Shown: positions 1 to 64,000 of the stretch, in pieces | Position numbering within the stretch: the stretch's first letter is position 1 | Layout: each line of letters starts with the position of its first letter | Source: Candidatus Omnitrophota bacterium | GTDB taxonomy: Bacteria; Omnitrophota; Gorgyraeia; Gygaellales; Profunditerraquicolaceae | Assembly (NCBI GenBank): GCA_028716245.1 | Contig: JAQUQW010000001.1 | Location: forward strand, 549,925-613,924 | Direction of reading: 5' to 3' | Length of the DNA stretch: 64,000 bases | Translations under genes and position numbers: made by a program | Notes under the pieces: generated by a model | What the model was told of the DNA's origin: nothing | Database searches by the model: none | The model's input: the letters and a program-made list of their open reading frames with translations, nothing else

Positions 1-2007
<2,007 letters not shown>

Positions 2008-2280
2008 CTAGAATACAATTCGAAAATCGCGGAATTCACCGCTTGCCGGCTTCCATTCTATATGCACATCTGCGATATAGCGGGAAAAAGACTGGTTGAC
2101 CTGCTGAAGGAAGCTATCCAAAACATCCTCCTCGGCTTCCGCTACCACCTCAACCCTGGCGTCATCTAAATTCTTAGCCCAACCAAGAACCTTCTGTTGA
2201 TTTGCCATATCCTGGACAGTATAGCGAAACCCTATTCCCTGGACTCTACCCGAATAAAAAAGGTGTAGTTGTTTCTTCAT
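2008..2280 (-). CDS. acyP: acylphosphatase
   Basis: 90-aa ORF with the VQGIGFRY acylphosphatase signature. Confidence 0.8.
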
Positions 2281-2342
2281 ATAGCAAATTCCTTGCTCGT
2301 TTCACTCGCAAGGATTTCGTTAGATCAAAACTTAAGGTGCTC

Positions 2343-2400
2343 AAATTCGGCCAACAAACTTATGTTCGCTGTCGCTCCATAAGTTGGGGCCTCATTTAAG
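2343..2400 (-). repeat. partial, inverted copy of the 84-nt hairpin element (first hairpin only), directly after the tRNA-Pro 3-prime end
   Basis: The minus strand reads ttaaatgagg...aacttatggagcgacagcgaacataagtt...cgaattt. It shares ttaaatgag, the aactta/taagtt stem with a compensated C-to-T/G-to-A pair, and cgaattt with the full copies. The atcccgcc/ggcgggat hairpin is absent. Confidence 0.5.
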
Positions 2401-2474
2401 TCGGGGCGACAGGACTTGAACCTGTGACCTCAGCGTCCCGAACGCTGCGCTCTACCAAGCTGAGCCACGCCCCG
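2401..2474 (-). tRNA. tRNA-Pro (anticodon CGG)
   Basis: Reverse complement CGGGGCGTGGCTCAGCTTGGTAGAGCGCAGCGTTCGGGACGCTGAGGTCACAGGTTCAAGTCCTGTCGCCCCGA folds into a 74-nt cloverleaf: 7-bp acceptor stem, D-arm GCTC/GAGC, anticodon stem CAGCG/CGCTG with loop TTCGGGA, T-arm ACAGG/CCTGT. CCA is not encoded. Confidence 0.9.
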
Positions 2475-2528
2475 TATTAATTAAATAAGTATATCAGAAA
2501 TTTAGAGTATGCGCAATAATAGAAAGGA

Positions 2529-3104
2529 TTAAGCGGGATTCTTTTTGGCGAGGATATCAAATTCCACGTTCAACTTATCCGCAGGACCCTTAAAATTTAA
2601 AGTTGTATTCTTAAGGGTATGCGGAATAATACAAACATTAATGATATTGGCGCGCGCGCCGGCTAAGGTTAAGCTGATCCCATCCAGGGCAATTGACCCT
2701 TTAGGCAGGCAATAACGCATAAAAGAGGCGGGAATTGAAATCTCAAACTCAAAGCTGCCATTACGCAAACCTTTCCTGCGCACCAGCCCCAGGCAATCGA
2801 TATGCCCCCTGACAAAATGCCCGCTGACCCGGTCTCCCACCTTAAGGCTGCGCTCAAGATTAACTTTTTGGCCGGTTTTTAATAATCCCAGGTTGGTATT
2901 TTTGCGGGTAGTATCGATGACTTCAAAACTAACCGAATTATTTCCTATAAAAACTGCGGTAAGGCATACGCCGTTAACCGCGATGCTCTCACCAATCTTG
3001 GTATCAACCAAAACTTCTTTAGCGCCAACCTCCAAGAGGGTTATCCCTGCCTGGTGAGCTATTTTTTTTACCTGCCCCAACTCTTCGACAATACCCGTAA
3101 ACAT
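2529..3104 (-). CDS. ribE: riboflavin synthase alpha subunit
   Basis: MFTGIVEELG N-terminus. I took the start as the internal ATG at 3104; the track ORF extends to 3125 and would overlap the ribD stop. Confidence 0.85.
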   Translation of the reverse strand: MFTGIVEELGQVKKIAHQAGITLLEVGAKEVLVDTKIGESIAVNGVCLTAVFIGNNSVSFEVIDTTRKNTNLGLLKTGQKVNLERSLKVGDRVSGHFVRGHIDCLGLVRRKGLRNGSFEFEISIPASFMRYCLPKGSIALDGISLTLAGARANIINVCIIPHTLKNTTLNFKGPADKLNVEFDILAKKNPA

Positions 3105-3105
3105 T

Positions 3106-4200
3106 TTAGCCAACCCTTGCCTCAATTAAAAACTCTTCATCAAAACGCCTGATCTTTAAACCGTGTAATTTTATTGCCTGGTCTACGCGCTTAACCCCGG
3201 TACCCATCACCGAAGAAACAGCGTCTTTGCCGCCGATAATCTTAGGGCTGATAAAAAATAAAATCTTATCCACCAGCTTTTCATCAAAGAGCGAGCCGAT
3301 CAAAGTCCCTCCGCCTTCGACGATAATACTGCTAATTTGTAATTGTGCCAATTTCTTAAGCGCGTCGCGTAAATTAATCTGGCCGCTTTTCTCCTTAACC
3401 TCAAGGATTTTGGCTTTTGCCGCCAGGTGCTTGCGATTTTCGGTCTCCTGGCCCGGGCGGCTGGGTAAAGTAACAATGATCACCTGGGCATCCCCTGAAA
3501 AAATATCGGAATTCTCAGGCGTACTCAAATTGCTATCGACAATTATCTTGATTAATTTTTTTTGGGAAAACCAGGTATCCAGGCGCGGGTTATCCCGTAA
3601 GACGGTATTAACCCCCACCATAATCGCGTCATAATCTTGGCGTAATTTATGCGCAAAACTCCGGGACTTATCGGAAGTAATCCATTTAGAGTCCCCGGTG
3701 CGCGTGGCGATCCGTCCATCCAAAGACTGGCCGACTTTTACCGTAATAAACGGAACCCTGGTCGTAATATATTTTATAAAACTCTCATTAATTTTTTTTA
3801 GTTGATCCTCTAAAAACCCCGCTCTTACTTTAATATTACTTTGCTTAAGCAACATCAGGCCCCGGCCATTATTCAAGGGGTTAGGATCAATCATCCCGAC
3901 AACCACTTCTTTTATGCCGCTTTCAATTATCCGGTTAACACAAGGCGCAGTTCTGCCGGTATGGGCGCAGGGCTCAAGAGTAACATAGAGAGTTGCCCCT
4001 CTTGCTTTATTTCCCGCTTCATCCAGAGCAATAATCTCCGCGTGCGCCAGCCCGGCTTTAGCATGAAAACCCCGTCCGACAATCTTGCCGGCCTTTACTA
4101 CCAATGAGCCGACCAAAGGATTGGGGGAGGTTTTTCCTTTTGCTTTAAGCGCTAACTTTAAAGCTAATCCCATATAATATTCATCCGTACGTTTAATCAT
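3106..4200 (-). CDS. ribD: bifunctional diaminohydroxyphosphoribosylaminopyrimidine deaminase / 5-amino-6-(5-phosphoribosylamino)uracil reductase
   Basis: 364 aa with the CMP/dCMP deaminase zinc motif HAEIIAL...PCAHTGRTAPC and a C-terminal reductase domain. Confidence 0.9.
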   Translation of the reverse strand: MIKRTDEYYMGLALKLALKAKGKTSPNPLVGSLVVKAGKIVGRGFHAKAGLAHAEIIALDEAGNKARGATLYVTLEPCAHTGRTAPCVNRIIESGIKEVVVGMIDPNPLNNGRGLMLLKQSNIKVRAGFLEDQLKKINESFIKYITTRVPFITVKVGQSLDGRIATRTGDSKWITSDKSRSFAHKLRQDYDAIMVGVNTVLRDNPRLDTWFSQKKLIKIIVDSNLSTPENSDIFSGDAQVIIVTLPSRPGQETENRKHLAAKAKILEVKEKSGQINLRDALKKLAQLQISSIIVEGGGTLIGSLFDEKLVDKILFFISPKIIGGKDAVSSVMGTGVKRVDQAIKLHGLKIRRFDEEFLIEARVG

Positions 4201-5011
4201 TTTTTAGCCCGCGAAGTTTTTCTACCAGTTCAAACGGTATTTTAACCATACCCAGCTTTATATCCGGTTTTGCGCTGCCGTGAAAATCACTGCCTCCGCT
4301 AACCGCAAGATTAAGTTTCTTAGCTAATTCCAAATAAAAATTAACCAGCGATTGGGAATGTTCGGGGTAATAAATCTCTATTCCCTGTAAGCCATATCCT
4401 GCGAATTCAGTAATCAAAGCGTCATTACGCAGTAAATAGGGATGCGCCAAAACAGCCACCCCGCCGGCATCTTTAATCATTTTTATCGCCTCCTGCACGG
4501 AAAGATAAAAACCCAAAACATAGGCCGGGGACCTGTCCCCTATATATTTACGAAATGCCTCGGGGATATTGGCGACATGGCCCTCTTTGACTAATGCCCG
4601 GGCAATATGCATCCGGCCCACCGTAGATTCTCCGGAAATGCCAAAAACAGTATTGGCATCAAGATTAACTCCCAATCCTGCTAAATTTTTTACGATTTTA
4701 TACACCCGCTCAACACGGTTTTCCCGTAATGAAATTAATTTTCTAAGCAACGCCTTATTTCGATAATCCAGGAAATACCCGAGTATATGTATCTCCTGGC
4801 CTTCATGTCGGGCGGTCAATTCAATCCCGGGAATAATTTCCAGATCTTTACCTTCTGCTTCAGCTATTGAGGCAGAAATCGCATCCACGGTATCGTGATC
4901 AACTATGGCAATTGCCGAAAGCTTACGTTTGATACTTTCCTTGACTAATTGCGCCGGCCCAAATGTACCGTCGCTAGCCAAAGTATGCACGTGCAAATCA
5001 GCGTATTTCAT
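4193..5011 (-). CDS. PHP-domain phosphoesterase (TrpH/YciV-like)
   Basis: N-terminal DLHVHTLASDG metal-binding PHP signature, 272 aa. Overlaps the ribD start by 8 nt and the nusB stop by 4 nt. Confidence 0.7.
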   Translation of the reverse strand: MKYADLHVHTLASDGTFGPAQLVKESIKRKLSAIAIVDHDTVDAISASIAEAEGKDLEIIPGIELTARHEGQEIHILGYFLDYRNKALLRKLISLRENRVERVYKIVKNLAGLGVNLDANTVFGISGESTVGRMHIARALVKEGHVANIPEAFRKYIGDRSPAYVLGFYLSVQEAIKMIKDAGGVAVLAHPYLLRNDALITEFAGYGLQGIEIYYPEHSQSLVNFYLELAKKLNLAVSGGSDFHGSAKPDIKLGMVKIPFELVEKLRGLKND

Positions 5012-5424
5012 TTTTCTTTCTCAATTTTTACTTGGTCCAAAATGGCGTTGACAAATTTTCCGGACTCAAGGCCGGAATATTTCTTGGCCAACTCCACAGC
5101 TTCGTTGATGGCAACCTTAGGCGGAATATCCTGCCGAAACAAGAGTTCAAAACAACCCAGGCGCATAATATTGCGGTCCACAAATGCCATACGTTCAAGC
5201 TGCCAGTTGGCCGCGTATTTGCTGATCTTTTTATCAATCTCCTGCATATGGTTGACTACCCCGCCAAGCAGTTCCGCGGAAAAATCCTTAAGTTCACCGG
5301 GAATATCATCCCGCTCATTACTCAGCCAGAAATTTTCCAAAGTTTCCTGCCAATTACCGCGGGTAATCTCCACCTGGTAAAGCATTTGCAACACATATTC
5401 ACGCGCTTTAGTCCGTTTTCTCAT
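5008..5424 (-). CDS. nusB: transcription antitermination factor NusB
   Basis: MRKRTKAREYVLQMLYQ... is a typical NusB N-terminus. I chose the ATG at 5424; the track ORF start at 5454 lies inside the repeat element. There is no SD before the ATG. Confidence 0.85.
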   Translation of the reverse strand: MRKRTKAREYVLQMLYQVEITRGNWQETLENFWLSNERDDIPGELKDFSAELLGGVVNHMQEIDKKISKYAANWQLERMAFVDRNIMRLGCFELLFRQDIPPKVAINEAVELAKKYSGLESGKFVNAILDQVKIEKEK

Positions 5425-5516
5425 TAAATGAGCGCTTAAGTTATGGAGATGCATGTTGAATGTATCGACATAACTTAATGCGCGAATTTATCCCGCCGAA
5501 TAATTTGAGGCGGGAT
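5424..5516 (-). repeat. two-hairpin intergenic element, copy 1 (variant with a compensated stem and a larger loop)
   Basis: ttaaatgagcgcttaagttatg...cataacttaatgcgcgaatttatcccgccgaataatttgaggcgggat. It lies between the ribH stop and the nusB ATG, and the nusB ATG directly abuts it. Confidence 0.8.
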
Positions 5517-5523
5517 CAAGTTA

Positions 5524-5991
5524 TTATTTTAGCTGTCCTGATAAATTGATCATCTCAATAGCCGAAAGAGCCGCGTCCCTGCCCTTGTTGCCATCTTTAG
5601 AACCTGCGCGTTCTACCGCCTGTTCGATGCTATCGGCGGTAATTATACCAAAGATAACCGGTAAGTTGCAATCCAAAGATACCTTGGCAACGCCTTTGGC
5701 GACTTCCGAAGCGATATAATCAAAATGCGGAGTTGCCCCGCGGATCACCGTGCCCAAACAAATCAAAGCATCAAATGATTTTGTTTTAGCCATTTTCTGG
5801 GCAACCAGCGGAACCTCAAATGCTCCCGGAACCCAGGCTACCGTAATATCTTTTTCTTCGGCGCCATGCCTGATCAAAGTATCAACGCAGCCGCTGACCA
5901 GCTCTTTGGTCATGAAATCATTAAACCGGGAAGCCACCAAACCAAAACTCTGCCCCTTTGCCAACAGCTTACCTTCAATTACCTTTACCAT
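5524..5991 (-). CDS. ribH: 6,7-dimethyl-8-ribityllumazine synthase
   Basis: 155 aa in the lumazine synthase family (GAFEVP...[14 protein letters not shown]). Confidence 0.9.
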
Positions 5992-6004
5992 GTTTCCTCC
6001 CTTG

Positions 6005-7213
6005 TTAAAGTTCCAACTGATGCCCTAGTTTCTCTTTTTTTGTTTTTAAATATTTATAATTTTCCGCGTTGGGCGCGATCTCTAAAGGCAGGCGCTCGGA
6101 AACCTCCAGGCCATAACCTTCCAGACCCACAATCTTGCGCGGATTATTCGTTAACAACCTGATCTTTTTAACCCCTAAATCTACCAGGATCTGGGCTCCG
6201 ATCCCGTAATCGCGCAGGTCAGCCTTATGCCCTAATGCTTCATTGGCTTGGACCGTATCCATTCCCTTATCCTGAAGATTGTACGCGCGTATCTTCTCAA
6301 CCAATCCAATCCCCCTGCCCTCCTGGTTCATATAAAGGATTATCCCTTTTTTCTCGCGGGCAATAATCTGCATGGCTTTCTCTAACTGCCGGCCGCAGTC
6401 ACAGCGTAATGAACCAAAAACATCTCCGGTTAAACACTCTGAATGCACGCGCACCAATATCGATTCATCAAACCCGCTCCCCATGCACAAAGCAATATGG
6501 GTTTGGCCATTGGTTTTATCGCGATAAATAGTTAACTTAAATTCTCCGAATTTTGTGGGCAATTTAGTCTGGACAACCGCTTCCACTAATTTTTCTCTCC
6601 TGCGGCGATATTCAATCAGGCTGGCAATAGTGCAGATCTTTAAACTATGCTTTTTGGCAAACTCCCGAAGCTGCGGCAGGCGGGCCATGGTCCCGTCATC
6701 ATTCATAATCTCACAAATCACTCCGGCAGGATAAAGCCCGGCCAGGCGCATTAAATCCAGGCTGGCTTCAGTATGCCCTGCCCTGACTAAAACCCCGCCC
6801 AGGTGGGAACGTAAAGGGAAAATATGCCCCGGACGAATTAGATCCTCCGGCTTAGCTTGAGGATTAATTAAAACTTCAATTGTCTTAGCCCGGTCATGAG
6901 CCGAAATTCCCGTAGTTATCCCGTGAGCCGCGTCCACTGAAATCATCCAGGCAGTTTTAAAAGGATCTTCTTTGGAAGCTGCCAGGGTATTCTTAAGCAT
7001 CGGGTCAAGCTCCAGGAAGCGCAGCCTTTCCTCCTCCATTGGAACACAAATAAGCCCCCGGCCGAATTTAGCCATAAAGTTTATATCTTCAGGCTTGACG
7101 CTTGAGGCAGCCATCACTAAATCACCCTCATTTTCGCGGTCCTCATCATCAATGACGACCACCATCTTACCGGCTTTTAAATCTTCGATAATTTCTGGAA
7201 TGGTGTTAAACAT
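6005..7213 (-). CDS. ribBA: bifunctional 3,4-dihydroxy-2-butanone-4-phosphate synthase / GTP cyclohydrolase II
   Basis: 402 aa: an N-terminal DHBP synthase domain and a C-terminal GTP cyclohydrolase II domain with the CxCxRQ zinc motif (CDCGRQ). Confidence 0.9.
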
Positions 7214-7228
7214 AAGTTATCCGCTCAA

Positions 7229-7256
7229 TAAAAAACCCGAAAACAGAATCTTCGGG
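7229..7256 (-). terminator. Rho-independent terminator/attenuator between the FMN aptamer and ribBA
   Basis: Minus strand CCCGAAGATTCTGTTTTCGGG followed by TTTTTTATT. Confidence 0.7.
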
Positions 7257-7271
7257 CGTATTGATTTTAAT

Positions 7272-7490
7272 CTTCTCTCATCTGGACTTTCCCATATAGA
7301 AGCAACACCCCGCGCTAAATGGAATCACGCGGGTGTCCATCTGCATGGACCATCGGCCCTGGAATCTCACCAGATCTGCGGGCGCCTGCATCTTTGCGCC
7401 TGCTCGCGGGCTTTTCACTTGGCGCTATTAGGAAGCGCCGGTGCGCGCTTGTTGCGCGACCGCCGGTAAGGATTTACACCTTGCCCTAAA
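7272..7490 (-). promoter_or_regulatory. FMN riboswitch (RFN element) aptamer
   Basis: Minus strand: GGGCAAGGTGTAAATCCTTACCGGCGGT...CCAAGTGAAAAGCCCGCGAGC...GCAGATCTGGTGAGATTCCAGGGCCGATGGT...AGTCCAGATGAGAGAAG. These match the conserved RFN blocks. The element is GC-rich relative to its surroundings and lies upstream of ribBA. Confidence 0.9.
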
Positions 7491-7505
7491 GATTAATTGT
7501 CTATT

Positions 7506-7555
7506 ATTTTAACAGAAAAACTAGCCTTGTCAACACAATTAAAAACGATTATAAT
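7506..7555. promoter_or_regulatory. face-to-face divergent sigma70-like promoters sharing the -35 region
   Basis: Plus strand: TTGTCA (7527-7532), 17-nt spacer, TATAAT (7550-7555), then ATG at 7556. Minus strand: TTGACA (revcomp of 7528-7533), 16-nt spacer, TAAAAT (revcomp of 7506-7511), driving the riboswitch. Confidence 0.6.
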
Positions 7556-8038
7556 ATGGTTATGTTCGACAAAATCCTAAAACAGGTGCATAAAAAATTA
7601 CTTAGGAATGAAAAAACCATCGCCGTTGCTGAATCCTGCAGCGGAGGACTGCTCTCTTACCTCTTAACTGATATCTCCGGCTCTTCCGGATACTTTCTTT
7701 TAGGGGTAGTTGCCTACAGCAACAGTTCCAAGGAAATAATCTTGAATATTCCCGCCCAAACAATCGCCAGATACACAGCAGTATCCAGCCAGGTAGCGGT
7801 ATTAATGGCAAAAAATGTCCGCAAAAAAGCAAAATCCGACTTGGCCTTAAGCATAACCGGGATTGCCGGGCCAACGGGAGCAACCGCGAATAAGCCCGCA
7901 GGCACTGTCTTCATCTGCCTGTCCGATAAAAACAAAAACGACTGCCGGAAATTTTCATTCCGAGGCAGCCGCCAGGATATCCGTAAAAAATCCGCACAAG
8001 AGGCTCTACGTTTATTATGCGCGCGTTTATCGCTATAG
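7556..8038 (+). CDS. CinA C-terminal domain / nicotinamide-nucleotide amidohydrolase PncC-like
   Basis: AVAESCSGGLLS motif, 160 aa. The transcript is probably leaderless; the second ATG at 7562 may be the true start. Confidence 0.75.
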   Translation: MVMFDKILKQVHKKLLRNEKTIAVAESCSGGLLSYLLTDISGSSGYFLLGVVAYSNSSKEIILNIPAQTIARYTAVSSQVAVLMAKNVRKKAKSDLALSITGIAGPTGATANKPAGTVFICLSDKNKNDCRKFSFRGSRQDIRKKSAQEALRLLCARLSL

Positions 8039-8589
8039 ATCTTCCTTCAAATATCAAAAATGCTATTTCTAAAATGCAGGATAAATTAAACACCAGCCTG
8101 CCTAAGGTCAACTGGGTTGCACCGGTTAACCTGCACCTTACTTTAAAATTCCTCGGCGAGATTTCTCCCAAACAACTGGACAGTATTAATCAAATAATTA
8201 GCCAGACAGTAAAAACAATTACTGGCTTTAAAATTAAATTGGAGTCTCTGGGAGCTTTCCCAAATGAAGCTTGCGCCCGGATAATCTGGATAGGCACCGA
8301 CCAGGCGCCCAAAGCCTTAGAACAGATTGTCGCGCAACTGGAAACCAAGCTTGCCGGACTGGGAATCCCCAAAGAAGGCCGACCCTTTCGCGCCCATATT
8401 ACTATCGGCCGCATTAAACACCGCCTTAATCCTTGCGATTTAGAGAAGGGAATTGATCAGGTAAAAAACGATGTGGTTTATGAAAATTTGGAATTTAACA
8501 CCCGGGGAATTACTTTATTTCAGAGTACGCTGGGTAAGGAATGTCCAACTTATACTGTCTTAAAAGAAACTAGCTTTAAAATTACCTGA
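8017..8589 (+). CDS. thpR: RNA 2',3'-cyclic phosphodiesterase (2'-5' RNA ligase family, ThpR/LigT)
   Basis: Two H-x-T-x motifs (HLTLKF and HITIGR), 190 aa. Confidence 0.8.
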   Translation: MRAFIAIDLPSNIKNAISKMQDKLNTSLPKVNWVAPVNLHLTLKFLGEISPKQLDSINQIISQTVKTITGFKIKLESLGAFPNEACARIIWIGTDQAPKALEQIVAQLETKLAGLGIPKEGRPFRAHITIGRIKHRLNPCDLEKGIDQVKNDVVYENLEFNTRGITLFQSTLGKECPTYTVLKETSFKIT

Positions 8590-9029
8590 ACTACGATATT
8601 GGCATAGATCCCGGCGATCAAATCATCAACCATCACCCCAACTGAGCCGTGCAAATTCTGCAGCCTTCCGGCAGGATAGGGCTTAAAGGTATCCAGGATC
8701 CGAAAAATTACAAAAGCCAGAACAACTATTTTCAAATCCGCCGGCAGAAAACTAAGGGCAATAAGCATGCCCATCACTTCATCAATAACCACACAGCTGG
8801 GGTCCTTCTTATTCAACAATTTCTCCATCCGGCCGCTGGTAAATAGCCCCAAAACTATTATACAAAGGATACCTAAAAAATAGACCGGCCGACCAGACCC
8901 TTGAAGTAAATAAAACAAACCGACCCCGGCAATACTGCCGAATGTCCCCGGGATCAAAGGCAAATAGCCGATAAAAAAAACCGAAGCTATTGCTTTAACC
9001 AGAAAATTTCCCAAGTTGTTCAACTTCAT
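8550..9029 (-). CDS. pgpA: phosphatidylglycerophosphatase A
   Basis: FFIGYLPLIPGTFGS PgpA signature, 159 aa. Its 3-prime end overlaps thpR convergently by 40 nt. Confidence 0.8.
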   Translation of the reverse strand: MKLNNLGNFLVKAIASVFFIGYLPLIPGTFGSIAGVGLFYLLQGSGRPVYFLGILCIIVLGLFTSGRMEKLLNKKDPSCVVIDEVMGMLIALSFLPADLKIVVLAFVIFRILDTFKPYPAGRLQNLHGSVGVMVDDLIAGIYANIVVQVILKLVSFKTV

Positions 9030-9604
9030 AGGCGGGTAATTACCTTACGATTTTCCCAAAGATATGACAAACCGGAATAAAGAGTAAGTCCTACGGTAAT
9101 TAACATCAGGAAAAAGATCCCCTGGCGGAAGACCTTTTCCCATCCGGGATTCCAGGTATAATATTGCAGCACGATTTCTTTAAACACGATAAAACCAAGA
9201 ATAGCAAAAATGACGGTCATTTGTAAAACAGTTTTATGTTTACCTGCCCGGCCGGCGGATAAGACCTTGCCTTTATTTAAAGCAAATAGGCGTAAGGAAG
9301 TAATCAGGATTTCCCGCGAAACAATAATCACAAACATCCAGGCATCGATTAACTGCAGCTGGACAAATACCGCAAAAGCAGCCAGGACCAGGATTTTATC
9401 GGCGATCGGATCCATCAGCCTGCCGAAATCCGTGACCATATTCCTGCGCTGGGCAATCATGCCGTCAAACAAATCGGATAAGGCGGCCAAGGTAAAAACT
9501 ACCAGGCTAAGCACTTTAAACCAGAGCCCATGGCAAAACAAAAAAAACATAAACACAAAAGTCAATAAGATCCGCGACACAGTAAGGCGATTGGCAAGAT
9601 TCAT
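9026..9604 (-). CDS. pgsA: CDP-diacylglycerol--glycerol-3-phosphate 3-phosphatidyltransferase
   Basis: CDP-alcohol phosphatidyltransferase motif DLFDGMIAQR...G...D...D, 192 aa. Confidence 0.8.
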   Translation of the reverse strand: MNLANRLTVSRILLTFVFMFFLFCHGLWFKVLSLVVFTLAALSDLFDGMIAQRRNMVTDFGRLMDPIADKILVLAAFAVFVQLQLIDAWMFVIIVSREILITSLRLFALNKGKVLSAGRAGKHKTVLQMTVIFAILGFIVFKEIVLQYYTWNPGWEKVFRQGIFFLMLITVGLTLYSGLSYLWENRKVITRL

Positions 9605-10848
9605 AGTTTTAATTCCCCCGCTAAGTCATACTCTAAAGTATCGGTAATTTTGGCCTTCACAAATTCACCTTCTAAAAGCCGCTTCTTACTATTCACATAA
9701 ACCATTCCGTCTACCTCCGGGGCATCTGCCTGGCTGCGGCCGATATATACGCCATCCTGTTTTTCTTCAACAAGGACTGAGATAGTTTTGCCTAAAAACC
9801 TGGAATTTAATTCCGCGGCTATTTTCTGCTGCGCCGACATAATCGCCGCAAACCTCTCCTGCTTAAGCTTGCGGGGAATTTGCCCTTTAAAGCTGTAGGC
9901 CGCAGTTCCTTCTTCCCGGGAATAAATAAAAACCCCTAACCTATCAAATTTTACCTCTTTAACGAATTCAAGCAACTCGTTAAATTCCTTCTTTGTTTCC
10001 GAAGGAAAACCTGCGATCAGCGAAGTGCGCAAACAAACACCGGGAATTTCCTTCCTGATCTTGCCGATTAAAGATACGATTTCCTGCTTGGTAATTTTAC
10101 GATTCATCAGCTTCAGGATACGGTCATTGATATGCTGTATGGGCAAATCAATATATTTACATACCCGTTTACAAGAAGCGATTAACTCCAGCAGTTCATC
10201 GGTAATACGTTCGGGATTTAAATACAAAAGCCGAATCCAGCCGATATCAGGCGAATTCTTGATTATTTTTTTTAAAAGCCCGGCTAACTGGCTTGCCCCG
10301 CCAAGATCTACGCCAAACCCGGTTATATCCTGGCCGATGATATTAAGCTCTGAAATTTTCTCCCGGTTAAAACGCCTGACTTTTTGAATTATTACTTCTT
10401 CATCCAGGCTTACCAGTTTACCTTTAATCTTAGGGATTACACAATAGCTGCACTTATTCAGACAGCCTTCACATATTTTTAGATAAGCGTAGTGCTTAGG
10501 AGTTAGAGCAAACCTTAATTGTTGCTGGTTTGGCCCCGGCGTTCCCACAAAAGCATCAACTTCGGGCAGCTGGTTTTTTAAATCCTTATAACGCTGCGCC
10601 AGGCATCCGTGAACAATTATTTTTTTAAGCTTTCCTTGCTTTTTTAGCTCGATCAGCTCAAGGATAGCATCAACTGACTCACGTTTTGCTTCTTCAATAA
10701 AAGCACAGGTATTTACTAAAACTACCTGTGCGTCTTTTAAGTCATCAACAATAGAATAGCCCTTAGAACTAAGCCGTCCAAGTATGTTTTCAGCGTCTAC
10801 CAGATTCCTGGGGCAGCCTAGACTTAATACCCCTAATTTCTGCTTCAT
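9601..10848 (-). CDS. rimO: radical-SAM methylthiotransferase, ribosomal protein S12 methylthiotransferase RimO-like
   Basis: LGCPRNLVDAE N-terminus, LTPKHYAYLKICEGCLNKCSYC radical-SAM motif and a C-terminal TRAM domain. Confidence 0.75.
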   Translation of the reverse strand: MKQKLGVLSLGCPRNLVDAENILGRLSSKGYSIVDDLKDAQVVLVNTCAFIEEAKRESVDAILELIELKKQGKLKKIIVHGCLAQRYKDLKNQLPEVDAFVGTPGPNQQQLRFALTPKHYAYLKICEGCLNKCSYCVIPKIKGKLVSLDEEVIIQKVRRFNREKISELNIIGQDITGFGVDLGGASQLAGLLKKIIKNSPDIGWIRLLYLNPERITDELLELIASCKRVCKYIDLPIQHINDRILKLMNRKITKQEIVSLIGKIRKEIPGVCLRTSLIAGFPSETKKEFNELLEFVKEVKFDRLGVFIYSREEGTAAYSFKGQIPRKLKQERFAAIMSAQQKIAAELNSRFLGKTISVLVEEKQDGVYIGRSQADAPEVDGMVYVNSKKRLLEGEFVKAKITDTLEYDLAGELKL

Positions 10849-11630
10849 CTGGAAATTTTTAAGCCTTCTTTATTGATCAGGATATTTTTCAAAGGCTTTC
10901 CGCGCCTGCCCAGATTAGGAAAACGCTGGTCATTAACCTGCAACTCTACTGCTCCGGCATCCCCTAACGACAATTCAATTTTTTCTTTAGCGCGCCAGGT
11001 TTCGCTCCTGCCACGCGTAAGTACTCCGTGGAAAATAGTTTTACCGTCGGCTTTAGCGGATACCCAGGATTTATTGCGGGCAAATATCCCCACCGTAAGC
11101 CCCTGAACCAGATCTTTGGAAACCTTGTTCTGCAGGGTGGCGGATTTTGGCACAGAAGTAACCATAAGAACTTTGGCTCTTTCTAAAGGGCTCTTTTTGC
11201 GCGAAAAAATAAACTTGATCAAATTAACTCCTAAAAATATAAAAATCAACGCCAGTACCGCCAATACAGCTATTTTCTTAAGGTTAACCGAAAGGTTCAT
11301 GGTATTTAATTTCATTGAAGCATCTTTAATAAAAGAAGTCGTATTTTCAATACGCCCTCCTAGCGGCCTGCCGACAGTGGCATTCAATACCGGCTTAGTC
11401 GGCGGCTGGCTGCTTGAACCGATATATTCTTTGGGATCAAGACCGAGCGAACCGCAATAAATTTTAATAAAACCTTTTAAATAAATCGGGCTTAAATTCG
11501 AGATACTGTCGCCTTCGATTGCGCGCAAGACGTTAAGATGGATTTTAGTCTTCTTCTGTATGTCTTCAAGGGATAAGCCTTTTTCCTGACGGATCTTTTT
11601 TAGCCGGGCTCCGGCTGTTTCGATATTCAT
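10845..11630 (-). CDS. rodZ: RodZ-like cytoskeleton protein (N-terminal XRE HTH, TM segment, C-terminal DUF4115-like)
   Basis: ARLKKIRQEKGLSLEDIQKKTKI HTH, then a hydrophobic segment, 261 aa. Confidence 0.6.
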   Translation of the reverse strand: MNIETAGARLKKIRQEKGLSLEDIQKKTKIHLNVLRAIEGDSISNLSPIYLKGFIKIYCGSLGLDPKEYIGSSSQPPTKPVLNATVGRPLGGRIENTTSFIKDASMKLNTMNLSVNLKKIAVLAVLALIFIFLGVNLIKFIFSRKKSPLERAKVLMVTSVPKSATLQNKVSKDLVQGLTVGIFARNKSWVSAKADGKTIFHGVLTRGRSETWRAKEKIELSLGDAGAVELQVNDQRFPNLGRRGKPLKNILINKEGLKISR

Positions 11631-11662
11631 GGTTTTTCTACCTCCTTGGCCACAAGGCCATA

Positions 11663-11735
11663 CCCGCGTAACTCCTTATAAACGCGGGGTATTGCCCACA
11701 AGGGCACACCCGCGCAATTCCTTATTCGCGCGGGG
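11663..11735 (-). repeat. two GC-stem hairpins whose loops contain TAAGGAG/TAAGGAA, in the ftsK-rodZ intergenic region
   Basis: cccgcg/cgcggg (11663-11688) and cccgcgc/gcgcggg (11709-11735). The second hairpin straddles the ftsK stop codon. Confidence 0.5.
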
Positions 11736-13902
11736 TGTTACCGGCGGTCAAATCTCTAAGCCAGGCTTCCCGGTCAACTAAAATCCTGCGTGGCTTACTG
11801 CCTTCAAACTGGCCGACCAAACCCTCCATCTCCATAGTATCGATAATCCGCGCGGCGCGCGTGTACCCTAAACGCATACGCCTCTGCAATATAGAAACCG
11901 AGGCCTGGTTACTTTCCATTATAACACGCACCGCTTCGTCGTAAAGCTCATCTTTTTCCCCGCCGCCGGATGAACTGCTTTTCTGCTGATCCTTAAGAAT
12001 CTGATCATCATAAACCGGCTCTCCTTGGGCCTTAATAAAATCGACAACCCTTTCAATCTCTGAATCTTTAACCAGGGCCCCTTGAATACGGATTAAATCT
12101 TCTTTTCCGGGCTGTAAAAATAACATATCCCCTTTACCTAACAAAGTTTCCGCCCCATTCATATCCAGAACTGTGCGCGAATCCACTTTAGAAGCTACCT
12201 TAAAAGATACGCGGGCCGGTAAATTCGCTTTGATGACCCCGGTAATCACGTCAACACTCGGACGCTGCGTAGCAAGAATTAAATGTATGCCTACTGCGCG
12301 GGAAAGCTGGGCCAGGCGGGTGATGGCGTTCTCAATCTGGTCGCGCGCCACGCTCATTAAATCCGCGAACTCATCCACGACTACGATAATATAAGGAATC
12401 TTTTCCTGCTTCTGGTTATAAGCTTCAATGTTCCTTGCCCCGGCTTTAGACAAAAGCACATAGCGTGACTCCATCTCAGAGACCACCCAATTAAGCGCGA
12501 CCGCCGCTTTTTTGGCATCGGTAACCACCGGGCATAAAAGGTGCGGCAGGCCGTTAAAAGGCATCAGCTCGACCATCTTCGGGTCAATCATTAAAAATTT
12601 TAAATCATTGGGAGATTCCTTAAAAAGTAAAGATAAAATACAGGTATTCACGCATACGGTTTTACCTGACCCGGTAGTTCCGGCAATCAAAAGATGCGGC
12701 ATATCATCTAAATCGCCAAATATCGGTTTACCGGTAATATCTTTGCCCAATGCCAAGGTCAAAGCTGATCTTTGTTTATGGAAGTCCGCGCAGGTAATTA
12801 AATCTTTGATGCAGACTAAAGCGCTGTGCAAATTAGGCACCTCAACCCCCACCCTGCCCTTGCCCGGAATCGGAGCAATAATCCTGATCGACTGGGCTTT
12901 AATCGCCAAGGCAATATCATCGCTTAATGCTTCAATGCGGTTAATCTTTACTCCCGGAGCCGGCTCAAGTTCATAGCGGGTAATTACCGGGCCGCGGATA
13001 ATGTCGGTAACTTTTGCCGAAATTCCAAAATCTTCTAGGGTATCCTCTAATGTCCGGGCGCAAGCCTCAAGGTCCTCTTTAATTTGCTTGGTATCCGGGG
13101 CAGGCGGCTCATCCAATAAATCTACAGAAGGCAAATGATAATCACCGATTTTTAAGTCACTTGCCTTTGGCTTAACCTTTTCGTCTTGCGGCCGGGCCTT
13201 AATCTGAATATTTAATTTTGACTCACTACGGGGTTCAGGTATAAATATTTTTGGCTTTGATGAAACCTGCTGCTCTTCTTTCTTAGAAAAAAGATTGGTT
13301 TTATTCTGGGGCTTGATCTTAACCAAAGCAGCTTTTCGCGTATTCGAAAAAGCGAATAACCCGGAAAAAATAGATTTTAATTTTTCAACTGCGTTGAGAA
13401 ACAAGGAAGAGATGAGGATCTCAGTGACTAAAGCCAGAGAAAGTATAACAAAGGTAATGAAAATAATAAACCCGCCTAAGCGGCTAAAATAAGTAGTGAC
13501 AAAATTAGCGGTAAGGGTGCCAAAGAACCCGGCGGTTTGAAATCTAAAAGAATCGTTACTTAAATTAAACATCCCGATGAGCGAGCTTATCGAAACCAGC
13601 AATACAAACATTCCTAAGATGCGCGGGATGCTTAAATAAGGCTTGTCCTGGCGGAAATATTTTACGCCAAGGGCGATCACTAAAAACGGAATAATGAAAC
13701 TGGAGATATTGCCAAAAAGCAAGACGATGATACCGGCTAAATACGCGCCGAAGACTCCCAGAAGGTTTTTAGGGGGGAAATTTGGATGCGAAGTGTAAAA
13801 GACAAGGTCAAGGCGGTCGAAGCGGATAAGGCTGGCTAAAACCATCAGCCCTACTGCTACTAGAATGACGCCTTTAACCTCATTTATTCTTCTTTCTCTC
13901 AC
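11722..13902 (-). CDS. ftsK: DNA translocase FtsK/SpoIIIE
   Basis: 726 aa with N-terminal TM helices and a Walker A motif GTTGSGKT in an FtsK ATPase domain. The C-terminal gamma domain is present. Confidence 0.9.
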   Translation of the reverse strand: MRERRINEVKGVILVAVGLMVLASLIRFDRLDLVFYTSHPNFPPKNLLGVFGAYLAGIIVLLFGNISSFIIPFLVIALGVKYFRQDKPYLSIPRILGMFVLLVSISSLIGMFNLSNDSFRFQTAGFFGTLTANFVTTYFSRLGGFIIFITFVILSLALVTEILISSLFLNAVEKLKSIFSGLFAFSNTRKAALVKIKPQNKTNLFSKKEEQQVSSKPKIFIPEPRSESKLNIQIKARPQDEKVKPKASDLKIGDYHLPSVDLLDEPPAPDTKQIKEDLEACARTLEDTLEDFGISAKVTDIIRGPVITRYELEPAPGVKINRIEALSDDIALAIKAQSIRIIAPIPGKGRVGVEVPNLHSALVCIKDLITCADFHKQRSALTLALGKDITGKPIFGDLDDMPHLLIAGTTGSGKTVCVNTCILSLLFKESPNDLKFLMIDPKMVELMPFNGLPHLLCPVVTDAKKAAVALNWVVSEMESRYVLLSKAGARNIEAYNQKQEKIPYIIVVVDEFADLMSVARDQIENAITRLAQLSRAVGIHLILATQRPSVDVITGVIKANLPARVSFKVASKVDSRTVLDMNGAETLLGKGDMLFLQPGKEDLIRIQGALVKDSEIERVVDFIKAQGEPVYDDQILKDQQKSSSSGGGEKDELYDEAVRVIMESNQASVSILQRRMRLGYTRAARIIDTMEMEGLVGQFEGSKPRRILVDREAWLRDLTAGNTPRE

Positions 13903-13910
13903 TTCAAAAT

Positions 13911-16001
13911 TTAACTGCTTGGTTGCTCGGTTTCCGCTTGTTTTTTGCTTAAGTTAATTCTGCCTAACTCATCGATACCGATAACCTTAACTTTAAATTC
14001 ATCGCCGACCTTAACCACATCATCGATTTTCTTGACGAATGTAGCGGATAATTCGGAAACATGCACCAGCCCCTCTTTACGCGGGGCGATCTCGACAAAG
14101 GCGCCAAATTGCATAATCCTCTTTACCTTGCCAAAATAAATCTTGCCTACCTCAACGTCATTGGTAATTGCTTTGATCATTTTAATCGCCGCGTCGGATT
14201 TGGCCGCGTCGATTGAACCGACTAAAACCGTACCGTCATCTTTAATATCGATACTGGCTCCGGTTGCCGCGATTATTGCCTTAATTGTCTTGCCTCCCGG
14301 GCCGATCAGTTCTCCGATTTTCTCAGTATTAATTTTTAAAACATCGATGCGCGGGGCAAAGCTGGAAAGCTCTTCCCTGGGAGCGGTTAATGCCGCACCC
14401 ATCTTATCCAGAATAAATAACCTTCCTTCTTTGGATTGCGCCAGGCATTCCTTAAGCAAATCTAGAGATATCCCGTCAATTTTAAGATCCAGCTGCACCG
14501 CGGTAACTCCGGAGCGCGTTCCGGCAACTTTAAAATCCATATCTCCGAAATGATCCTCAAGTCCGGCGATATCGGTTAAAATTATCGCTTTATTGCCTTC
14601 TTTAACCAACCCTAAAGCAACCCCGCCCACAGCTTCTTTAATCGGAACACCGGCATCCATTAATGATAAGGTCGCAGCGCACACCGAAGCCATGGAACTG
14701 GAGCCATTAGATTCTAAAATTTCAGAAACTACTCTGATAGTATAAGGGAATTTTTCTTTTGAAGGCATTACCGCCAGTAATGCTTTCTCGGCTAGAGCGC
14801 CGTGGCCGATTTCACGCCTGCCAGGGCTGCGCACCGGCCTGGTTTCTCCCACGCTAAAAGAAGGAAAATTATAATGCAACATAAAAGATTTCTTCCTCTC
14901 TCCGTCTAAGGCCTCAATCAGCTGCTCATCTTCACCGGTGCCTAATGTGGTTACAGCCAAACTCTGAGTTTGTCCGCGGGTAAACAGGCTTGAGCCATGG
15001 GTGCGCGGAAGAATCGAAACTTCACAAGAAATCGGGCGGATCTCTTTAAAAGACCTGCCGTCAATACGGACATTCTCTTCAGTAATCGTTTTGCGCACCT
15101 GCCGCTTCTCTACTTCCTCCAGGCCCTTACGGATATCCAGACTTAAAAATCCTTCGCTGATCAATTGCAATTCCAGCTCTTTAGCCAGTAAAGCTACTTT
15201 TTCCTCGCGCTCTTCCTTCTTGCTTAGCTTATAAACATCGGCTAATTTATTCTGAGAAAGCGATTCAATCTTCTGCATTAAAGCAGGATCAATTAATTTA
15301 AGTTCAACTTTAGCTTTAGTCTGTCCATAAAGGCGGGTGAATTCTTCCTGCATATTTAAGATGGGCTTTAAACTGTCCATCCCGAATTTTACCGCCTCAA
15401 GATATGCTTCTTCGGAAACTTCTTTAGCTTTTGATTCAAGCATCACTACGCCGGTACTATTAGCAGCCACGACTACTTCTAAATCCGCGCTCTCAATTTC
15501 AGCGTAGGTAGGGTTTAAAACCAATTCATTGTTGATCCGGGCAACCCGGCAGCTGGCTAAAGGGCCTTTAAAAGGAATATCCGAAATGGACAAAGCCGCG
15601 CTTGCTCCGATTAACGCCAAAACATTCGGATCATTCTCTCCGTCGCTTGAAAGGACAATCGCCATCACCTGGACTTCATTTAAAAATCCTTCGGGGAATA
15701 ACGGGCGTATGGGCCGGTCGATTAAACGGGAACCTAAAATCTCATTTTCCGAAGGCCTGCCCTCGCGCTTAAAAAATCCCCCGGGGATCCTTCCGGCGGC
15801 GTAAGTTTTCTCCTGATACTCAACGGTCAAAGGGAAAAAATCCTGGCCTTCCCGGATTTCACCAGACATGCAGGCGGTAACCAGGATCACGGTTGCCCCG
15901 TAGGTAACGGTGACCGAACCATTAGCTTGCTTAGCAATTTTACCCGTTTCTAAAATAAGATCGTTTTTGCCAAATTTAATTTTTAAACTTTTACTTTGCA
16001 T
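13911..16001 (-). CDS. pnp: polyribonucleotide nucleotidyltransferase (PNPase)
   Basis: 696 aa with two RNase PH domains plus KH and S1 domains. Confidence 0.95.
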   Translation of the reverse strand: MQSKSLKIKFGKNDLILETGKIAKQANGSVTVTYGATVILVTACMSGEIREGQDFFPLTVEYQEKTYAAGRIPGGFFKREGRPSENEILGSRLIDRPIRPLFPEGFLNEVQVMAIVLSSDGENDPNVLALIGASAALSISDIPFKGPLASCRVARINNELVLNPTYAEIESADLEVVVAANSTGVVMLESKAKEVSEEAYLEAVKFGMDSLKPILNMQEEFTRLYGQTKAKVELKLIDPALMQKIESLSQNKLADVYKLSKKEEREEKVALLAKELELQLISEGFLSLDIRKGLEEVEKRQVRKTITEENVRIDGRSFKEIRPISCEVSILPRTHGSSLFTRGQTQSLAVTTLGTGEDEQLIEALDGERKKSFMLHYNFPSFSVGETRPVRSPGRREIGHGALAEKALLAVMPSKEKFPYTIRVVSEILESNGSSSMASVCAATLSLMDAGVPIKEAVGGVALGLVKEGNKAIILTDIAGLEDHFGDMDFKVAGTRSGVTAVQLDLKIDGISLDLLKECLAQSKEGRLFILDKMGAALTAPREELSSFAPRIDVLKINTEKIGELIGPGGKTIKAIIAATGASIDIKDDGTVLVGSIDAAKSDAAIKMIKAITNDVEVGKIYFGKVKRIMQFGAFVEIAPRKEGLVHVSELSATFVKKIDDVVKVGDEFKVKVIGIDELGRINLSKKQAETEQPSS

Positions 16002-16039
16002 AATCTAGCTCTTTCTTTTTTTGGATTTAATTACGGGAC

Positions 16040-16309
16040 TTACTTTCTAAGCTTAAGTTTTCCCAGGATCTCTTCGTACTTCTTCATATCCTTGTCCTTG
16101 AGGTACTTGAGGAGTCTGCGGCGCCTGCTTACCAATAGAAGAAGGCCGCGGCGAGAATGGAGATCATTCTTATGTGTTTTAAAGTGCTCCCCTAAATCAT
16201 TGATTCTCTCGGTTAAGATAGCTATCTGGACTTCGGCAGAGCCGGTGTCCCTGGAATGCACCTTAAAGTCATTGATCAATTTTTCTTTTTGTTCCTTTAC
16301 CAAAACCAA
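16040..16309 (-). CDS. rpsO: 30S ribosomal protein S15
   Basis: ...[35 protein letters not shown]... I inferred a TTG start preceded by GGAGG; the track ORF start is further upstream. Confidence 0.85.
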
Positions 16310-16340
16310 ATTTCTACCTCCTTGTGTACGGACACACACC

Positions 16341-16361
16341 GGCGCAATTCCAATTAGCGCC
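16341..16361 (-). promoter_or_regulatory. rpsO 5-prime-UTR hairpin (GGCGC UAAUUGGAAUU GCGCC), downstream of a TTGACT-17-TATAAT promoter at 16381-16409
   Basis: Minus-strand promoter: TTGACT (revcomp of 16404-16409), 17-nt spacer, TATAAT (revcomp of 16381-16386). The hairpin sits in the roughly 65-nt leader. Confidence 0.55.
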
Positions 16362-16450
16362 GCGTGCCACTTTTTTAAAGATTATACGATAACTAACCCG
16401 ACAAGTCAACAAATTAATGCGTGATTTAATATTTTATCATAAAAACATGT

Positions 16451-16867
16451 TTATGCAACCTCAATTTCACGGATTTTTCTGCGCGTGGACTTTTTTTCCG
16501 AATGCCGGCGCTTGTTCTCCAGGATTTTTATTTTCAGGCCCTTTGGCTTTTTGCGGTTGCCTCGCATGATTTGGGCCTTCAGCGACTGCTTCTGTAAACT
16601 ATCCTGCCGCATCCTCTGGGCAATCTTGCTTAAAAGGATGTGCCTGGCCAGAGAACGATTTAATAACTGCGAACGCTGGCGCTGGCATTTTACTTCTAAT
16701 CCCGTAGGTAAATGTTTCAAATACACGCAAGTAGATGTCTTATTGACGTTCTGTCCGCCGGGGCCGCTGGAACGGATAAATTTTTCGACAATGTCATCTT
16801 CACGCACGCCCAGTTGCGCCATTCTTTCTTCCAGGCTCATTGTCTTACTTGCTTCAGGCAGCATCAA
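16451..16867 (-). CDS. arfB: alternative ribosome-rescue factor ArfB (peptidyl-tRNA hydrolase, GGQ family)
   Basis: GPGGQNVNKT GGQ motif and a basic C-terminal tail, 138 aa. Confidence 0.8.
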   Translation of the reverse strand: MMLPEASKTMSLEERMAQLGVREDDIVEKFIRSSGPGGQNVNKTSTCVYLKHLPTGLEVKCQRQRSQLLNRSLARHILLSKIAQRMRQDSLQKQSLKAQIMRGNRKKPKGLKIKILENKRRHSEKKSTRRKIREIEVA

Positions 16868-16869
16868 AA

Positions 16870-17526
16870 TTACTCCTTGATCTCTAAATCAATATTCTTG
16901 ATTAACGCATCCAGGTCTCTAATCAACGGTGAGGGAAGCAGCTTTAACACCTGGACTTCCTGCTTAAGCAGGCGTAATTGGCCAAGCAGCCTGCTTACTG
17001 CCGTGCGCTTTCTTTTTTCCTGCGCCTCAACCGGGTCAAGCTCCTGCCTCTGCCGGATAATCACTCCTAAATTTTTCTTGATCTCCCGCGCGTCGCGGCC
17101 CTTCTCGAAAATCTCTTTCTTTAAATTACTGTAATCTTCTTCATCCAAACCTTTCTTATTTTTCGCCTGGCGCAGGATATCAACTGACTCATAACTGGGG
17201 ATATTGGCGGGCTTGGCTGAATCGGCGTAATCGGTTTTTAAATACTGCGGCTCCTCTTTTTCCAAAAAATAATACGACTTCAGCAGCTTCATCGCGGTTT
17301 GTTTGCGGATCCCGATTTCACGGCTGACATAAATATCAAAATTAACATACCCCCACTCTTTATACATCTTGTCTTTGTAGACCGAATATAAAGAACGGCC
17401 CAGCTCAATCCAGGAGCATTTGAAATTCTTGGCGCTCTCTAAGATATGGTAACGCAGGGAATTAACATCTAAGTTCTCCATTTTGGCTTCGATATTCCGG
17501 AGTGATTTTGATTTAGCCTCTTCCAT
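16870..17526 (-). CDS. hypothetical protein, possible HTH-containing
   Basis: 218-aa ORF with no recognisable family. The segment FDIYVSREIGIRKQTAMKLL looks HTH-like. Confidence 0.4.
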   Translation of the reverse strand: MEEAKSKSLRNIEAKMENLDVNSLRYHILESAKNFKCSWIELGRSLYSVYKDKMYKEWGYVNFDIYVSREIGIRKQTAMKLLKSYYFLEKEEPQYLKTDYADSAKPANIPSYESVDILRQAKNKKGLDEEDYSNLKKEIFEKGRDAREIKKNLGVIIRQRQELDPVEAQEKRKRTAVSRLLGQLRLLKQEVQVLKLLPSPLIRDLDALIKNIDLEIKE

Positions 17527-17540
17527 TTATCCTGATTCCT

Positions 17541-18605
17541 TTATTTTCCAAAAATGCTTTTTAGTTCCTTGCCTAAATCTTTATACTTATTGATGGCGTT
17601 GGTTACTTTATCCACCAACTGCTCCGGGGACTGCCTGGACAAGTTTTTCGCTGCTGCTTTTAAAATTATTTTTCTGATCTTTTCCTGGCTTAAGGCCGGA
17701 TTATCCAGCGTGGTATCGATCTTAAACTCCAATTTTAAATTGCCGTCAGCATCAGTGAAAAAGTCCAAAGCGTCTTGCACCAAATTCAGCTCCGGCAGCT
17801 GCTGCTCTTCAGTTTTTTCATAAACCATCTTGGAAAGATTAAAATTCGTAATAATTTCTAAAGCATTGTTTTTAGCCTTAAAGGCGGAGTTTAGGTCAAG
17901 CATGGCTTGAGCCAGCTTTTTGCTGGATATGAAATTACCGTAGTAAGGAGAAAGATTAACAACATCCAAATCCTTAACCTCTAATTTGGCATCCATACCT
18001 TTGGCCAGATAATCCAGCCAGCCGCCAAATACAATATTACCAAAAGCCTTGCCCTGGCTATTAACCAGTTCGGCGCTTATTTTAAAATTTGTCGCCAGCG
18101 AAGTAACCGGCAAAGCGACTTTAGCCACTTTGACATTTAATTTATCTACGACTACCTGAAAACCTTCGGGAATAACTTTTCTGTCCGTAAAAATTACTTT
18201 TCCGTTCTGCACTCTTAAGCTGGTTAGATAAACCGCCGGAGGCTTCCCTTTCTGCTCTAGAACCGGTAGATTCAATTTTCCATCCGCTGACTGCACAAGA
18301 TTAATCACCGGCTCAACAACATTTAAACCGTGGATAACTATCTTACCGAATAATAGCCCGATTAGATTGGGCGATAACGCTACCTTTTTAATACTGGCAA
18401 AATCACCAATCTCTAATCCCTCAAGGGTAATGGTAAATGGCGGGCTTAAACTTATTTTTCTCAGGCTGGTTTTAACTTTTAAATTCTGCTCAATCTGCTG
18501 CTCGACAATCCGCGGCGCATAAACTGCGGTCAAAATACTGGCCACCAGAAAAATTACCAATAAAACCGCAAAAACCCAAATTATAACTTTAAATTTTGTT
18601 TTCAT
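17541..18605 (-). CDS. AsmA-like membrane-anchored protein
   Basis: N-terminal TM helix and a long beta-rich periplasmic region. I took the start as MKTKFKVIIWVF at 18605. The family assignment is weak. Confidence 0.4.
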   Translation of the reverse strand: MKTKFKVIIWVFAVLLVIFLVASILTAVYAPRIVEQQIEQNLKVKTSLRKISLSPPFTITLEGLEIGDFASIKKVALSPNLIGLLFGKIVIHGLNVVEPVINLVQSADGKLNLPVLEQKGKPPAVYLTSLRVQNGKVIFTDRKVIPEGFQVVVDKLNVKVAKVALPVTSLATNFKISAELVNSQGKAFGNIVFGGWLDYLAKGMDAKLEVKDLDVVNLSPYYGNFISSKKLAQAMLDLNSAFKAKNNALEIITNFNLSKMVYEKTEEQQLPELNLVQDALDFFTDADGNLKLEFKIDTTLDNPALSQEKIRKIILKAAAKNLSRQSPEQLVDKVTNAINKYKDLGKELKSIFGK

Positions 18606-18620
18606 CGCACTACCTAGTGC

Positions 18621-18650
18621 GCGCCGACGCAATACCAATTAGCGTCGGGC
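18621..18650 (-). repeat. GC-stem hairpin with a UAAUUGGUAUU loop, between the plsC stop and the asmA-like start
   Basis: cgccgacgc aataccaatta gcgtcgggcg. It has the same loop consensus as the rpsO leader hairpin but a different stem. Confidence 0.5.
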
Positions 18651-18651
18651 G

Positions 18652-19374
18652 TCATTCCTCCAGCGCTTCCTGGATCTTAAAGCGGACAGTATCTCTAAGC
18701 GAAGCAAAATCTCCGGGGCCAAACCCGTCTGTTGCAATCTCAGGTAAAACAGTAACTACGCCTGTTACTTTAGTATTAAAAATCCAACTGCCCTTAGGGA
18801 TTGCTTCCTGCGTCCCCTTGATGCAAACCGGAAGAATCGGCTTTCTTTCCTTAATTGCCAGCTTAAACGCCCCGTTCTGAAATTCACCCATCCGATCATT
18901 GGTGCTGCGGGTGCCTTCCGGAAAAAATAAAACCGACATATCTTTTTGCAGCCAGGCGCTTGCCTGATGATAAATCTCTTTGATACTGGCAAAGTCACCG
19001 CGGGTAAGCCTGATGTGTTTAATCAAGCTTAGGCACCAGCCGATAAAAGGAACATTGAATAAACTTGCTTTAGCCACCCATTTAAATTGCGCCTTGAGCT
19101 GGTAGAGCACCGCGATATCCGCCATACTCTGATGGTTAGCAATGATTACGTAGGTTTTTTTAGGGTCGATATTCTCCAGGCCTTTGACTTTTACGCTCCA
19201 AAAAGGATTTAAGCCGATTACCGCATCCGACCACCAGAAACACTGCGCGTGAGTTATCTTCTTATTTTTATCAAACGGGAAAAGCAGAATGGTTAGAACT
19301 AAGACCACAAAAAACAGCAGAATGGTTATTAGAATACTGCCAATCCAGATCCAAATCGAAATAATCGTCTTCAT
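18652..19374 (-). CDS. plsC: 1-acyl-sn-glycerol-3-phosphate acyltransferase
   Basis: NHQSMADI (HxxxxD) acyltransferase motif and an N-terminal TM helix. Confidence 0.8.
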   Translation of the reverse strand: MKTIISIWIWIGSILITILLFFVVLVLTILLFPFDKNKKITHAQCFWWSDAVIGLNPFWSVKVKGLENIDPKKTYVIIANHQSMADIAVLYQLKAQFKWVAKASLFNVPFIGWCLSLIKHIRLTRGDFASIKEIYHQASAWLQKDMSVLFFPEGTRSTNDRMGEFQNGAFKLAIKERKPILPVCIKGTQEAIPKGSWIFNTKVTGVVTVLPEIATDGFGPGDFASLRDTVRFKIQEALEE

Positions 19375-19440
19375 TCTCTTACTTTTACTCTAATTCTTAC
19401 CTTTAACTTTAACCCAAATACCGGCGATTGTCAACCTCTA

Positions 19441-22353
19441 TTAGCGGATTACGGCAAAGGGGCAAATTTGGTTATAAGCGCAATAAGTGCAGGCTTTGTA
19501 TTCGGGTTTGGCCGGGTACTCTTGCTGGCGAATACCCTTAGAAACGATCAGAATATCCTCTTTTACTTCCTCTATTTTATCCTCGGTAACCTTATGCCTG
19601 CCGACAATCCCGGACTCTAAGAAGTATAACTCTACCGCGGCAGGCAAGACTCCGGAAATGTGCTGATAGGCCAGGGCATAAAGGATCAACTGCTTATTTT
19701 CCTTGACCCGCTTGTCCGCGTCCTTCTGGGTTTTGATCTCGGAGGTCTTAAAATCCATAATCACCGCTCCGTCATCCCGTATATCGATGCGGTCAAACCT
19801 GCCGGTAATCTTATTGCCTCCGATAACAAAAGAAAAAGGCTCCTCGATAAATTTGGGAGTCAAATTACGCCTTTCTTCATCCTTATAAAATCTGGATAAA
19901 GCCTCCCTGCCGATGCGAAAACGCTCCTCCTGATGATTAGAATCTAAAAAACCCTGCGGATCAAAACTAGCTTCAAAACAATCCAGGAGTTTATCCATAG
20001 ACACCTTTTCCCCTTTAAGCTTACGCAATAAATATTGGCTGACTGCCTCGTGCATTGCCCGGCCGTAAATAACCGTATGATGCTCCATAATCGGCACGCG
20101 CAGGATATTGACATATTTATATTTTAAAGGGCAGGTCAGATAATCATCGATCTGATAATAACTTAAAGTGATTAACTTATCTTCCGGGATTTCCTGGAGA
20201 GCTGATTTCGACAACTCCTTAACCGGAGTAAAACGCTGGATACTTTCAATCGCCGCGGTTTTTTTCTTTTCCACTTCTTCCACGGATTTTTTACCTAACG
20301 CCTCCAAGACAAATTGGCTTACCTTACGCAGGCGCTTGCCGCCATAATCATCAGCGCTGGTTAAATACAATTCTTCTTTGGAGCGGGTCATTCCCACATA
20401 AAAAAGCCGGCGCTCCTCCTGAGTATGAAAATCTCCGGTCGGCAAAACTTCTTTAATCAAAGCATCCGGCAATTCGATTTGCTGTGAACGTCTAGGCAGG
20501 GGAAATTTTCCCTGTACCAGGCTGACTAAAAATACCGCTCTAAATTCCAAACCTTTAGCTTTATGGATAGTCAAAATATTCACCGCATCCTGATCTAGGT
20601 CCGCCTCGACTGTCGGCGGGTCATCTCCGGAATCAATCAAGAGGTTAAGGTGTTTGATAAAACTAATTACTCTGTCCTCTTTAGCGATCAGTTCATAATC
20701 ACGCACCTGATTAAAAAATTTAGCGATGTTTTGAATCTTAGCTTCTTTTTCTAAAGTTGGATTATGGGTTAAATATTTAAGATAACCCGTATCAGTCAAA
20801 AAACTATACAGCAGCCTGCCGGTTGTCTCATTACGGGAAACCTGCAGAAATTTTTCAATTTCTTCAAGCACCCGCTTTATTTTATCCTTAGTCTGGTCCT
20901 GAACCTGGGCTAACTCCGGGATCTTTTCCAAATCGCCAAACACCGAATAAAGCGAACGGTTCCTGCGCCGGGCAAAGTGGTTGCACAATGTCAAATCAGC
21001 TAGGTTTACTTTATAGATTTCAGAACTTACCAGATAATATAAACTTAATGAATCCGAAGGATTGGCAATTACCCGCAGGAAATTAATACACAACTTGACC
21101 TCTTCCCGGGCGTATAAACCCTGGTTACCGCTAAACTGCCAGGGAATATTCTGCATATTCAGCGACTGGATAAAACTTTGGGCATCGGAATTGGAGCGCA
21201 CCAGGATGGCAAAATCCCTATACTTAAACTTACCTAAACTTACTTTATCTAGTATAATCTTACTTACATTATCAGCCTCAGCCGAATGCGTATCAAAGTG
21301 CAAATGGATTGGCTTTTCGCCCTTTTTAGTCAAGCCGATCAGGTGTTTATCGATTTTAGCTTTGACCTCAAAACGCTCGGGATTATTATTTTGGATCAAC
21401 TGGTAGGCGCTATCTAAAATTGGCTGGGTCGAGCGGTAATTCTGGATCAGGGTAATTTTTTCAGCATCAGGATATTCTTTATTGAAATTTACCAGATTAC
21501 TGTAGGCAGCTCCGCGCCAGCGATAAATACACTGGTCATCATCTCCGACAACCGTAACATTTTTTAAGGAGCCGGCAAGCAACTTGACAATTTGGAACTG
21601 CGCAAAATTAGTATCCTGGAATTCATCAACTAAAATATATTTAAATTGTTTCTGGTAATTCTGTAAAACCAAAGGATGCTCCCGCAACAGTTGTAAACTT
21701 AAATAAAACTGATTGCCAAAATCAACCAATCCTTCTCTGGCCAAAAGTTCCTGGTATTTAACGTAAGAAGCGGCTACCTCCATCTGCTGCGCTGCCAATT
21801 CTTCCGTGGCTTTGTCTTCCGGATTGCTCTTGGCCTGGATTAGAAAATCCTGCGCGTATTTTAAATACTCTTTGGCTGAAATATCCTCATCTTTTGCCCG
21901 GCTAAAAAATGAAATCAGCGCTTCGATAAAACGGGTGGGCTCAGCTAACGGCCGGTAATAATCAAGCGTGAATTCAAAAAGATGCTCGCGGAAAAACACC
22001 GCTGCCTCCGGCTGGGTGAGCACCTTAAAATCCGGATTTAATCCGGCAACTAAAGCGTTCTCGCGCAAGAGACGATCACCAAAAGCGTGAAATGTAGAGA
22101 TCCAAATATCCGTATAACCGTAAGGCATCAGGATATCCACCCTTTCCTGCATTTCCTTAGCTGCCTTATCGGTAAAAGTAAGCGCTAAGATTTCATCGGT
22201 CTTGGCCAAGCTCTGATTAATCAACCAGGCAATGCGCTGGGTAATTACGCGGGTCTTGCCCGTCCCCGCGCCGGCAATAATTAAAAGCGACCCGTCTTTA
22301 TGGGTAGCCGCCTGCACCTGCTCTTTATTTAATCCTTCTAATACTTTATCCAT
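19441..22353 (-). CDS. UvrD/PcrA-type superfamily-1 helicase fused to a C-terminal Cas4/AddB-like PD-(D/E)XK nuclease with a Cys4 cluster
   Basis: N-terminal GAGTGKT Walker A and UvrD motifs. The C-terminus has TCPLKYKY, DFKTSE and C-x2-C-x5-C (CTYCAYNQIC). Confidence 0.8.
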   Translation of the reverse strand: MDKVLEGLNKEQVQAATHKDGSLLIIAGAGTGKTRVITQRIAWLINQSLAKTDEILALTFTDKAAKEMQERVDILMPYGYTDIWISTFHAFGDRLLRENALVAGLNPDFKVLTQPEAAVFFREHLFEFTLDYYRPLAEPTRFIEALISFFSRAKDEDISAKEYLKYAQDFLIQAKSNPEDKATEELAAQQMEVAASYVKYQELLAREGLVDFGNQFYLSLQLLREHPLVLQNYQKQFKYILVDEFQDTNFAQFQIVKLLAGSLKNVTVVGDDDQCIYRWRGAAYSNLVNFNKEYPDAEKITLIQNYRSTQPILDSAYQLIQNNNPERFEVKAKIDKHLIGLTKKGEKPIHLHFDTHSAEADNVSKIILDKVSLGKFKYRDFAILVRSNSDAQSFIQSLNMQNIPWQFSGNQGLYAREEVKLCINFLRVIANPSDSLSLYYLVSSEIYKVNLADLTLCNHFARRRNRSLYSVFGDLEKIPELAQVQDQTKDKIKRVLEEIEKFLQVSRNETTGRLLYSFLTDTGYLKYLTHNPTLEKEAKIQNIAKFFNQVRDYELIAKEDRVISFIKHLNLLIDSGDDPPTVEADLDQDAVNILTIHKAKGLEFRAVFLVSLVQGKFPLPRRSQQIELPDALIKEVLPTGDFHTQEERRLFYVGMTRSKEELYLTSADDYGGKRLRKVSQFVLEALGKKSVEEVEKKKTAAIESIQRFTPVKELSKSALQEIPEDKLITLSYYQIDDYLTCPLKYKYVNILRVPIMEHHTVIYGRAMHEAVSQYLLRKLKGEKVSMDKLLDCFEASFDPQGFLDSNHQEERFRIGREALSRFYKDEERRNLTPKFIEEPFSFVIGGNKITGRFDRIDIRDDGAVIMDFKTSEIKTQKDADKRVKENKQLILYALAYQHISGVLPAAVELYFLESGIVGRHKVTEDKIEEVKEDILIVSKGIRQQEYPAKPEYKACTYCAYNQICPFAVIR

Positions 22354-22408
22354 AATAAAATTATACCACTCTAATTAAAGAATTGAAACAAAAAGGACTC
22401 AGGCGAGA

Positions 22409-22720
22409 TTATTTTAAGGTCACGGTTTGTGACCTTAAACGTAAAGGGACTACGTTGAATTTTAGGCCTAAACCAAGCGGAACTAGCATTTTTTCAAGCG
22501 TTGACATATTACTGAATTCACCACTTTCAATTTTTGAAACATGCTGTTGAGTTACCCCTACCTTTTCGGCAAATTCTCCTTGAGTTAAATTATGCTTGAT
22601 ACGATATTTAATAATCAGTTTGGCAATAATAAGCTTTTGCTGATCCAGTTCGTAAACTTCTCTAAACGCCGGATTTTTAAGCTTACCCCTTAGATGTTCT
22701 TCTACTCTCTCACTTTTCAT
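22409..22720 (-). CDS. higA: HigA-like XRE-family antitoxin/transcriptional regulator
   Basis: NPAFREVYE antidote-type N-terminus plus the HTH LTQGEFAEKVGVTQQHVSKIESGE. I took the start at the ATG at 22720, preceded by AAAGGCAGG; the track ORF begins at an upstream TTG. Confidence 0.7.
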   Translation of the reverse strand: MKSERVEEHLRGKLKNPAFREVYELDQQKLIIAKLIIKYRIKHNLTQGEFAEKVGVTQQHVSKIESGEFSNMSTLEKMLVPLGLGLKFNVVPLRLRSQTVTLK

Positions 22721-22734
22721 GATATCCTGCCTTT

Positions 22735-22924
22735 TCAATCTTTGCGCAGCGCTAAATACGCCTTTCTTCTATCTACAGCTAACTTTTTCTGATTAGCCGG
22801 TGTTTTATTGGTTTTCTTAATGAAACTATTTGTTTTGAGAATATCTGTCCAGCGCTTCAACAAACTCTTTAACCGGACACCTGCCGCTTTCGTTTTTAAA
22901 ATAAACGCATACTACACTAGACAC
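22735..22924 (-). pseudogene. degraded HigB/gp49-like (DUF891-type) toxin gene with an internal deletion plus frameshift
   Basis: GTG at 22924 gives VSSVVCVYFKNESGRCPVKEFVEALDRYSQNK, then a stop. The +1 frame continues with SFIKKTNKTPANQKKLAVDRRKAYLALRKD, the conserved toxin C-terminus, and its TGA overlaps the higA start region. Confidence 0.65.
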
Positions 22925-22940
22925 TTTCTCTACCTCTTAA

Positions 22941-22969
22941 AGTATACAACTAAATAGTTGTATTGTCAA
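22941..22969 (-). promoter_or_regulatory. TA-module promoter (TTGACA-17-TATACT) overlapped by a perfect palindromic operator ATACAACTAAATAGTTGTAT
   Basis: Minus strand: gaacTTGACAatacaactatttagttgTATACTttaagagg. The palindrome at 22944-22963 has 9-bp arms. Confidence 0.65.
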
Positions 22970-23036
22970 GTTCATAATTTTCTTCTCTACATCAATTGAC
23001 GTAGTAAGAGGTAAAATCTAACAGGTTATTTCCTTA

Positions 23037-23798
23037 TTATTTATTCCCTAATACTTCCGAGGCAGCTTTTCGGTAGACACAGAGATCACAGTCTTCCGCG
23101 GCTTGCGGAATCGTATCGCTATTTAAACACTGATGTATCTCTTTAATTGTGCCGCTAACCCAGCTATCATTGCCTTCATACGCGATAAGCGTTAAGTTAA
23201 ACTCTAATTTTGCGTCAAATTTCTCAAGCGCGGTATTACCGTTACAATATACAAAATATCCTGTGTTGATTACATTAAAACCATTACCCCGCAGCAACCA
23301 TTGGTAAATCTCCATCTGGCGCTTATATCCACCGTGCCACTCCTCATCCAAAGCATTGATTTCTTCAGGCTTGCTGGTAGACTTATAATCCACCACCATA
23401 TATTCGCCTTTACTGTTCTGCCATAAATCATCGATTGCCCCAAAGATTAGTAAATTCGTCGGCTTATCCAATACCTGAACCCCTTTGAAATTATTTCTCC
23501 ATTCATCCAACTGGGCAAGTTTTGCCGGGAACGCGTCCACTCCGTATTTTTTCATCAACGGATGCGCCTGGCCGCTTTTACGCAATAAATCAAACTCTTT
23601 TTTCAACAAGGTATCCACCGCGCTGTTTAAGGTATACGGGAACATCGGCGGAGCCCCCACCCCCAGCCGGCGGTCCAGGTAAAAACACCGCGGGCAATTC
23701 GTAAAAAGCTCAATCTTGGAACGGCTCAGCTTAAAGGGCTCGACGCTTTTAGGATTATAAAGGTTCCTGTCTCTTTTTGGCGTGTAGTATTCTGACAT
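23037..23798 (-). CDS. standalone Cas4-like PD-(D/E)XK nuclease with a Cys4 cluster
   Basis: N-terminal CPRCFY, the D...VVDYKST core, and C-terminal C-x12-C-x2-C, 253 aa. Confidence 0.65.
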   Translation of the reverse strand: MSEYYTPKRDRNLYNPKSVEPFKLSRSKIELFTNCPRCFYLDRRLGVGAPPMFPYTLNSAVDTLLKKEFDLLRKSGQAHPLMKKYGVDAFPAKLAQLDEWRNNFKGVQVLDKPTNLLIFGAIDDLWQNSKGEYMVVDYKSTSKPEEINALDEEWHGGYKRQMEIYQWLLRGNGFNVINTGYFVYCNGNTALEKFDAKLEFNLTLIAYEGNDSWVSGTIKEIHQCLNSDTIPQAAEDCDLCVYRKAASEVLGNK

Positions 23799-23805
23799 AT
23801 TTTCT

Positions 23806-24198
23806 CTATTTACGCTCTTTTACAAAAAGCGGCAATGAGGCTTTCTGCTGCCCATCGATGGCTAAATCAATCGAATACTCTCCCAGCCTCTGCAGATTTA
23901 ATCCTTGAATATTCAGAATCAAATGCGCTGAACCGGAGCTTTGCTCTTCGGGGAAATTCATGGTTATTACCCCTTGGGCGGGTGGAATGACATTTTTCCC
24001 ATCCGCGTCCACAAAATGCACCACGACTTTATGCTCTCCCCGTTCAATTTTCTCAAATCGCGCTCTCAAGGCAATCGCGCACTGTTGATGCACCGCCGGA
24101 GTTTTGGTTACCCAAATCGTGTCAAAGGCGCCAAGCATGCTAAGTTTACCGAAATCCGCGGTTGCCGCGTCACATAAAGCAAAGATTTCTATTTGCAT
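23806..24198 (-). CDS. hypothetical protein
   Basis: 130-aa ORF with no recognisable motif. Confidence 0.4.
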   Translation of the reverse strand: MQIEIFALCDAATADFGKLSMLGAFDTIWVTKTPAVHQQCAIALRARFEKIERGEHKVVVHFVDADGKNVIPPAQGVITMNFPEEQSSGSAHLILNIQGLNLQRLGEYSIDLAIDGQQKASLPLFVKERK

Positions 24199-24220
24199 CT
24201 AGGCCTCCCACTTATTTTTT

Positions 24221-24799
24221 TCAATAATTTTCCGCTAAAACTTCGTAATATGCCTGCGGATGTTTACAGGCAGGGCATTCTTTAGGCGCCTCAGTCCCTT
24301 CTACCACGTAGCCGCAGTTAATGCAGTGCCATTTAACAACCGCGTTTTTCTTAAATACTTCAGCATTGCCGATATTATTAATCAGTTTCCTATACCTGCT
24401 TTCATGAAATTTTTCTACTTTGGATATCTGCTCAAAACTCCGCGCTATCTCAGCAAACCCCTCGTCTTTTGCTATCTTGGCGAAATCCGAATAAAGAGTT
24501 GTCCATTCTAAATTTTCTCCGGCAGCGGCCGCCTCAAGATTGCTTTTGGTATCCTCAATCATTCCTGCTGGATATGCCGCGGTAATCTCCACATCACCGC
24601 CCTCCAAATGTTTAAAAAACATCTTGGCATGTTCCTTTTCGTTTTCCGCTGTCTCGCTAAAGATATTGGTGATCTGTTCGTACCCCTCTTTTCGTGCCGC
24701 GCTGGCAAAATAAGTATACCTATTCCGTGCCTGAGATTCCCCGGCAAAAGCTTTCAGGAGATTTTTCTCTGTCTTTGAACCTTTAATTGTTTTGCCCAT
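24221..24799 (-). CDS. rubrerythrin
   Basis: Ferritin-like diiron domain with E..E..H motifs and a C-terminal rubredoxin-like CINCG...CPACK. The probable start is MGKTIKG at 24799; the track ORF runs to 24814. Confidence 0.85.
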   Translation of the reverse strand: MGKTIKGSKTEKNLLKAFAGESQARNRYTYFASAARKEGYEQITNIFSETAENEKEHAKMFFKHLEGGDVEITAAYPAGMIEDTKSNLEAAAAGENLEWTTLYSDFAKIAKDEGFAEIARSFEQISKVEKFHESRYRKLINNIGNAEVFKKNAVVKWHCINCGYVVEGTEAPKECPACKHPQAYYEVLAENY

Positions 24800-24827
24800 T
24801 TTTGCCACCTCCATCCACTTCTGGTTT

Positions 24828-25064
24828 TTAATAATTGAAGAGATCCTTTAATAGATATTGTTTACCCGCGGCCTTGTTCAAAGCATTAAGTATCCGGTAT
24901 TGGATTTTTAAATTCAAACGCCTGCCTTTGGCCGCGCGAGCAACCATTTTATGCGTAATCTGCTCGGTGGAATTACTTACCAAATCATGCGACTTAAACC
25001 CATGTTCAGCCATAATTTTAGCAATCGGCTGCTCCCCAAGATCGCGTTCAATTTCGTTATTCAT
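24828..25064 (-). CDS. hypothetical small protein
   Basis: 78 aa with no recognisable family. Confidence 0.35.
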   Translation of the reverse strand: MNNEIERDLGEQPIAKIMAEHGFKSHDLVSNSTEQITHKMVARAAKGRRLNLKIQYRILNALNKAAGKQYLLKDLFNY

Positions 25065-25100
25065 GATAAAAATAGAAACGGTCCCATTATTTTTATCTTC

Positions 25101-25322
25101 TTATCCTCTCCAGAAATACAGTGATGCGGTTAAAACAATGCCAATAAGATAAAGAAACAGCGTCCCTGATATAAAGTAGGGATAGATCATTAAAACAATC
25201 CCAATAACCATCGGCCTAAATGACGCTATTTTCTTGCCATAAATAAAAGCTACAAAACCAATGGAACCGAAAATTAAACCTGCGAATAAATTAGATGGAC
25301 TAAAATTACCAAGCTGGAACAT
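25101..25322 (-). CDS. hypothetical small membrane protein with two TM helices
   Basis: 73 aa, strongly hydrophobic, in an AT-rich segment. Confidence 0.4.
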   Translation of the reverse strand: MFQLGNFSPSNLFAGLIFGSIGFVAFIYGKKIASFRPMVIGIVLMIYPYFISGTLFLYLIGIVLTASLYFWRG

Positions 25323-25436
25323 AATAAAGCCTCATCCTTGCTATAAAAGACTAGATTATATTGCTCTACATCAATTGGCTATTACTTATTGAAAAATGAA
25401 CACTTACAAAAGTAAACTTATCTTCTTATTTGTCTC

Positions 25437-26021
25437 CTACTTCGACAACGACATCTCTTCTTTTAAAAATTCTGCTTTGTTGAATTTACTGATAAATCTT
25501 CCCTGGTTTAACTTGTTTTCAACAGTTAGAAGCTCATTATATAAATATATCAAACTATCGAAACTTGAAGGATCTTTTTCTCTTTCGCGTTTAATATACT
25601 CTTCTAATAAAAAATAATATCCGTGAAGCCAATAAAAAAACATTCTCCACAGAACTTCTTTGTCAAGAACTCCTTTTCGAAATAGAATTCCTATTGTTCC
25701 AAAGAATTCAAGCACGCCCCCCTCATCTTTACAATGATTCTCGTGACAACTTTCAATAGACTTGGCAGTTTTCTTTCTAGCATCCATCATTTCGCGACTG
25801 TTAAAACGTTCATCTAGTTTTAAAATTATATCAATATTCAAAACAAGTCTGGAACGATGATTCTCCTGGATAACTGCCCAAATTGCAATTACAGCTGCAG
25901 CTACGGTCCCCCATGCACTAATCATTTCATAATGCTGAAATTTAGGGAAACTCTTTATGAGTATTATAGTAGTCAGAACCCAAAGAGCAGCAATAGTAAG
26001 CCATTTTTGCAATTTATTCAC
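25437..26021 (-). CDS. hypothetical membrane-anchored protein
   Basis: 194 aa with two N-terminal TM helices. Inferred GTG start preceded by AAGGAGGG. AT-rich codon usage. Confidence 0.45.
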   Translation of the reverse strand: MNKLQKWLTIAALWVLTTIILIKSFPKFQHYEMISAWGTVAAAVIAIWAVIQENHRSRLVLNIDIILKLDERFNSREMMDARKKTAKSIESCHENHCKDEGGVLEFFGTIGILFRKGVLDKEVLWRMFFYWLHGYYFLLEEYIKREREKDPSSFDSLIYLYNELLTVENKLNQGRFISKFNKAEFLKEEMSLSK

Positions 26022-26168
26022 TAGAACCCTCCTTCTTTAAACCCTAGAACACCTCGTTCTACACCAATTGACTTTTATCTATTATCTGGCAACTAATTAG
26101 AAATACCACTCTCTATTCTGTGCCCAAAACGTGCCCAATTTACTAAGTAATTTTTTTTAATGTATATC

Positions 26169-26275
26169 AGCGGGTGACGATGGCTGGATTCGAGGACGCT
26201 TCAGGCGGCCGAGAAACAGGCATCGGCAGGACCCGCGTAAACCGAGATTGCTTCGTCCGCCTTCGGCGGACTCGC
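26169..26275 (+). ncRNA. GC-rich structured element A (AGCGGGTGAC...GGCAGGACCCGCGTAA) plus a UUCG-tetraloop hairpin, candidate ncRNA or leader upstream of rpmB
   Basis: About 62% GC against an AT-rich background. Closing helix GCGGGU/ACCCGC, inner helix CGATG/CATCG, then GTCCGCCTTCGGCGGAC. Confidence 0.45.
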
Positions 26276-26304
26276 AATGACACGGAATTCGTATATATTC
26301 TAGC

Positions 26305-26332
26305 TTGACAACGCCGGGATTTCAAGTATACT
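26305..26332 (+). promoter_or_regulatory. rpmB promoter TTGACA-16-TATACT
   Basis: TTGACA at 26305-26310 and TATACT at 26327-26332. The RBS AAAGGA lies 8 nt before the ATG at 26362. Confidence 0.55.
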
Positions 26333-26361
26333 TATTAAACTAAATTGAAAGGATATTTAAA

Positions 26362-26616
26362 ATGCTTAAAGAATGCGTAATCTGTAAAAAAGTCGCCCTT
26401 ACCGGAAAAGTTTTATCCAGAAAAGGACAGTATAAGTCCAAGGGCGGAACCGGTTCCAAGATCGCCCGCTGGAGCAAACGCAAATTTCTGGCCAATCTTC
26501 AGACTGTGCATATAGTAGTTAATGGCACGCCGAAGAAGGCCTACATCTGCACCAAGTGCATCAAAAAAGGCAATTTCCAAAAAGCGGTTCCCAGAAAACC
26601 CAAACCTGCTATTTAA
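26362..26616 (+). CDS. rpmB: 50S ribosomal protein L28 (zinc-ribbon type)
   Basis: CVICKK...RKFLANLQTVHIVVNGTPKKAYICTKC matches the bL28 consensus (RRFLPNLQ...VNG.PKK.Y.S). Overlaps recJ convergently by 8 nt. Confidence 0.85.
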   Translation: MLKECVICKKVALTGKVLSRKGQYKSKGGTGSKIARWSKRKFLANLQTVHIVVNGTPKKAYICTKCIKKGNFQKAVPRKPKPAI

Positions 26617-28297
26617 AAAAGATATCTTTGGCCTCAAGGATCATTGATTCCTCCTGGCGCCAACTGTCTATTTTCGGGGTATAAACCAAGTCAAAAGAAG
26701 TTGCCTGCAACAAACTTTCTCTTAAACTGCTCATCCCAAAAGCAATTACCTGGCTGGTAGTCACTCCGTCAGTTGCCCAAAACTTTAAAGTCCCACGGTT
26801 TAAAAGCTGAACTTCTCCTTTAAGCCTCAATGCGCGCGTATAAAATAAAGGTTCGGGATTGGCCATACCAAACGGCTCCAAAAGTTCCAATTCCTTAACT
26901 AACCCCTCATTTAAATCCGCGAAACTAAGCTCTAAATCAATATCCCGGCTGGGAAGCAAATCATCAAAGTTCAACCGGTCGCTGGCCAACTTATTAATAC
27001 TTTTCCTGAAATCATCGATATTATCTTTAGTAATTAAGAGGCCGGCGGCATGGGCATGGCCGCCAAAACTATCCAGGAGCTCCTTAGAATCCATCAACGC
27101 GTCAAAGAGATGGAAATTTTGGATGGAGCGCGCCGAGCCCTTGCATAAATTTTCATTAATTGAGATAACAATCGCCGGCCGGTAAAATCTATCCGCCAGC
27201 TTGGAAGCCACAATCCCTAAAACACCCTGATGCCAGTCTTCTTTGGCAATCACAATGACTTTATGGTCCTTAAAATTAACCTGATGGTTAATCAGCTCCT
27301 CAGCTTCTTCTAAAATTTTCCCTTCAACCTTCTGGCGCTCGCGATTTAACTTCTCTAATTCTTTGGCTAAATCTTGCGCATCCGTGATACTCTGGCTCAT
27401 CAGCAGTTTTAAGGATACTTCGGCATTAGCCATCCTGCCGGCAGCATTTAAGCGCGGAGCAATAATAAAACTTACATAGGTAGAATTAAATTTTTTATTT
27501 TCGATTCCCGCGTTTTCGATGATCTGCCGCAAGCCCAATCTTTTAGTCTGCGGTAATCTAAACAAACCTTCTTTGACAATAATCCGGTTTTCTCCGGTTA
27601 ACGGCACGCTATCGGCAATTGTGCCTAAGGTAACCAAATCCAGGTCATCAACTAATAAAGAACCGGCTAAGCCTTGAGCGAATTTATAAGCTACCCCTAC
27701 CCCGGCCAGCTCCCGGTAAGGATAACCGGAATGTTTTACTTTGGGATTGATAATACAGGATGCCGCGGGTAAATTTGAATTTTGCGGCTCATGATGGTCG
27801 GTAACGATGACATCGATATTTGCCTGCCTCAAAGCCTGGATTTCTTTGTGGTTAACGATCCCGCAGTCAGCGGTAACCATAAGCCTTACCTGTTTTTCTT
27901 TGGCAAAATTAACAATTTCATTATTTAGGCCATAACCTTCGGTAATCCGGTGCGGAATATGGTGCAAAACATCCAAGCCCATTGCCTCAAGCGTAGTTTT
28001 AAGCAAGACCGTGCTGGTTATCCCATCCACATCATAATCGCCAAAGACCATTACCCTTTCTTTATTCTCTTGCGCCTTCTTCACCAGGCTGATTGCTTTA
28101 GGTATATCCGCGAATAAATGCGGGCTGAATAAATCGCCGATTGAAGGTTTGAGGAATTTTTCCGCCGAAGCTACCGTGGTGACTTTGCGGTTGATTAATA
28201 TTTGGGCTAATATTTTTGAGATGCCTAATTCTTTGGAAAACTGATTTTGCAGAGAAACATGGGGAGTGGCAATCCTTAAGATTTTATGCGAGGACAT
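26609..28297 (-). CDS. recJ: single-stranded-DNA-specific exonuclease RecJ
   Basis: DHH motifs (DYDVDGITS, VTDHH) and a DHHA1 domain, 562 aa. Confidence 0.9.
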   Translation of the reverse strand: MSSHKILRIATPHVSLQNQFSKELGISKILAQILINRKVTTVASAEKFLKPSIGDLFSPHLFADIPKAISLVKKAQENKERVMVFGDYDVDGITSTVLLKTTLEAMGLDVLHHIPHRITEGYGLNNEIVNFAKEKQVRLMVTADCGIVNHKEIQALRQANIDVIVTDHHEPQNSNLPAASCIINPKVKHSGYPYRELAGVGVAYKFAQGLAGSLLVDDLDLVTLGTIADSVPLTGENRIIVKEGLFRLPQTKRLGLRQIIENAGIENKKFNSTYVSFIIAPRLNAAGRMANAEVSLKLLMSQSITDAQDLAKELEKLNRERQKVEGKILEEAEELINHQVNFKDHKVIVIAKEDWHQGVLGIVASKLADRFYRPAIVISINENLCKGSARSIQNFHLFDALMDSKELLDSFGGHAHAAGLLITKDNIDDFRKSINKLASDRLNFDDLLPSRDIDLELSFADLNEGLVKELELLEPFGMANPEPLFYTRALRLKGEVQLLNRGTLKFWATDGVTTSQVIAFGMSSLRESLLQATSFDLVYTPKIDSWRQEESMILEAKDIFFK

Positions 28298-29937
28298 TAC
28301 ATTTTTTCCGGTTGAGCAATACCTAAAAGCTCTAATCCACAGGATAAAACAATTTTTACTCCTTTAATCAAGGCAAGGCGGGCGCCGGTTAAGGCGTCAT
28401 CCTGGCCTAAAACGCGGTGTAAATCGTAAAATTTATGGAAACTTTCCGAGAGCTCCTGAAGATATACTGTAAGCATATACGGGTCGCAAGTAACCAAACA
28501 AATGTTTAAGGCCGCCTCAAACTCTAACAATTTCTTGATCAAGCTTAACTCTTCTTTCTCTTTAAGCACAGAAAGATCTAAATCATCTTTAATTTTTACC
28601 GCGCTGCCGCGCAATATGCTGCAGATACGCGCGTGGGCATATTGGACATAGTAAACCGGGTTTTCCGAGGATTGTTTCTTGGCTACCTCTAAATCAAAGT
28701 CCAAGTGGCTGGAGGTGCGCCGCATTAAAAAGAAAAACCTGGAGGCATCTTTACCCACTTCCTCCAAAACCTCACGCAAAGTGATATATTGGCCGCGCCG
28801 GGTAGACATCTGGATTTCTTGTCCATTCCTAAAAATAGTCGCTAGCTGGACAATAACTACGGATAGGTCATCTTTATTATGTCCAAAGGCCTCAATCGAA
28901 GCCTTGATCCGGTTGATATAACCGTGATGGTCCGGGCCCCAGAGATTGATCAACCAGTTAAACCCGCGCTTAAATTTATCCTCGTGATACGCGATATCCG
29001 GCGCCAAATAGGTCTGGCTGCCATCGCTTTTAATAATTACCCGGTCCTTATCATCGCCAAAAGCGGTTGATTTAAACCAAAGCGCTCCGTCCTGCTCGTA
29101 CAAAAATCCTTTTTGTTTTAATTGCTCAAACGCCTGCTCGACTTTGCCGCTTTTAGCCAACTCTTTCTGCGAATACCAGCAGTCAAATTTAACTCCAAAA
29201 TCATCCAGCTCTTGCCTGATTATTTTTAAGATGTGTTCAGCGGCAAAATCTCCCAGATTATCCTCTTTGATTTTCTTATCTTGCGCTTCTTTGGCAATAT
29301 CTCTGATATAATCTCCCTGATAATAATTTTCAGGGAACTCAATAGTTCCGCCTTTTAATTCTTTAAGCCGTAACTGGACAGACTTGCCCAAAATATTTAT
29401 CTGGTTACCCTCATCATTAAGATAATATTCCCGGCTGACCTTAAAACCGATAAAAGACAAAACATTGGCCAGACAATCCCCGACTGCCGCCTGACGGGCG
29501 TGGGCAACCGATAAAGAACCGGTGGGATTGGCGCTGACAAATTCAATTAAAACTTTTTTGCCGCATCCTTTATCTACCCTTAACGCCTCTTTGCCTTTAA
29601 TGATTATTTTACGCAGCTTCTCATAAAAATAATCTTCTTTAAGGTAAAAGTTTATAAACCCGGCGCCCTCCACTTTTACCTGGGTGATTAAATCTTTTAA
29701 ATCTTTATTTTTTTCGATTTCCTTCTGAATGGATTCAACTAACTGGCTGGCAATAACCCGCGGCGGCTGCTTTAGCTCTTTACTTAATTTTAAGGCGATA
29801 TTGGTGGTAAAATCGCCGAAACGCTTATCGGTAGGAAGTTCAAGAAAAATATCTTCCTTTTGATTAGCGGCCAGGCCGCAACGCGCGAGGCCTGCGCTAA
29901 CTAAAGCAATAAGCTGCTGTTGAACATCATTCTTCAT
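28297..29937 (-). CDS. argS: arginine--tRNA ligase
   Basis: 546-aa class-I synthetase with the HIGH-type motif ANPTGSLSVAHAR and a C-terminal DALR anticodon-binding domain. Confidence 0.9.
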   Translation of the reverse strand: MKNDVQQQLIALVSAGLARCGLAANQKEDIFLELPTDKRFGDFTTNIALKLSKELKQPPRVIASQLVESIQKEIEKNKDLKDLITQVKVEGAGFINFYLKEDYFYEKLRKIIIKGKEALRVDKGCGKKVLIEFVSANPTGSLSVAHARQAAVGDCLANVLSFIGFKVSREYYLNDEGNQINILGKSVQLRLKELKGGTIEFPENYYQGDYIRDIAKEAQDKKIKEDNLGDFAAEHILKIIRQELDDFGVKFDCWYSQKELAKSGKVEQAFEQLKQKGFLYEQDGALWFKSTAFGDDKDRVIIKSDGSQTYLAPDIAYHEDKFKRGFNWLINLWGPDHHGYINRIKASIEAFGHNKDDLSVVIVQLATIFRNGQEIQMSTRRGQYITLREVLEEVGKDASRFFFLMRRTSSHLDFDLEVAKKQSSENPVYYVQYAHARICSILRGSAVKIKDDLDLSVLKEKEELSLIKKLLEFEAALNICLVTCDPYMLTVYLQELSESFHKFYDLHRVLGQDDALTGARLALIKGVKIVLSCGLELLGIAQPEKM

Positions 29938-29976
29938 TTTTATTTTTAAATTACGGTTGGTGCGAATAAAGGTAAG

Positions 29977-30333
29977 CTATTTTCTAGGGGCAATCACTCT
30001 TACTTTTTTAGCGTCAGACCAAAGCCCCTCTAAAGAATAAAACTCTCTCACCGGTTCATAAAACGAATGGGCGATTACGGAAACATAATCCAGGGCGATC
30101 CAGCCCGACTCATCGTTTCGCGAAATCTTAGAGAGAGATTTTATTTTTTTTAATTCCAGGTCGTCCTGAATTGCCTGGGCGATCGCCGTGGCCTGCCTGA
30201 TCGAAGTACCGCTGGCAATGACAAAATAGTCGCAGAACCCGGCTATCTTGGAAACATCCAGAATTACAACATCCTCGGCTTTTTTGGCTTTAGCAACCCA
30301 GGCAATGCGTTGGGCTAATTGTTTCGAGTCTAT
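29977..30333 (-). CDS. rsfS: ribosome silencing factor RsfS (Iojap family), apparent AUA start
   Basis: The minus strand reads IDSKQLAQRIAWVAKAKKAEDVVILDVSKIAGFCDYFVIASGTSIRQATAIAQAI...WIALDYVSVIAHSFYEPVREFYSLEGLWSDAK. There is no in-frame ATG/GTG/TTG; ATA is preceded by AGAGG with a 7-nt spacer. Not in the ORF track. Confidence 0.75.
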   Translation of the reverse strand: MDSKQLAQRIAWVAKAKKAEDVVILDVSKIAGFCDYFVIASGTSIRQATAIAQAIQDDLELKKIKSLSKISRNDESGWIALDYVSVIAHSFYEPVREFYSLEGLWSDAKKVRVIAPRK

Positions 30334-30359
30334 TTTATTACCTCTATTCTAAAAAGCGG

Positions 30360-30512
30360 CTACTTGGCTTTTCCTAAAATCTTATACATACCGGTCCCGC
30401 ATTCAGGGCACTTGCCTTTCATCGCGGCGCGGCCGTTTTTCATGGTGACCTTCTGTTCATCCTTCATCGCTTTCTTGCCTTTGCATTTTACGCAATATCC
30501 TGTTTCTGCCAT
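30360..30512 (-). CDS. small zinc-ribbon protein (DUF5679-like), 50 aa
   Basis: MAETGYCVKCKGKKAMKDEQKVTMKNGRAAMKGKCPECGTGMYKILGKAK has two CxxC pairs. GGAGG lies 6 nt before the ATG. It falls below the ORF-track size cut-off. Confidence 0.65.
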   Translation of the reverse strand: MAETGYCVKCKGKKAMKDEQKVTMKNGRAAMKGKCPECGTGMYKILGKAK

Positions 30513-30524
30513 TTGTTTCCTCCT

Positions 30525-30608
30525 TTAAATGAGCACTTAACTTACGAACACGATAGTGTGAGTAAGTTAATGTGCGAATTTATCCCGCCGAATAATTTGA
30601 GGCGGGAG
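30525..30608 (-). repeat. two-hairpin intergenic element, copy 2
   Basis: ttaaatgagcacttaacttacgaacacgatagtgtgagtaagttaatgtgcgaatttatcccgccgaataatttgaggcgggag. It starts 12 nt before the Zn-ribbon ATG. Confidence 0.85.
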
Positions 30609-30666
30609 AATGTCTTATCGTTTTCAATACCCCTTGATTCTAACACAGGTTAATTTTGATGTCAAA

Positions 30667-31668
30667 TTATTTACTGATGCTTTTCCTTCGGGAATATTTT
30701 TCTTCGATCTCTCCGACAATTTCTTCAATCAAATCTTCTAATGTCACCAACCCCAGAGTTTTTCTGTCTTTATCCACGATAATGGCTATCTGCCTTTTCT
30801 CCGTCTGGAACCTTTTTAGGAGGTCATTTACCCGCGTTGAACTGGAAACAAAACAGGCTTCATGAAGCAGATCCTGCAATAGGAATAAACCTTTTTCGCG
30901 CAATATATAAAGCAGGTCTTGGGCATAAACTATGCCGACAATATTATCTTTACTCTCCTTATATACCGGAAGCCGGGCGTGGCCTTCCTCGACAAATATA
31001 TTTAACAGGTCATTGGAAGTAGTATTTATATCTACGGCAATAATTTTTTCTTTAGGCACCATTATATCCGTCAGCTTAGTATCGCCGAATTCAAAGATAC
31101 GATGCAGCATCTTAAGCTGATCCTGGGTTAAAACCCCCTCCTCCTGGCCTATTTCAATCATCGTTTTTAATTCTTCTTCGGTAATCAAAGGGGATTTTTT
31201 AGCAACACTTAAACCAAAAATTTTTAAAATGAAATTGCTGATCCCGATAAAGAATATGATCAGGGGCTTAAAGATTACCAAAACTACCTCCATTAATGGC
31301 GCGGTAATTAAGGCCATCTTTTCCGTATGCTTAGCCGAAAGGATCTTGGGAGTAACTTCGCAGAAAATAAGCAGGACCATGGTGGTCACAAAAGTAGAAA
31401 CAACCACCCCCCAGCGATAACCGTAAACCTGGACAAAAATACCGGTTACAATCGATGAGACGGCAATATTGACGATATTATTGCCGATAAGTATGGCGGC
31501 AATTACTTTATCTAATTTAGACACAAGGCGATGGATACTGGAAGCCCCGGTAATCCCTTTTTGCACCATATGGCGCAACTTGATTTTACTTAATCCGATA
31601 ATTGAAGTCTCGGAAGCAGAGAAAAAGAACGAAAGCACAGCCAGGATTATTAAAATTAAAAATATCAT
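30667..31668 (-). CDS. CNNM/HlyC/CorC-family transporter (DUF21 + tandem CBS domains)
   Basis: 333 aa with an N-terminal DUF21 membrane domain and a CBS pair. Confidence 0.8.
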   Translation of the reverse strand: MIFLILIILAVLSFFFSASETSIIGLSKIKLRHMVQKGITGASSIHRLVSKLDKVIAAILIGNNIVNIAVSSIVTGIFVQVYGYRWGVVVSTFVTTMVLLIFCEVTPKILSAKHTEKMALITAPLMEVVLVIFKPLIIFFIGISNFILKIFGLSVAKKSPLITEEELKTMIEIGQEEGVLTQDQLKMLHRIFEFGDTKLTDIMVPKEKIIAVDINTTSNDLLNIFVEEGHARLPVYKESKDNIVGIVYAQDLLYILREKGLFLLQDLLHEACFVSSSTRVNDLLKRFQTEKRQIAIIVDKDRKTLGLVTLEDLIEEIVGEIEEKYSRRKSISK

Positions 31669-31670
31669 CT

Positions 31671-32939
31671 TTATCCTAAATTAAGTTTTGCGTAAATATC
31701 TTTCTCTTTATTCCCGGGCGGGCCGATTAAGGCCAAATTTATCTTTTTATTATTAAAAATCTTACCGGCAACCTCGCGTACATCTTCCATATTCACTTTA
31801 TTTACTTCTTTGATAATCTGCTCCAATGTATATGCCTTATCTAAACAGGCAACGCTCTCGCCCATCCAAAGCATATACTCCATCGTATCTTCTAAAGCCA
31901 AGCTAAGCTGGCCGGCATAAAATTCTTTTGCCCGGCAAAACTCATCTTTGCGCACAATGGTTTTTCTTAGTTTTCCTAGCTCTTGAAATATCAGGCCCAG
32001 GCAATCTTCTACTTTATGGTTATCAATCCCGGCGTGCACCAGGAACTCCCCGGTATCGGCAAAACGTTTAATCCCTGTTCCAATTTCATAGGCCAAACCT
32101 CTTTTTTCTCTAACCTCATTAAAAAGCCGGCTGGACATATTGGCGCCTAAGATTATGTGCAATAACGCCTGAGCGTGCCTTAAAGGATCTCCGCGTTTTA
32201 AAGCATGAAAACCCAGGGCCATATGCGTTTGTTCAGTGTCTTTGTGAAAAATTTTTAACTGCGGTTTTCCCTGGCCCTCTTTAACCGCCGTGAATGTATT
32301 TAATTTAGCCGCAGCCTGCGCTGAAAAAATGGCGGAAACCTCATTTACCAGTAAATCATGCTCCAGCAATCCGGCCGCGCTGATTACGATATTAGCCGGG
32401 GTGTAGCGGCTGGCCTGATATTTTTTTAAACTATCCCGGTTAATACTATTTACCGAATCTACGGAGCCGATTATCGGTAAGCCTAATGGCTGGTGCGGCC
32501 AAAGCAGTTCATCCAGCAGCTCATAAACATAGTTTTGCGGAAGATCGCGGTACATCTTCAGCTCTTCCAGGATGACTGTTCTTTCTTTGGTAATATCCGC
32601 CTGTTTTAAAGACGGATTAAGGACCATATCGGACAAGATATTTAAAGCGTGGATCAAATAACGGCTGGGGATTTTTACCAGATAACAAGTAAACTCTTCG
32701 GAGGTAAAACCATTCAATGTCCCGCCGACTCCCTCAATCGACTCTTTAATCGCGCGGCAGGAATATTTTTTGCTGCCCTTAAAAAGAAGGTGCTCCAGGT
32801 AATGCGAGATCCCTTTTTGAAAAGCCGCCTCATAGCGGCCGCCGATATTGATCCAAATACCTAAAGATACGGATTTGGCCTGGCTTAAGGATTTGGAAAT
32901 TATCCTTAAGCCATTGCCTAATTTGCTCCTTCTATACAT
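31671..32939 (-). CDS. M16-family zinc metallopeptidase (insulinase-like)
   Basis: Inverted zinc motif HYLEHLLF (HxxEH), 422 aa. Confidence 0.8.
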   Translation of the reverse strand: MYRRSKLGNGLRIISKSLSQAKSVSLGIWINIGGRYEAAFQKGISHYLEHLLFKGSKKYSCRAIKESIEGVGGTLNGFTSEEFTCYLVKIPSRYLIHALNILSDMVLNPSLKQADITKERTVILEELKMYRDLPQNYVYELLDELLWPHQPLGLPIIGSVDSVNSINRDSLKKYQASRYTPANIVISAAGLLEHDLLVNEVSAIFSAQAAAKLNTFTAVKEGQGKPQLKIFHKDTEQTHMALGFHALKRGDPLRHAQALLHIILGANMSSRLFNEVREKRGLAYEIGTGIKRFADTGEFLVHAGIDNHKVEDCLGLIFQELGKLRKTIVRKDEFCRAKEFYAGQLSLALEDTMEYMLWMGESVACLDKAYTLEQIIKEVNKVNMEDVREVAGKIFNNKKINLALIGPPGNKEKDIYAKLNLG

Positions 32940-33717
32940 TAAGCCTTTCTACAAAGCTGCCTACTCTTTGCACTAAGTTGCCGCGGCCGATATTTTCTTT
33001 GATCTGTTTGACGATAGCGCTTCCGACAATTACGCCGTCGGAAATCTTCGAAACTTCTTTTACCTGAACCGCGTTAGAAATACCAAAACCGACGCAAACC
33101 GGTTTAGCGGTTAATTTTTTTATCCTTAAAAGGTTGGCTTTAAGATCCGCGCTTAAATTATCGCGGCTGCCGGTTACTCCGGTCAAAGAAACATAGTAAA
33201 TAAAACCTTGATCAGCTTTAGATATTAATTTGATCCGCGCGTTGGAACTGGTCGGAGCGACAAAACAAATATTGACCAGGCCCTTCTTATTGGCGTAATG
33301 CATAAAATCTTTTGCTTCCTCAGGCGGTAAATCCGGAATAATTACTCCGTCAACTCCGGCGGCTGCGGCTTGATTGATAAACCGCCTGTCTCCAAAACAA
33401 AAAACAGGATTGTAATAGGTCATTAAACATATCGGCAACTCTGTAGTTTGGCGTAATTTCTTTACCAAATCTAAAATCTTAACCAGATTGGTTCCTTTTT
33501 TAAGAGAATAACCGGAGGCCTCCTGGATTACCGGGCCGTCAGCCAAAGGGTCTGAAAAAGGCACCCCTAATTCAATTATATCTGTGCCTCTTTTTTCAAG
33601 TTCAATCACCAATTTTGCGGTTGTCGATAAATCCGGATAACCGGCGGTTATAAAAGCAATAAATGCTTTCCTGCCCTGCTTCTTTAATTGGATAAATTTC
33701 TGATCAATACGATTCAT
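32932..33717 (-). CDS. trpA: tryptophan synthase alpha chain
   Basis: 261-aa TrpA family ([18 protein letters not shown]). Confidence 0.9.
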
Positions 33718-34879
33718 GCAGGTCCTTATCCCCTCTTCCGGAGAGGCAAACGATCACAGTGGCGTCTTTCTTAATCTTTTTCCCCGCTTTTTTCAAATAG
33801 GCAATGGCGTGGGCGGATTCTAGCGCCGGGATAATCCCTTCCACCTTGGATAATAATTTAAAACCTTCCACAGCTTCTTTATCGGTGATGGCCGCATAAT
33901 CGGCCCGTTCTATCTCTCGATAATAGGCATGTTCCGGCCCGACCCCTGGATAATCCAGCCCCGCGGCGATTGAATGCGCGTTTTTGATTTGGCCGAATTT
34001 ATCCTCTAAGATTTTTGATTTTGAACCGTGCAAAACTCCGGTTGAGCCAAATTCAAGGCTTGCCGAATGTTTTCCCGATGCTATTCCTAAACCCGCGGCT
34101 TCTACCCCGATCATCTTGACATTACTATCATTAAAAAATGGGTGGAATAAACCAATAGCGTTGCTTCCTCCGCCAACACAAGCAACCAAATAATCCGGCA
34201 GGCGGTTATCTTTTTTTAAAATTTGGGCGCGGGCTTCAACTCCGATCACGGATTGAAAGTTGCGCACCATTTCAGGATACGGATGCGGCCCAGCTACTGT
34301 TCCGATCACATAATAAGTATTACGTACATTAGTTACCCAGTCGCGCAAGGCCTCGGTCATGGCATCTTTTAAAGTCTGCGTTCCGCTTTTAACGCTAATT
34401 ACCCGGGCGCCCAGTAGTTTCATCCGCAGGACATTTAAAGCCTGGCGATGGATATCTTCTTCCCCCATATACACATCGCATTCCAATCCGAATAAAGCCG
34501 CCACCGTAGCGGTAGCTACTCCGTGCTGGCCTGCCCCGGTCTCGGCAATCAATCTTCTCTTGCCCATCCTGACCGCCAAAAGCACCTGGCCCAAAGTATT
34601 GTTAATCTTATGCGCGCCGGTATGTAAAAGATCCTCGCGTTTTAGATAAACCTTTTTTATCCCTAAATACTGGCTTAAATTTTTCGCTAAGTATAACGGA
34701 GTGGGCCGGCCGGCGTAATCGCTCAGATAATAAGTGAGTTCTTTGGCAAATTTTTTATCTTTCCTGGCTTTGGAATACTCGTTTTCTAATTCATCGAGGG
34801 CATAGATCAGCGTCTCCGGGACAAATCTTCCGCCAAAGATACCAAAGTGCCCGCTTTTATCCGGTAGTTTATTTTTCAT
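33704..34879 (-). CDS. trpB: tryptophan synthase beta chain
   Basis: 391-aa PLP enzyme ([19 protein letters not shown]). Confidence 0.95.
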
Positions 34880-34881
34880 AA

Positions 34882-35490
34882 TTAAATTTTCTTCATAAAT
34901 TCCTGGATCTTCTTATGGTCCTTCTTGCCGGGCTTTGATTCCAGGCTGCTGGAAACATCCACCCAATCGGGCCTTAATAATTTAATCGCCTTCTTCACGT
35001 TGCCGGCAGCCAAGCCGCCTGACAAAAATACAACAGGCTCCATTCTAGCTGTTTGCGCGAGTATTTTCCAGTTAAATTTTTTCCCTGTCCCGCCCAGCTT
35101 GGTTCTTGAAAAACTGTCGAATAGATAAGCAAAAGTTTTATACCTGGCTACGTCCTCTAAATCTTCCTGATTATTTATCCTGAAGGCCTTGATTACTTTA
35201 TATCCTTTAAATTTCCGGCAGTAATCGGGTGATTCCTGGCCGTGAAACTGCAGTATATCTAAATTACAGAGCCTGGCGATTTTTTTTACTTTTGCGATAT
35301 CTTCGTTGACAAAAACCCCCGCCCGTTTGATTTTTTTCGGTAAAATCCGCGATATATTTGCCGCTTTGGCCGGGCTGATAAAACGGGGGCTTTTATCATA
35401 GAAGACAAATCCGATAGCGCTGGCTCCGGCAAACAATGCCGCCAAAGCATCCTCTAAATTAGTAATCCCGCAAATCTTAACTTTTACCAA
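34882..35490 (-). CDS. trpF: phosphoribosylanthranilate isomerase
   Basis: VKICGIT N-terminus, 202 aa. Confidence 0.85.
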
Positions 35491-36272
35491 CCCATTACCT
35501 CATCCACTTTACTTTTTATATCCGCTGACTCCATAAAAGCAGTTCCGACTAATACGGCGCTAGCCCCCAGAATTTTCAGGAATAAAACATCCTGGGAATT
35601 TTTAATTCCGCTTTCCACAACCACTATTTTATCTTTGGGGACCAAAGTAAATAATTTTTCCGTAGTCTTAAAATCAACCTCCAGTGTATGCAGATTGCGG
35701 TTATTAATTCCGATTATCGGCACCTTTAAATTCAACACCTTCTTTAATTCCTTCTCATCGTGCACCTCGACCAGATAATCCAGGCCAAGCTCATCGGCAA
35801 TCCGCATAAACTCAACTAATTTGTCTTTGGTCAATAAATCCGCGATTAAAAGAATCGCGTCAGCCCCTAAAAAACGCGATTCATAAACCTGATAGCTTTC
35901 CAAAATAAAATCTTTTCTTAAAACCGGGCCGCTAAATATGGCCTTTACTTCATTTAGGTAAGCGGGATTGCCATTAAAAAAATCCTCTTCAGTTAATACG
36001 GAAAGCGCCTGAACCCCTGCCTCTTGATAAGCCCGGGCAATATCAGCTAAATTAAAATCCTGGCGGATTACCCCTTGGGAAGGCGAAGCTTGTTTTATTT
36101 CAGCGATAAGTGAAATCTGCCGCGGTTTACTGATTGCCTCTTTGAACGCACGCGTAGCCGGCAAGCCGGCTAATTTTGCTTTTAAATCTTCCGGACTTAA
36201 TTGTTGTTGGCTTAAAGCAATTCTTTCCTTCTTTTTGGCGACGATCTCTTTGAGTATGTCGGTTTTAGCCAT
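35484..36272 (-). CDS. trpC: indole-3-glycerol-phosphate synthase
   Basis: IAEIKQASPSQG motif, 262 aa. Confidence 0.9.
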   Translation of the reverse strand: MAKTDILKEIVAKKKERIALSQQQLSPEDLKAKLAGLPATRAFKEAISKPRQISLIAEIKQASPSQGVIRQDFNLADIARAYQEAGVQALSVLTEEDFFNGNPAYLNEVKAIFSGPVLRKDFILESYQVYESRFLGADAILLIADLLTKDKLVEFMRIADELGLDYLVEVHDEKELKKVLNLKVPIIGINNRNLHTLEVDFKTTEKLFTLVPKDKIVVVESGIKNSQDVLFLKILGASAVLVGTAFMESADIKSKVDEVMGW

Positions 36273-36273
36273 C

Positions 36274-37281
36274 TTATTGCGAATATTCCTTTAATAGCTC
36301 AAGTTTTTTAAGCGCCGCGCCTGAATCAATTGCTTTCTGCGCTAGTTTTATTCCCGCGGCAATCGTTTCCGTTTTATCCGCGGCGTAAATAGCGCATCCG
36401 GCATTAAGTAAAACAATATCCCTCTTGCTTCCCTTCTTGCCGGCCAATACCTCCTGGACAATCTTTACATTTTCAGCGATGGACCCGCCTAATAAATCAG
36501 CAAATTTAGCCCTCTTTAAGCCAAAATCCTCCGGAGTAATTTGGTAATCTTTTAACTGGCTGTTTCTTACCTCGGAGACAAAAGTTTTATCAGTAGTCGT
36601 AACTTCATCCAGGCCATCTGCGCCATGCACCACTAAAACGTGCTTGGTGCCTAAATTATGTAAAACTTGCGCTAACGGCTTGGTCCATTCCTTGGAATAT
36701 ACGCCGATTAGCTGGTTAGTTGCCCGCGCCGGGTTAATCAAAGGCCCTAAAATATTAAACATGGTCTTACGCGCAATTTGTTTTCGAGCCGCCATAACAA
36801 AACGCATTGCCGGATGCAGGTTTGGGGCGAATAAAAAAGCAATGCCTATCTCTTCCAGGCATTTTTTGATTTTTGCCTTATCCATATTAATATTAACGCC
36901 GAGTGCCTCCAGGATATCCGCGCTGCCGCATTTACTGGATACCGAGCGATTGCCGTGTTTGGCCACGGTTACCCCTGCGCCGCTGGCTACCAAGGCAGTT
37001 ACCGTTGAAATATTAAAAGTCCCTTTTTTATCCCCGCCTGTTCCGCAGGTATCCAGTATGTTTGGCTTATCGACGATAATCGGCTCAACGTATTTAAGCA
37101 TTACATTGACCGCGGCAGTTAGCTCTCCTACTGTTTCGCCTTTAGCATTCAAAGAAGTCAAAAACTCGACGATATCGGCGGTTTCCGCCGCGCCGCTTAA
37201 AATCTCCTGCATCACCTGCTGCATCTGCAGATCGGTCAGATCTTTTTTATTAACCAGTTGTTTAATTAAATCTTTGATCAT
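36274..37281 (-). CDS. trpD: anthranilate phosphoribosyltransferase
   Basis: [16 protein letters not shown] motif, 335 aa. Confidence 0.9.
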
Positions 37282-37859
37282 TTGATCTTGATAAAATTAT
37301 CCAATATCTGTTTTCCGCTTTTGGTAAGTATGGATTCAGGGTGGAACTGCACTCCCCAGATAGAGTATTCTTTATGTTTTAACCCCATAATTTCATCTTC
37401 CTTGGTGCTGGCGGTTATTTCCAGGCAAGCCGGTAAACTTTTTTTCTCAACCAGCAGGGAATGATATCGGGTAGCCAAAAATGGATTGGGAATATTTTTA
37501 AAAATATCTTTTTTATTATGATAAATCTTGGAGGTCTTCCCGTGCATGAGTTTTGCGGCTCCGACGATCCTGCCGCCAAAAACATAACCGATCGCCTGAT
37601 GCCCCAGGCAAACCCCCAGAATCGGAATTTTACCCGCGAATTCCCGGATAACCGCGCAGGAAATCCCGGCATCCTCCGGCCTCCCCGGCCCCGGAGATAT
37701 AACAATTCTATCCGGATTAAGTTTTTTAATATCCTTAATGGCCAAGGCGTCATTGCGGTAAACTAAAACCTTCTGCCCCAATTCCCCTAAATACTGCACC
37801 AGGTTATAGGTAAAAGAGTCGTAATTATCAATCATTAAAATCATTCTTTTTCTCTCCAA
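37278..37859 (-). CDS. trpG: anthranilate synthase component II / glutamine amidotransferase (TrpG/PabA)
   Basis: Class-I GATase with the GVCLGHQ catalytic Cys and HPES, 193 aa. Confidence 0.85.
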
Positions 37860-39103
37860 ACTTTGGCGCCTAAGTTAACTAATTTTTTTTCGATAAATTC
37901 ATAGCCGCGTTCCAAATGATAAATCCTGGAAATCGATGTTTTTCCGCCTGCGGCTAAACCGGCCAAAACCAAACCCGCGGAGGCGCGCAAATCCGAGGCC
38001 ATTACCGGGGCTCCGGATAATTTTTTTATTCCTTCAACAATAGCGTGCGGCCCCTCTCTCTGGATATGGGCGCCCATACGGTTAAGTTCGGAAACATGCA
38101 TAAACCTGTCCGGGTAAATTTTCTCGGTAATTACGCTGATGCCGCTGGTTACCGCCATTAAACTCATCATCTGCGCCTGCATATCCGTCGGAAATCCGGG
38201 ATAAGGAAGCGTAGTTATATTTACTGATCTTAACCCCCGGTTGCCCTGAACGCGTAACGCCCCGTCAACGCAAGCAATCCGGGCGCCGGCTTCATCTAAT
38301 TTATCAATCAGAGCCCCCAGGTGATGATACACAACATTTTTAATTAATACGTCTCCTTCGGTAATCAAAGAAGCCAAAATCAATGTCCCGGCTTCAATGC
38401 GGTCGGGGATTATCGAATGCGTTGCTCCGTGCAAATCTTTTACTCCCTCTATTTCAATAACCGGTGTGCCCTGGCCCTTGATTTTGGCGCCCATCTTAAT
38501 CAAAAACTCCGCTAAGTCCACTACCTCCGGTTCGCATGCCGCCGATTCAATTATCGTTTTACCGCTGGCTAATACCGCGGCCATCATCACGTTATCGGTC
38601 GCTAAAACCGACGAACCGTATACACCGCCCAGATAAATGTAGGAGCCATGCAGCTTCTTGGCCTTGGCAATTACATAACCTGAATCAATACTGATATCAG
38701 CACCTAAGGCCTTAATACCTTTAAGATGCAGGTCAACCGGGCGCACCCCGATAACGCAGCCCCCGGGAAGAGAAACCTTGGCTTGTTTTAATTTACCTAA
38801 AAGCGGGCCCAAAACGCAGAATGAAGCCCGCATCGTCGAAACCAATTTATATTCAGCAACATATTTTCCGGCTTTACCGGCACCGACACTTACCCTGCCC
38901 TTATCAAATTCGGCAACCTTTCCTAGCGCGCGCAAAATCTTCAGCATACTATTGGTATCCCGCAAATTCGGAACGCCTTTAATTACGCACGGCTCATCAG
39001 TAAGTAAAGTCGCCGCCAATATCGGCAATACCGCGTTTTTTGCCCCGGAAACCGTAACCTCGCCTTTTAATTTCGCCCCGCCTTCAATAATCAGTTTATC
39101 CAT
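37841..39103 (-). CDS. murA: UDP-N-acetylglucosamine 1-carboxyvinyltransferase
   Basis: 420-aa EPSP synthase-fold enzyme. Its 3-prime end overlaps the trpG start by 19 nt. Confidence 0.9.
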
Positions 39104-39104
39104 T

Positions 39105-39887
39105 TTATCCAGTCCTTTTTTTGGCTATAATTACGCGTTGGATATTATTATAATCCTTAATTATTTTTATCTCGCTGAAATTTTTCTCTTCCAGCATCGC
39201 TCTCACCGCTTTAGCCTGCTTAGCCCCCACCTCAAAAGCTAACAAACCGTTATCACGCAAATGGACTGCCGACTGGCTGATTATCAAACGGTAAAAATCC
39301 AAACCATCGACGCCGGCAGCTAATGCCTGTTTTGGCTCAAAGGATATCTCTTTGGCCAGTCCGCTCAATTCTCCTCTGGATATATAAGGAGGATTGCTGA
39401 TAATTAAATCAAATTTTTTATTTTTAAGCTTGCTAAAAAGATCTGTGCGTAAAAATTTAACCTCTACTTTATTTAAACGGGCATTCTCGCCAGCCAGCTG
39501 CAAAGCCTCTTTCGATATATCGGCAGCCCAAACACGCGCCCGGGGCAATAGTTTGGCAATTGATACGGCAATACAGCCTGAACCTGTGCCCAAATCAAGA
39601 ATTTTAGGAGAAGCCTTAGCCATCGCCTTTAATTCTGCTATGGCGGACTCAACTAAAATCTCTGTTTCCGGGCGGGGGATCAAGGCGCGCTGATCTACTT
39701 TAAACTCACATCCCATGAATTCGCATCTGCCTAAAATATACTGCAGCGGTTGACCGGAAATTCTGCGCTTTAATATATTTGAGATAATGGCAGCTTTATC
39801 TTTATCTAAAACCCTATCTTTATTCAGGTATAAAGACAGCCGGTCGCAATTTAAAACCTGGCTTAAAACTAATTCCGCCTCATTCAT
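39105..39887 (-). CDS. prmC: release-factor glutamine N5-methyltransferase PrmC (HemK)
   Basis: SAM-binding motif DLGTGSG and the NPPY motif. Confidence 0.85.
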   Translation of the reverse strand: MNEAELVLSQVLNCDRLSLYLNKDRVLDKDKAAIISNILKRRISGQPLQYILGRCEFMGCEFKVDQRALIPRPETEILVESAIAELKAMAKASPKILDLGTGSGCIAVSIAKLLPRARVWAADISKEALQLAGENARLNKVEVKFLRTDLFSKLKNKKFDLIISNPPYISRGELSGLAKEISFEPKQALAAGVDGLDFYRLIISQSAVHLRDNGLLAFEVGAKQAKAVRAMLEEKNFSEIKIIKDYNNIQRVIIAKKRTG

Positions 39888-40953
39888 TCTTCTTCTCTAA
39901 TTCTGCCTTTAATAAAGCCGCAAAGAGTTCATCCATCTGCCCCTCCAGGATCGCCTCTAATTGGTGCGAGGTATAATTAATCCTGTGGTCGGTAACCCTG
40001 CGGTCCGGGAAATTATAAGTGCGGATTTTTTCACTGCGGTCGCCGGTCCCAATCTGGATTTTCCGGGCGCTGGATAATTTTTTTGCTTCGGCTTCGATTT
40101 TAACCTCTAAGATACGGGCGGCTAAAACCCGCATTGCCTTGGCTTTATTCTTTATCTGCGAACGCTCATCCTGGCAGGCAACTACTGTATTGGTTGGAAT
40201 ATGCGTAATCCTTACCGCTGAATCAGTCTTTTGCATATGCTGGCCGCCGGGCCCGCTTGAGCGGTAGGTATCAATCCTTAAGTCCTTTGGCTCAATAACC
40301 AAATCCACCTCTTCAGGTTCAAGCAATACCGCAACGGTCGCGGTAGAAGTATGGATCCTTCCCTGCGCCTCAGTAGTCGGAACCCGCTGCACGCGGTGCA
40401 CTCCGCTTTCAAATTTAAGGAAACGAAAAGAATCTTTTCCCTTTACGCCAAAAATTATTTCTTTGATTCCGCCGGCTTCATTGACGCTGGAGGACATCGG
40501 CTCAATCACCCAGCCTTTAAGCGCGGCATATTTTGAATACATCCGGTAAAGATCCGCCGCAAAAAGCCCGGCTTCATCTCCGCCGGTACCCTGCCGGATT
40601 TCAATGATGCAATTACGGCCGGCGTCTTTATCCTCGCCGGCCAGGATTTTTTTTAATTCCGACTCCTTGTCTGTTTTTTTGGCTTCCAGGTTTCTAAGCT
40701 CCTCCTGCGCCAACTCCAGGAAATCTTTATCATGCTTTCCGGATAACACGCTCTCCAGGCCGCTTATCTCCTTAAGCAGGTTTTTGTAGTCGCGAAATAT
40801 CGAAACTACCTCCTTAAGATCGGAAAGCTCTTTGGCCAGTTTATTATATTGCTGGCGGTCGGCAATCTGTTCATTGCTAGCTAGAAGATGTTCCAGCTCT
40901 TGGTAACGCGCAGTTAGTTTTTCTAACTGCTCATGCATTTTATTTTTTACCAT
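39880..40953 (-). CDS. prfA: peptide chain release factor 1
   Basis: [19 protein letters not shown] (GGQ) and a PTT tripeptide region ([17 protein letters not shown]). Confidence 0.9.
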
Positions 40954-41140
40954 ATTTTTTCATAAACTTATCCACCCGGCCGGCGGAATCCACCAGCTTT
41001 TGTTTTCCGGTAAAGAACGGATGGCACTTTGAGCAAATCTCAACGCGGATACTGGGTTTAGTCGAGCGGGTATGCACCGTCTCACCGCAGGCGCAGACAA
41101 TCGTGCTCTCTTTGTAATTGGGGTGAATTTTTTCTTTCAT
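40940..41140 (-). CDS. rpmE: 50S ribosomal protein L31 (zinc-binding C4 form)
   Basis: MKEKIHPNY...CACGETVHT...[13 protein letters not shown]. Confidence 0.9.
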
Positions 41141-41152
41141 TTCTTTTCTCCT

Positions 41153-41236
41153 TTAAATGAGCGCTTAACTTACGAATACGACAGTGTGAGTAAGTTAATA
41201 CGCGAATTTATCCCGCCGAATAATTTGAGGCGGGAT
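41153..41236 (-). repeat. two-hairpin intergenic element, copy 3
   Basis: It fills the gap from the rho stop codon (41237) to 12 nt before the rpmE ATG. Confidence 0.85.
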
Positions 41237-42496
41237 CTATTTCTGGTTCATGCTGTTTAAAAACTCTTCATTATTCTTTGTCTTTCCTAACTTTTCAATC
41301 AATAACTCCATCGCCTCCACATTATTTAACTCATTTAAAACTTTCCGCAAGATCCAGGTTTTCGACAATACATCCGGTTTGACCAGAAGCTCTTCATGGC
41401 GGGTGTTGGAACGCTTGATGTCAATGGCCGGATAAATCCTGCGCTGGAATAAATTACGGTCCAGCTGGGTTTCCATATTGCCGGTGCCCTTAAACTCTTC
41501 AAAAATAACTTCATCCATCCGGCTTCCGGTATCAACCAGGGCTGTGGCGATAATCGTAAGACTGCCGCCTTCATCTACCGCCCGGGCCGCTCCGAAGAAT
41601 CTTTTTGGTTTCTGCAGGGCGTTGGAATCAATACCGCCGGAAAGGACCTTGCCGCTGTGCGGGACCACCGAGTTATAGGCGCGCGCCAGGCGGGTTATGC
41701 TGTCTAAAAGAATTACTACATCGCGTTTATGTTCAACTAAACGTTTGGCCTTCTCCAAAACAATTTCGGCTACCTGCACGTGGCGCTCCGGCGGCTCATC
41801 AAAAGTGGAGGAAATTACCTCGCCTTTAACATTACGCTGCATATCCGTAACTTCTTCCGGACGCTCATCAATAAGCAAAACGATCAAAATTACGTCAGGA
41901 TTATTGGTGGTGATAGCATTGGCGATCTTCTGCAGCAAAACAGTTTTGCCGCTATAAGGCTGGGCAACGATTAAACCGCGCTGGCCCCGGCCAATCGGAG
42001 TAAGCAGGCTCATAATCCGCATAGATAATTCATCCGGCTTAGTTTCCATGTTAAACGGGGCGCGGGGATAAACGGGGGTGAGGTTATCAAAAAGAACTTT
42101 TTCTTTTACTTCTTCCGGATTTTCAAAATTCACCGCTTCCACCTTAAGCAGGGCAAAATATTTTTCCCCTTCTTTAGGCGGGCGGATCTGGCCGCTTACC
42201 GTATCTCCGGTGCGCAGCTCAAACTTCCTAATTTGCGACGGAGAAATATAAATATCATCCGGACAAGGCAGATAATTGTAATTGGGGCTTCTTAAGAAAC
42301 CAAAGCCCTCGGAAAGGATTTCTAATACACCCTCCCCGAACATCAACCCTTCTTTCTCAGCCTGAGCCTGAAGTATTTTAAAAATCAGGTCCTGTTTCTT
42401 CAAGCCGCTGGTGCCGTTGGCATTTAATTCTTTAGCTAATTTATTCAACTCGCTAATTTTCATTTCTTTGAGATTCTTTATATCTAACTTTTCCAC
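41237..42496 (-). CDS. rho: transcription termination factor Rho
   Basis: 419 aa with an N-terminal RNA-binding domain, a Walker A-containing RecA-like ATPase domain and a Q-loop. Confidence 0.95.
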
Positions 42497-43092
42497 AAAT
42501 TCCTCCTTATTGCTAAAACCTGTTTCCTGGTTTTTCTGATTGAACCGCTGTTATCTATGATGAAATCCGCAAAACGCGACTTTGCACCTTGCGAAATCTG
42601 AGATTTCATTATCCTGGCAATTTCATCCCTGTTAAACCCTGAACTTTTTTGACTGCGTAAAATCTGCTGGCTTTTCTTAGCCGTAACCACAACCAAACTA
42701 TCAACCATTTTTCTTAATCCCGCTTCAATAATTAACGCTGCATCCAGGATTATAATCTTCTTCTCTGATTTTTTAATGCGCCGGTTAATCTCCCGGATTA
42801 ACTCCGGATGCACGATATTGTTAAGCCGGGCTAAGGCCTTCTTATCGGCAAAAACTATTTTTGCTAACTTCACCCGGTCAATACGGTTATTGGGCTTGAT
42901 AATCTCCCGGCCAAAAGCCTTTTTGATCTTTCTATAGATGCCGTTGCCGGGCCGGTACAGCTTATGCGCCAGAACATCAGCATCGATAACCCGGACATCT
43001 TTTGTTTTAAACATCGCCGCGGCCGTGCTTTTTCCGCAGCCGATATTGCCGGTAACCCCCAGGACAAACTTATTTTTCCTTTGCTTTAGCAT
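42484..43092 (-). CDS. coaE: dephospho-CoA kinase
   Basis: [13 protein letters not shown]-loop. I took the internal ATG ([12 protein letters not shown]) as the start; the track ORF extends upstream into glgA. Confidence 0.8.
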
Positions 43093-44458
43093 ATAACCGG
43101 ATATATTTGTCGGCCGAGGCCTTCCAGGAAAAATTGCATTCCATGGCATTAACAACCAGGCGGCCCCACTTATCCTTATTTTTAAAGGCAAGCACCGCTT
43201 TCTGGATTATTTTTTGCAATTCCTCCTCGGTATAATCGTCAAAAACAAAACCATTGTTCTTATTTATCGTGTCCGCCAGGCCGCCGGTCTTAAAAACAAG
43301 CGGTATCGCCCCGTAGCGCAGGCTGATCAATTGCCCCAGGCCGCAAGGCTCATATCTTGATGGCATAAGAAAAATATCGCTGCCGGCATAAATTTTATGC
43401 GCCAGGGGATCATCAAACTTTAAACTTAAGGAAAATTTCTGCGGGTATTTTTTAGCAAATGTTTTCAGGATCCGGTGGTATTTCTGGTCTCCGGTCCCCA
43501 GGATAACCAACTGCAGGTCCATTTTACAAATCTCATCTAAACCCCGGGCAAAGATATCAAAACCTTTCTGTTCCGCCAGGCGGCTGACAATCCCCAATAC
43601 AGGTATATTCCTGTTTACCGGTAATCCGCAGGCCTTTTGCAAATTCTCTTTATTTAAGACTTTAAATTCCGGGCAGCCCGCGGAAAAATTCTGCAAGATG
43701 AATTCATCCGTATCCGGGTCCCAAACAGAATAGTCCACCCCGTTTAATATCCCGCTTAAAACACTTTTACGCTCTTTTAAAAGGCCTTCTAAACCAAAAC
43801 CAAACTCTTCGGTCTGGATCTCCTTGGCGTAGGTCGGGCTGACGGTATTGATAAAATCCGAAAATATTATTCCGCCTTTAAGCAGGTTGACCTTATTGTA
43901 AAATTCCAGGCCGTTGATAGCAAAAACTTTCCAATCCAGCCCGAGTTTTGTAAATTCCTCTTTGGCAAAAATCCCCTGGTAGCCGATATTGTGGATGGTC
44001 AAAACGCTCTTGATATTTTTATAAAAATCCCGGTTGATATATAAATTTTTTAAATACACCGCCATAAGGCTGGCCTGCCAATCGTGCAAGTGCAGGATAT
44101 CCGGGCAAAAATCAATCTCCTTTAATAAATCCAGGCCGGCCCGGCAGAAAAAACTAAACCGCTCTAAATTATCTTTATAATCACCGTACTTATTCATATA
44201 TAAGCCATCGCGGTTAAAATAAACGCTGTTTTCGATGAAATAAACTTTAATATTTTTCCCAATAACCGAACAGGATATGTCTTTGGAAATCCGTTCAATT
44301 TTAAATTTACTCTGCGTAACGCACTTATACCCGGGCATAATCACAATAACCTCATGGCCGCAATACTCCAGGGCCAAAGGCAGAGCCCCGCCTACATCCG
44401 CTAGCCCCCCGGTCTTGGCAAAAGGCACAACCTCAGAAGCTGCCATTGCTATTTTCAT
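43070..44458 (-). CDS. glgA: glycogen synthase (ADP-glucose type)
   Basis: KTGGLADVGGALP N-terminal motif, 462 aa. Confidence 0.9.
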   Translation of the reverse strand: MKIAMAASEVVPFAKTGGLADVGGALPLALEYCGHEVIVIMPGYKCVTQSKFKIERISKDISCSVIGKNIKVYFIENSVYFNRDGLYMNKYGDYKDNLERFSFFCRAGLDLLKEIDFCPDILHLHDWQASLMAVYLKNLYINRDFYKNIKSVLTIHNIGYQGIFAKEEFTKLGLDWKVFAINGLEFYNKVNLLKGGIIFSDFINTVSPTYAKEIQTEEFGFGLEGLLKERKSVLSGILNGVDYSVWDPDTDEFILQNFSAGCPEFKVLNKENLQKACGLPVNRNIPVLGIVSRLAEQKGFDIFARGLDEICKMDLQLVILGTGDQKYHRILKTFAKKYPQKFSLSLKFDDPLAHKIYAGSDIFLMPSRYEPCGLGQLISLRYGAIPLVFKTGGLADTINKNNGFVFDDYTEEELQKIIQKAVLAFKNKDKWGRLVVNAMECNFSWKASADKYIRLYAKAKEK

Positions 44459-47019
44459 TAGCTATCCCCCTTTACCTTCGGGTAAGCCGACATCTCCAGC
44501 CAATTTTTCCCTTTTTTCATAGCTACTTTTATCGGCACATCCAATTTCATAACCTGCTCCATCTCTTTTTTGACCAAAGCCGCAAGGACATCTAATTCAC
44601 GGTTGGCCAGGTCAAAAACCAACTCATCGTGGATCTGTAAAATCATTTTAGCCTCTAAGCCCTTGGATTTAATCTGCGCCGATATATTGATCATTGCCAG
44701 TTTAATCAAATCGCTGGCTGCCCCCTGAAGCGGAGTGTTTACCGCCTGACGCTGGGCAAACTGCCGGATACCCAAATTCTTATTATTAATCTCAGGGAGA
44801 TACCTTCTTCTGCCCAATAATGTCGTGACAAATCCCTCAACTTCTGCTTTTTTAATTTGCGCCTCGATATATTTTTTTACTTTAGGGTAACGCAGGAAAT
44901 AAGCATCGATAAAATCCTGCGCCTGATTCACCGGGATACCCAAATCTTTACTCAAACCGTAGGCACTTTGGCCATAGACAATACCGAAATTAACCCTCTT
45001 GGCCACCTCGCGCATATTATCCTTAACCTCGGATTCAGGGATATTATAGATTAAAGACGCGGTCAAGCGGTGTATATCTTGATCGCCATGAAAAGCCTTA
45101 ACTAATGTTTCATCGCCGGAAAGGTGCGCCAGCACCCGTAATTCAATTTGCGAATAATCGCAGGATAACAGACAATTATCCGCTCCTGTGGCAATAATTG
45201 CCTGACGGATCTTGCCCCCGATATCGGTTTTAATGGGAATATTCTGCAGGTTCGGGTTGCTTGAACTAAGCCTGCCGGTCTCGGTTCCGGTCTGGTTAAA
45301 CGATGTATGCACCCTGCCGGTTTGAGGGTCGACCAGTTTAGGCAGGGCATCCACATAGGTGTTTTTTAGTTTAGTCAGCTGCCGGTATTCTAACAAAAGA
45401 GCGGGCAGGGCGTGTTTGGCCGCCAGCCGATTCAGCACTTCTTCATCCGTAGACGGGCCGGTCTTGGTTTTTTTGATTACCGGAAGGCCCAGCTTCTCAA
45501 ACAAAACCTGACCCAGCTGTTTGGGTGAATTAATATTAAATTGCGTGCCGCTTGTCTCATAAATATCCGAAATTAATTTTATCAGGCGCTGTTCGATTTC
45601 ATGCGCAAGGCCTTTAAGCAGTTTTAGGTCCAATTTTATACCGTCCTGTTCCATCTGGGCCAGAACACTCACCAAGGGCATCTCCAGATTACAAAATAAC
45701 TCCAACAAATCTTTTTCCTGTAAGGCCTTGGCAAGCACCGGTTTTAACCTGGCAACTAAAGCCAATGCCTCTTTTGCCTCAAGGCTCTCTCCCTGACGGA
45801 TAAATTCACCTAAATTTTCCAATGCCAGGTCGCTAATAGCGTAACTTGAGCGCGAAGGATTCAATAAATAGGCGGCGATCATAACATCAAAACCTAAACC
45901 GTTTAAAATCAACCCTTCCTTAAAAAGGGAAACTTTTAATTTTTTAAGGTCATGCCCGGTCTTCTTTATATGAACACTGGAAATTACCTTAAGCAATTCT
46001 TCTTTGGCTCTCCTTGCATCGAAGCATTTGTTATTAACGGCAAAAAGCAAGTCCTCGGCGCAAGTTCCAAAAATGGCAATTTCATCATAGTCTTTAAGTA
46101 AATCTTTTATTTCATTCTGGCCGCAGCTATGCAGATTAACCGCGGTTTTTTTGTCCTCGGTATCCGGCAATTCCCCAAGCAGCTTCTTAAATTCTAACTT
46201 TTTAAAAATCCGGGATAACTCTGCGTAATTTGGCTGGCCGATTTTAGCTTTCTTTAAATCCAGCTTCATAGCTACTTCCTGATTGAGGCTGATGAGCTCT
46301 TTATTCAATTTTATGCGTTCGATATGCCCGGCCAGCGCCTCCCTGATTTTTTCTGGCTCCACTTTGGAAATGTTTTTAAGCAATTTATCCAGCGAACCGA
46401 ATTCCAAAATAAGTTTTTTTGCGGTCACCTCCCCGATCCCCGGAACTCCCGGGATATTATCCGCATCATCCCCCATAAGGGCGATGATGTCGCTAATCTT
46501 CTCCGGGGCTACCCCAAAACGCTCTTTAACTTTAACCGGATCATACAACACCCCGCTGTCTTTGTAAGGGCTGAATACCGAAATACGCTTGCCCACTAAT
46601 TGCAGGATATCTTTGTCGCTGCTGACAATGGTCACCGCGATCTTTTTAGCCGCGGCACTCCTGGCAAGCTGGGCAATTATGTCATCGGCCTCAAAACCTT
46701 TTTTCTCAAATATAGGAATACCGTAAGCAGCGACAATTTCTTTGATTATCGGAATCTGGCTAGCCAGGCCATCAGGCATCGGGCGCCTTTGCATCTTATA
46801 CTGGGCAAACTTGGCCAGCCGGAAGGTGTCCCTTGATACATCAAAACAACAAACCAGATAATCCGGTTTCTGTTCTTTTAATATTTTGTTAAGGATATTC
46901 AGGAACCCGTAAATCGCGTTGGTCTGCTGGCCCGAAGAGGTGCTTAATCCGCTTAAGGCATAAAACGCCCGGTAGCAGAAGGCGGTCGCGTCAATCAAAA
47001 ATAAACTTTTTTCAGCCAT
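44458..47019 (-). CDS. polA: DNA polymerase I
   Basis: 853 aa with a 5'-3' exonuclease domain and a family-A polymerase domain (motif A DYSQIELR, motif B RQAVNTPLQG). Confidence 0.95.
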   Translation of the reverse strand: MAEKSLFLIDATAFCYRAFYALSGLSTSSGQQTNAIYGFLNILNKILKEQKPDYLVCCFDVSRDTFRLAKFAQYKMQRRPMPDGLASQIPIIKEIVAAYGIPIFEKKGFEADDIIAQLARSAAAKKIAVTIVSSDKDILQLVGKRISVFSPYKDSGVLYDPVKVKERFGVAPEKISDIIALMGDDADNIPGVPGIGEVTAKKLILEFGSLDKLLKNISKVEPEKIREALAGHIERIKLNKELISLNQEVAMKLDLKKAKIGQPNYAELSRIFKKLEFKKLLGELPDTEDKKTAVNLHSCGQNEIKDLLKDYDEIAIFGTCAEDLLFAVNNKCFDARRAKEELLKVISSVHIKKTGHDLKKLKVSLFKEGLILNGLGFDVMIAAYLLNPSRSSYAISDLALENLGEFIRQGESLEAKEALALVARLKPVLAKALQEKDLLELFCNLEMPLVSVLAQMEQDGIKLDLKLLKGLAHEIEQRLIKLISDIYETSGTQFNINSPKQLGQVLFEKLGLPVIKKTKTGPSTDEEVLNRLAAKHALPALLLEYRQLTKLKNTYVDALPKLVDPQTGRVHTSFNQTGTETGRLSSSNPNLQNIPIKTDIGGKIRQAIIATGADNCLLSCDYSQIELRVLAHLSGDETLVKAFHGDQDIHRLTASLIYNIPESEVKDNMREVAKRVNFGIVYGQSAYGLSKDLGIPVNQAQDFIDAYFLRYPKVKKYIEAQIKKAEVEGFVTTLLGRRRYLPEINNKNLGIRQFAQRQAVNTPLQGAASDLIKLAMINISAQIKSKGLEAKMILQIHDELVFDLANRELDVLAALVKKEMEQVMKLDVPIKVAMKKGKNWLEMSAYPKVKGDS

Positions 47020-47605
47020 TAATTAAATATGCAAGGAATTCACTATAGGGAAAGATATTCTTGCGGTACGCTTCTATTTTATTCTTCCCGCTGATCAGAA
47101 ATCGGCTGCTTAGATACGCGGATATCTTTAGGCGGCGGGCTGCCTTTTGCGTCCAGGGATCATCCGGAGAACCAACCTGAGCGCGCTTGCCCCAATACAA
47201 TGCGGCTTTTTCCAGATCACGCTGATTCTCATAAAAAAGCGCCAGGTTAGTGTAAGCTCCTGAATAACCGGGGTCAATTTTGAGCGACTTTAAATAACTT
47301 TCCTCTGCCCGCTCCGGAAAACCCATAGCTTCATAAATAACCCCTAAATCATTGTAGGCAACCGCATAACCGGGATCAATGGTAATAGCCTTCTGATATA
47401 AACTCATGGCTTCAGCCAGATTACCAATACGCTGTTTTTCTAATCCTGCTTGCCGGTATTGCTGGGCTTGCAGATGTAATTGGTCCGCATCTTCCTGGGC
47501 AGGATTGGCTATTGCCCTTTGGGCAAAGAAAATTCCGCCGGAGGAAAAAACGCATAAAAATACAATTAAAGTAATTAGGAATTTAGGCAGGATGTCTTTA
47601 TTCAT
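47012..47605 (-). CDS. TPR-repeat lipoprotein/secreted protein
   Basis: Signal/TM segment followed by three or four TPR repeats, 197 aa. Confidence 0.6.
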   Translation of the reverse strand: MNKDILPKFLITLIVFLCVFSSGGIFFAQRAIANPAQEDADQLHLQAQQYRQAGLEKQRIGNLAEAMSLYQKAITIDPGYAVAYNDLGVIYEAMGFPERAEESYLKSLKIDPGYSGAYTNLALFYENQRDLEKAALYWGKRAQVGSPDDPWTQKAARRLKISAYLSSRFLISGKNKIEAYRKNIFPYSEFLAYLING

Positions 47606-47615
47606 TTATTTATTA

Positions 47616-47644
47616 ATTATATACATTTAATATGCAATCGTCAA
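47616..47644 (-). promoter_or_regulatory. minus-strand promoter TTGACG-17-TATAAT upstream of the TPR gene; predicted near-leaderless transcript
   Basis: -35 is the revcomp of 47639-47644 and -10 the revcomp of 47616-47621. The ATG at 47605 is only about 4 nt from the predicted TSS. Confidence 0.5.
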
Positions 47645-47668
47645 GAAAAATTTGACTTTAGATCGACT

Positions 47669-50233
47669 TTAGATAATCGCTTCCATGGTTAAGGACGGAT
47701 GTTGCGCTTGTTTTAAAAAAGCCATAAGTTCTTCGGAGCTGGTGGCTGTTGACTCATCGGCAATTTTATCCAATAGATCCGCCTGCCCGATTTCTCCGGC
47801 CGCCCTTCTTAGTTTATCCCCCAAGATCTCTTTTAACTCTTTGGGCATCCAGACCACTCTTTTTAATCCGCCTTCAGCCGAAATAAATTTCTTGCTCAGG
47901 ATGTATAATTTACCGACACCCAGGAATCCGGGGGTCTGCACCCCGCCGCCAACTGAACCGGCTAAAGTAGTAAAACTCATTCCGGAAGGAGTCGTTCCGG
48001 GATAGTCCCGGTGGACGATCATTACCCCGTTAGCCTCGGGGATAATGGCCACGATACATTCAAAACATCCGCAGGAAGATTGCGGCCCATCCATCAGCGA
48101 ATACATACTTACCGTATCAATGGTATGATTGGATTTCTGCTGTACGAATTTATTGATATTATCCCATTGGCCCAGCCGCTCATCCAAGAGATTGCCTTTG
48201 AGGATGGGCTGATTCGGGCCGGTGGGAATAATTTCAAAAGAAGCCTTGGCATCAAGCCAGGAATATGCCCCGCATAAACCTAAGCGCTCCGGAGTAACCA
48301 CGCAGACATGGTTTGGGGCAAAAGATTGGCATAATAAGCAGGAATAGAATGTATCCACGCTCTCATCGGTCATCCCGGCTAAGCGTTCATCGCGCTGGCT
48401 GTATATTTTTTGCGCTTGAGCCGACAATCTCTCTACCTCTTCTTGATTGGTATAAAGCTTAACCTGCACCTTATCCACGATCGCGCTGTACTCCTGGTGT
48501 AACATCGCGTGCAAAATAATCCCCAAATGCGCCAGGCGAAAACCCTTGCTATAAGCGTCATTGGATACCCTGATCCAAACCATATCGCGCTGCCCCATAT
48601 GCATAAGGCCCATCGCGTAATTGGTAAAACGATGGATCTGCCGCTCTAAGATCGGTTCAAAATCTTTCTGCATCTTACGGCCGAAAACATCGACCATGAT
48701 CGCCAAAGGCAATGCTTTGGACCCTGCGGGAAGCTGATCAATATCCGGGCCGATCAACTCCACTTTGCCGTCATCAACGCTGGCTTCATCTCTGGCTTCT
48801 AAAAATTCAATCGCCCGGCTTACTTTGCCTCCGAACTCAACAGCCAATTGCTCCTTGCGCACGCGTTCGCCTTCGAATGCCGCCGCGTATGGCAGTGGTA
48901 TAGCCACCTCGGACATTTTAACTTTAATTCCCCGAGTCAAAATACATTTAGAAGGTAATTTTTGGTAATCTTTCTCGGTAACCAAAGCTTCAAATAAAGT
49001 AGTATCGATCTTAGGCAACTGCGGAACTTCTAAATCCGTAATTATGGGCAGGCCAAACGCCAGGCCGCCTAAACCCGTAGCCGCCAAAACCTCATCAATA
49101 TGGCTAAGCAGGAGGATAAATGCCGGAACACGGTTACGGATATAATCGGCTATACCCTCCCACTGCCCGGGTTTATTGCCTCCGTAAATTAAAGGGGCGC
49201 GCACCGCGAAATTTACCGCGTAAATTGCGGAAAGATAATCATCGCCTAGGGGAACAATATAATTCTCTAAACCTAGCTCAATCCCCTGGTTGAGAAGTTG
49301 CTGCCTAAAAGTGTTTCCATTAATATTGCCCGCCAGTAAACTGACAATACTTTTAGATTGAAAATCACGAATTAACCCCGCGGCTGACTCCTCATCCTCG
49401 GCCGGACCCAAAATTACGGCAATACCGCTGATTCTTCCGTCAACTAACTGCAGCCCAAGTGAACGCAAAATGTTATCTGGGATAAAACCCAATCCTTCTT
49501 TAGGATGCTCCTGATTTAATACGGCTAAGGCCGCCAAAATCTCTTCGCAGATTAAAGTAGCAACCCCCTTATTCAACAGGCCGCCCAGGCTGTTAATAAC
49601 CAGGCCGCTCACAGTTGCCTGGTTATTCGCCAAACCTTGGGCCTGGACAAAGGCAGCCAAACAATCGCCAAGATTTTTCACCTCAATATTCAAAAGCGCG
49701 TTGATTAAAGGCAAATAATAATTAGTTTCAGGGAACTCAATTTTTGCGCTTTGGCCTTTACGGCTTATCGCGCTATCCAGAGATTGACGGGTAAGGTTTA
49801 ATACCGTGTCCGTTCCCTTTGTTCCCAGATCTACAATCACCTTAGTCATATCCTGGATATTGTCCGGCTCCTCTGATTTAGCCGACATTGCTTTATCGAT
49901 AAACAAAACTAAACATACCCCTACCGCTTTACCATCTTTAAATTTGACTGCCTCTGCCCTGCCTTCGCCCACAATCTCCTGTATCGGGCTATTGATTACT
50001 TCGATATCCGCCGGCAAGGCTTCGCTAAACTTATCCAAACTATTTACAAGCTTAATTCCGACTTTATGTTTTTCTTGAATTAACTTAGCCAGCTTCAAGG
50101 AAACCTGCGCTGGCCCATCAATACAAACCGTATCGTTGATCAGGTAATCGTCTAGTTTCTTAAAATCATCCTCAGAGCTTAATAAAACTACCCCTTTTTT
50201 TCTGGCTCCCGGTATTTGCGGCAGGTTGGACAT
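47669..50233 (-). CDS. acsB: CO dehydrogenase/acetyl-CoA synthase beta subunit (acetyl-CoA synthase, A-cluster subunit)
   Basis: FYSCLLCQSFAPNHVCVVTPERLGLCGA ([4Fe4S] ligands) and the CGCFE Ni-Ni site motif. Long collinear similarity to Moorella AcsB, plus an extra N-terminal region of about 120 aa. The ATG directly abuts the metF stop. Confidence 0.9.
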   Translation of the reverse strand: MSNLPQIPGARKKGVVLLSSEDDFKKLDDYLINDTVCIDGPAQVSLKLAKLIQEKHKVGIKLVNSLDKFSEALPADIEVINSPIQEIVGEGRAEAVKFKDGKAVGVCLVLFIDKAMSAKSEEPDNIQDMTKVIVDLGTKGTDTVLNLTRQSLDSAISRKGQSAKIEFPETNYYLPLINALLNIEVKNLGDCLAAFVQAQGLANNQATVSGLVINSLGGLLNKGVATLICEEILAALAVLNQEHPKEGLGFIPDNILRSLGLQLVDGRISGIAVILGPAEDEESAAGLIRDFQSKSIVSLLAGNINGNTFRQQLLNQGIELGLENYIVPLGDDYLSAIYAVNFAVRAPLIYGGNKPGQWEGIADYIRNRVPAFILLLSHIDEVLAATGLGGLAFGLPIITDLEVPQLPKIDTTLFEALVTEKDYQKLPSKCILTRGIKVKMSEVAIPLPYAAAFEGERVRKEQLAVEFGGKVSRAIEFLEARDEASVDDGKVELIGPDIDQLPAGSKALPLAIMVDVFGRKMQKDFEPILERQIHRFTNYAMGLMHMGQRDMVWIRVSNDAYSKGFRLAHLGIILHAMLHQEYSAIVDKVQVKLYTNQEEVERLSAQAQKIYSQRDERLAGMTDESVDTFYSCLLCQSFAPNHVCVVTPERLGLCGAYSWLDAKASFEIIPTGPNQPILKGNLLDERLGQWDNINKFVQQKSNHTIDTVSMYSLMDGPQSSCGCFECIVAIIPEANGVMIVHRDYPGTTPSGMSFTTLAGSVGGGVQTPGFLGVGKLYILSKKFISAEGGLKRVVWMPKELKEILGDKLRRAAGEIGQADLLDKIADESTATSSEELMAFLKQAQHPSLTMEAII

Positions 50234-51103
50234 TTATAATCCGCTTGCCTCTAAAACTTTAGGCACAATTTTATCCCAGCCAATCGGCATAATATGAATT
50301 CCCTGGCACATGGGTTTTAATTCCTTGATCAGGCGGCTGGCGATTTCTATAGAAGTAGATGCTTTGTCTTTACTTGACTCCATCTCTCTAATCAAACTGT
50401 CCGGGACTAAAACTCCGGGTATGTTTTTATTCATATAGTTGGCCATTTTTGCCGACTTCAGCAAGACAATGCCTGCCATAACCGGCACTTTTACCTGCTT
50501 TATCTTAGCGGCAAATTTTTCAAAACTCCTTACATCAAAAATTGCCTGCGTTTGAAAAAATTCTGCTCCGGCCTTGATTTTCTTCTCCATCTTCATGATC
50601 TGCGGCTCTAAAGGATCAGAACCTGGGTTAACCACCGCGCCCAGGCAAAATTTTGGAGGATTGCCGGTTAACTTATTACCGTTCATATCCTGGCCGGTTT
50701 CTAATGTCCTGGCCGCCTGCAATAACTGCACTGAATCCAGATCAAAAACCGGCTTGGCTTGTGGATGATCCCCGAGGCTGGGATGGTCCCCGGTTAAAAT
50801 CAGCACATTTTGGATACCTAATGCCGAAGCAGAAAGTAAATCTGATTGCAGGGCAAGCCGGTTGCGGTCACGGCAGGTTAACTGGTAAATCGGCTCAAAA
50901 CCTTTTTGTTTTAACAGGTAACTTACAGCTAATGAACCTAAACGCATCACTGAACTTTGCAAATCAGTGACATTAATTCCGTCAACTTTGCCCCGGATAA
51001 GCTCGGCGTCCTCTAAAAACTGTTGCGTTTGGATCCCTTTGGGCGGGCCGATCTCCGAAGTCACTAAAAATTTTCGCGCCTGTATTTTTTCCTTAAATGT
51101 CAT
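50234..51103 (-). CDS. metF: methylenetetrahydrofolate reductase (acetogen-type MetF)
   Basis: 289-aa MTHFR fold. Confidence 0.75.
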   Translation of the reverse strand: MTFKEKIQARKFLVTSEIGPPKGIQTQQFLEDAELIRGKVDGINVTDLQSSVMRLGSLAVSYLLKQKGFEPIYQLTCRDRNRLALQSDLLSASALGIQNVLILTGDHPSLGDHPQAKPVFDLDSVQLLQAARTLETGQDMNGNKLTGNPPKFCLGAVVNPGSDPLEPQIMKMEKKIKAGAEFFQTQAIFDVRSFEKFAAKIKQVKVPVMAGIVLLKSAKMANYMNKNIPGVLVPDSLIREMESSKDKASTSIEIASRLIKELKPMCQGIHIMPIGWDKIVPKVLEASGL

Positions 51104-51110
51104 AAATTAT

Positions 51111-51908
51111 TTACTGCTGAAGTTTGGCTGCCTCGACCAGGTTGCGCATTAAAATAGCTACAGTCAAGGGGCCCACTCCTCCCGGCACTGGAGTAATATA
51201 AGAGGCTCTTTTTTCTGCTGCTTCAAATTCCACATCCCCGACAATCTTATCACCTAAACGGTTAATACCCACATCGATAACAATCGCCCCTTCTTTAATC
51301 CAATTGCCCTTGATTAATCCGGCTTGGCCGACAGCCACAATCAGCACCTCTGCCCTGCGCACATGCCCTTCTAATCTGCCTGCTTTGCTGGTTGCGATAT
51401 GGCAGATGGTAACCGTAGCCAATTTTTCCAATAAAAGTAGCGCCAGCGGTTTACCGACGATCTCACTATGGCCGACAATAACCACTTCTTTTCCGTACAA
51501 ATCTATTCCCGTAGAGTCCAGCAGTTCCATTACCGCCGTCGGCGTACAAGGATGCATGCCTTCAATGTCTTTTTTTGGCGAAATATACCCGCTTATTTTC
51601 TTGTAGTCCAGATATTGAGGCAGGGGCATTTGCAAAATAATACCGTTAACCGACTTATCGGCATTAAGCTTAATGATAAAATCGATCAATTCATCCTCGG
51701 AAATATTCTCAGGCAGCTGATGCAGCTTATAGGCAATGCCCAGGCCCAAAGCGGTTTTTTCCTGGCTTCTCACATAAGCAGCCGCAGCGGGATTAGCCCC
51801 CACTAACACACTGGCTAAAACCGGAGCCGAAGTTAAGCTTTGCACGTTAAGTTTTATCTGAGCTTTAATTTTTTCAGCAACAGGCCTACCCTCTAATAAT
51901 TTTGCCAA
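51111..51908 (-). CDS. folD: bifunctional methylene-THF dehydrogenase / methenyl-THF cyclohydrolase
   Basis: MAKLLEGRPVAEKIKAQI N-terminus. DGLLVQLPLP is conserved here as GIILQMPLP. 265 aa. Confidence 0.9.
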   Translation of the reverse strand: MAKLLEGRPVAEKIKAQIKLNVQSLTSAPVLASVLVGANPAAAAYVRSQEKTALGLGIAYKLHQLPENISEDELIDFIIKLNADKSVNGIILQMPLPQYLDYKKISGYISPKKDIEGMHPCTPTAVMELLDSTGIDLYGKEVVIVGHSEIVGKPLALLLLEKLATVTICHIATSKAGRLEGHVRRAEVLIVAVGQAGLIKGNWIKEGAIVIDVGINRLGDKIVGDVEFEAAEKRASYITPVPGGVGPLTVAILMRNLVEAAKLQQ

Positions 51909-52449
51909 CTTTTTCCTCCATCTGAGCCCTGCTCTGCTTAATTAATTTTGCTTTTAGCCGTAATTCTTTATTTATTGCTTTAGCTAATTTATGATCATCA
52001 AGGATCTTCAAATTTATATCGACATTAAAACAAGCGGCGCTAAATGCCGACTCTAAAAATATTGCCGCCACTGCCAGATCGCTGATTAAACTCGGGTTTG
52101 TTTTTTTAATTAAAGATGGCAGTATTTTTGCCCCTTCAGCACAAAGCCTGGCCAGCATTAACGGCACATCCGCTGCTTTACGGGGATCTTTACTTTTGTA
52201 CGCTGCGACATCTAAATCTACCAAATCTAAGAAATCATTTGTTAATTTATTGGATTTTCTTAAGGCTGCTTTAAGCTCTGCTTCATATTTGGAATATTTA
52301 GGCTTACCCAAGGTAAAATTAACCACCATACTAATCAAGCTGGCAGCCATAGCCGCGTTCATTGCCGCGGCCGACCCGCCTCCCGGAGCGGGAAGCCTTG
52401 CGGATAAATCATTGAGGTATTTAGTTAAACTTGCAGTTTTATATTTCAT
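51886..52449 (-). CDS. fchA: cyclodeaminase/cyclohydrolase family protein (FTCD C-domain; FchA-like methenyl-THF cyclohydrolase)
   Basis: 187 aa with LPAPGGGSAAAMNAAMAASL in an all-alpha FTCD_C fold. Confidence 0.7.
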   Translation of the reverse strand: MKYKTASLTKYLNDLSARLPAPGGGSAAAMNAAMAASLISMVVNFTLGKPKYSKYEAELKAALRKSNKLTNDFLDLVDLDVAAYKSKDPRKAADVPLMLARLCAEGAKILPSLIKKTNPSLISDLAVAAIFLESAFSAACFNVDINLKILDDHKLAKAINKELRLKAKLIKQSRAQMEEKVGKIIRG

Positions 52450-52453
52450 AATT

Positions 52454-52834
52454 TTAAAGGCTAAAGCAGGCGTTTAATTCAAAGGCATCCTTGATCAAAG
52501 ATATCTCAGGCACCTTATCCTTATATAAAAGCGCAAGCACATCAAAACGCGCCGGTTGCTCCAAAAGTTTATTCATTTTCAAATAATGAATAGCGGCTTT
52601 AGAGATTTGTTTTTGTTTTCTTGCAAAAACCGCTTCCTCAGGAGAACCCAGATTAAGGGAATGCCTGGCCTTAACCTCCACAAAACAGATCACATCTTTA
52701 TCCTGCGCGATTATATCGATTTCCCCAAACCTGGTCCGGTAATTGCATCGGCGGATCTTGTAACCTTTAACTTTTAAAAAATCTACCGCGGCTTTTTCAG
52801 CTGCCTTACCAAATTCTAATTTGTTTTGAGGCAC
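52454..52834 (-). CDS. yraN: YraN-family (UPF0102) endonuclease
   Basis: GEIDIIA...VCFVEVKAR motif, 126 aa. Confidence 0.75.
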   Translation of the reverse strand: MPQNKLEFGKAAEKAAVDFLKVKGYKIRRCNYRTRFGEIDIIAQDKDVICFVEVKARHSLNLGSPEEAVFARKQKQISKAAIHYLKMNKLLEQPARFDVLALLYKDKVPEISLIKDAFELNACFSL

Positions 52835-53430
52835 TTTAAAAAGCTCTTTCGATGAATAGCTGCAGGCCCAATTTGTTTTAAGATGTCCCGGTGCATTCGC
52901 GTCGGATACCCCTTATGTTTAATAAAACCGTATTGCGGATAAATTTCATGGTAAGCATCCATAATCTGATCCCGCCGGACTTTTGCCAATATGCTCGCGG
53001 CGGCAATACTTAGGGATTTTCCATCCCCCCTGACAATGCTCTGATAAGGAAGTCCCAGCTTAAAACGCATATTGCCGTCGATAAGCACAAAGGCGCGTTT
53101 TAATTTTACCGGATCACACTGCCTGACTAATTTAGAGATTGCTTTTTGCATGGCCAAAATTGTAGCCTGCAGGATGTTGATCCGGTCAATCTGCTTATGG
53201 CCGACTATTGCTATTGCGTATAAAGATTTGCTTTTTATTTCAAAAAACGCGTCTTTTCTTCTTGCGGGAGTTAGTTTCTTAGAGTCATCAATACGATTGT
53301 CGAAACGAAAATCCTTTAACCACACTGCTGCAGCCACTACCGGCCCGGCTAACGGGCCGCGTCCGGCCTCATCCACGCCGATAATTAAATCAAAACCTTT
53401 ACCTTTTAGTTTCTTTTCGTAGCGCAGCAC
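52816..53430 (-). CDS. rnhB: ribonuclease HII
   Basis: LIIGVDEAGRGPLAGPVV motif, 204 aa. Confidence 0.9.
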   Translation of the reverse strand: MLRYEKKLKGKGFDLIIGVDEAGRGPLAGPVVAAAVWLKDFRFDNRIDDSKKLTPARRKDAFFEIKSKSLYAIAIVGHKQIDRINILQATILAMQKAISKLVRQCDPVKLKRAFVLIDGNMRFKLGLPYQSIVRGDGKSLSIAAASILAKVRRDQIMDAYHEIYPQYGFIKHKGYPTRMHRDILKQIGPAAIHRKSFLKCLKTN

Positions 53431-53786
53431 TAACTTGTTGCTTCTTCCTTACTTTCTATTTTAGTAGCGTGCTTGCCGACCTTTTCCCTTAGGTAGTAAA
53501 GCTTGGCTTTTTTAACTTTACCGGAACGGATCAGCTCAATACGCTCGATAACCGGAGAATAAAGCGGAAATACGCGTTCAATCCCCTCGCCGAAGGAAAC
53601 TTTTCTCACCGTGAAGTTAAGTTTGGCTCCGGAGCCGCTCTTGGCGATCACCACGCCCTCAAAAGGATGCAGGCGGAACTTATCCGGACCTTCCGGGATC
53701 CTGGTCAGCACCTTTACCGTATCTCCGACATTAATGGCAGGCATCTGCTTCTTGGCAAATCCCGCCTCAATTGATTTGATGTCCAT
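53430..53786 (-). CDS. rplS: 50S ribosomal protein L19
   Basis: MDIKSIEAGFAKKQMPAINVGDTVKV... The true start is the ATG at 53786, preceded by AGGAGG. The track ORF start at 53846 reads through the repeat element. Confidence 0.9.
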   Translation of the reverse strand: MDIKSIEAGFAKKQMPAINVGDTVKVLTRIPEGPDKFRLHPFEGVVIAKSGSGAKLNFTVRKVSFGEGIERVFPLYSPVIERIELIRSGKVKKAKLYYLREKVGKHATKIESKEEATS

Positions 53787-53800
53787 TCTTGTTGCCTCCT

Positions 53801-53884
53801 TTAAATGAGCGCTTAACTTACGAACACGATAGTGCGAGTAAGTCAATGCGCGAATTTATCCCGCCGAATAATTTGAGGCGGGAT
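53801..53884 (-). repeat. two-hairpin intergenic element, copy 4
   Basis: ttaaatgagcgcttaacttacgaacacgatagtgcgagtaagtcaatgcgcgaatttatcccgccgaataatttgaggcgggat. It sits between the trmD stop (53892) and the rplS SD. Confidence 0.85.
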
Positions 53885-53891
53885 CTTACTC

Positions 53892-55678
<1,787 letters not shown>

Positions 55679-55684
55679 TTAACC

Positions 55685-55769
55685 TTACGCGGGTCCTGCC
55701 TGCCAATCCACCTCGCCGTGCTCACTTTCGTTGCGCGCGGCAAGGGCTTCGTCTTGGCAGTCACCCGCT
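55685..55769 (-). ncRNA. GC-rich structured element B (AGCGGGTGAC...GGCAGGACCCGCGTAA), filling the queA-tgt intergenic region
   Basis: It has the same 10-nt 5-prime and 16-nt 3-prime termini as element A (26169-26240). Its inner helices differ in sequence but pair: CUGCCAA/UUGGCAG and CCUUGCCG/CGGCGAGG. Confidence 0.45.
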
Positions 55770-56760
55770 AAATAATTAACATTGCATCACCATAACTATA
55801 AAATCTATATTTATTATCCACTGCCTCTTGATATGCTTTTAACATCAGCTCTCTTCCCCCAAATGCGCAAACCAGCATTAGCAGAGTGGTTTTGGGAAGA
55901 TGGAAATTGGTTAAAAGGCAATCGACCAGTTTAAATTTATAACCCGGATAAATAAATAATTCGGTATTGCCTTCTTTGCGGCCGGCGGCATAAGTTTCCA
56001 GCGCCCGAAGCGCGGTAGTACCGACAGCGATAATCCTTCCTTTGTCGGCCTTTGCCTGATTAACCAAAGCAACCGTCGCATCGGGAACTAAAAAATATTC
56101 CGGTTCCATCTTATGCTCGGTTATATCTTCACACTTAACCGGGCGAAATGTCCCCAAACCCACATGTAAGGTCAGGTAAGCAAAATTAACTGATCCCTGC
56201 CGGATATCCTTAAGTAACTCCTGGCTAAAATGCAGGCCGGCGGTCGGTGAGGCCAGCGCCCCCGCGTTTTTTGCGTAAACCGTCTGATAATAGAGCGTGT
56301 CTAAATCCTCAGGCTCTCGCCTGATGTAGGGCGGCAAAGGGACAATCCCAAAATCATAGATTGTATCCGCGTCGGATTGTTTAAAACGGATCTGCCCGCG
56401 GCCGCTTATAACTCCCTTAATCTTACCGTCAGCGAAAAGGATATTTTCGCTGACTTTTGTGCGACTGGGCTGAATGAGGCAAGAAAAAGTTATCCCGTTG
56501 ATCCGCCGGGTCAATAAAATCTCCACTCTGCCCCCGGTTACTTTTTTGCCGATTAAACGGCAATGCAAAACTTTGGTATCATTAAAGGCCAATAAATCAT
56601 TTTTTTTAAGGAACTGCCGGATATCTTTAAATACGCTATGGATAATTTGGCCGCTCTTGCGATTGATAACCAGGAGCCTGGCCTCTTCCCTGTTTTTCAA
56701 AGGATATTGGGCAATTAATTCTTTAGGCAGTAAATAATCGAATTCAGCAAGTTTTAACAT
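55768..56760 (-). CDS. queA: S-adenosylmethionine:tRNA ribosyltransferase-isomerase
   Basis: FDYLLPKELIAQYP N-terminus, 330 aa. Confidence 0.9.
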   Translation of the reverse strand: MLKLAEFDYLLPKELIAQYPLKNREEARLLVINRKSGQIIHSVFKDIRQFLKKNDLLAFNDTKVLHCRLIGKKVTGGRVEILLTRRINGITFSCLIQPSRTKVSENILFADGKIKGVISGRGQIRFKQSDADTIYDFGIVPLPPYIRREPEDLDTLYYQTVYAKNAGALASPTAGLHFSQELLKDIRQGSVNFAYLTLHVGLGTFRPVKCEDITEHKMEPEYFLVPDATVALVNQAKADKGRIIAVGTTALRALETYAAGRKEGNTELFIYPGYKFKLVDCLLTNFHLPKTTLLMLVCAFGGRELMLKAYQEAVDNKYRFYSYGDAMLII

Positions 56761-56842
56761 AATTTAAATAGGGACAGCGACCATTTTTTAGATAAGATGC
56801 TGATTGATTAAAAAATAGTCGCTGTCCCTAATTTCTAATTTT

Positions 56843-58057
56843 CTAATTTAGGTAACCAATCACTTGATCAGTTAAATCGTCAATGGAGAAGATGACTACT
56901 CCGTCGGGAGCCAGCTCAGTAACCATCCGGTATTGGTTAAAGAACAGGTCCGGGTTATTTTTCATTAAAAATAACCCCAGGCCTATGTAAATCTTTCCCT
57001 TACCGCGGTGGCCAAGGCTGGATTTGACGATTTCCTTAGCGAACTGATTATCCTTAGTGTAAGCCATTAATACGGCATAATCGATAATCCCCTCTTCTAA
57101 CCAAGCTGACCAATCCTGGAAGGCGTTGGCATAGGCGCGCTCAGCCAACGGAATAACCGCGCAGGAAACAGCCAGGTTTGCGGATTTAACTTTAACTAAA
57201 CTTGAGATTTTACGCACTAATTCCGTAACCTGCGCTCGCCTCCAATTATCCCAGGCCAAATACTCATCTTCGTTATTCAACGTCTCCAGGCTGTTCAAAC
57301 CGGTTTTTTCTTTAAATCGCTCCACATTTTTTGCCCCATAGCCGTAAGAGAGGCCGAATTTATTAAACCTTGAACCCGGAGAAAACGGCACCGGTGAAGG
57401 ATAACGCAGGTAATCCAAATGTATCCCGCTAATTAATGGATAGCGGTTAATGATTTCATTAATGATTGTTAGGACATACTCCTCTACCCGGGGATCTCCG
57501 GGCTCAAGGAAGATCATATTCTCTCTTAAATAATACTTGTCCAGTTCCATATTCGAGACGCCTTTAGAAGGCCGCTGGTACTGGTCGCGGGTCAGAATGG
57601 AGGTGCCGTATTTATTTAAAATGTCCGCCTTTTCATTAACACCCAGACTTAAAACATTTACCCAGGCAAAAACATTAATATTATTCTCCTGCGCCTCCCT
57701 AAGCAAAAGGTCCAGAGTATCCAGGCCTGCGGCTTTAACCATCTGCTCGTATTTTATTTTATCGCAGATCTTAGAATCATAATAAGCATTACCGGATTGA
57801 AAAACCTGCAGGTAAATTTCATTTATCTTGGCTTTCTTACATTGGGCAATCAGCTTTTCCACTCCCTCCTTTGAATAAAGGATTTTTTTGGCGGAAAACA
57901 CCGATACCCAGATGCCCCGGCCGGAAGCTTTAACCTGAACTTGCCCGCCTTCAGCTAGAGCAAAACTGAAATTCAATAAAAAACCGAATAACAATAAAAA
58001 CAGTGTTTTAGCAACTTTCTTATTTTTTATTTTCATTTTTTTATTGAATACTTGCAC
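56843..58057 (-). CDS. glycoside-hydrolase-like family 10 (GHL10/DUF187) lipoprotein
   Basis: Signal peptide followed by a TIM-barrel-like GHL10 region (RGIWV...VFAWVNV), 404 aa. Confidence 0.55.
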   Translation of the reverse strand: MQVFNKKMKIKNKKVAKTLFLLLFGFLLNFSFALAEGGQVQVKASGRGIWVSVFSAKKILYSKEGVEKLIAQCKKAKINEIYLQVFQSGNAYYDSKICDKIKYEQMVKAAGLDTLDLLLREAQENNINVFAWVNVLSLGVNEKADILNKYGTSILTRDQYQRPSKGVSNMELDKYYLRENMIFLEPGDPRVEEYVLTIINEIINRYPLISGIHLDYLRYPSPVPFSPGSRFNKFGLSYGYGAKNVERFKEKTGLNSLETLNNEDEYLAWDNWRRAQVTELVRKISSLVKVKSANLAVSCAVIPLAERAYANAFQDWSAWLEEGIIDYAVLMAYTKDNQFAKEIVKSSLGHRGKGKIYIGLGLFLMKNNPDLFFNQYRMVTELAPDGVVIFSIDDLTDQVIGYLN

Positions 58058-58551
58058 CCGCAGTATTTTTGCAGATAAAGCCCTTTTACTTTGGCTTCTT
58101 TATACGCCTGCCTGAAACCAATCCGAAAATCTTCATAATAAAAATCCACGCCTGTTTCTTGGGCGATTTCTCCGCCTAACTGCTTAAGCCGCTGGTGATC
58201 CTGGTATGGGCTGACTAATAGGGTTGTGCTAAAGAACGGTATTGCGTTTTCCCTGGCATGTTCAGCTGTTTTTTGTAAACGCAGCGACCAGCAAATTACG
58301 CAGCGCTCCGGGGTATTTTCTTTAGCCTTAATTGCCCGGGAAAAATCGGATTCTTGATACTCGGGGCTCTCTACTCCAAGCCCTAAATCCCTGCTTAAAA
58401 CTTCCAAAGTTTCTTTACGCCTGCCATATTCCTGGCAGGGATAGAGATTAGGATTATAATAAAATCCTTTTATGCTAAATCCCCGGCCTTTTAACCTGCT
58501 AAAAGGATAAATCAAACACGGGCCGCAACAGATATGCAGTAGGATCTCCAT
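58033..58551 (-). CDS. queH: epoxyqueuosine reductase QueH (DUF208)
   Basis: HICCGPC motif plus downstream Cys residues, 172 aa. Confidence 0.8.
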   Translation of the reverse strand: MEILLHICCGPCLIYPFSRLKGRGFSIKGFYYNPNLYPCQEYGRRKETLEVLSRDLGLGVESPEYQESDFSRAIKAKENTPERCVICWSLRLQKTAEHARENAIPFFSTTLLVSPYQDHQRLKQLGGEIAQETGVDFYYEDFRIGFRQAYKEAKVKGLYLQKYCGCKYSIKK

Positions 58552-58562
58552 ATTTAAAACCG

Positions 58563-59684
58563 CTAGAAAATCTCTTCCTGTTGCTCTTTATTAAATTTTA
58601 AGCCAAAGTGCTCAAAGGCCTTTTTGGTAGCCAGCCTGCCCCGGGAAGTGCGTTTTAAATAACCGGCCTTTAAAAGATACGGCTCCACCGTATCGGCAAT
58701 CGTATCAACCTCTTCATTGAGGCTGGCAGCCAAAGATTCAATCCCCACCGGCCCGCCGCCGAATGATTCAAGGATTAATTTTAAAACTTTGCGGTCCAAA
58801 TCATCAAAACCTGCCTGATCAATACCCAGCTCATCAAGAATCTTGGAAGCCGCCGCCTGATCCACCTTTTCAATTTTTAAAACCTGGGCGTAATCCCGCA
58901 CCCGGCGCAAGAGCCGGTTAGCAATGCGCGGAGTACCCCTGGCGCGCTTGGCAATTTCCATACAGGCATCTTGATCGATTTGCACCGCCAATAACTGGCT
59001 GGAATTTTTTATAATTTTAGCCAAATCCTCTATTTTATAGAAATCCAGGCTATAAAATATACCAAACCTCCCCCTAAGCGGAGCGGCCAAGAGTCCGGTG
59101 CGCGTAGTTGCCCCGATTAAAGTAAACGGCTTAAGGTTAAACTTGATCGTTTTGGCATACGGCCCTTTATCGATTACAAAATCAATCTGAAAACTTTCCA
59201 TTGCCGGGTATAAAAATTCCTCGACAACCTTAGACATCCGGTGGATCTCGTCAATAAAAAGAATATCCCCCTTTTCCAGGTTAGTCAAAATCCCGATTAA
59301 ATCTCCGGCTCGCTCAATCGCCGGGCCGCTGGTTGCGGTAATTTTTGCGCCCATTTCATGCGAGATAATATGGGATAAGGAGGTTTTACCCAGACCCGGC
59401 GGGCCGCTTAAAAGCACATGTTCAAGAGGTTCTTTTCTCTGTTTGGCCGCCTGGATGGCGATTTTTAAATTATCGATGATGTCTTTATGGCCGATGAACT
59501 CGCCAAACTTCTTCGGCCTTAAGGATATATTCAGGACAATATCCTCTTCGGATTCCTTAGCCTCGGCAATAACCGGCTCGGGCCTAAGCAGTGTGCGTCT
59601 GGTCTCTTCGCTCATAAGGTATAATGTTTTCTTTGTTCCTGGATATAACGATATCCTCGAATTCCACGTCTTGGCGGGCAACAA
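58563..59684 (-). CDS. ruvB: Holliday junction branch-migration helicase RuvB
   Basis: LLSGPPGLGKTSLSHI Walker A. The probable true start is the internal ATG at 59615; the track ORF overlaps the scpA 3-prime end. Confidence 0.9.
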   Translation of the reverse strand: MLPAKTWNSRISLYPGTKKTLYLMSEETRRTLLRPEPVIAEAKESEEDIVLNISLRPKKFGEFIGHKDIIDNLKIAIQAAKQRKEPLEHVLLSGPPGLGKTSLSHIISHEMGAKITATSGPAIERAGDLIGILTNLEKGDILFIDEIHRMSKVVEEFLYPAMESFQIDFVIDKGPYAKTIKFNLKPFTLIGATTRTGLLAAPLRGRFGIFYSLDFYKIEDLAKIIKNSSQLLAVQIDQDACMEIAKRARGTPRIANRLLRRVRDYAQVLKIEKVDQAAASKILDELGIDQAGFDDLDRKVLKLILESFGGGPVGIESLAASLNEEVDTIADTVEPYLLKAGYLKRTSRGRLATKKAFEHFGLKFNKEQQEEIF

Positions 59685-60351
59685 TTTCTTTCATTTTGGC
59701 CAACTCCAGGATCGCCAGGAAAATCACGATTATTTCTATCTTGCTTTTTGATTCCCGGAATAATTCCAAAAGTTTAATCTCTGTTTGCACCAATAACAAG
59801 TGCAGGATACCGTGCACCTTCTGTTCAACTGTAAATTGATCCTTAACTACTTCATAAAAAACTTCCCGGGGTACATCTTTTAAGGCCCGGGAGAAAGCAT
59901 TGATCAAATCAAATATACTGGCCTCAAAATACTGGCTCTCTCCTTTATCCGGTATTTGATCACCTTGAGAATTTTCAGTCTTGGGGCGCTTAAAAACTTC
60001 CTGCTGACTAACCTCCCTCTGCCTTAAGTTTTCCGCGACCTGTTTAAACTTTTCATATTCAAGCAGCCGCTTGACCAGTTCAGCGCGGGGATCCTCTTCT
60101 TCCTCCAAAACTGCCAACTCTTCAGCCGGCAGCAGCATTTTGGATTTTATCTGCATCAGTGTTGAGGCCATCACCAAAAATTCACCGACAATATTTAAAT
60201 CCAAAAGCTGTATAAAATTTATATATTCCAGATATTGCGCGGTTACCTCGGCAATAGGAATATCATAGATATTCAGGTGGTCTTTCTTTACCAGATATAA
60301 CAACAGGTCCAGCGGCCCCTCAAAAATATCTAACCGTATTTTGTAGTTCAT
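59584..60351 (-). CDS. scpA: segregation and condensation protein A
   Basis: FEGPLDLLLYLVKK N-terminal kleisin motif, 255 aa. Confidence 0.85.
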   Translation of the reverse strand: MNYKIRLDIFEGPLDLLLYLVKKDHLNIYDIPIAEVTAQYLEYINFIQLLDLNIVGEFLVMASTLMQIKSKMLLPAEELAVLEEEEDPRAELVKRLLEYEKFKQVAENLRQREVSQQEVFKRPKTENSQGDQIPDKGESQYFEASIFDLINAFSRALKDVPREVFYEVVKDQFTVEQKVHGILHLLLVQTEIKLLELFRESKSKIEIIVIFLAILELAKMKEIVARQDVEFEDIVISRNKENIIPYERRDQTHTA

Positions 60352-60352
60352 C

Positions 60353-61333
60353 TTATATTTTAAGCAACTCTCTTACCTGGGCAATTGTCTTTTTTGCCGC
60401 CTCCGTTGCCTTGGCGCTTCCAGAAGATAATATTTCCTGGATATACTTTTTGTCTTTCTGCAGGGAATTTATTTTTTCCTGGATCGGAGCCAATAAACCA
60501 ATTATCCTGTCTGCCAACTCTTTTTTACATTCGGTGCAGCCGATTTCAGATTTACTGCAACGCTCCTCTGCTTCATTTTTCATCTTTGGGAAAAACACGC
60601 CATAATAAGAAAAAACATTGCATTTATGCGGATGCCCGGGATCAGTCAGGCGGATACGCTGTGGGTCGGTGAACATACTTTGGATCTTTTTACGGATAAC
60701 CTGCGGCTCTTCGGATAAACCGATATAATTATTATAGCTCTTGCTCATCTTGCGGCCGTCTAAACCCAAAAGGCGCGTAGTTTCGGTAAGCAAAGCCGCC
60801 GGTTCCACAAAACAATCCGTTTTATAAAGATGGTTAAATTTACGCACAATCTGACGGCTCAGCTCTAAATGCGGCAGTTGGTCCTCCCCCACCGGAACCG
60901 TAGCCGCCTTATAAAGCAGGATATCGGCAGCCTGTAAAACCGGATAACCCAGAAAAGCATAAGTCTTTAAATCACGGTTGGCTATTTCCCGTAACTGCTC
61001 CTTATAAGTAGGGCAGCGCTCAAGCAACCCTAAAGGCGTAATCAAGGAAAGAATGAAATAAAGTTCCAGATGTTCGGGAACATGCGATTGGATAAAAATA
61101 GTGGATTTTTCAGGATCAATTCCGCAGGCAAACCAGTCAATGACATTATCCAGTATATTTACTTTTAGATCATCCGGATTTTCATACTCCGACATCAGCG
61201 CGTGCCAATCGGCAACCATAAAAAAACAATCATATTCATTCTGCAGTTTGGTCCAATTAGCCAAGGCCCCGACCAAGTGGCCCAGGTGCAATTTACCCGT
61301 GGGGCGCATCCCGCTTAATATTCTTTTTTTCAT
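60353..61333 (-). CDS. trpS: tryptophan--tRNA ligase
   Basis: HLGHLVGA (HIGH) and KMSKS motifs, 326 aa. Confidence 0.95.
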   Translation of the reverse strand: MKKRILSGMRPTGKLHLGHLVGALANWTKLQNEYDCFFMVADWHALMSEYENPDDLKVNILDNVIDWFACGIDPEKSTIFIQSHVPEHLELYFILSLITPLGLLERCPTYKEQLREIANRDLKTYAFLGYPVLQAADILLYKAATVPVGEDQLPHLELSRQIVRKFNHLYKTDCFVEPAALLTETTRLLGLDGRKMSKSYNNYIGLSEEPQVIRKKIQSMFTDPQRIRLTDPGHPHKCNVFSYYGVFFPKMKNEAEERCSKSEIGCTECKKELADRIIGLLAPIQEKINSLQKDKKYIQEILSSGSAKATEAAKKTIAQVRELLKI

Positions 61334-63453
61334 AGTTTCCTGGCAATCTTCTCTATGTCGTAGGCTTCGATGATGTCGCCTTCCATTAACTGGTCAAATC
61401 CGCCAATGGCTATACCGCATTCAAAACCCTCCCCAACCTCACGCACATCATCCTTAAAACGCTTCAAACTTGAAAGCTTGCCTTCAAAAGCAGCTTCCCC
61501 GTTGCGCATCACCGTGACCATGCAATTACGATTAATCTTGCCTTTGGTCACAAAACAACCGGCGATTAAACCGGAACGGGAAAGTTTAAACATTTTTCTA
61601 ACTTCGGCCCTGCCTAAAAATACTTTCTTTAGCTTCGGAGAAAGCATGCCCTCCACCGCGGCTTTGATATCATTAGCCAGCTCATAAATGATACTATAGG
61701 TTTTTACATCAATGCCTTCTTTAGAGATCAACTCTTTGGCCGGTTCATCGGCGCTGACATTAAATCCCAAAATCAGCGCGTCCGAAGCCATCGCCAATAC
61801 TACATCCGAAATATTGATGTTTCCGGCTCCCATATGGATTATATCGATCTTTATCTCGGAGACATTCAACTTATCCAGCGTGTCCTTAATTGCCTCAAGG
61901 GAACCCTGCACATCGGCCTTAATAATTAATTTCAATTCTTTAATTTTACCTCCGGCAATCTGGGCGTGTAAATCTTCCAAGCTTACGCGTTTGACTTCCT
62001 TTACCTGCTGCAGCCTTTCTTTTTCTACGCGCGCTTGAATTAAACTTTTTGCCAGTTTCTCATCTTCAATCACAAAAAACTGCTCACCTACCTGCGGGAT
62101 CCCGCTTATGCCTAAGACCTCTACAGGACTTGCCGGGCCGACGCTAGTTATTCCCTGGCCCCGGTCATTAAGCATTGCCCGGATCTTTCCGTATAAAGTA
62201 CCGACGATTATACTCTGATTAAGGTTTAAGGAGCCATTCTGCACAAGAAGCGTGGCTACCGGCCCCCTGCCCTTGGACATTCTTGCCTCCACAACTACTC
62301 CGTAAGCCAGGCGGTCGGGATTTGCTTTTAATTCCATAACTTCTGCCTGCAAAAGAATCATTTCCAGTAAATTATCTATTCCCTCTCCGGTCTTGGCAGA
62401 AACCGGCACGGTAATGGTTTTTCCGCCCCAATCTTCGGCGGTCAGGCCGATTTCCGATAATTGTTTTTTGACCATATCGACATTTGCCTGCGCTTTATCT
62501 ATTTTATTGATCGCCACGATAATCGCCACTCCGGCTGCCCGCGCGTGATCAATTGCTTCCTGGGTCTGCGGCATAATCCCATCATCGGCTGCTACTACCA
62601 ATACCACAATATCGGTAATCCGCGCGCCGCGGGCCCGCATGGCGGTAAAAGCTTCATGGCCGGGCGTATCCAAAAATGTAATTTCTCCCTGAGGAAGGCT
62701 TACCCGATACGCGCCGATATGCTGGGTAATCCCTCCGTGCTCTGCTTCGGTAACTTTAGTCTTGCGTATCGCGTCAAGAAGAGAGGTCTTACCATGGTCA
62801 ACATGCCCCATAAGAGTAACTATCGGCGGGCGGTTTTTAAGTTCCTGCGGCTGGTCTATTTTTTTATGCATCTCTAAAGCTAATTCTTCGGCATCAGGAG
62901 CCTTCTTAATTTTAAAGTTATATTTCAGGCAAAGCTTATTTAAGATATCCTCATCCAAAGTCTGGTTGATACCGATCATCACTTTCATATCCATAAGATG
63001 CTTAATAAGAACCGATGATTTCTCCTGCAATTTTATCGCCAAATCCTTAACCGTAATCGGAAGTTCAAGTTCGATCTCTTTGCCCGGGGCAGCTTCTACT
63101 TTAATCTCCGGAACAGGTTCCGGTTGAATATGGACAGCTGGCTTGGGTTTAATTACCGGCGCAGCTTCAGGTTTTATTTCAGGTTTTACTTCTATTTTAA
63201 TTTCCGGCTTGGCTTCAACTTTAACCTCAACTTTAGGCGCCGCGTGTTTTACCGCGGGCTTTACGGATTTTAGTACCGGCTTAATTTCTTCCTTTACCTT
63301 TTTTACTGCCGGCTTAGGCTTAAGCGGCTTAGCTGCGGGCTTAGGCTTCAAGGCATGAGCCTTAGCAGGGGACTTCTTGGCTTTTGCTTCAACTTTAACC
63401 TTGGTTTTAACTATCTTCTTTACTATTGTTTTTTCTTTTTTGGCTTTGGGCAT
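61330..63453 (-). CDS. infB: translation initiation factor IF-2
   Basis: 707 aa with a Lys/Pro-rich repetitive N-terminus (KPEIK repeats) and a GTPase domain [12 protein letters not shown]. Confidence 0.95.
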
Positions 63454-63479
63454 AATCTCTCCATCTTATATTGAAAAAC

Positions 63480-64000
63480 TTATAATAGTTTTTTAGCTTC
63501 GGCGATAATTTTCTGGGCTTTCTTTTCTCCGATGCCTTTAATTTTTATCAGCCCCTCTGCCTTTGCTTCAATTATATCATTAATACTCTTGATTCCCGCT
63601 TCTTTTAAACTTTCTACAATTTTTGGCCCTATACCGGATAGATCCCCTAAAGAAACGCCTTCTTTTTTGGCTGTTTTCTTAACTGCCTTCTTGGCTTTTT
63701 TAGCCTTAGGCTCTTCCTCTTTACCCTCTTCTGCCTTTGGCCCAACCGCAGCTTTTTCTTCCTTTTTCTCGCCGAGTGCCTCAGCGGCAATCATACTTTT
63801 AGTGCGGATATCTAACTCCCAGCCAACGAGCCGGGAAGCCAAGCGCACGTTCTGTCCGTGTTTACCGATGCTCAACGAAAGCTGGTCATCATCAACAATA
63901 ACCTCAGCCTTAATTTTATCCCGGTCTAGCTTGATTTCAGAAACCTTAGCCGGAGAAAGAGCGGCCTTGATATATTCACGCACATCATCATTAAAACGCA
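63480..64000 (-). CDS. nusA: transcription termination/antitermination factor NusA (3-prime part; the N-terminus lies beyond the window end)
   Basis: KH domain (GKHGQNVRLASRLVGWELDI), a Lys/Glu-rich linker and a C-terminal HhH module. The reading frame is open to the window edge. Confidence 0.85.
   Translation of the reverse strand, partial: RFNDDVREYIKAALSPAKVSEIKLDRDKIKAEVIVDDDQLSLSIGKHGQNVRLASRLVGWELDIRTKSMIAAEALGEKKEEKAAVGPKAEEGKEEEPKAKKAKKAVKKTAKKEGVSLGDLSGIGPKIVESLKEAGIKSINDIIEAKAEGLIKIKGIGEKKAQKIIAEAKKLL

Follow-up and report, generated by a model that had tools for sequence, protein, structure and literature searches.

What occupies the space between ribH and nusB in this Omnitrophota genome, and how do ribosomes reach a nusB start codon that carries no Shine-Dalgarno (SD) sequence and lies beyond two hairpins? 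These questions are posed by one junction in the 64,000-nucleotide stretch of DNA analyzed here (the window). The Omnitrophota are uncultivated bacteria with small, compact genomes, and to our knowledge almost nothing has been reported on their gene-expression signals. The junction belongs to an FMN-riboswitch-controlled rib-nusB operon and measures 97 nt from the ribH stop to the nusB start. It contains a 92-nt element (copy 1; window 5425–5516, minus strand), which is made up of two hairpins, P1 and P2, and a tail. The features of the junction are as follows.

5524–5991, minus strand: ribH, the upstream gene (6,7-dimethyl-8-ribityllumazine synthase; ORF with Pfam DMRL_synthase, E = 1.3e-58)
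5526–5524, minus strand: ribH stop codon
5490–5516, minus strand: hairpin P1, from fold prediction, its helix covarying across 26 copies
5516–5509, 5508–5498 and 5497–5490, minus strand: the parts of P1, namely AUCCCGCC, the loop UCAAAUUAUUC and GGCGGGAU
5484–5489, minus strand: linker AAAUUC, single-stranded and A/U-rich
5432–5483, minus strand: hairpin P2, from fold prediction, comprising helices 2 and 3 of the covariation analysis
5483–5480, 5479 and 5478–5469, minus strand: 5′ side of P2, namely GCGC, a bulged A and UUAAGUUAUG
5468–5446, minus strand: loop of P2, 23 nt
5445–5436 and 5435–5432, minus strand: 3′ side of P2, namely CAUAACUUAA and GCGC
5425–5431, minus strand: conserved tail UCAUUUA, which abuts the nusB start codon
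5008–5424, minus strand: nusB, 138 aa, with ATG at 5424–5422, no SD, and Pfam NusB at residues 6–132

P1 begins 8 nt past the ribH stop codon, and the tail of copy 1, CUCAUUUA, leads directly into the nusB ATG. The linker and the final bases of P1 together form a conserved motif, GGGAUAAAUUCG. Copy 1 folds with a z-score of −5.6, and none of 200 shuffles folded equally well; z-scores of the copies range from −3.8 to −5.6. A preliminary description of this junction had reported one paired change on the arms of P2. The compensated change is real, but it consists of two doubly compensated pairs: relative to copies 2–4, C-G is replaced by G-C and C-G by U-A, and there is one extra G-C pair. The outermost arm pair as first quoted does not exist; the plus-strand arms read CTTAAGTTATG and CATAACTTAAT, so the P2 stem comprises 10 bp, followed by the bulged A and then a GCGC/GCGC helix. 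The expanded loop holds up (23 nt versus 16 nt in copies 2–4), as does the placement of the nusB ATG at 5424 directly after the element without an SD (anti-SD duplex energy of −0.6 kcal/mol over positions −20 to −3). The conserved CUCAUUUAA, which the ATG had been said to follow immediately, is indeed adjacent, except that the two share one A. At the level of sequence, the compensated P2 stem is real evidence of a maintained hairpin.

Copy 1 is one of five non-coding copies found at non-homologous intergenic sites within the 64 kb, where only four had first been counted. The other copies, and a remnant, are listed here.

30519–30608, minus strand: copy 2, between a CNNM/CBS gene (30667–31668) and a 50-aa DUF5679 zinc-ribbon ORF (30360–30512)
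41147–41236, minus strand: copy 3, between rho (41237–42496) and rpmE (40940–41140)
53795–53884, minus strand: copy 4, between trmD (53892–54572) and rplS (ATG at 53786)
2288–2401, plus strand: copy 5, diverged, of a P1 CCUUGC/GCAAGG subfamily, with an extra middle module
7211–7226, minus strand: remnant GAGCGGAUAACUUAUG in the ribBA leader, from an antisense-oriented element that is intact there in loci L027 and L005

Four of the copies are 92–100% alike, and the fifth is diverged; copies 2–4 share 92–95% mutual identity, and P1 and the linker show no difference among copies 1–4. Copy 5 is antisense to both of its flanks, tRNA-Pro (2400–2474) and an acylphosphatase gene (2008–2280). The ribBA ATG sits in a former P2 arm of the leader remnant. 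An SD reading AAAGGAGG had been ascribed to copies 2–4; copy 3 has AAAGGAGA instead. Directly after the tail stands AGGAGG in copy 2 and AGGAGA in copy 3. Signs conflict as to whether the SD is part of the element: copy 4 has an SD and spacer (AAAGGAGGCAACAAGA) that match the rpsP copy of L003 and not the rplS orthologues, whereas in copy 3 the SD is like that of the host orthologue in L104.

Searches with blastn-short and a covariance model extend the family well beyond these copies. In related contigs totaling 0.92 Mb, the model, R1, detects 26 copies (E ≤ 1e-3), located at ribH-nusB, ribBA-ribH, riboswitch-ribBA, ribD-ribE, trmD-rplS, rho-rpmE and groES-groEL junctions, before rpsP, and beside tRNA-Pro. 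Elements are 90–140 nt long with two hairpins and variable modules (an optional P1b extension and a middle module); they occur in both orientations and leave deletion remnants (in L051, L017 and the ribBA leader of the window). All 18 sense copies in the 26-copy alignment finish at an SD or start codon with zero spacer, and each begins no more than about 12 nt from the upstream stop codon. Orthologous ribH-nusB, trmD-rplS and rho-rpmE sites are polymorphic for presence of the element. For example, the nearest relative, L004 (90.8% DNA identity), lacks it at ribH-nusB, and a single clade of about 90% identity includes four distinct forms along with an empty site. The copy 4 site before rplS is empty in L091–L098 (five distinct relatives); at rho-rpmE, L100 and L104 have no element and L099 has one in antisense. 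The exact 33-mer of P1 plus linker was found at only 3 loci among GTDB species genomes, the source genome not being among them, while a loop-plus-linker pattern gave 0 matches in JGI metagenome contigs and a 20-mer of the P1 3′ arm plus linker gave 0 in viral contigs. Judging from these sequences, the element is a dispersed, structurally covarying, presence/absence-polymorphic repeat family of the Omnitrophota, undescribed until now.

The hairpins are kept by compensatory change. In the 26-copy alignment, pairing holds in 95.5% of cells, and both sides have changed in 15 of the 21 pairs; the observed values were reached in none of 500 shuffles, and slid controls gave 31–44% pairing. Among copies that are sense to their genes, G.U outnumbers A.C by 16:1, an asymmetry that points to the mRNA strand, or to single-stranded DNA of that strand. 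Unpaired motifs (CUCA...AUUCG in P1, GGGAUAAAUUCG and GCUCAUUUAA) are also kept, down to 64% NusB identity (L074, L077). A K-turn in the P1 internal loop was considered and rejected on inspection, there being no GA dinucleotide on the 3′ strand.

The compensated P2 stem and its expanded loop did not arise by compensation within the family of this genome: the same variant is present at the orthologous site in L005 (82.9% identity) and L006, and as a remnant in L017. Since P1 and the linker of copy 1 are identical to those of copies 2–4 and its P2 variant is common to L005 and L006, copy 1 looks like a chimera, with a locus-inherited P2 variant and the P1 and linker of the dominant subfamily. 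The P2 variant would have been inherited at the ribH-nusB locus, with P1 and the linker homogenized to the dominant subfamily, and the compensated stem may reflect selection or gene conversion that keeps the sense-strand hairpin.

Nor is the lack of an SD peculiar to copy 1 or caused by the element. Among 61 junctions counted as distinct in related Omnitrophota, 52 likewise lack an SD; only 9 have an SD-like sequence, defined as an anti-SD duplex with an energy of at most −6 kcal/mol. Many genes of the window have a weak SD or none: only about 13 of 61 ORFs have an SD of at least this strength at the first start codon. In 36 of the 61 ribH-nusB junctions, the element is absent and stop and start are 1–22 nt apart (AAAATAATATG and TAAACCTATG are examples), which is, by its spacing, classic stop-start coupling. 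These short gaps, together with the scarcity of SDs, indicate that an SD-less, ribH-coupled nusB is an old, ordinary trait of the lineage and not a product of the repeat. The orthologous junctions show the SD-less nusB both with and without the element. Translational coupling, with stop and start overlapping or a few nucleotides apart, accounts for the SD-less start in those 36 junctions; the window junction lacks this hallmark. Its 97-nt gap makes simple termination-reinitiation unlikely at copy 1, and with two stable hairpins also in the way, termination-reinitiation as usually defined would not apply. Predicted accessibility of the nusB start is unremarkable (mean P(unpaired) of 0.53, with the AUG partly paired in a weak CUCA/UGAG hairpin), and start-site accessibility does not separate element-bearing from element-free sites. 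A leader ORF that would stop at the UAA of UAAUG was rejected, as a stop lies four codons upstream in frame and there is no start.

How, then, is nusB translated here? We think it probable, with some reserve, that copy 1 is a dispersed structured intergenic repeat of the REP/ERIC/BOX kind, lodged in a rib-nusB operon whose old SD-less nusB start is served by SD-independent loading. Copy 1 would be transcribed together with the operon, and its mRNA would form two stable hairpins, with the single-stranded A/U-rich linker between them and the tail running up to the nusB AUG. In this lineage nusB would never have had an SD, the default being stop-start coupling to ribH; at the element-filled junction, ribosomes would load without one, likely at the A/U-rich CUCAUUUAAUGAGAAAACGGACUAAAG at the foot of P2, where at most a weak 4-bp local hairpin is predicted. 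Loading may be of the standby or S1 type, as for many genes with weak or absent SDs in this genome. Cleavage within the AAAUU linker could cap the upstream RNA at its 3′ end with P1 and the downstream RNA at its 5′ end with P2, and the element probably functions as an intercistronic RNA module, perhaps with a stabilizing or processing role. Two features tell against a purely selfish repeat. Conservation of the motifs is unusually deep, which hints at a sequence-specific partner, and random insertion would not be expected to give the zero-spacer ends of all 18 sense copies.

It is also possible, though on the whole unlikely, that the element is not selfish at all but a functional intercistronic operator, stabilizer or processing site, with an RNA-binding protein or RNase specific to this lineage recognizing it. 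Its place would then be between a weakly and a strongly expressed cistron, where it would present the downstream ribosome-binding site, and at nusB the element itself would drive initiation. The conservation of unpaired motifs over deep divergence, the exact reach of sense copies from near the upstream stop to the SD or ATG, the G.U/A.C asymmetry and the L003-like SD and spacer of copy 4 would all suit such a role. So would the linker: RNase E prefers R-N↓W-U-U, and AA↓AUU between the two hairpins agrees with this consensus. Set against these points are the antisense copies (window 2288–2401, L005, L027, L099) and the frequent presence or absence among close relatives, together with remnants that show the element to be dispensable at any one site. 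Additionally, the downstream genes (nusB, ribH, ribBA, ribE, rplS, rpmE, rpsP, groEL, DUF5679) have no common function, the supposedly conserved P1 loop is broken by nested palindromes, and the SD of copy 3 is apparently derived from the host, by comparison with L104.

A bolder proposal, which we rate lower still, is that of a portable, phylum-specific intercistronic module that spreads between operons. An endonuclease would cut its conserved AAAUU linker, leaving P1 and P2 as caps, and the module would display the downstream start (most copies supplying their own AAAGGAGG, the start at nusB being bare), thereby boosting and uncoupling the downstream cistron. In a variant of this proposal, the tail would be the boxA of the phylum and would recruit Nus factors.

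By itself, a Nus site at the tail appears very improbable. The tail GCUCAUUUAA would be a boxA-like NusB/NusE site beside a boxB-like hairpin, with the nusB copy serving Nus autoregulation and the other copies recruiting the Nus complex to highly expressed operons. Without gaps, the tail GCTCATTTAAA matches boxA GYTCTTTAANA at 9 of 11 positions, the consensus being gamma-proteobacterial (PMC5725501) and perhaps not that of the host; given one inserted base, the tail matches GCTC-TTTAA in full. Genes downstream of the element include nusB, rplS, rpmE and rpsP, and boxA elements are reported no more than 50 nt from start codons, many of them at translation-related genes; in Pseudomonas, a putative boxA precedes ribH-nusB (PMC5725501). 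However, the mismatches affect positions regarded as important, base pairing between tail and linker is possible (UAAAU/AUUUA in the fold of copy 2), and the same tail is found in antisense copies and ahead of riboflavin genes. The window and the related loci contain no rRNA gene whose leader boxA could be compared, and counts of the canonical boxA motif in the loci were uninformative.

Just as hard to sustain is the idea that the hairpins are an intrinsic terminator or attenuator that reduces read-through from ribH to nusB, the latter having its own promoter. P1 is rich in G+C, a short G+C-rich P2 is followed by UCAUUUU in some members (L002, L066, L077), and attenuation of transcription has been reported for BIME-type repeats (PMC3049150). 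But a terminator scan that detected the canonical riboswitch terminator (7235–7257, with a long U run) returned nothing at 5424–5516, and a U tract follows neither P1 (AUAAAUUC) nor P2 (UCAUUUAA). The region holds 4 promoter-like matches versus 4.2 expected from shuffles, none of them inside the element, and a terminator ahead of rplS, rpmE or groEL would be counterproductive. A promoter inside the element was also rejected, with no sigma-70-like match and a P2 too variable to hold one.

Scarcely credible is an annotation artifact, in which the true nusB start would be some other codon preceded by a conventional SD. An in-frame ATG at 5454 would give a 148-aa ORF, but this codon, the only upstream in-frame ATG, lies inside the P2 loop, has no SD (+0.3 kcal/mol) and is not conserved in L005. 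The N-terminus MRKRTKAREY is kept in about 85 loci, where the start codon, ATG or GTG, holds the same position and often lies 1–7 nt past the ribH stop. The match to the Pfam NusB profile begins at residue 6, and starting at the next downstream Met (residue 14) would truncate the NusB domain. NusB homologues are 138 aa long in 120 of 120 cases among the matches listed. No alternative start with an SD was found, and the start at 5424 stands.

A structured repeat at an old SD-less junction, the explanation that we prefer, has several implications. The repeat fills entire intercistronic gaps in core operons (rib-nusB, rho-rpmE, trmD-rplS, groES-groEL), which alters how these operons are to be read, and it affects the placement of start codons by gene callers, L31 and L19 being over-extended. 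It also bears on how stop-start coupling can be broken while downstream expression is kept. Among close relatives, one and the same junction is empty in some genomes and holds the element, in either orientation, in others, a natural experiment that would allow direct study of the effect of structured inserts on SD-less, coupled genes. The family merits a covariance model for masking and annotation in metagenome-assembled genomes. If the single-stranded motifs are indeed a processing or protein-binding site, they would represent a new class of cis-acting RNA.

How does the family compare with known elements? At gathering score, Rfam identifies only the FMN riboswitch and a tRNA in the window, leaving the element unmatched; permissive searches gave no credible match to the element for copy 4 up to E = 10 or for seven loci up to E = 0.5. 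No transposase or cognate autonomous element, seen as separated 5′ and 3′ modules around a larger insert, was found in 1.07 Mb. IS200/IS605-type ends and an attC site were rejected on inspection: P1 shows no sequence relationship to P2, and the flanks are core genes, not cassettes.

Like the Omnitrophota element, the REP and BIME sequences of E. coli and its relatives are extragenic palindromic repeats, often located in operons just past stop codons, with a hairpin kept by compensatory change. They can stabilize upstream mRNA or attenuate transcription, and Liang, Rudd and Deutscher reportedly found in 2015 that REPs near a stop codon interfere with termination of the upstream cistron. REPs, however, have units of about 35 nt marked by a 5′ GTAG signature, together with an associated RAYT transposase, whereas the Omnitrophota element is 90–140 nt long with two hairpins, has no GTAG at the hairpin foot, and was seen with no RAYT. 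REPs are also not placed at the downstream ribosome-binding site, as the Omnitrophota element is.

The BOX, RUP and SPRITE repeats of Streptococcus pneumoniae and the Correia elements of Neisseria are similarly small and modular with variable internal modules, are transcribed with their neighbors, and form stem-loops. Gene callers wrongly extend ORFs through BOX-type repeats (PMC3049150), and ORFs over-extended through the Omnitrophota element include L31 “proteins” of 99–107 aa and a 138-aa L19 ORF. BOX, RUP and Correia have terminal inverted repeats, and RUP and Correia have target duplications; neither can be defined for the Omnitrophota element. Its 5′ end (AUCCCGCC...) and 3′ end (...GCGCUCAUUUA) have unrelated sequences and are not complementary, the hairpins being internal, and a target-site duplication would be at most a 2-nt AT (window versus L004), with TA, TAA and TTAA inconsistent across copies.

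Finally, the ERIC (IRU) sequences of enterobacteria, 127-bp imperfect palindromes of transcribed intergenic regions, are likewise small structured non-coding repeats between co-transcribed genes, with a presence that varies among relatives and a predicted fold in the mRNA. ERIC is reported to change transcript stability in an orientation-dependent manner via an RNase E site (PMC3049150). The two families have no sequence similarity, and ERIC is one long imperfect palindrome, whereas the Omnitrophota element combines two separate hairpins with conserved single-stranded motifs. Unlike ERIC, the Omnitrophota element belongs to an uncultivated phylum and fills precisely the interval between the stop-codon region upstream and the SD or ATG of the next gene.

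The element in the ribH-nusB junction (copy 1; 5425-5516, minus strand) is predicted to fold into two hairpins, P1 and P2, in a region where all genes lie on the minus strand:

5524-5991, minus strand: ribH, Pfam DMRL_synthase, stop codon UAA at 5526-5524
5516-5490, minus strand: hairpin P1, arms AUCCCGCC / GGCGGGAU, loop UCAAAUUAUUC
5489-5484, minus strand: single-stranded linker AAAUUC between P1 and P2
5483-5432, minus strand: hairpin P2, comprising GCGC, a bulged A, a 10-bp stem UUAAGUUAUG/CAUAACUUAA, a 23-nt loop and GCGC
5431-5425, minus strand: tail UCAUUUA, directly followed by the nusB AUG
5008-5424, minus strand: nusB, 138 aa, AUG at 5424-5422, Pfam NusB spanning residues 6-132

The predicted free energy of the fold is -35.2 kcal/mol (z-score -5.6), equalled by none of 200 shuffles. 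A 7 nt spacer follows the ribH stop codon, and P1 starts 8 nt past it, close enough to encounter a terminating ribosome. The other copies in the window are:

30519-30608, minus strand: copy 2, CNNM-DUF5679 site, P1 and linker as in copy 1
41147-41236, minus strand: copy 3, rho-rpmE site, P1 and linker as in copy 1
53795-53884, minus strand: copy 4, trmD-rplS site, P1 and linker as in copy 1
2288-2401, plus strand: fifth, diverged copy, antisense, between tRNA-Pro and the acylphosphatase gene, with P1 subfamily CCUUGC/GCAAGG and an extra module AAGGUGCUCAAAUUCG

The fifth copy, whose arrangement recurs in L011, L035 and L070, was missing from the preliminary description, which we otherwise confirm in substance with small corrections, and whose interpretation is partly supported. 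The P2 loop of copy 1 is indeed expanded, at 23 nt versus 16 nt in copies 2-4, where the P2 arms are UUAACUUAC/GUAAGUUAA. The paired change reported for the stem is real, but more than a single change is involved: two pairs are replaced with full compensation (C-G by G-C, C-G by U-A) and one G-C pair is added. The outermost arm pair quoted there does not exist; its place is taken by the bulged A and then a further GCGC/GCGC helix, which itself covaries (GCAC/GUGC in copy 2). Copy 3 reads AAAGGAGA, not AAAGGAGG. Since 58 of the 61 long ORFs in the window lie on the minus strand, the common orientation of copies 1-4 cannot tell gene-sense from replication-strand bias.

Searched with a covariance model built from 9 copies, 0.92 Mb of sequence from related Omnitrophota contains 26 copies at E <= 1e-3. 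Copies of the element lie at the following sites (L numbers denote loci from related contigs):

Gene-sense, ribH-nusB: many lineages
Gene-sense, ribBA-ribH: L016, L018, L078
Gene-sense, FMN-riboswitch terminator to ribBA: L008, L032, L064
Gene-sense, ribD-ribE: L077
Gene-sense, trmD-rplS, rho-rpmE and CNNM-DUF5679: the window
Gene-sense, groES-groEL: L002
Gene-sense, upstream of rpsP: L003
Antisense, riboswitch terminator to ribBA: L005, L027 and others
Antisense, after tRNA-Pro: the window (2288-2401, plus strand), L011, L035, L070
Antisense, rho-rpmE: L099

These copies form a structured repeat family. In the 26-copy alignment, pairing reaches 95.5% of cells, with changes on both sides in 15 of 21 pairs, figures flattered by the fitting of the alignment to the model; none of 500 shuffles matches the observed values, and slid controls are 31-44% paired. 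The gene-sense copies, in which G.U outnumbers A.C by 16 to 1, argue independently that it is on the mRNA-sense strand that the hairpins count, and on that strand they are evidently maintained. P1 frequently bears a covarying extension hairpin, P1b, and its loop is often filled by a nested palindrome, perfect and covarying, such as AUGCUGAAAUUAUC-GUA-GAUAAUUUCAGCAU (L005 9886-9923; junctions of L015, L022, L044, L061, L074 and L077). In the window the P1 loop has 11 nt (CUCA-AAUU-AUUCG) and seems to derive by deletion from this longer form. P2 forms a hairpin throughout, although its sequences fall into at least three unrelated types; linker and tail follow the motifs GGGAUAAAUUCG and [G/C]CUCAYUUAA, respectively. 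No Rfam family matches the element, at the gathering threshold or at permissive E-values, and we found no account of such an element in the literature. It is a new, previously undescribed family of a known kind, the small dispersed structured intergenic repeats.

All 18 gene-sense copies in the alignment start 0-12 nt after the upstream stop codon and end exactly at the downstream ribosome-binding region. The tail runs directly into AGGAG at genes that have a Shine-Dalgarno sequence (SD) in relatives with an empty site (ribH, rplS, rpmE), and directly into ATG at genes for which such relatives show coupling and no SD (nusB, ribE), as well as at ribBA, SD-less in the window. Evidence on whether the SD belongs to element or host conflicts: in copy 4 the SD with its spacer (AAAGGAGGCAACAAGA) agrees with the rpsP copy of L003 (AAAGGAGGCAACAAC) and not with the rplS orthologues (AAAGGAG[T/C]AGTAGTA), whereas the SD of copy 3 (AAAGGAGAAAAGAA) is like the orthologous host SD of L104 (AAAGGAGAAGAAGAG). 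The placement rule may reflect either targeted insertion or deletion pressure trimming dispensable sequence around a retained element. In the 99-nt rpmE-prfA junction of L104/L105, a degenerate element-like sequence (…ggcgggttagtaagtcaagtatctattt-ATG) ends directly at the prfA ATG, with no SD; the two genes overlap in the window.

The element is clearly polymorphic across the relatives compared. The nearest, L004 (90.8% DNA identity over ribH and nusB), lacks the element, its junction being 7 nt long (TAATAATCTGATGAG). In L005/L006 (82.9%), an element with the P2 variant of copy 1 occupies the same place (92.6% identity over 81 nt), its P1 loop broken by a 38-nt nested palindrome. One clade of ~90% identity (L005, L014, L024, L015, L034) displays four element forms and one empty site. 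Some 'empty' junctions hold remnants, namely the P1 5′ arm in L051 (TAATAACCTAATCCCGACGA-ATG) and the 3′ arm of a copy-1-type P2 with the tail in L017. In the ribBA leader of the window (7211-7226, minus strand), the sequence GAGCGGAUAACUUAUG contains the start codon and is the one arm left of an antisense element; L027 and L005 still carry that element whole at the corresponding position, and comparison with L027 suggests deletion between two ATGs. Five distinct relatives have no element between trmD and rplS. Between rho and rpmE it is missing from L100 and L104, and L099 has a copy from another subfamily there, in antisense orientation. Such filled, empty, remnant and antisense sites point to gain, loss, inversion and probably gene conversion. 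P1 and linker of copy 1 are identical to those of copies 2-4 (41/41 positions) yet its P2 is locus-specific, on which grounds copy 1 appears to be a chimera. Together with the shared P2 at the L005/L006 locus, this implies that the compensated stem and expanded loop represent an inherited P2 lineage, not compensation within the family of this genome. The nusB site may have been filled once, by an ancient insertion that was then lost many times, or several times over at the same position.

It has some appeal, though we think it unlikely, that the element is a dedicated cis-regulatory or processing RNA: its unpaired motifs are deeply conserved and its stop-to-ribosome-binding-site placement is strict, but antisense copies exist, the element is dispensable at each site, and the downstream genes are unrelated. 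Far less probable is a boxA-like Nus site in the tail, which resembles GYTCTTTAANA (PMC5725501), a gamma-proteobacterial consensus that may not be the host's; nusB would be an attractive target.

Two features upstream of ribBA define the operon context:

7266-7497, minus strand: FMN riboswitch, Rfam RF00050, 77.8 bits
7235-7257, minus strand: canonical intrinsic terminator, downstream of the riboswitch

They place the string ribBA-ribH-nusB-PHP-ribD-ribE behind a riboflavin-sensing leader. The element would be transcribed within this operon, and nusB would come under FMN control. We strongly doubt that the element is itself a terminator or attenuator, as neither of its hairpins has a U tract and the terminator scan flags nothing at the element, though it finds the canonical riboswitch terminator; no promoter-like site lies within the element either. 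The ribBA-ribH junction is just 13 nt in the window. In L005, L020, L025, L026, L034, L047, L064 and L070 this spacer is 50-120 nt, with loose GGTAG/GTAGNTAG repeats (e.g. gggtaggtagtagttagtaggtagcatatag) of a type different from the element; in L089, a more distant relative, a 346-nt array of hairpin-like units (acacccgaac...ggttcggt) precedes ribH.

The nusB ATG at 5424 lacks an SD, as originally noted; the best duplex with the anti-SD over positions -20 to -3 is -0.6 kcal/mol. An alternative start with a conventional SD can be all but dismissed: the sole in-frame upstream ATG, 5454, lies inside the P2 loop, has no SD and is not conserved in the orthologous L005 copy, while NusB is 138 aa in 120/120 homologues listed, orthologues use the same MRKRTKAREY codon, and the Pfam domain begins at residue 6.

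The SD-less start is not a peculiarity of copy 1. Orthologous junctions were gathered via NusB homologues (4 from encoding contigs, 80 loci from JGI metagenome contigs), and 61 distinct ribH-nusB junctions were surveyed. The gap from ribH stop to nusB start is at most 22 nt in 36 of them, mostly 1-7 nt (e.g. AAAATAATATG, TAAACCTATG); an SD-like sequence that reaches at least -6 kcal/mol in strength occurs in just 9, leaving 52 without. The start is ATG in 57 and GTG in 4, the same codon throughout. These counts suggest that nusB in this lineage is normally expressed SD-less directly after the ribH stop, by classic translational coupling. Weak or missing SDs are also common in the window, where ~13 of 61 long ORFs reach -6 kcal/mol or stronger at the first start codon and several neighbours (ribD, ribBA, the PHP gene) have no clear SD. 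The missing SD is thus not conferred by the element; the SD-less start is, on these junctions, old and common in the lineage. In L090, another more distant relative, a CCGATAA x5 tandem repeat (2891-2978) precedes nusB.

The ribosome that terminates at ribH is unlikely to reinitiate at nusB, given the 97 nt and the two stable hairpins in between. The best-supported alternative would be for ribosomes to load, independently of an SD, on the A/U-rich sequence at the base of P2 (CUCAUUUAAUGAGAAAACGGACUAAAG), for which the only predicted structure is a weak 4-bp CUCA/UGAG hairpin; we infer that such loading must serve many genes of this genome. By predicted accessibility the start site does not stand out (mean P(unpaired) 0.53 vs 0.38-0.49 in empty junctions).

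The element can also cause annotation artefacts in the form of over-extended gene starts. The rplS ORF of the window (53430-53846, minus strand) begins at TTG, giving 138 aa instead of 118, and reads through the upstream element. Public L31 protein records P0241, P0244, P0245, P0247, P0251 and P0265 are 99-107 aa instead of 66 and appear over-extended; in P0241 (L099), the one checked, the call runs through the antisense element.

The family is of interest because its copies extend strictly from stop codon to ribosome-binding site, because its single-stranded motifs are conserved over a wide span of Omnitrophota, and because junctions occur naturally in filled, empty and inverted states. By likeness to ERIC, REP and Correia elements, analogues for effects on mRNA stability and for cleavage (PMC3049150), it may set relative mRNA stability or be cleaved in the linker.

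Follow-up and report, generated by a model that had tools for sequence, protein, structure and literature searches.

The closest described counterparts of the locus considered here are of two kinds, HigBA toxin-antitoxin (TA) systems that carry a complete toxin and TA systems in which the toxin has been eroded. Among the former, HigBA of Streptococcus pneumoniae (6AF3/6AF4) and HigB1 of Mycobacterium tuberculosis (7NBU, 7AWK) are the nearest structures by sequence, and at the level of protein families the comparison is with PF05973 toxins paired with HTH_3 or HTH_37 antitoxins. Erosion has been documented in Photorhabdus, where 185 toxin-only pseudogenisations were counted versus 8 that affected only the antitoxin, and where toxin inactivation precedes antitoxin loss (Belot et al. 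2026, PMC13617665). Orphan antitoxins are likewise abundant in Klebsiella (Horesh et al. 2020, PMC7192599). Loss of the toxin first is the expected order, because loss of the antitoxin first would be lethal.

The locus described here resides in a 64-kb window (the whole stretch of DNA that was analysed), which derives from a metagenome-assembled genome (MAG) of Candidatus Omnitrophota. It is very probably an eroding type II TA cassette of the HigBA kind, in which a Gp49 (PF05973) toxin with the RelE fold is encoded first and an XRE-type helix-turn-helix (HTH) antitoxin is encoded second. The toxin-first order is also that of the S. pneumoniae system, and both partners align with it, albeit as distant relatives: the toxin of an intact relative with HigB (6AF3_A, residues 8-102, E=1e-5) and the antitoxin profile with HigA (6AF3_B, residues 21-95, E=8e-6). 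The toxin also matches HigB1 of M. tuberculosis. Unlike the HigB proteins of these two species, however, the window copy lacks 47% of the toxin, and the locus is a relic of a HigBA-type module rather than a working member. A further difference from both systems is the operator ATACAAC-N6-GTTGTAT between the -35 and -10 elements, which is specific to an Omnitrophota-centred subfamily. With the eroded systems of Photorhabdus and Klebsiella (PMC13617665, PMC7192599), the locus shares a truncated or deleted toxin next to an intact antitoxin, the loss of the toxin first, insertion into a permissive intergenic site and patchy presence among close relatives. It differs from them in phylum (uncultured Omnitrophota), and also in that empty, full-length and deleted alleles have all been recovered, which allows a base-by-base reconstruction of the event. 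The phenomenon, two-step TA erosion, is well described, and the locus is a new and very cleanly documented case of it in an uncultured phylum. The features of the locus are collected in Table 1.

Table 1. Features of the cassette and its flanks (window coordinates), and loci of the same subfamily in which the toxin is lost (coordinates of each locus)
Feature	Position or locus	Strand	Details
Whole inserted TA cassette	22360-23032	-	673 bp at present; about 837 bp before the deletion
Conserved 5' leader of the cassette	22972-23032	-	GTTAGATT (23022-23015), 13 nt, CGTCAATT (23001-22994)
Sigma-70-type promoter TTGACA-17-TATACT	22941-22969	-	-35 at 22969-22964; -10 at 22946-22941
Palindrome ATACAACTAAATAGTTGTAT	22944-22963		Arms ATACAACTA-nn-TAGTTGTAT; presumed operator for a HigA dimer
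Toxin N-terminal remnant ORF	22826-22924	-	GTG start (22924), 32 aa, TAG stop at 22828-22826
Authentic toxin codons 1-30	22924-22835	-	Followed by out-of-frame junction codons and the TAG
Deletion junction	22834/22833	-	164 bp gone
Toxin C-terminal remnant	22735-22833	-	Codons 86-117 and TGA; -2 frame relative to the N-terminal part
Toxin-antitoxin spacer	22721-22734	-	14 nt, aaaggcaggatatc; includes Shine-Dalgarno-like AAGGCAGGA
Intact HigA-type antitoxin	22409-22720	-	103 aa, XRE HTH; ATG at 22720-22718
Stem-loop	22413-22439	-	11 bp, TTTAAGGTCAC-AAACC-GTGACCTTAAA; overlaps the final 9 antitoxin codons
3' tail of the cassette	22360-22408	-	U-tract remnant GAGTCCTTTTTGTTT and extended -10-like TGGTATAAT
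PD-(D/E)XK nuclease gene	23037-23798	-	MDD5477173.1; upstream flank, outside the cassette; PF12705, E=6.9e-13
UvrD-type helicase gene	19441-22353	-	970 aa, C-terminal nuclease domain; downstream flank
Toxin frameshifts	L017, L084
Toxin nonsense mutation	L047
Toxin internal deletion	L048 (1693-1974)
Toxin partial deletions	L055, L064 (2842-3001), L079
Toxin fully deleted	L023 (2958-3001), L069 (2917-3001)		Promoter and operator directly before the antitoxin
Toxin absent	L052, L054, L088		Operator absent

Toxin and antitoxin are encoded side by side on one strand, the toxin first, and a single promoter precedes both. Only the two ends of the toxin are left, as the earlier note on this DNA had read from its letters. 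When intact toxins were used as tblastn queries, their residues 1-34 fell at 22924-22823 (frame -1) and their residues 86-117 at 22833-22738 (frame -2), with E values of 1e-12 to 1e-15 for both ends, and no further copy of a Gp49 toxin was found in the 64-kb window. These searches delimit the deletion in the way that the note had envisaged, and its reading of a 32-aa N-terminal fragment and of a C-terminus in another frame agrees with the open reading frames (ORFs), of which the C-terminal one extends over 22735-22863. The two fragments are 77-88% identical to the corresponding ends of the closest intact toxins (L001, L003, L004 and L013). Profile searches with PF05973, by which the note had proposed to check the assignment, succeeded for one fragment only. 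The C-terminal fragment matches profile positions 63-90 with 18.6 bits (E=0.002), which is below the gathering cut-off of 23.9 bits. The N-terminal fragment has no match to PF05973, as expected given that the profile begins at residue 20 of an intact relative. For comparison, the intact L013 toxin matches the complete profile with 84 bits (E=6.5e-24). NCBIfam holds no model that matches the toxin fragments or an intact toxin. One detail of the earlier reading has to be corrected: the toxin stop was said to overlap the antitoxin start, but the TGA (22737-22735) and the ATG are separated by the 14-nt spacer. Only a non-conserved upstream TTG (22738), which the relatives do not have, overlaps the toxin stop.

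Intact copies are readily found in related genomes. Ten loci (L001-L004, L006, L007, L011-L013 and L094) carry an intact 117-aa PF05973 toxin directly upstream of an antitoxin that is 85-97% identical to that of the window, and their layout, toxin then antitoxin, is identical to that of the window, with a spacing of 13-16 nt. DNA alignments reveal a single clean gap of 164 bp in the window, which is the same against all relatives, including L104, where the cassette occupies the same site. The gap extends from nucleotide 2 of codon 31 through codon 85 (two nucleotides of codon 31 plus codons 32-85), in accord with the proposed loss of a core of roughly 55 residues, and the frame is shifted since 164 is not a multiple of three. 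No microhomology or repeat was found at the breakpoints when the window was aligned with intact sequence. The lost segment corresponds to positions 12-66 of the 90 in the Pfam profile, and most motifs shared by the 66 intact toxins are lost with it (LLEEFG, PHAKY, ELRF and the RVLYFF strand). With 47% of the protein and most of its conserved motifs gone, an active toxin would not be possible. A complete translatable toxin ORF is absent from the locus, and the translatable product of the remnant could be a 32-aa N-terminal peptide at most. In the C-terminal remnant, the near-invariant TNGF motif is also altered by G88S, and 63 of the 66 intact toxins have Gly at this position. L104 has both S11N and G88S in common with the window, and D94N is seen in the window alone.

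The sequence preserved at the two ends of the toxin bears on when the deletion occurred. For the remnants, dN/dS against relatives is 0.11-0.24, scarcely higher than the 0.04-0.17 for the same region of intact toxins, although this comparison spans 61 codons and is under-powered. For the antitoxin, dN/dS is 0.03-0.10 (0.05 against L104), and most of the divergence entering these values predates the deletion. Between the window and L104, the remnants differ by five non-synonymous changes, whereas about 26 are predicted if they had evolved neutrally since the split. Selection thus acted on the remnants during most of this interval, and we infer that the deletion happened recently compared with the divergence from the nearest relatives sampled. 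Changes private to the window number 0 synonymous and 3 non-synonymous in the remnants, and 3 synonymous and 1 non-synonymous in the antitoxin. These counts are too small for significance and point towards relaxation, while the dN/dS values are compatible with a recent event.

The site into which the cassette was inserted can be seen in its unoccupied state. In three close relatives, L099 (GCA_041643235.1), L100 and L101, 9-12 nt separate the nuclease stop codon from the helicase ATG (spacers at L099 5763-5774, L100 2293-2304 and L101 2827-2835), and the nucleases of these relatives are 94-96% identical to that of the window. A blastn comparison of L100 with the window pairs 1-2296 with 25328-23033 and 2299-7292 with 22359-17336, and leaves the 673 bp of the cassette unmatched. 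In L102, a more distant relative, an unrelated DUF362/4Fe-4S ferredoxin gene (4762-5835) is present at the same spot, and the site is therefore permissive. The spacer between nuclease and helicase genes is thus a recurrent insertion spot: three relatives have it unoccupied, the window and L104 carry the TA cassette there, and L102 carries the ferredoxin gene. The helicase orthologues match PF00580, PF13361 and PF12705, and the cassette splits what appears to be a two-gene repair operon. A DUF6941 gene (PF22091, E=4.9e-38; window 23806-24198, minus strand) lies directly upstream of the nuclease gene and is syntenic in every relative examined (L099-L103). Inspection of the insert by eye revealed neither terminal inverted repeats nor a clear target-site duplication, with boundaries that are ambiguous by 2-5 nt owing to A/T-rich similarity.

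The second carrier at this site, L104, shares its JGI sample of origin with L100 and L101, and its nuclease gene, cassette and helicase gene are arranged as in the window. Its antitoxin differs from that of the window at 3 of 103 residues, and its toxin DNA is full-length except for the loss of one nucleotide in a T6 run near codon 76, a frameshift that could be real or could be a sequencing error in the run. Between L104 and the window, dS is 0.18-0.23 for the cassette and 0.59-0.69 for the flanking genes, and nucleotide identity is about 95% for the cassette and about 89% for the flanks (L104 against window 21320-23636). This lower divergence of the cassette suggests that it was exchanged horizontally, at the same site, between Omnitrophota lineages that had already diverged. 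Elsewhere, the cassette occurs at 88-90% nucleotide identity in unrelated contexts, beside HtrA, LOG, OsmC and methyltransferase genes. No relatives of the antitoxin were found in viral contigs, and hence no phage vehicle.

The regulatory region upstream of the toxin remnant is undamaged. The promoter noted earlier is intact, with 11 of 12 consensus matches and a spacer of 17 nt. The palindrome consists, as described before, of two perfect 9-bp arms around a 2-nt centre, and it extends across the promoter spacer into the first half of the -10 element. It has one match in the 64 kb, compared with 0.06 expected in shuffles, and no second operator was found in the window even with two mismatches allowed. 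Using the antitoxin profile, we recovered 80 species-level loci and scored as an operator any match to at least 20 of the 29 positions of TTGACAATACAACTATTTAGTTGTATACT. The arrangement TTGACA-ATACAAC-N6-GTTGTATACT is kept in 69 of these 80 loci with unrelated flanks: over the 69 loci, the 29-nt core averages 1.55 bits per position, and the 25-nt flanks average 0.17 and 0.39 bits. The half-sites ACAAC and GTTGT are almost invariant, the central six bases are variable, and in three loci both half-sites have changed symmetrically, to ACAAG/CTTGT. Because the left half-site falls in the promoter spacer, where RNA polymerase imposes no constraint, its conservation is most naturally explained by a dimeric DNA-binding protein, for which the HTH antitoxin encoded alongside is the natural candidate. 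Conservation and symmetric half-site changes of this kind give strong comparative backing to the proposal that the palindrome is the HigA operator, with binding itself and the activity of the promoter predicted from sequence. The motif is now well supported as the operator of a Gp49-HigA subfamily.

The antitoxin gene was also correctly recognized as intact and HigA-like. Its product matches PF01381 (E=2.4e-11, 43.9 bits, cut-off 23) and PF13744 (29.3 bits, cut-off 27), and is 100% identical to the NCBI protein MDD5477172.1. The antitoxin profile matches the structures of 434 repressor, HipB and HigA. At the 3' end of the gene, the stem-loop is paired in 88 of 88 cells (11 pairs in 8 sequences), with compensatory double changes at five pairs and tolerance of G-U pairs, and none of 500 shuffles reached the observed score. 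This element is probably an RNA 3' hairpin, which might serve as a stabiliser or as a terminator stem. A comparable palindrome is located upstream of the promoter in L008 (about 3795-3825). An Rfam search of 22300-23100 returned only a chance-level match (E=0.4). Beyond the gene, the 3' tail is shared with L094, where positions 966-1007 match window 22399-22359 with 88% identity. L094 has a full terminator hairpin ahead of the matching tail, and the tail in the window holds the U-tract remnant. The extended -10-like sequence contributed by the cassette tail ends up only 6 nt ahead of the helicase ATG.

Loss of the toxin with retention of the antitoxin has occurred repeatedly in this subfamily. 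Among the 80 species-level loci, 66 encode the full-length toxin of 117 aa, 12 have lost it and two are uninformative (contig end, with part of the toxin visible), such that the toxin is lost and the antitoxin kept in 12 of 78 informative loci. The lesions range from frameshifts to complete deletion (Table 1). Additional cases include L093 (1-110), where about 300 bp were deleted at a 10-nt imperfect direct repeat (CAGARAAAGT), L008 (3846-3910) and L009, where the toxin is wholly lost and the operator kept, a second cassette in L003, in which the toxin is truncated, and L104 with its frameshift. The deletions in L093, L008/L009, L023, L069, L048 and L064 are independent and of differing extents, and promoter, operator and antitoxin are retained. 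The right breakpoint of L048 and the left breakpoint of L064 are within a few codons of the window breakpoints. In L005 (500-640, a Logan contig), the promoter and approximately the first 16 toxin codons are replaced by unrelated sequence from an upstream ORF, which represents either a different rearrangement or a chimeric assembly.

The observations show the following course of events. A promoter-bearing cassette of about 0.84 kb entered the 9-12-nt spacer between the nuclease and helicase genes. In the window lineage, 164 bp were then deleted from within the toxin gene, with loss of residues 31-85 and a shift of the frame. The deletion spared the promoter and the palindrome as well as the 3' RNA hairpin and the antitoxin gene, which has a ribosome-binding site of its own. 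The antitoxin dimer is predicted to bind the palindrome over the spacer and -10 element and thereby to repress its own promoter, in which case the remaining locus would be a self-limiting repressor gene. This is a small mobile TA pair at the ordinary first step in the decay of selfish modules, and its states form an unusually complete natural series within an uncultured phylum: the target is seen empty, occupied by a cassette whose toxin gene is full-length, and occupied by one with the deletion. Sister cassettes extend this series with frameshifts, a nonsense mutation, larger deletions and complete toxin loss. The locus is a clean illustration of 'toxin dies first' erosion outside Proteobacteria, and not a new kind of system.

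The earlier note had left the choice between recent toxin loss and domestication of the antitoxin. Recent loss is favoured, given that dN/dS of the remnants is about 0.15-0.2 and not near 1, and domestication gained no support of its own. Under domestication, an autoregulated HigA would be kept as an anti-addiction or immunity factor against related Omnitrophota HigB cassettes, or as a regulator. This is unlikely, although several observations agree with it: the window antitoxin retains all 24 family-invariant columns and has a low dN/dS; L008/L009, L023 and L069 keep promoter, operator and antitoxin after complete deletion of the toxin; the cassette is clearly mobile, shows a dS of only about 0.2 between the window and L104 where its flanks show about 0.6, and has related cassettes sharing one contig in L003, L033, L042 and L094; and the anti-addiction idea is present in the literature (PMC7192599). 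However, most of the purifying selection that was measured predates the deletion, and the 64-kb window contains neither the second operator copy by which a regulon would be recognized there nor another Gp49 toxin. Moreover, an antitoxin that outlasts its toxin is no less expected if the locus is passing through a transient stage of neutral decay.

A more specific proposal is that the toxin-dead cassette is an immunity allele, in which an autoregulated HigA guards against addiction by the closely related HigBA modules that move among Omnitrophota genomes, and attenuated cassettes spread from lineage to lineage by recombination. Both same-site carriers share G88S, and the lesser divergence of the cassette relative to its flanks bears on the same point. 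We nevertheless consider such an allele improbable.

There is very little likelihood that the gap is an artefact of metagenome assembly or binning and that the organism itself has an intact toxin. The sequence belongs to a 649-kb MAG contig in which the junction is known from the assembly, and L017, L084 and L104 differ from the intact form only by frameshifts that are possibly errors. However, assemblers collapse repeats, yet the breakpoints coincide with no repeat or microhomology in the intact sequence, both flanks are collinear with relatives, and independent deletions of other extents are present in other assemblies (L093, L048, L064 and L008/L009). The antitoxin and nuclease accessions are consecutive in NCBI, and therefore no protein is annotated between them. 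An error that merely separates two joinable frames, which the note had named as a way in which its reading could fail, is not borne out, as the 164 bp are missing relative to every relative, same-site L104 among them. Finally, a functional split or recoded toxin, made by programmed frameshifting between the fragments or consisting of an active 32-aa peptide, is already effectively refuted despite the intact GTG start and upstream signals of the N-terminal fragment, for the joined frames would still be without conserved residues 31-85, the fused sequence is below the Pfam threshold, and the architecture is absent from a family in which 66 of 80 loci encode the complete 117-aa toxin.

The preferred reading, recent toxin loss from a mobile cassette, leaves one further conserved element to be described. 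A leader of about 50 nt is present 20-70 nt upstream of the -35 element in many Gp49-HTH cassettes. Its two blocks, GTTAGATT and CGTC(T/A)ATT, are exactly 13 nt apart and invariant in 16 leaders from 12 loci. Copies are found in L001 (15-60), L003 (578-625 and 1383-1430), L020 (1103-1150), L011, L029, L031, L008 and L104, and multiple copies in L033 (both strands), L042 (two) and L094 (two). The leader also precedes sister cassettes of different sequence and occurs in tandem arrays, and the window holds no further copies beyond chance. A structured RNA was considered and rejected, with RNAalifold giving -1 kcal/mol and neither a consensus fold nor covariation. An integron attC site was likewise rejected. 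GTTAGAT fits the attC core GTTRRRY, but the insertion boundary and the direction of conservation do not fit: by the integron criteria (RYYYAAC...GTTRRRY, junction G/TT), the search for an inverse core site and an attC-like fold yielded neither, comparison with the empty site puts the left boundary of the insert 10-11 nt upstream of GTTAGAT, and the conserved sequence runs downstream of this heptamer, not upstream. The leader could be a protein-binding or recombination site. In several loci, a second, more distant Gp49-HTH cassette adjoins the first (L003 1434-1962, L033 1665-2320 on the minus strand, L094 2251-2556 and L042 at about 1810). The paired cassettes are arranged in tandem or inverted, each with the identical type of 5' leader, and Omnitrophota thus carry small clusters of TA cassettes.

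Follow-up and report, generated by a model that had tools for sequence, protein, structure and literature searches.

In Moorella and the canonical CODH/ACS complex, the CODH is docked by the N-terminal domain of the acetyl-CoA synthase AcsB, which also holds the CO tunnel. Dehalococcoides mccartyi has an incomplete Wood-Ljungdahl pathway with AcsB and no CODH (Zhuang et al. 2014; summary PMC6113397), in which acetyl-CoA cleavage supplies C1 metabolism and CO is a by-product. Within Omnitrophota, partial Wood-Ljungdahl pathways without AcsA/CooS are described for Profunditerraquicolaceae and others (Seymour et al. 2023, PMC10066038); that survey reports no AcsA/CooS in 24 related species and predicts acetogenic or fermentative anaerobes. 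A third related system is the CooS-CooF-FNOR unit, which combines a Ni-CODH with an FAD-dependent NAD(P) oxidoreductase (Whitham 2015, Geelhoed 2016; survey PMC6344411). We analyzed a 64-kb stretch of a Candidatus Omnitrophota contig (the window), in which acsB lies next to three methyl-branch genes, and we consider it likely that this locus is a 'CODH-less' version of a conserved Omnitrophota Wood-Ljungdahl locus.

Gene organization of the acsB locus

The genes fchA, folD, metF and acsB, reported in the initial annotation as lacking nearby pathway partners, are real ORFs on the minus strand, running from 52449 to 47669 (Table 1), and are flanked as described there, by TPR and polA on one side and by yraN and rnhB on the other. 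folD, whose N-terminus reads MAKLLEGRPVAEKIK, overlaps fchA by 23 nt and has GGAGG 6 nt upstream of its TTG. The metF stop TAA directly abuts the acsB ATG (TAAATG), which agrees with the tight coupling proposed for these two genes; the accompanying remark that acsB has no SD is roughly right, because nothing resembles an SD except a GAGG located 14 nt upstream. The proposed single four-gene operon stands as far as gene order goes, while its 5' end is undefined: the yraN stop precedes the fchA ATG by 4 nt, and a sequence scan upstream of fchA gave no convincing promoter. The sole strong promoter-like site that we found lies downstream of acsB; this TTGACG-17-TATAAT is likely the promoter of TPR-polA and would mark where the acsB transcription unit ends. 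The exact AcsB protein is assigned to a Candidatus Omnitrophota MAG, the same architecture occurs in at least 120 relatives, and among named relatives Amyimicrobium (family Profunditerraquicolaceae / GTDB UBA6249, class Velamenicoccia) is the nearest.

Table 1. Coordinates of genes, AcsB segments and junctions in the window.
Feature	Position	Strand	Basis
trpF/trpB junction, empty here	34879..34882	-	comparison with syntenic relatives L101, L123
sigma-70-like TTGACG-17-TATAAT, 11/12 matches	47616..47644	-	63-bp gap after acsB
acsB, 854 aa, truncated FNOR-relic::AcsB fusion ('form D')	47669..50233	-	ORF, Pfam
AcsB residues 611-854, C-terminal A-cluster domain	47672..48403	-	ACS_CODH_B_C, E 9e-120
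Codons C721-G722-C723, Ni-Ni site	48065..48073	-	alignment to Moorella AcsB
Codons C632, C635, C644, C654, [4Fe-4S] ligands of A-cluster	48272..48340	-	alignment to 1mjg_M
AcsB residues 445-610, middle domain	48404..48901	-	Pfam CdhC 445-600
AcsB residues 150-444, N-terminal domain, 'cooS-less' type	48902..49786	-	Pfam CODH_A_N
AcsB residues 113-149, variable linker and helix joining relic to AcsB	49787..49897	-	low conservation, indels
AcsB residues 1-112, relic of FNOR NAD(P)H-binding domain	49898..50233	-	profile search, fold
metF (methylene-THF reductase, MTHFR), 289 aa	50234..51103	-	Pfam PF02219, E 5.5e-37
folD (methylene-THF dehydrogenase/cyclohydrolase), 265 aa, TTG start	51111..51908	-	Pfam PF00763 + PF02882
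fchA (methenyl-THF cyclohydrolase, FTCD_C), 187 aa	51886..52449	-	Pfam PF04961, E 1.3e-43
yraN/fchA junction, no fhs	52450..52453	-	yraN stop 4 nt before fchA ATG

The identity of acsB, first assigned from its ligand motifs and its collinearity with Moorella AcsB, was upheld by alignment and Pfam. The protein is collinear with residues 34-728 of Moorella AcsB and 21-707 of C. autoethanogenum AcsB (E about 1e-200), a PDB sequence search matched residues 151-853 (E 1.4e-203), and the Pfam domains are CODH_A_N at 150-236, CdhC at 445-600 and ACS_CODH_B_C at 611-854 (E 9e-120). The motifs C632-x2-C635-x8-C644-x9-C654 and C721-G722-C723-FE, which align with Moorella C506/C509/C518/C528 and C595-G596-C597, are invariant across 78 homologues, and no A-cluster ligand has been lost. 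Conservation reaches 80-99% in the A-cluster and in all CoA and methyl-handling domains.

CODH and corrinoid genes in the window and in relatives

None of cooS/acsA, cooF, acsC, acsD, acsE, RACo and fhs was found in the 64-kb window, where Pfam scans covered nearly all ORFs of at least 110 aa and tblastn with Omnitrophota CooS, CooF, AcsC, AcsD, AcsE, RACo, CooC and Fhs seeds gave a best E of 0.076; the lack of acsA, acsCD and acsE first noted within 15 kb of acsB holds for this whole length. Relatives share the synteny trmD-rplS-rnhB-yraN-[fhs]-fchA-folD-metF-X-acsB-TPR-polA, with fhs (formate-THF ligase; Pfam FTHFS) occupying the yraN/fchA junction in many of them (e.g., L003, L022, L025, L053). 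The site X displays a graded series: cooS-cooF-FNOR between metF and acsB, a remnant FNOR of ~300 aa, a 1024-aa fusion, and the truncated fusion seen here, at a site without cooS-cooF. Form B relatives encode a separate 726-aa AcsB. The supercluster fhs-fchA-folD-metF-(cooC)-cooS-cooF-FNOR-acsB-acsC-RACo-cooC-acsD-acsE, recorded in six independent observations including the closed genome CP070780, is probably the ancestral Omnitrophota state.

In relatives, acsC-RACo-cooC-acsD-acsE is also encoded at a separate locus: in L101 and L123 it is inserted, together with a DcrB-like gene, at the trpF/trpB site. AcsC matches within this MAG's submission batch are assigned to other MAGs. The initial annotation had offered two readings, partners encoded elsewhere or a partial Wood-Ljungdahl arrangement of the Dehalococcoides kind. 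Both are borne out in part: the corrinoid/methyltransferase module does occupy a separate locus in related genomes, whereas the CODH genes have been removed from this one. The presence of metF here limits how far the analogy with Dehalococcoides goes.

We propose that the corrinoid module (acsC to acsE) would lie at another locus in this lineage. An orphan AcsB, in a form-D clade from which CoFeSP and MeTr have disappeared along with CODH and in which the enzyme took a new role without a corrinoid methyl donor, would agree with the empty trpF/trpB site, which bears the module in relatives, and with the matches listed, among which no AcsC is tied to form-D contigs, six of them spanning 366-923 kb. 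We judge it very unlikely, given a very large split-type AcsC family with Omnitrophota names and similar G+C that is sister of the trp-inserted modules, and the conservation of the A-cluster, CoA and methyl-handling domains.

The AcsB extension is a relic of FNOR

The extra N-terminal region of AcsB, seen but left unrecognised in the initial annotation, consists of a domain of ~112 aa and a linker of ~37 aa that precede the point aligning with Moorella residue 34. The domain analysis suggested for it at that time identified a relic of the CODH-associated flavoprotein: AcsB residues 1-112 are the NAD(P)H-binding domain of the FNOR from the cooS-cooF-FNOR module, not novel sequence. A profile of the relic (hmmsearch) matches residues 111-225 of Pyr_redox_2 proteins of ~300 aa (E to 3.5e-30) as well as the 1024-aa full fusion P0142, and tblastn of FNOR residues 112-233 against the window matches the relic (E 1e-3). 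The AF2 model of the relic has a pLDDT of about 80-90 (linker <50), and its 124 Foldseek matches at E<=1e-3, which include CoADR (E 1.8e-6), BphA4 and TodA, are two-dinucleotide-binding flavoproteins only. The full-length AcsB model is poor (pLDDT 61).

FNORs beside cooS/cooF all retain IIGxSAAG, Y[CS]RCL, GGGLxGL[KR] and AGD; in every cooS-less FNOR remnant, the Cys, GxGxxG and GD are lost. Here the central GxGxxG is degenerate (IDGPAQVS where FNOR has GGGLIGLK), neither half of the FAD domain is left, nor its N-terminal GxGxxG-type motif and C-terminal GD motif, the Rubredoxin_C domain and the conserved Cys are also gone, and the relic carries an internal 14-residue deletion. Nevertheless, it is under purifying selection as strong as that on the catalytic core, with a matching pN of 0.09-0.25 against saturated pS, compared with a pN of 0.24-0.53 in the linker.

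This selection and the retained Rossmann fold could point to a still working nucleotide-binding or redox module, e.g., for NAD(P)H sensing or for delivering electrons for reductive A-cluster activation. Such a module is improbable in the face of a GxGxxG turned into IDGPAQ, with a different replacement in every lineage, of the missing FAD domain, Cys and GD motif, of a deletion inside the domain, and of Pfam Pyr_redox models that do not match the relic even at E 10. We instead suggest a structural or docking role for the relic domain, rather than a redox one. There is hardly any chance that the extension is an annotation artefact, with a start near M129, an AcsB of ~726 aa and a decaying pseudogene remnant upstream. 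An internal Met in the linker and the separate AcsB of form B relatives would suit it, but the reading frame runs uninterrupted from the ATG adjoining the metF stop, residues 1-112 are conserved at 82-93% in blocks and have low pN while conservation is lowest in the linker, where M129 lies, and the same AcsB length is kept in at least 120 clusters.

Divergence of the AcsB N-terminal domain

Identity to a cooS-linked outgroup across the N-domain, middle and C-domain is 0.73/0.61/0.70 for cooS-linked AcsB and 0.43/0.60/0.69 for form D AcsB. The N-domain of the AcsB studied here shares 39-50% identity with the N-domains of cooS-linked Omnitrophota AcsB, compared with 64-89% among the latter; identity steps up sharply at residue ~445, and 44 of the 45 fixed differences fall in residues 150-444, although polarising the 45 with Moorella and C. 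autoethanogenum gave an ambiguous result. In neighbour-joining trees of single proteins, the N-domain split has a bootstrap of 40/40, and the middle and C-domains 0/40. Divergence of the N-domain only recurs independently in fen_1320-type and other cooS-less lineages. Judging from these alignments, remodelling of the AcsB N-terminal domain accompanies every absence of cooS, with ordinary middle and A-cluster domains. Since this is the CODH-docking domain, the pattern favours a truly CODH-independent AcsB.

The competing explanation is a complete but scattered pathway, in which a cooS/acsA elsewhere supplies CO by diffusion or docking, the Wood-Ljungdahl pathway is normal and the extension is incidental. 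Our data are a 64-kb window of a 649-kb contig, from a genome of about 1.7 Mb, some Profunditerraquicolaceae have CooS/F according to Seymour et al. (PMC10066038), and Carboxydothermus is known to have a monomeric ACS apart from CODH (PDB 1ru3, one of our PDB matches). Yet cooS-cooF is missing exactly where relatives carry it, only the CODH-docking domain of AcsB has diverged, in every cooS-less lineage, the FNOR, electron partner of that CODH, is stripped of all redox motifs, and the same survey lists no AcsA/CooS for 24 related species. We therefore regard a scattered pathway as unlikely.

Proposed history and function

Under the CODH-less account, cooS and cooF would have been deleted from between metF and acsB, and FNOR would have lost its redox motifs, been fused to acsB and then been trimmed to its central Rossmann domain. 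The CODH-docking and CO-tunnel N-domain of AcsB would have been remodelled, with the middle and A-cluster domains unchanged in type. The segment from the metF end to the AcsB N/middle boundary is probably one of two cassettes, with or without CODH, that related species swap by recombination. Sister pairs are concordant between the polA tree and the AcsB middle+C tree, and L023 (form D) and L060 (form A) have identities of 0.89 in metF and 0.87 in the C-domain versus 0.45 in the N-domain; sister species thus carry alternative cassettes, which argues that the segment has been exchanged by recombination. We raise tentatively, and with some doubt, the possibility that two metF-to-AcsB-middle cassettes, one with cooS-cooF-FNOR and a CODH-docking N-domain, the other with a dead FNOR relic and a rebuilt N-domain, moved between species by homologous recombination, with the relic and rebuilt N-domain replacing the CODH contact. 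If true, such movement would make CODH-dependent and CODH-independent acetyl-CoA synthase interchangeable modules, the relic and rebuilt domain would be a new structural unit, and AcsB could cleave acetyl-CoA, or make it, with free CO.

Functionally, AcsB may work without a docked CODH, with the CoFeSP/MeTr module encoded elsewhere, and its co-expression with metF-folD-fchA would allow the methyl group of acetyl-CoA to be interconverted with C1 units carried on folate. As for physiological direction, our best guess, offered at somewhat less than even confidence, would be that acetyl-CoA is cleaved to supply C1 units and CO is released, or else that synthesis is CO-dependent.

Comparison with known systems

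Dehalococcoides reportedly lacks metF. In the present locus, by contrast, metF lies immediately upstream of acsB, and metF, folD and fchA are predicted to be co-transcribed with it. The partial pathway of the Velamenicoccus archaeovorus type (PMC10066038) comes from the same phylum and family range and has a methyl branch and AcsB without AcsA/CooS; gene presence was scored there per genome, and our data fit it in taxon and in locus, within the 64-kb window. The main text and supplements of that work, as far as covered here, contain no account of an FNOR relic fusion, of AcsB N-domain divergence or of cassette exchange. Partial pathways in Omnitrophota are already published; what appears to be new is the relic fusion, together with the swap of cassettes at the domain level.

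Relative to CooS-CooF-FNOR units, the AcsB extension is homologous to the FNOR NAD(P)H domain and the trio occupies the same position in relatives, but here the central domain is all that is left of FNOR, and both cooS and cooF are missing. The Omnitrophota trio lies directly upstream of acsB, within the Wood-Ljungdahl cluster. This AcsB resembles other bacterial AcsB proteins (Moorella 1MJG/1OAO; C. autoethanogenum 6YTT; Carboxydothermus 1RU3) in its three-domain architecture and A-cluster ligands, and differs from them in its extra 112-aa flavoprotein-derived N-terminal domain and linker and in having no adjacent CODH gene. The archaeal ACDS beta subunit CdhC (PDB 9C0S) matches AcsB residues 445-848 (E 1e-105). 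CdhC has no N-terminal domain and demonstrates that the A-cluster part works without the bacterial one, whereas the AcsB described here retains a remodelled N-terminal domain and carries another domain in front of it.

An intact acsB coupled to methyl-branch genes

The locus fchA-folD-metF-acsB is flanked by trmD-rplS-rnhB-yraN upstream and by a TPR gene, polA, glgA, coaE and rho downstream. The initial annotation named these four genes, and ORF, Pfam and structure-alignment analysis bears the calls out. The window AcsB (MDD5477199.1, encoded on a 649,478-bp contig of a Candidatus Omnitrophota MAG) can be aligned collinearly with AcsB proteins of solved structure at an E-value of about 1e-200, and C632/C635/C644/C654 together with C721-G722-C723 are the counterparts of the Moorella A-cluster ligands, all retained and invariant across 78 homologues, marking an intact A-cluster enzyme. 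The annotation also saw no CODH, corrinoid protein or methyltransferase nearby, which Pfam and tblastn extend to the full window: Omnitrophota seeds for CooS, CooF, AcsC, AcsD, AcsE, RACo, CooC and Fhs gave no tblastn match within 64 kb, and the remaining ORFs (Pfam, nearly all ORFs of at least 110 aa) are housekeeping genes only.

The suggested metF-acsB coupling holds as well, with the acsB start directly abutting the metF stop (TAAATG). Of the proposed four-gene operon, the tight co-orientation and the 3' end stand and the 5' end is not defined, because the sole strong candidate promoter (a match at 11 of 12 positions) falls downstream of acsB and the fchA start lies only 4 nt past the yraN stop. 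Promoter and terminator scans gave counts at chance level. The Pfam-matched ORFs of the window are all on the minus strand, and each of 32 sub-windows has a negative GC skew (-0.05 to -0.21), which places the whole 64 kb on one replichore with co-oriented genes. The rubrerythrin and AddA-like/PDDEXK genes of the window are ordinary anaerobe features.

Coordinates of features in the window and in loci of related genomes (L-numbers)
Locus	Feature	Position	Strand	Remark
Window	fchA	52449..51886	minus	ORF and Pfam
Window	folD	51908..51111	minus	TTG start, 23-nt overlap with fchA
Window	metF	51103..50234	minus	ORF and Pfam
Window	acsB	50233..47669	minus	854 aa
Window	promoter-like site	47616-47644	minus	near-consensus sigma-70-type TTGACG-17 nt-TATAAT, in the 63-bp acsB/TPR gap
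Window	trp operon region	32900-39100		collinear with L101 and L123 outside their insert
Window	trpF	35490..34882
Window	trpB	34879..33704
Window	rubrerythrin	24221-24814	minus
Window	second PDDEXK gene	23037-23798
Window	AddA-like helicase-nuclease	19441-22353	minus	UvrD + PD-(D/E)XK
L058	acsB/TPR insert	4651-9383		three genes
L082	AcsE-like paralogue	20102-20902
L091	AcsE-like paralogue	17623-18411
L092	AcsE-like paralogue	17841-18638
L120	AcsE-like paralogue	15617-16420
L087	intein-bearing acsB	6164-9991		CP070780.1, closed Omnitrophota genome
L088	intein-bearing acsB	6459-9989
L101	corrinoid insert	7395-14477
L123	corrinoid insert	7395-13919

States of the metF-acsB site

Long-form AcsB comprises at least 120 sequence clusters (74-93% identical, 840-870 aa), all from Omnitrophota. 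A species-representative genome scan returned 80 Omnitrophota loci, and this set plus look-up loci yielded gene maps of 94 loci sharing the order yraN-[fhs]-fchA-folD-metF-X-acsB-TPR-polA. X differs between forms. Form A carries cooS (about 635 aa, Prismane/CODH), cooF (about 150 aa) and FNOR (about 420 aa, Pyr_redox_2 plus Rubredoxin_C), the flavoprotein partner of this CODH module; intermediates have cooF-FNOR or FNOR alone; form B keeps a remnant of 265-313 aa; form C has a form-B-type remnant fused to acsB (1024-1028 aa); and form D, the state of the window, is a truncated fusion, with cooS and cooF lost from the locus. CooS-CooF-FNOR is a recognised unit that is biochemically uncharacterised (PMC6344411). 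The supercluster fhs-fchA-folD-metF-(cooC)-cooS-cooF-FNOR-acsB-acsC-RACo-cooC-acsD-acsE was seen in six independent AcsC look-ups, including the closed genome CP070780, and is likely the ancestral arrangement. The tables of PMC10066038 give one form-D representative, AM-2014-D7_bin-608, as Amyimicrobium silvilacustre, of Profunditerraquicolaceae (GTDB f__UBA6249) and class Velamenicoccia, with a genome of about 1.7 Mb.

The maps held further features. Upstream of acsB in L037 the FNOR remnant occurs as two separate ORFs of 162 and 117 aa, apparently a case of pseudogenisation still under way in a single lineage. L058 has cooF upstream, no cooS or FNOR called, and genes for 728, 482 and 340 aa between acsB and the TPR gene. 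A 109-aa DMT_6 (PF04342) membrane ORF sits just upstream of metF in L002, L003/L004, L020, L023, L029, L037, L042 and L046, and two Esterase_PHB-like genes lie between folD and metF in L003 and L004; the window has neither. Inteins (Intein_splicing plus LAGLIDADG homing endonuclease) are inserted in the C-terminal A-cluster domain region of acsB in L087, L088 and L104, giving products of 1176-1275 aa.

The N-terminal extension as an FNOR relic

The extra N-terminal region noted in the initial annotation is real, and its conservation resembles that of the catalytic core (82-93% identity in blocks over residues 1-112). Against 21 relatives, with pS saturated, pN was 0.09-0.25 for residues 1-112, 0.09-0.21 for the core and 0.24-0.53 for the linker (113-149). 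The extension had no Pfam match even at E 10 and a best match among PDB sequences of only E 0.02; homology was seen by sequence only when a profile of 17 extensions was searched against 1.84 billion representative proteins, where it matched Pyr_redox_2 proteins of about 290-300 aa over their residues 111-225 (E to 3.5e-30) and also a complete Pyr_redox_2::AcsB fusion of 1024 aa. The AF2 model of residues 1-150 (pLDDT about 80-90 over 10-112) forms a beta-alpha-beta-alpha-beta unit plus a beta-meander, and Foldseek matched it to two-dinucleotide-binding flavoproteins only (CoA-disulfide reductase, TodA, BphA4, FFTR and NADH oxidase/peroxidase; about 125 columns aligned). Together, the profile and fold matches show that the extension is the NAD(P)H-binding domain from a flavoprotein of this kind and lacks the FAD domain. 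The full-length AcsB model, at pLDDT 61, is too poor for judging how the relic packs on AcsB.

FNORs beside cooS/cooF keep IIGxSAAG, Y[CS]RCL, GGGLxGL[KR] and AGD in every case; the cooS-less remnants have in every case lost the Cys, GxGxxG and GD, and they also carry a 14-residue deletion and no Rubredoxin_C domain. Judged by these residues and by its conservation, the relic in AcsB appears catalytically dead yet selected. Retention of a dead FNOR domain suggests physical FNOR-ACS contact, of which we found no mention in the literature searched. Most plausibly the relic's role is structural or docking; perhaps, speculatively, it covers the former CODH face.

Divergence of the docking domain goes with absence of cooS

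In Moorella CODH/ACS, the AcsB N-terminal domain docks CODH and carries the CO tunnel. This domain (residues 150-444 of the window AcsB) is remodelled in the cooS-less forms, with the middle and C-domains holding steady.

Identity of AcsB domains to four supercluster outgroups
AcsB group	N-domain	Middle	C-domain
cooS-linked	0.73	0.61	0.70
Form B	0.48	0.62	0.70
Form C	0.44	0.61	0.70
Form D	0.43	0.60	0.69

Of the fixed differences between forms A and D in AcsB, 44 of 45 fall within residues 150-443; using Moorella and C. autoethanogenum to polarise the changes in the N-domain gave no information. In further cooS-less lineages (fen_1320/L082, L086, L075 and L085/L079), each lineage has a diverged N-domain of its own, and the middle and C-domains are ordinary. 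These N-domains share 39-58% identity with cooS-linked ones, and the cooS-linked ones are 64-89% identical among themselves. For fen_1320, the tables of PMC10066038 give 100% CheckM completeness, and the paper counts its family among those without AcsA/CooS. The pattern, as read from alignments, is the one expected if CODH contact had truly been lost rather than the gene merely relocated.

A probable domain-delimited cassette

The N-domain tree sets all cooS-less forms apart from all cooS-linked forms (bootstrap 40/40), and the same split has 0/40 in the middle and C-domain trees. The polA and AcsB middle+C trees are concordant on sister pairs of mixed form: L023 (form D) with L060 (form A) at 97% and 88%, L050 (form A) with L045/L026 (form B) at 100% on polA, and L003 (form B) with L055 (form A) at 83%. 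We rejected a linear series on the AcsB tree, running from form A through B and C to D, as a strict phylogeny, since the forms interleave with high support in both polA and AcsB middle+C. The phylogeny is solid only for the crown form-D clade that includes the window, which is monophyletic (100% and 85%), and for its sister, the form-C locus L002 (93% and 78%).

Between L023 and L060, identity is 0.95 for rho, 0.89 for folD and metF and 0.87 for the AcsB C-domain, but only 0.45 for the N-domain. The N-domain of L023 instead reaches 0.845 identity with its counterpart in the form-B locus L033, whose flanks mark its genome as more distant. Identity steps up sharply at AcsB residue about 445-450, the N-terminal/middle domain boundary. 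Independent convergence of the N-domains is not credible at 70-85% identity, so the segment from the metF end to the inter-domain boundary appears to have its own ancestry and to have been exchanged between species as a cassette, which fits the interleaved forms better than a linear series.

Corrinoid module at separate loci

An AcsC-profile metagenome scan returned 80 loci, about 50 of which carry acsC-RACo-cooC-acsD-acsE without acsB, downstream of gatA-gatB-ctpA-tsaD-mgtC-bactofilin. The fuller context, highly conserved in L106, L115, L144, L155 and about 45 others, reads gatA-gatB-ctpA-polysaccharide deacetylase-tsaD-mgtC-bactofilin-HTH-AIRC-like before the module. In L101 and L123 the module lies between trpF and trpB, in rho-prfA-prmC-murA-trpGDCF-[module]-trpBA, a string whose gene order matches that of the window (rho 91%, murA 76% identical); the insert comprises a DcrB-like gene, acsC, RACo, cooC, acsD and acsE. 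In the window trpF adjoins trpB, which leaves this site without the module. AcsC of this split type, encoded apart from acsB, is 63-72% identical mutually and 48-55% identical to acsB-adjacent AcsC, and by profile search is a very large Omnitrophota family. A first AcsC seed (L049) had matched only lineages with acsC adjoining acsB; a reading of this as absence of AcsC from the split clade was rejected once the metagenome scan had found the more divergent family. In full clusters (L082, L091, L092, L120), acsE is followed a few genes further downstream by a second Pterin_bind (AcsE-like) paralogue of about 265 aa, which has panB/panE-like genes as neighbours.

Significance and proposed function

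CODH/ACS is among the oldest enzyme complexes, and to our knowledge ACS function without CODH is an open question beyond Dehalococcoides. CODH-less AcsB offers a natural dissection: it comprises at least 120 clusters, relatives keep every intermediate, and only the docking domain has responded. The N-domain holds 44 fixed differences that are conserved within each cassette type and are candidate CODH-contact and CO-channelling residues. For ecology, predictions sharpen for abundant ultra-small groundwater and lake Omnitrophota, and a score of 'acsB present' does not equal CO2 fixation. Partial pathways in Omnitrophota, as a general idea, are already in the literature: PMC10066038 reports a partial Wood-Ljungdahl pathway without AcsA and CooS/F and lists 24 species lacking AcsA/CooS/F, some in Profunditerraquicolaceae, other species having CooS/F. 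The origin of the extension, the preserved intermediate series and the domain-delimited cassette swap coupling N-domain type to CODH presence appear new, and our full-text literature search found no paper combining relic, intermediates and cassette swap.

We infer, with moderate confidence, that AcsB acts without docked CODH, with CoFeSP and MeTr encoded elsewhere, and that it would link acetyl-CoA with methyl-, methylene-, methenyl- and formyl-THF. Cleavage of acetyl-CoA for C1 units, with CO release, seems likelier than CO2 fixation, because fhs does not occur at its usual position and both FNOR and CODH have been lost. CO-dependent synthesis, proposed for V. archaeovorus in PMC10066038, is a possible alternative to cleavage. 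The cleavage direction would match Dehalococcoides, in which acetyl-CoA cleavage supplies C1 units and CO is released (PMC6113397).

Follow-up and report, generated by a model that had tools for sequence, protein, structure and literature searches.

We consider it well supported that the 84-nt element at positions 53,801 to 53,884 is a member of an apparently undescribed modular interspersed repeat family, which among the matches listed occurs only in Candidatus Omnitrophota; no description of this element turned up in literature searches. The element consists, in order, of hairpin 1, a spacer (A/U)AAUUC, hairpin 2 and a tail UCAUU(U)AA, with the spacer and the tail as the invariant parts, and the tail is almost always joined to the 5′ edge of a strong native AGGAG(G), or straight to an AUG or to a tRNA end. 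The function that we infer for this modular repeat of Omnitrophota, that of an mRNA punctuation, stabilizer or insulator module acting on RNA, is put forward tentatively, as a reading with not quite an even chance of being right.

Copies in the window and in other Omnitrophota contigs

The initial annotation of the window, by which we mean the whole 64,000-nt stretch of DNA that was analyzed, reported four near-identical minus-strand copies of the element. All four are present at the coordinates that were given for them, and a fifth copy is inverted relative to the other four.

53801–53884, minus strand: copy 4, between trmD and rplS
53858–53884, minus strand: hairpin 1 of copy 4, AUCCCGCC-UCAAAUUAUUC-GGCGGGAU
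53852–53857, minus strand: spacer of copy 4, AAAUUC
53809–53851, minus strand: hairpin 2 of copy 4
53801–53808, minus strand: tail of copy 4, UCAUUUAA
53784–53800, minus strand: native ribosome-binding site (RBS) AGGAGG (53795–53800), an 8-nt spacer and the rplS ATG (53784–53786), adjoining the tail of copy 4
41153–41236, minus strand: copy 3, between rho and rpmE, starting one base past the rho stop codon
41148–41152, minus strand: AGGAG joined to the tail of copy 3; rpmE ATG at 41140
30525–30608, minus strand: copy 2, between the CNNM gene and DUF5679-rsfS-argS
30519–30524, minus strand: AGGAGG joined to the tail of copy 2; ATG at 30512
30637–30665, minus strand: sigma-70-type promoter TTGACA-17-TAGAAT with TG upstream, about 29 nt before hairpin 1 of copy 2
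5424–5516, minus strand: copy 1, between ribH and nusB, with a longer hairpin 2 and compensatory changes (UUAAGUUAUG/CAUAACUUAA)
2290–2399, plus strand: copy 5, of the L130 subtype, inverted versus the other four (28 bits, E 0.005)
2290–2316, plus strand: hairpin 1 of copy 5, UCCUUGC...GCAAGGA, followed by a 26-nt insert
2343–2349, plus strand: spacer of copy 5, AAAUUCG
2349–2391, plus strand: hairpin 2 of copy 5
2391–2399, plus strand: tail of copy 5, CUCAUUUAA, adjoining the 3′ end of tRNA-Pro (2400–2474, minus strand)

The gene pairs flanking the four minus-strand copies (ribH and nusB, CNNM and DUF5679, rho and rpmE, trmD and rplS) were confirmed by NCBIfam and Pfam, and the two-hairpin fold was recovered in each of these copies, with z-scores of -3.8 to -5.2. 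A 32-nt core, CCCGCC-N11-GGCGGGATAAATTCG, is exact in all four and had 0.00 occurrences in 100 dinucleotide shuffles. As annotated, the tail ends 12–14 nt before the ATG in copies 2–4 and overlaps the nusB ATG in copy 1, where the tail UCAUUUA continues into the ATG at 5424 without a Shine-Dalgarno sequence; a tail-ATG junction of this kind is also present at fabF in L072. The statement that each copy fills its short intergenic gap needs correction for copy 2, whose gap is 154 nt long and holds a promoter upstream of hairpin 1. A common orientation, likewise claimed, is true of the four copies but weighs little, because 61 of the 76 crude ORFs in the window lie on the minus strand and the GC skew is uniform; moreover, copy 5 is inverted. 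What had been taken for a partial copy at 2343–2400 is in fact this complete copy of the other subtype, which lies on the plus strand at 2290–2399, opposite to the neighboring genes, with its hairpin 1 at 9 nt from the ATG of an acylphosphatase gene (2280, minus strand). The gene pnp (PNPase) is also encoded within the window.

Among the matches listed, other Candidatus Omnitrophota contigs hold at least 19 further distinct copies, which together with the five in the window, copy 5 included, make at least 24; a partial reverse-oriented match, L138, was left out of this count. The pattern used in the metagenome scan was permissive and its matches were mostly due to chance, and the sample of copies is incomplete and skewed to the strict form of hairpin 1. 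A search of unrelated metagenomic loci (670 kb) gave no match with E < 0.7, BLAST against 50,697 phage records gave no match, and two pattern scans of IMG/VR gave chance matches only; a phage origin was rejected.

Across the family the element is about 85–130 nt long. Hairpin 1, including the 11-nt loop UCAAAUUAUUC, is identical in at least 18 copies from many genomes, and this strict form is combined with three types of hairpin 2, with extra hairpins inserted in some copies. At acpP in L072, at tRNA-Lys in L086, in L132 and in window copy 5, hairpin 1 is swapped for unrelated hairpins while the spacer and the tail are kept. The spacer-to-tail distance ranges from 17 to about 60 nt, and inserts can displace hairpin 1. 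Hairpins of the form YCCGCC-loop-GGCGGR were seen as hairpin 1, as a short hairpin 2 and as an inner hairpin; different types of hairpin 1 and hairpin 2 occur together on one contig; and the copies inside one genome are near-identical to each other. The element is a composite of interchangeable modules, as are BOX-like repeats. A form lacking hairpin 2, AAATTCATTTAAAGGAG, was absent from the fetched loci, and the patterns used to scan the collections both required a G after AAATTC.

Structural constraint and presence or absence between relatives

The initial annotation argued for selection on structure, and covariation in both hairpins agrees with this argument. In an alignment of 22 sequences, 19 of the 24 pairs have changed on both sides, a number that was reached by 0 of 500 shuffles, and 96% of the cells pair, versus 30–40% in slid controls; an independent MAFFT alignment gave covariation in the same direction. 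Between orthologous trmD-rplS copies, a C-G pair has changed to U-A in hairpin 1 and GCGC/GCGC has changed to ACAC/GUGU in hairpin 2. The fourfold sites of rplS are 42–52% identical between the window and L126, L130 and L132. By manual count, about 14 of 90 positions are not the same in the L126 element and copy 4; the spacer and the tail are identical in L126 and L130, and L132 has one spacer change. The element contains a long helix with interruptions, in which UC/UC internal loops are conserved, and its AU-rich single strands are conserved as well. Comparison of the sequences indicates that both hairpins are maintained through compensatory substitutions and that the AU-rich spacer and tail are maintained as sequence.

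The stems contain 12 G.U pairs and 8 A.C mismatches, without a clear excess of G.U, and the hairpins could therefore be maintained at the DNA level instead of the RNA level. Part of the covariation may also come from the diversification of a mobile family and not from site-by-site selection. A basal helix between spacer and tail is possible, in that the candidate pairing UAAAU/AUUUA has one compensated change (UUAAU/AUUAA in L086), with uncompensated changes in L132, L090 and L003. Two further candidates were rejected: a pseudoknot between the hairpin-1 loop and the tail would comprise no more than 4 bp and, as judged by eye, the tail of L126 has no change that compensates the one in its loop; an upstream ORF in hairpin 1 has no conserved start codon because the base preceding UCCCGCC varies.

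Orthologous sites show that the element is gained or lost as a discrete unit. The L134 genome, which is 90.3% identical to the window, is without copies 2 and 3, and these two copies are the sole internal indels of at least 6 nt in the 18.5 kb compared, within flanks that are 87–96% identical; copy 3 is missing from L134 as a clean 81-nt indel. The copy 2 site is empty in L134, L135 and L136 and filled in L018/L140 and L055/L068, and there is no element upstream of rplS in L128, L137 and L138, or upstream of rpmE in L134, L136 and L140. Occupancy is patchy at three of three orthologous sites, and the element, with five copies in 64 kb and discrete presence or absence at orthologous sites, behaves as a small interspersed repeat. 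Upstream of the DUF5679 gene, the UTRs of the empty sites are homologous to one another, and this speaks for gains on more than one occasion. Between filled and empty sites 3–15 nt are replaced, so that the difference is not a simple insertion. Terminal inverted repeats are absent, the ends not being complementary and the inverted repeats consisting of the internal hairpin arms only; no target-site duplication was found, either as flanking direct repeats or in the comparison of filled with empty sites; and no transposase was seen near any copy in the gene tables of the fetched loci. The initial annotation had set the scattering of copies in random orientation and context, as in MITE or REP sequences, against its own reading. 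In its presence and absence, patchy sites, mixed modules and inverted copy the element is indeed repeat-like; however, its orientation and context are far from random.

Junctions, downstream genes and signal scans

In all 21 listed copies that precede a coding gene, the offset from the tail to the start codon is 10–14 nt or -1, and the tail lies 0–1 nt from the 5′ end of tRNA-Lys, whereas the 5′ junction is variable, from 0 to about 93 nt. The fixed junction with the Shine-Dalgarno sequence that was originally described is thus retained in the larger sample, and the spacer 3′ of the RBS is homologous between filled and empty orthologous sites. Among the matches listed, 23 of the 24 full copies are in the sense orientation; one full copy (copy 5) and one partial match (L138) have the opposite orientation. 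The downstream genes are rplS, rpmE, rpsP, groEL, acpP, fabF and those of a Glu/Leu/Phe/Val-type dehydrogenase, a PTS EIIA-2 protein, an AsnC-type regulator and a CBM48 protein, in addition to tRNA-Lys, and altogether the element stands upstream of at least 13 different genes and one tRNA. A leader dedicated to ribosome and translation genes, as first proposed, is not upheld: that link is confined to the window, and groEL, acpP, fabF, a tRNA and others follow the element elsewhere. Because it is docked on the RBS of many kinds of genes, the element is not a translation-gene-specific control element. The sites between trmD and rplS, groES and groEL, acpP and the gene upstream of it, acpP and fabF, and a coding gene and a tRNA are among those occupied, and such sites are classic places of differential expression.

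The RBS is predicted to be unpaired in seven of eight filled sites, with a probability of 0.63–0.96, and its mean unpaired probability is approximately 0.70 in filled and 0.57 in empty orthologous sites, a difference that is not significant (n = 8 vs. 8). Sequestration of the RBS in the manner of a riboswitch or RNA thermometer was rejected because the minimum-free-energy folds leave the RBS open.

The promoter upstream of copy 2 is conserved in six genomes, whether the element is present or absent, and copy 2 is therefore part of a 5′ UTR. Judged from the genomic context, the element appears to be transcribed within 5′ UTR or intercistronic RNA. A sigma-70 promoter scan found none inside the element; canonical TTGACA-17-TATAAT promoters occur elsewhere in the window. 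The proposed terminator-plus-leader module is contradicted by the lack of a U-tract after either hairpin. The terminator scan gave nothing at copy 4, where AAAUUCG comes after hairpin 1, whose loop measures 11 nt, and UCAUUUAAAGG comes after hairpin 2. Canonical terminators are present in the same genome, for example past the FMN riboswitch. In agreement with the annotation, which recognized no known r-protein leader or riboswitch, Rfam 15 at gathering thresholds gave no match on the element in the window or in L001–L004, and at E up to 10 the best matches to copy 4 scored 11–15 bits versus thresholds of 39–64. An autoregulatory r-protein leader was rejected because the element also stands before a tRNA and unrelated genes and is missing before the same r-protein genes in close relatives. 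No complement of the hairpin-1 loop exceeds chance in the window, and there is no rRNA in the window or in any fetched locus.

Possible functions and relation to known systems

The operon punctuation or processing site that the initial annotation listed among its suggestions remains the best functional guess. According to this reading, an endoribonuclease (RNase E/G-, Y- or III-like) would cut the conserved single-stranded spacer and/or tail, the 3′ hairpin would cap the upstream message and shield it against 3′ exonucleases such as PNPase, whose gene lies in the window, and the downstream gene or tRNA would keep a short open leader with strong ribosome binding. Expression of the downstream gene would be uncoupled from that of its neighbor and raised relative to it. 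The predicted anatomy of the element is compatible with an RNase III or RNase E processing signal, and effects on cleavage, stabilization and expression are what we infer for it. Co-transcribed repeats in other bacteria trigger cleavage by RNase E or RNase III, as stated in a work on pneumococcal repeats (PMC3049150). Several observations count against a punctuation module. Empty orthologous RBSs are about as accessible as filled ones, and close relatives manage without the element at the same genes; copy 2 has no upstream cistron to be parted from because its own promoter already places it in a primary 5′ UTR; one copy and one partial match are oppositely oriented; and the near-invariant 11-nt loop of hairpin 1 is unexplained by a mere role as a structural cap.

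The main rival is a purely selfish repeat of the REP/MITE type without host function, a serious possibility that we nevertheless doubt. The hairpins, spacer and tail would then serve the copying of the repeat itself, for example as single-stranded DNA for a transposase or recombinase, and the bias in position and orientation would reflect a target preference (the 5′ edge of AGGAG, tRNA ends) and the purging of harmful insertions in a compact genome. Such a repeat could account for two copies being the only sizable internal indels between genomes with 90.3% identity, for the patchy occupancy at three orthologous sites, for the near-identity of the copies in each genome and the mixture of hairpin types on one contig, for the inverted copy 5 and the G.U to A.C ratio of 12 to 8, and for the recurrence of YCCGCC-loop-GGCGGR hairpins in several positions; the pneumococcal BOX, RUP and SPRITE repeats have been judged parasitic on similar grounds (PMC3049150). 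However, terminal inverted repeats and target-site duplications are both absent, 3–15 nt are replaced at filled sites, and the fetched gene tables contain no transposase near the copies. In addition, sense orientation in all but one of the 24 listed full copies, with an exact junction to the RBS or gene start, differs from the habit of known parasitic repeats, which gather downstream of genes and between convergent genes (PMC3049150), and the repeated occupation of the same sites before highly expressed genes is consistent with selection.

We think it quite unlikely that the copies form a shared cis-regulatory leader, in which an RNA-binding protein or a small RNA would read the hairpin-1 loop and/or AAAUU and create one post-transcriptional regulon. 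The identity of hairpin 1 and its loop in so many copies, while fourfold coding sites are near saturation, and the presence of AAAUU in both the loop and the spacer are in keeping with such a regulon, and the fixed geometry beside the RBS would let a bound factor control initiation. Nevertheless, hairpin 1 can be replaced by unrelated hairpins with the spacer and tail staying, the gene set is without common function, the same genes are without the element in close relatives, complements of the loop in the window do not exceed chance, and pairing that would sequester the RBS is not predicted. Two adjacent stable hairpins in the nascent RNA, sites between rho and rpmE and before nusB, and the short GC-rich hairpin 2 of L003, which is followed by UCAUUUU and resembles a weak terminator, could be taken as a transcription-level signal, either a terminator or attenuator or processive antitermination like that of the two-hairpin put RNAs or boxA. 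This is very improbable in our judgment, given that neither hairpin has a U-tract, that the scan was negative while the same genome has canonical terminators, and that a terminator before groEL, rplS, acpP or a promoterless tRNA would be harmful. The likenesses to boxA and put are putative; the tail GCUCAUUUAAAGG resembles boxA, GCUCUUUAACAA, and a boxA over the RBS would block translation. The least probable reading is a DNA-level promoter or protein operator, and we give it very little credence. Both palindromes, ATCCCGCC-N11-GGCGGGAT and CTCATTTAAAGGAG, are near-perfect, and highly expressed genes follow the element, as does a tRNA with no obvious promoter of its own; however, the promoter scan was negative in the element, with canonical promoters found elsewhere, including one upstream of copy 2. 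A fixed -35/-10 geometry is impossible because 17 to about 60 nt may lie between spacer and tail and because inserts can shift hairpin 1, and the changes in both palindromes are compensatory and not sequence-preserving.

Among known repeats, BOX of Streptococcus pneumoniae, with RUP and SPRITE, likewise comprises small interspersed repeats of exchangeable modules, with stable stem-loops predicted in the transcript, co-transcription with neighbors, presence or absence that differs among related genomes, and a suspected effect on adjacent gene expression (PMC3049150). Unlike the present element, BOX has bounding modules, boxA and boxC, that are similar to terminal inverted repeats, and it occurs on both strands roughly according to coding bias, with an excess of copies downstream of genes and in the gaps of convergent pairs (PMC3049150). 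The present element is sense in 23 of the 24 full copies listed, and its 3′ end is joined to the RBS or gene start. As summarized in the same source, ERIC/IRU and the Neisseria Correia elements are likewise hairpin-forming repeats within transcription units that act at the RNA level, in that ERIC can create an orientation-dependent RNase E site, while RNase III cleaves Correia elements, which also change how strongly the neighboring gene is expressed (PMC3049150). By analogy, we propose that the element may have an ERIC- or Correia-like action on RNA. Both differ from it in being untied to the Shine-Dalgarno sequence and in having no sequence similarity to it. ERIC consists of one imperfect palindrome about 127 bp long; Correia elements are bounded by terminal inverted repeats, duplicate a TA target and are able to generate promoters.

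REP/BIME sequences are likewise GC-rich extragenic palindromes, comparable to hairpin 1 and the short hairpin 2 (YCCGCC-loop-GGCGGR). They are present in many copies without terminal inverted repeats or target duplications, and their 3′ hairpins stabilize the upstream mRNA. REPs have a conserved GTAG head, occur at gene 3′ ends as a rule, facing either way and often in pairs, and are linked to RAYT transposases. No conserved GTAG or other motif lies 5′ of hairpin 1, the Pfam tables of the fetched loci list no Y1 transposase, and REPs have nothing that corresponds to the conserved AU-rich spacer and tail or to the docking on the RBS. The early RNase III sites of phage T7, cggR-gapA of B. subtilis and the chloroplast psbA 5′ UTR also have, either in a leader or separating two cistrons, a hairpin interrupted by internal loops, and the T7 sites and cggR-gapA serve as intercistronic processing signals. 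These signals are single-locus or phage-specific and do not constitute a multi-copy family with gain and loss, and the proposed analogy is purely functional. The Rfam L19, L31 and S16 leaders share the positions upstream of rplS, rpmE and rpsP; however, there is no Rfam match at E = 10, and the element also precedes unrelated genes and a tRNA and is missing in relatives.

It is also conceivable, although we consider it unlikely, that the element is a new kind of mobile or copy-pasted RNA-structure cassette, with sense-biased homing to the 5′ edges of Shine-Dalgarno sequences and to tRNA ends, which would provide portable, phylum-wide operon punctuation or expression boosting and be spread by a putative enzyme. 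If this were true, the cassette would be the cell's equivalent of the RNase III signals that lie between phage T7 cistrons.

The Omnitrophota are bacteria that have not been cultured; most are ultra-small, their genomes are compact, and to our knowledge almost nothing is known about the control of their gene expression. The element misleads annotation through spurious ORFs and false upstream start codons, nusB being an example. Its position, fixed to the translation start and not to gene ends, is unusual among bacterial interspersed repeats, and the filled and empty alleles in genomes that are 90% identical constitute a natural on/off comparison. The element bears on the spread of 5′ UTR modules and may be of use as a portable RBS insulator. 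Several structured copies per 64 kb would make it a main feature of the post-transcriptional organization of Omnitrophota.

Copies and anatomy of the element

The initial annotation claimed four copies of a two-hairpin element. All four were recovered by repeat finding and alignment, and direct reading of minus-strand positions 53700-54000 found the element exactly as described. The flanking genes claimed for these copies were likewise identified with NCBIfam and Pfam.

Copy 1: 5424-5516, minus strand, ribH/nusB
Copy 2: 30525-30608, minus strand, CNNM/DUF5679
Copy 3: 41153-41236, minus strand, rho/rpmE
Copy 4: 53801-53884, minus strand, trmD/rplS
Copy 5: 2290-2399, plus strand, full copy of another subtype

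A 32-nt core, CCCGCC-N11-GGCGGGATAAATTCG, is exact in 4/4 of copies 1-4, with 0.00 occurrences in shuffled sequence, and each of these copies folds into the two hairpins proposed (z-scores -3.8 to -5.2). As had been noted, 12-14 nt separate the end of the tail, UCAUUUAA, from the ATG in copies 2-4, where the tail is fused to AGGAG(G); the tail of copy 1 continues directly into the nusB ATG at 5424. The four copies do share one orientation, but this is weak evidence alone because nearly all window genes lie on the minus strand and the GC skew is uniform. The copies were also said to fill their gaps, which copy 2 does not: ~29 nt ahead of its hairpin 1 lies the region's best sigma-70-type promoter match, TTGACA-17-TAGAAT, itself preceded by a TG. 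The supposed partial copy at 2343-2400 proved to be copy 5, which carries AAATTCG 5′ of hairpin 2, CTCATTTAA 3′ of it, a hairpin 1 reading UCCUUGC...GCAAGGA, and a 26-nt insert homologous to that in locus L130. Copy 5 is oriented opposite to its neighbours, and its tail adjoins the 3′ end of tRNA-Pro.

The anatomy is based on 22 aligned copies. Two segments are constant among them: the spacer (A/U)AAUUC, along with the hairpin 2 base that comes next, and the tail (C/U)UCAUU(U)AA. Hairpin 1 is usually (A/C/U)UCCCGCC-UCAAAUUAUUC-GGCGGGAU; in loci L126 and L130 it is AUUCCGCC-UCACUUAUUC-GGCGGAAU, a double change from C-G to U-A, and an unrelated hairpin takes its place in L072 (acpP), L086 (tRNA-Lys), L132 and copy 5. 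An additional hairpin or insert lies 5′ of the spacer in L130 and copy 5. Hairpin 2 is of at least three types across the family, namely long (window copies), even longer and branched (L001, L132), and short and GC-rich (L002, L003, L086, L090, L072), and a single contig can carry different types. UC/UC 2x2 internal loops flank the hairpin 2 base as well as the inner hairpin. Spacer and tail could also form a basal helix (UAAAU/AUUUA), for which the evidence is mixed.

Several reading frames touch the element. The hairpin-2 loop of copy 1 has an in-frame ATG that lengthens the nusB ORF by 10 codons (MHLHNLSAHL; 5424-5454, minus strand); the NusB family profile begins just past the ATG at 5424, and the element has probably given rise to the longer call as an artefact of annotation. 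Plus-strand ORFs of 46-62 codons run antisense across copies (30513-30653, 41072-41260, 53789-53935). They look spurious: their start is not conserved, and substitutions track stem pairing, not codons. The tail and ribosome-binding site together, CTCATTTAAAGGAG, form a 12/14 palindrome centred on TTTAAA (53796-53809, 41148-41161, 30520-30533).

Distribution, gain and loss, and selection on structure

In a scan of species-representative genomes, the strict hairpin-1 pattern had one match in each of four MAGs (three labelled Omnitrophota, one Planctomycetales). A metagenome scan yielded at least 11 further copies, at least 10 of them distinct, amid many chance matches, and two covariance models built from collected copies, R1 and R2, detected further, more divergent ones; 670 kb of unrelated metagenomic DNA gave no model match with E < 0.7. 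The element had no match in Rfam, the phage collection or IMG/VR, and literature searches found no description of it. In L138, R2 also matched a hairpin-1-like hairpin and spacer at 5994-6027 (minus strand), AUCCUGC-UUAAGAAC-GCAGGAU-UAAUUCG (34 bits, E 2e-4), in reverse orientation just 5′ of the ribosome-binding site of a plus-strand gene; the remainder of this match, which runs into the end of queH, is doubtful.

The element behaves as a discrete unit of gain and loss. Locus L134 (GCA_028715785.1) aligns with the window over 18.5 kb at 90.3% identity, and the only internal indels of at least 6 nt are the two elements, of 81 nt (41156-41236) and 76 nt (30544-30619), within flanks of 87-96% identity.

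Occupancy of three sites
CNNM/DUF5679: filled in the window, L018/L140, L055/L068; empty in L134, L135, L136
rho/rpmE: filled in the window; empty in L134, L136, L140; a different hairpin repeat in L135
trmD/rplS: filled in the window, L126, L130, L132; empty in L128, L137, L138

Empty DUF5679 leaders have ...GCATAAAAAGGAGG in common. The promoters of L055 (filled) and L136 (empty) are nearly identical, and this sequence comparison argues for repeated gains at that one spot. The element lacks terminal inverted repeats, and filled sites show a replacement of 3-15 nt in place of any target duplication.

Selection on structure, as proposed, is borne out by compensatory pair changes in both of our alignments. 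In an independent MAFFT alignment of 17 copies, 10 pairs show two-sided changes vs 3.7 expected, and 0/500 shuffles are as high. The model-fitted alignment of 22 copies, which is biased towards structure by construction, has pairing in 96% of cells and two-sided change in 19/24 pairs, a value matched by 0/500 shuffles; slid controls pair at 30-40%. The folded strand is not assignable in this way because G.U pairs (12) are in no clear excess over A.C mismatches (8). When L126, L130 and L132 are compared with the window, identity at fourfold-degenerate rplS sites is 42-52%. By hand count, copy 4 and its L126 orthologue differ at ~14/90 positions; spacer and tail are identical to the window in L126 and L130, and the L132 spacer has one change.

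The junction with gene starts and its interpretation

The element is transcribed. The copy-2 promoter is kept in six genomes, with the element present or absent, and the element therefore belongs to that 5′ UTR; most other copies start 0-18 nt past the upstream stop codon, and the L132 copy overlaps it, which leaves no space for a promoter. Filled and empty alleles share the 3′ part of their ribosome-binding site and the following spacer, both of which are locus-specific; therefore, the site is native and the element ends in ...UUUAA. The tail-to-start offset is 10-14 nt or -1 in 21/21 copies preceding a coding gene, and the distance to the upstream gene ranges from 0 to ~93 nt, so that only the 3′ context is fixed. 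The ribosome-binding site is predicted to remain open: mean predicted unpaired probability of GGAG is ~0.70 in eight filled sites vs 0.57 in eight empty ones, a difference that is not significant. In L086 1218-2202 (minus strand), a tRNA-Lys/tRNA-Leu/tRNA-Gly cluster lies between two copies of different subtype; the first, a variant, adjoins the tRNA-Lys 5′ end, and the second starts 28 nt past tRNA-Gly, 5′ of the PTS EIIA-2 gene.

Genes downstream of the element
rplS: 4 genomes
rpsP: 3 genomes
DUF5679 zinc-ribbon protein: 3 genomes
rpmE, nusB: window
groEL: L003
acpP, fabF: L072
Glu/Leu/Phe/Val-type dehydrogenase: L002
PTS EIIA-2 protein: L086
AsnC-type regulator: L090
CBM48-domain protein: L026, L084
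2Fe-2S thioredoxin-like ferredoxin (weak match): L001

We consider it well supported that the element represents a new family of interspersed repeats that are modular, are co-transcribed with their neighbours and dock on gene starts. Small interspersed hairpin repeats are a kind already known; the fixed fusion to translation starts is an unusual, well-documented property. As to function, we infer an RNA punctuation or insulator module. This reading fits the compensated variable hairpins, the invariant AU-rich single strands, the exact junction, either with a strong ribosome-binding site that is open or with the end of a tRNA, and the positions, which include trmD/rplS, groES/groEL and the junctions on both sides of acpP. 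Cleavage by an endonuclease would fall within the spacer or tail, leaving the upstream RNA capped by a hairpin that guards against 3′ exonucleases (the window encodes pnp) and the downstream gene with a leader that is short and open. A similar action on RNA is described for ERIC and Correia repeats (PMC3049150). In psbA, a processing site lies just 5′ of the Shine-Dalgarno sequence (PMC2133069).

Foremost among the alternatives is a selfish repeat that prefers certain targets. A regulon leader, suggested by the translation-related genes of the window, is less likely: that link appeared because the view was limited to this window, and downstream genes elsewhere are diverse (groEL, acpP, fabF, the dehydrogenase, PTS EIIA-2). 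A transcription signal and a DNA site are also less likely: neither hairpin is followed by a U-tract, a promoter scan of the element was negative, and its palindromes change in a compensated manner. The observation made in the initial annotation is confirmed, and its interpretation is supported only in part.

Other repeats and leaders in these genomes

An FMN riboswitch (7266-7497, minus strand, 77.8 bits), 5′ of ribBA (6005-7213), has a TTGACA/TAAAAT promoter of its own as well as a canonical U-tract terminator, which shows that ordinary promoters and terminators are in use in this genome. Another repeat family, GTCATTGCGAG, a YCCGCC-loop-GGCGGR hairpin and then CGAAGCAATC, occurs in reverse orientation at window positions 26245-26283 and also in two other Omnitrophota loci (L126 ~4767-4805, L135 ~9948-9992). 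L135 also has a nested-hairpin repeat, ...CTGAG-[GC-rich hairpins]-CTCAGAATGAC (5880-5985 and 11020-11125), which fills the rho/rpmE and trpD/trpC gaps, the former being the same site as that of copy 3. A long near-perfect AT-centred hairpin, GGGACAGCGACTATTTTTT...AAAAAATGGTCGCTGTCCC (window 56761-56842, L138 7215-7275), is conserved at the orthologous position 5′ of a queuosine-synthesis gene; L138 rplS has 80% nucleotide identity.

A second, shorter repeated 5′ UTR module, GGA(A/G)UU(G/A)CGC(C/G)GGU(G/A)U, a small hairpin and then AAGGAGGUAGAAA, lies at 11635-11675 and 16311-16351 (minus sense), 5′ of a RodZ-like gene (10845-11630) and rpsO (S15, 16040-16339), with a related half-copy at ~11680-11715 and no match to the module in Rfam. 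This genome may make general use of portable leader modules that terminate in a strong ribosome-binding site.
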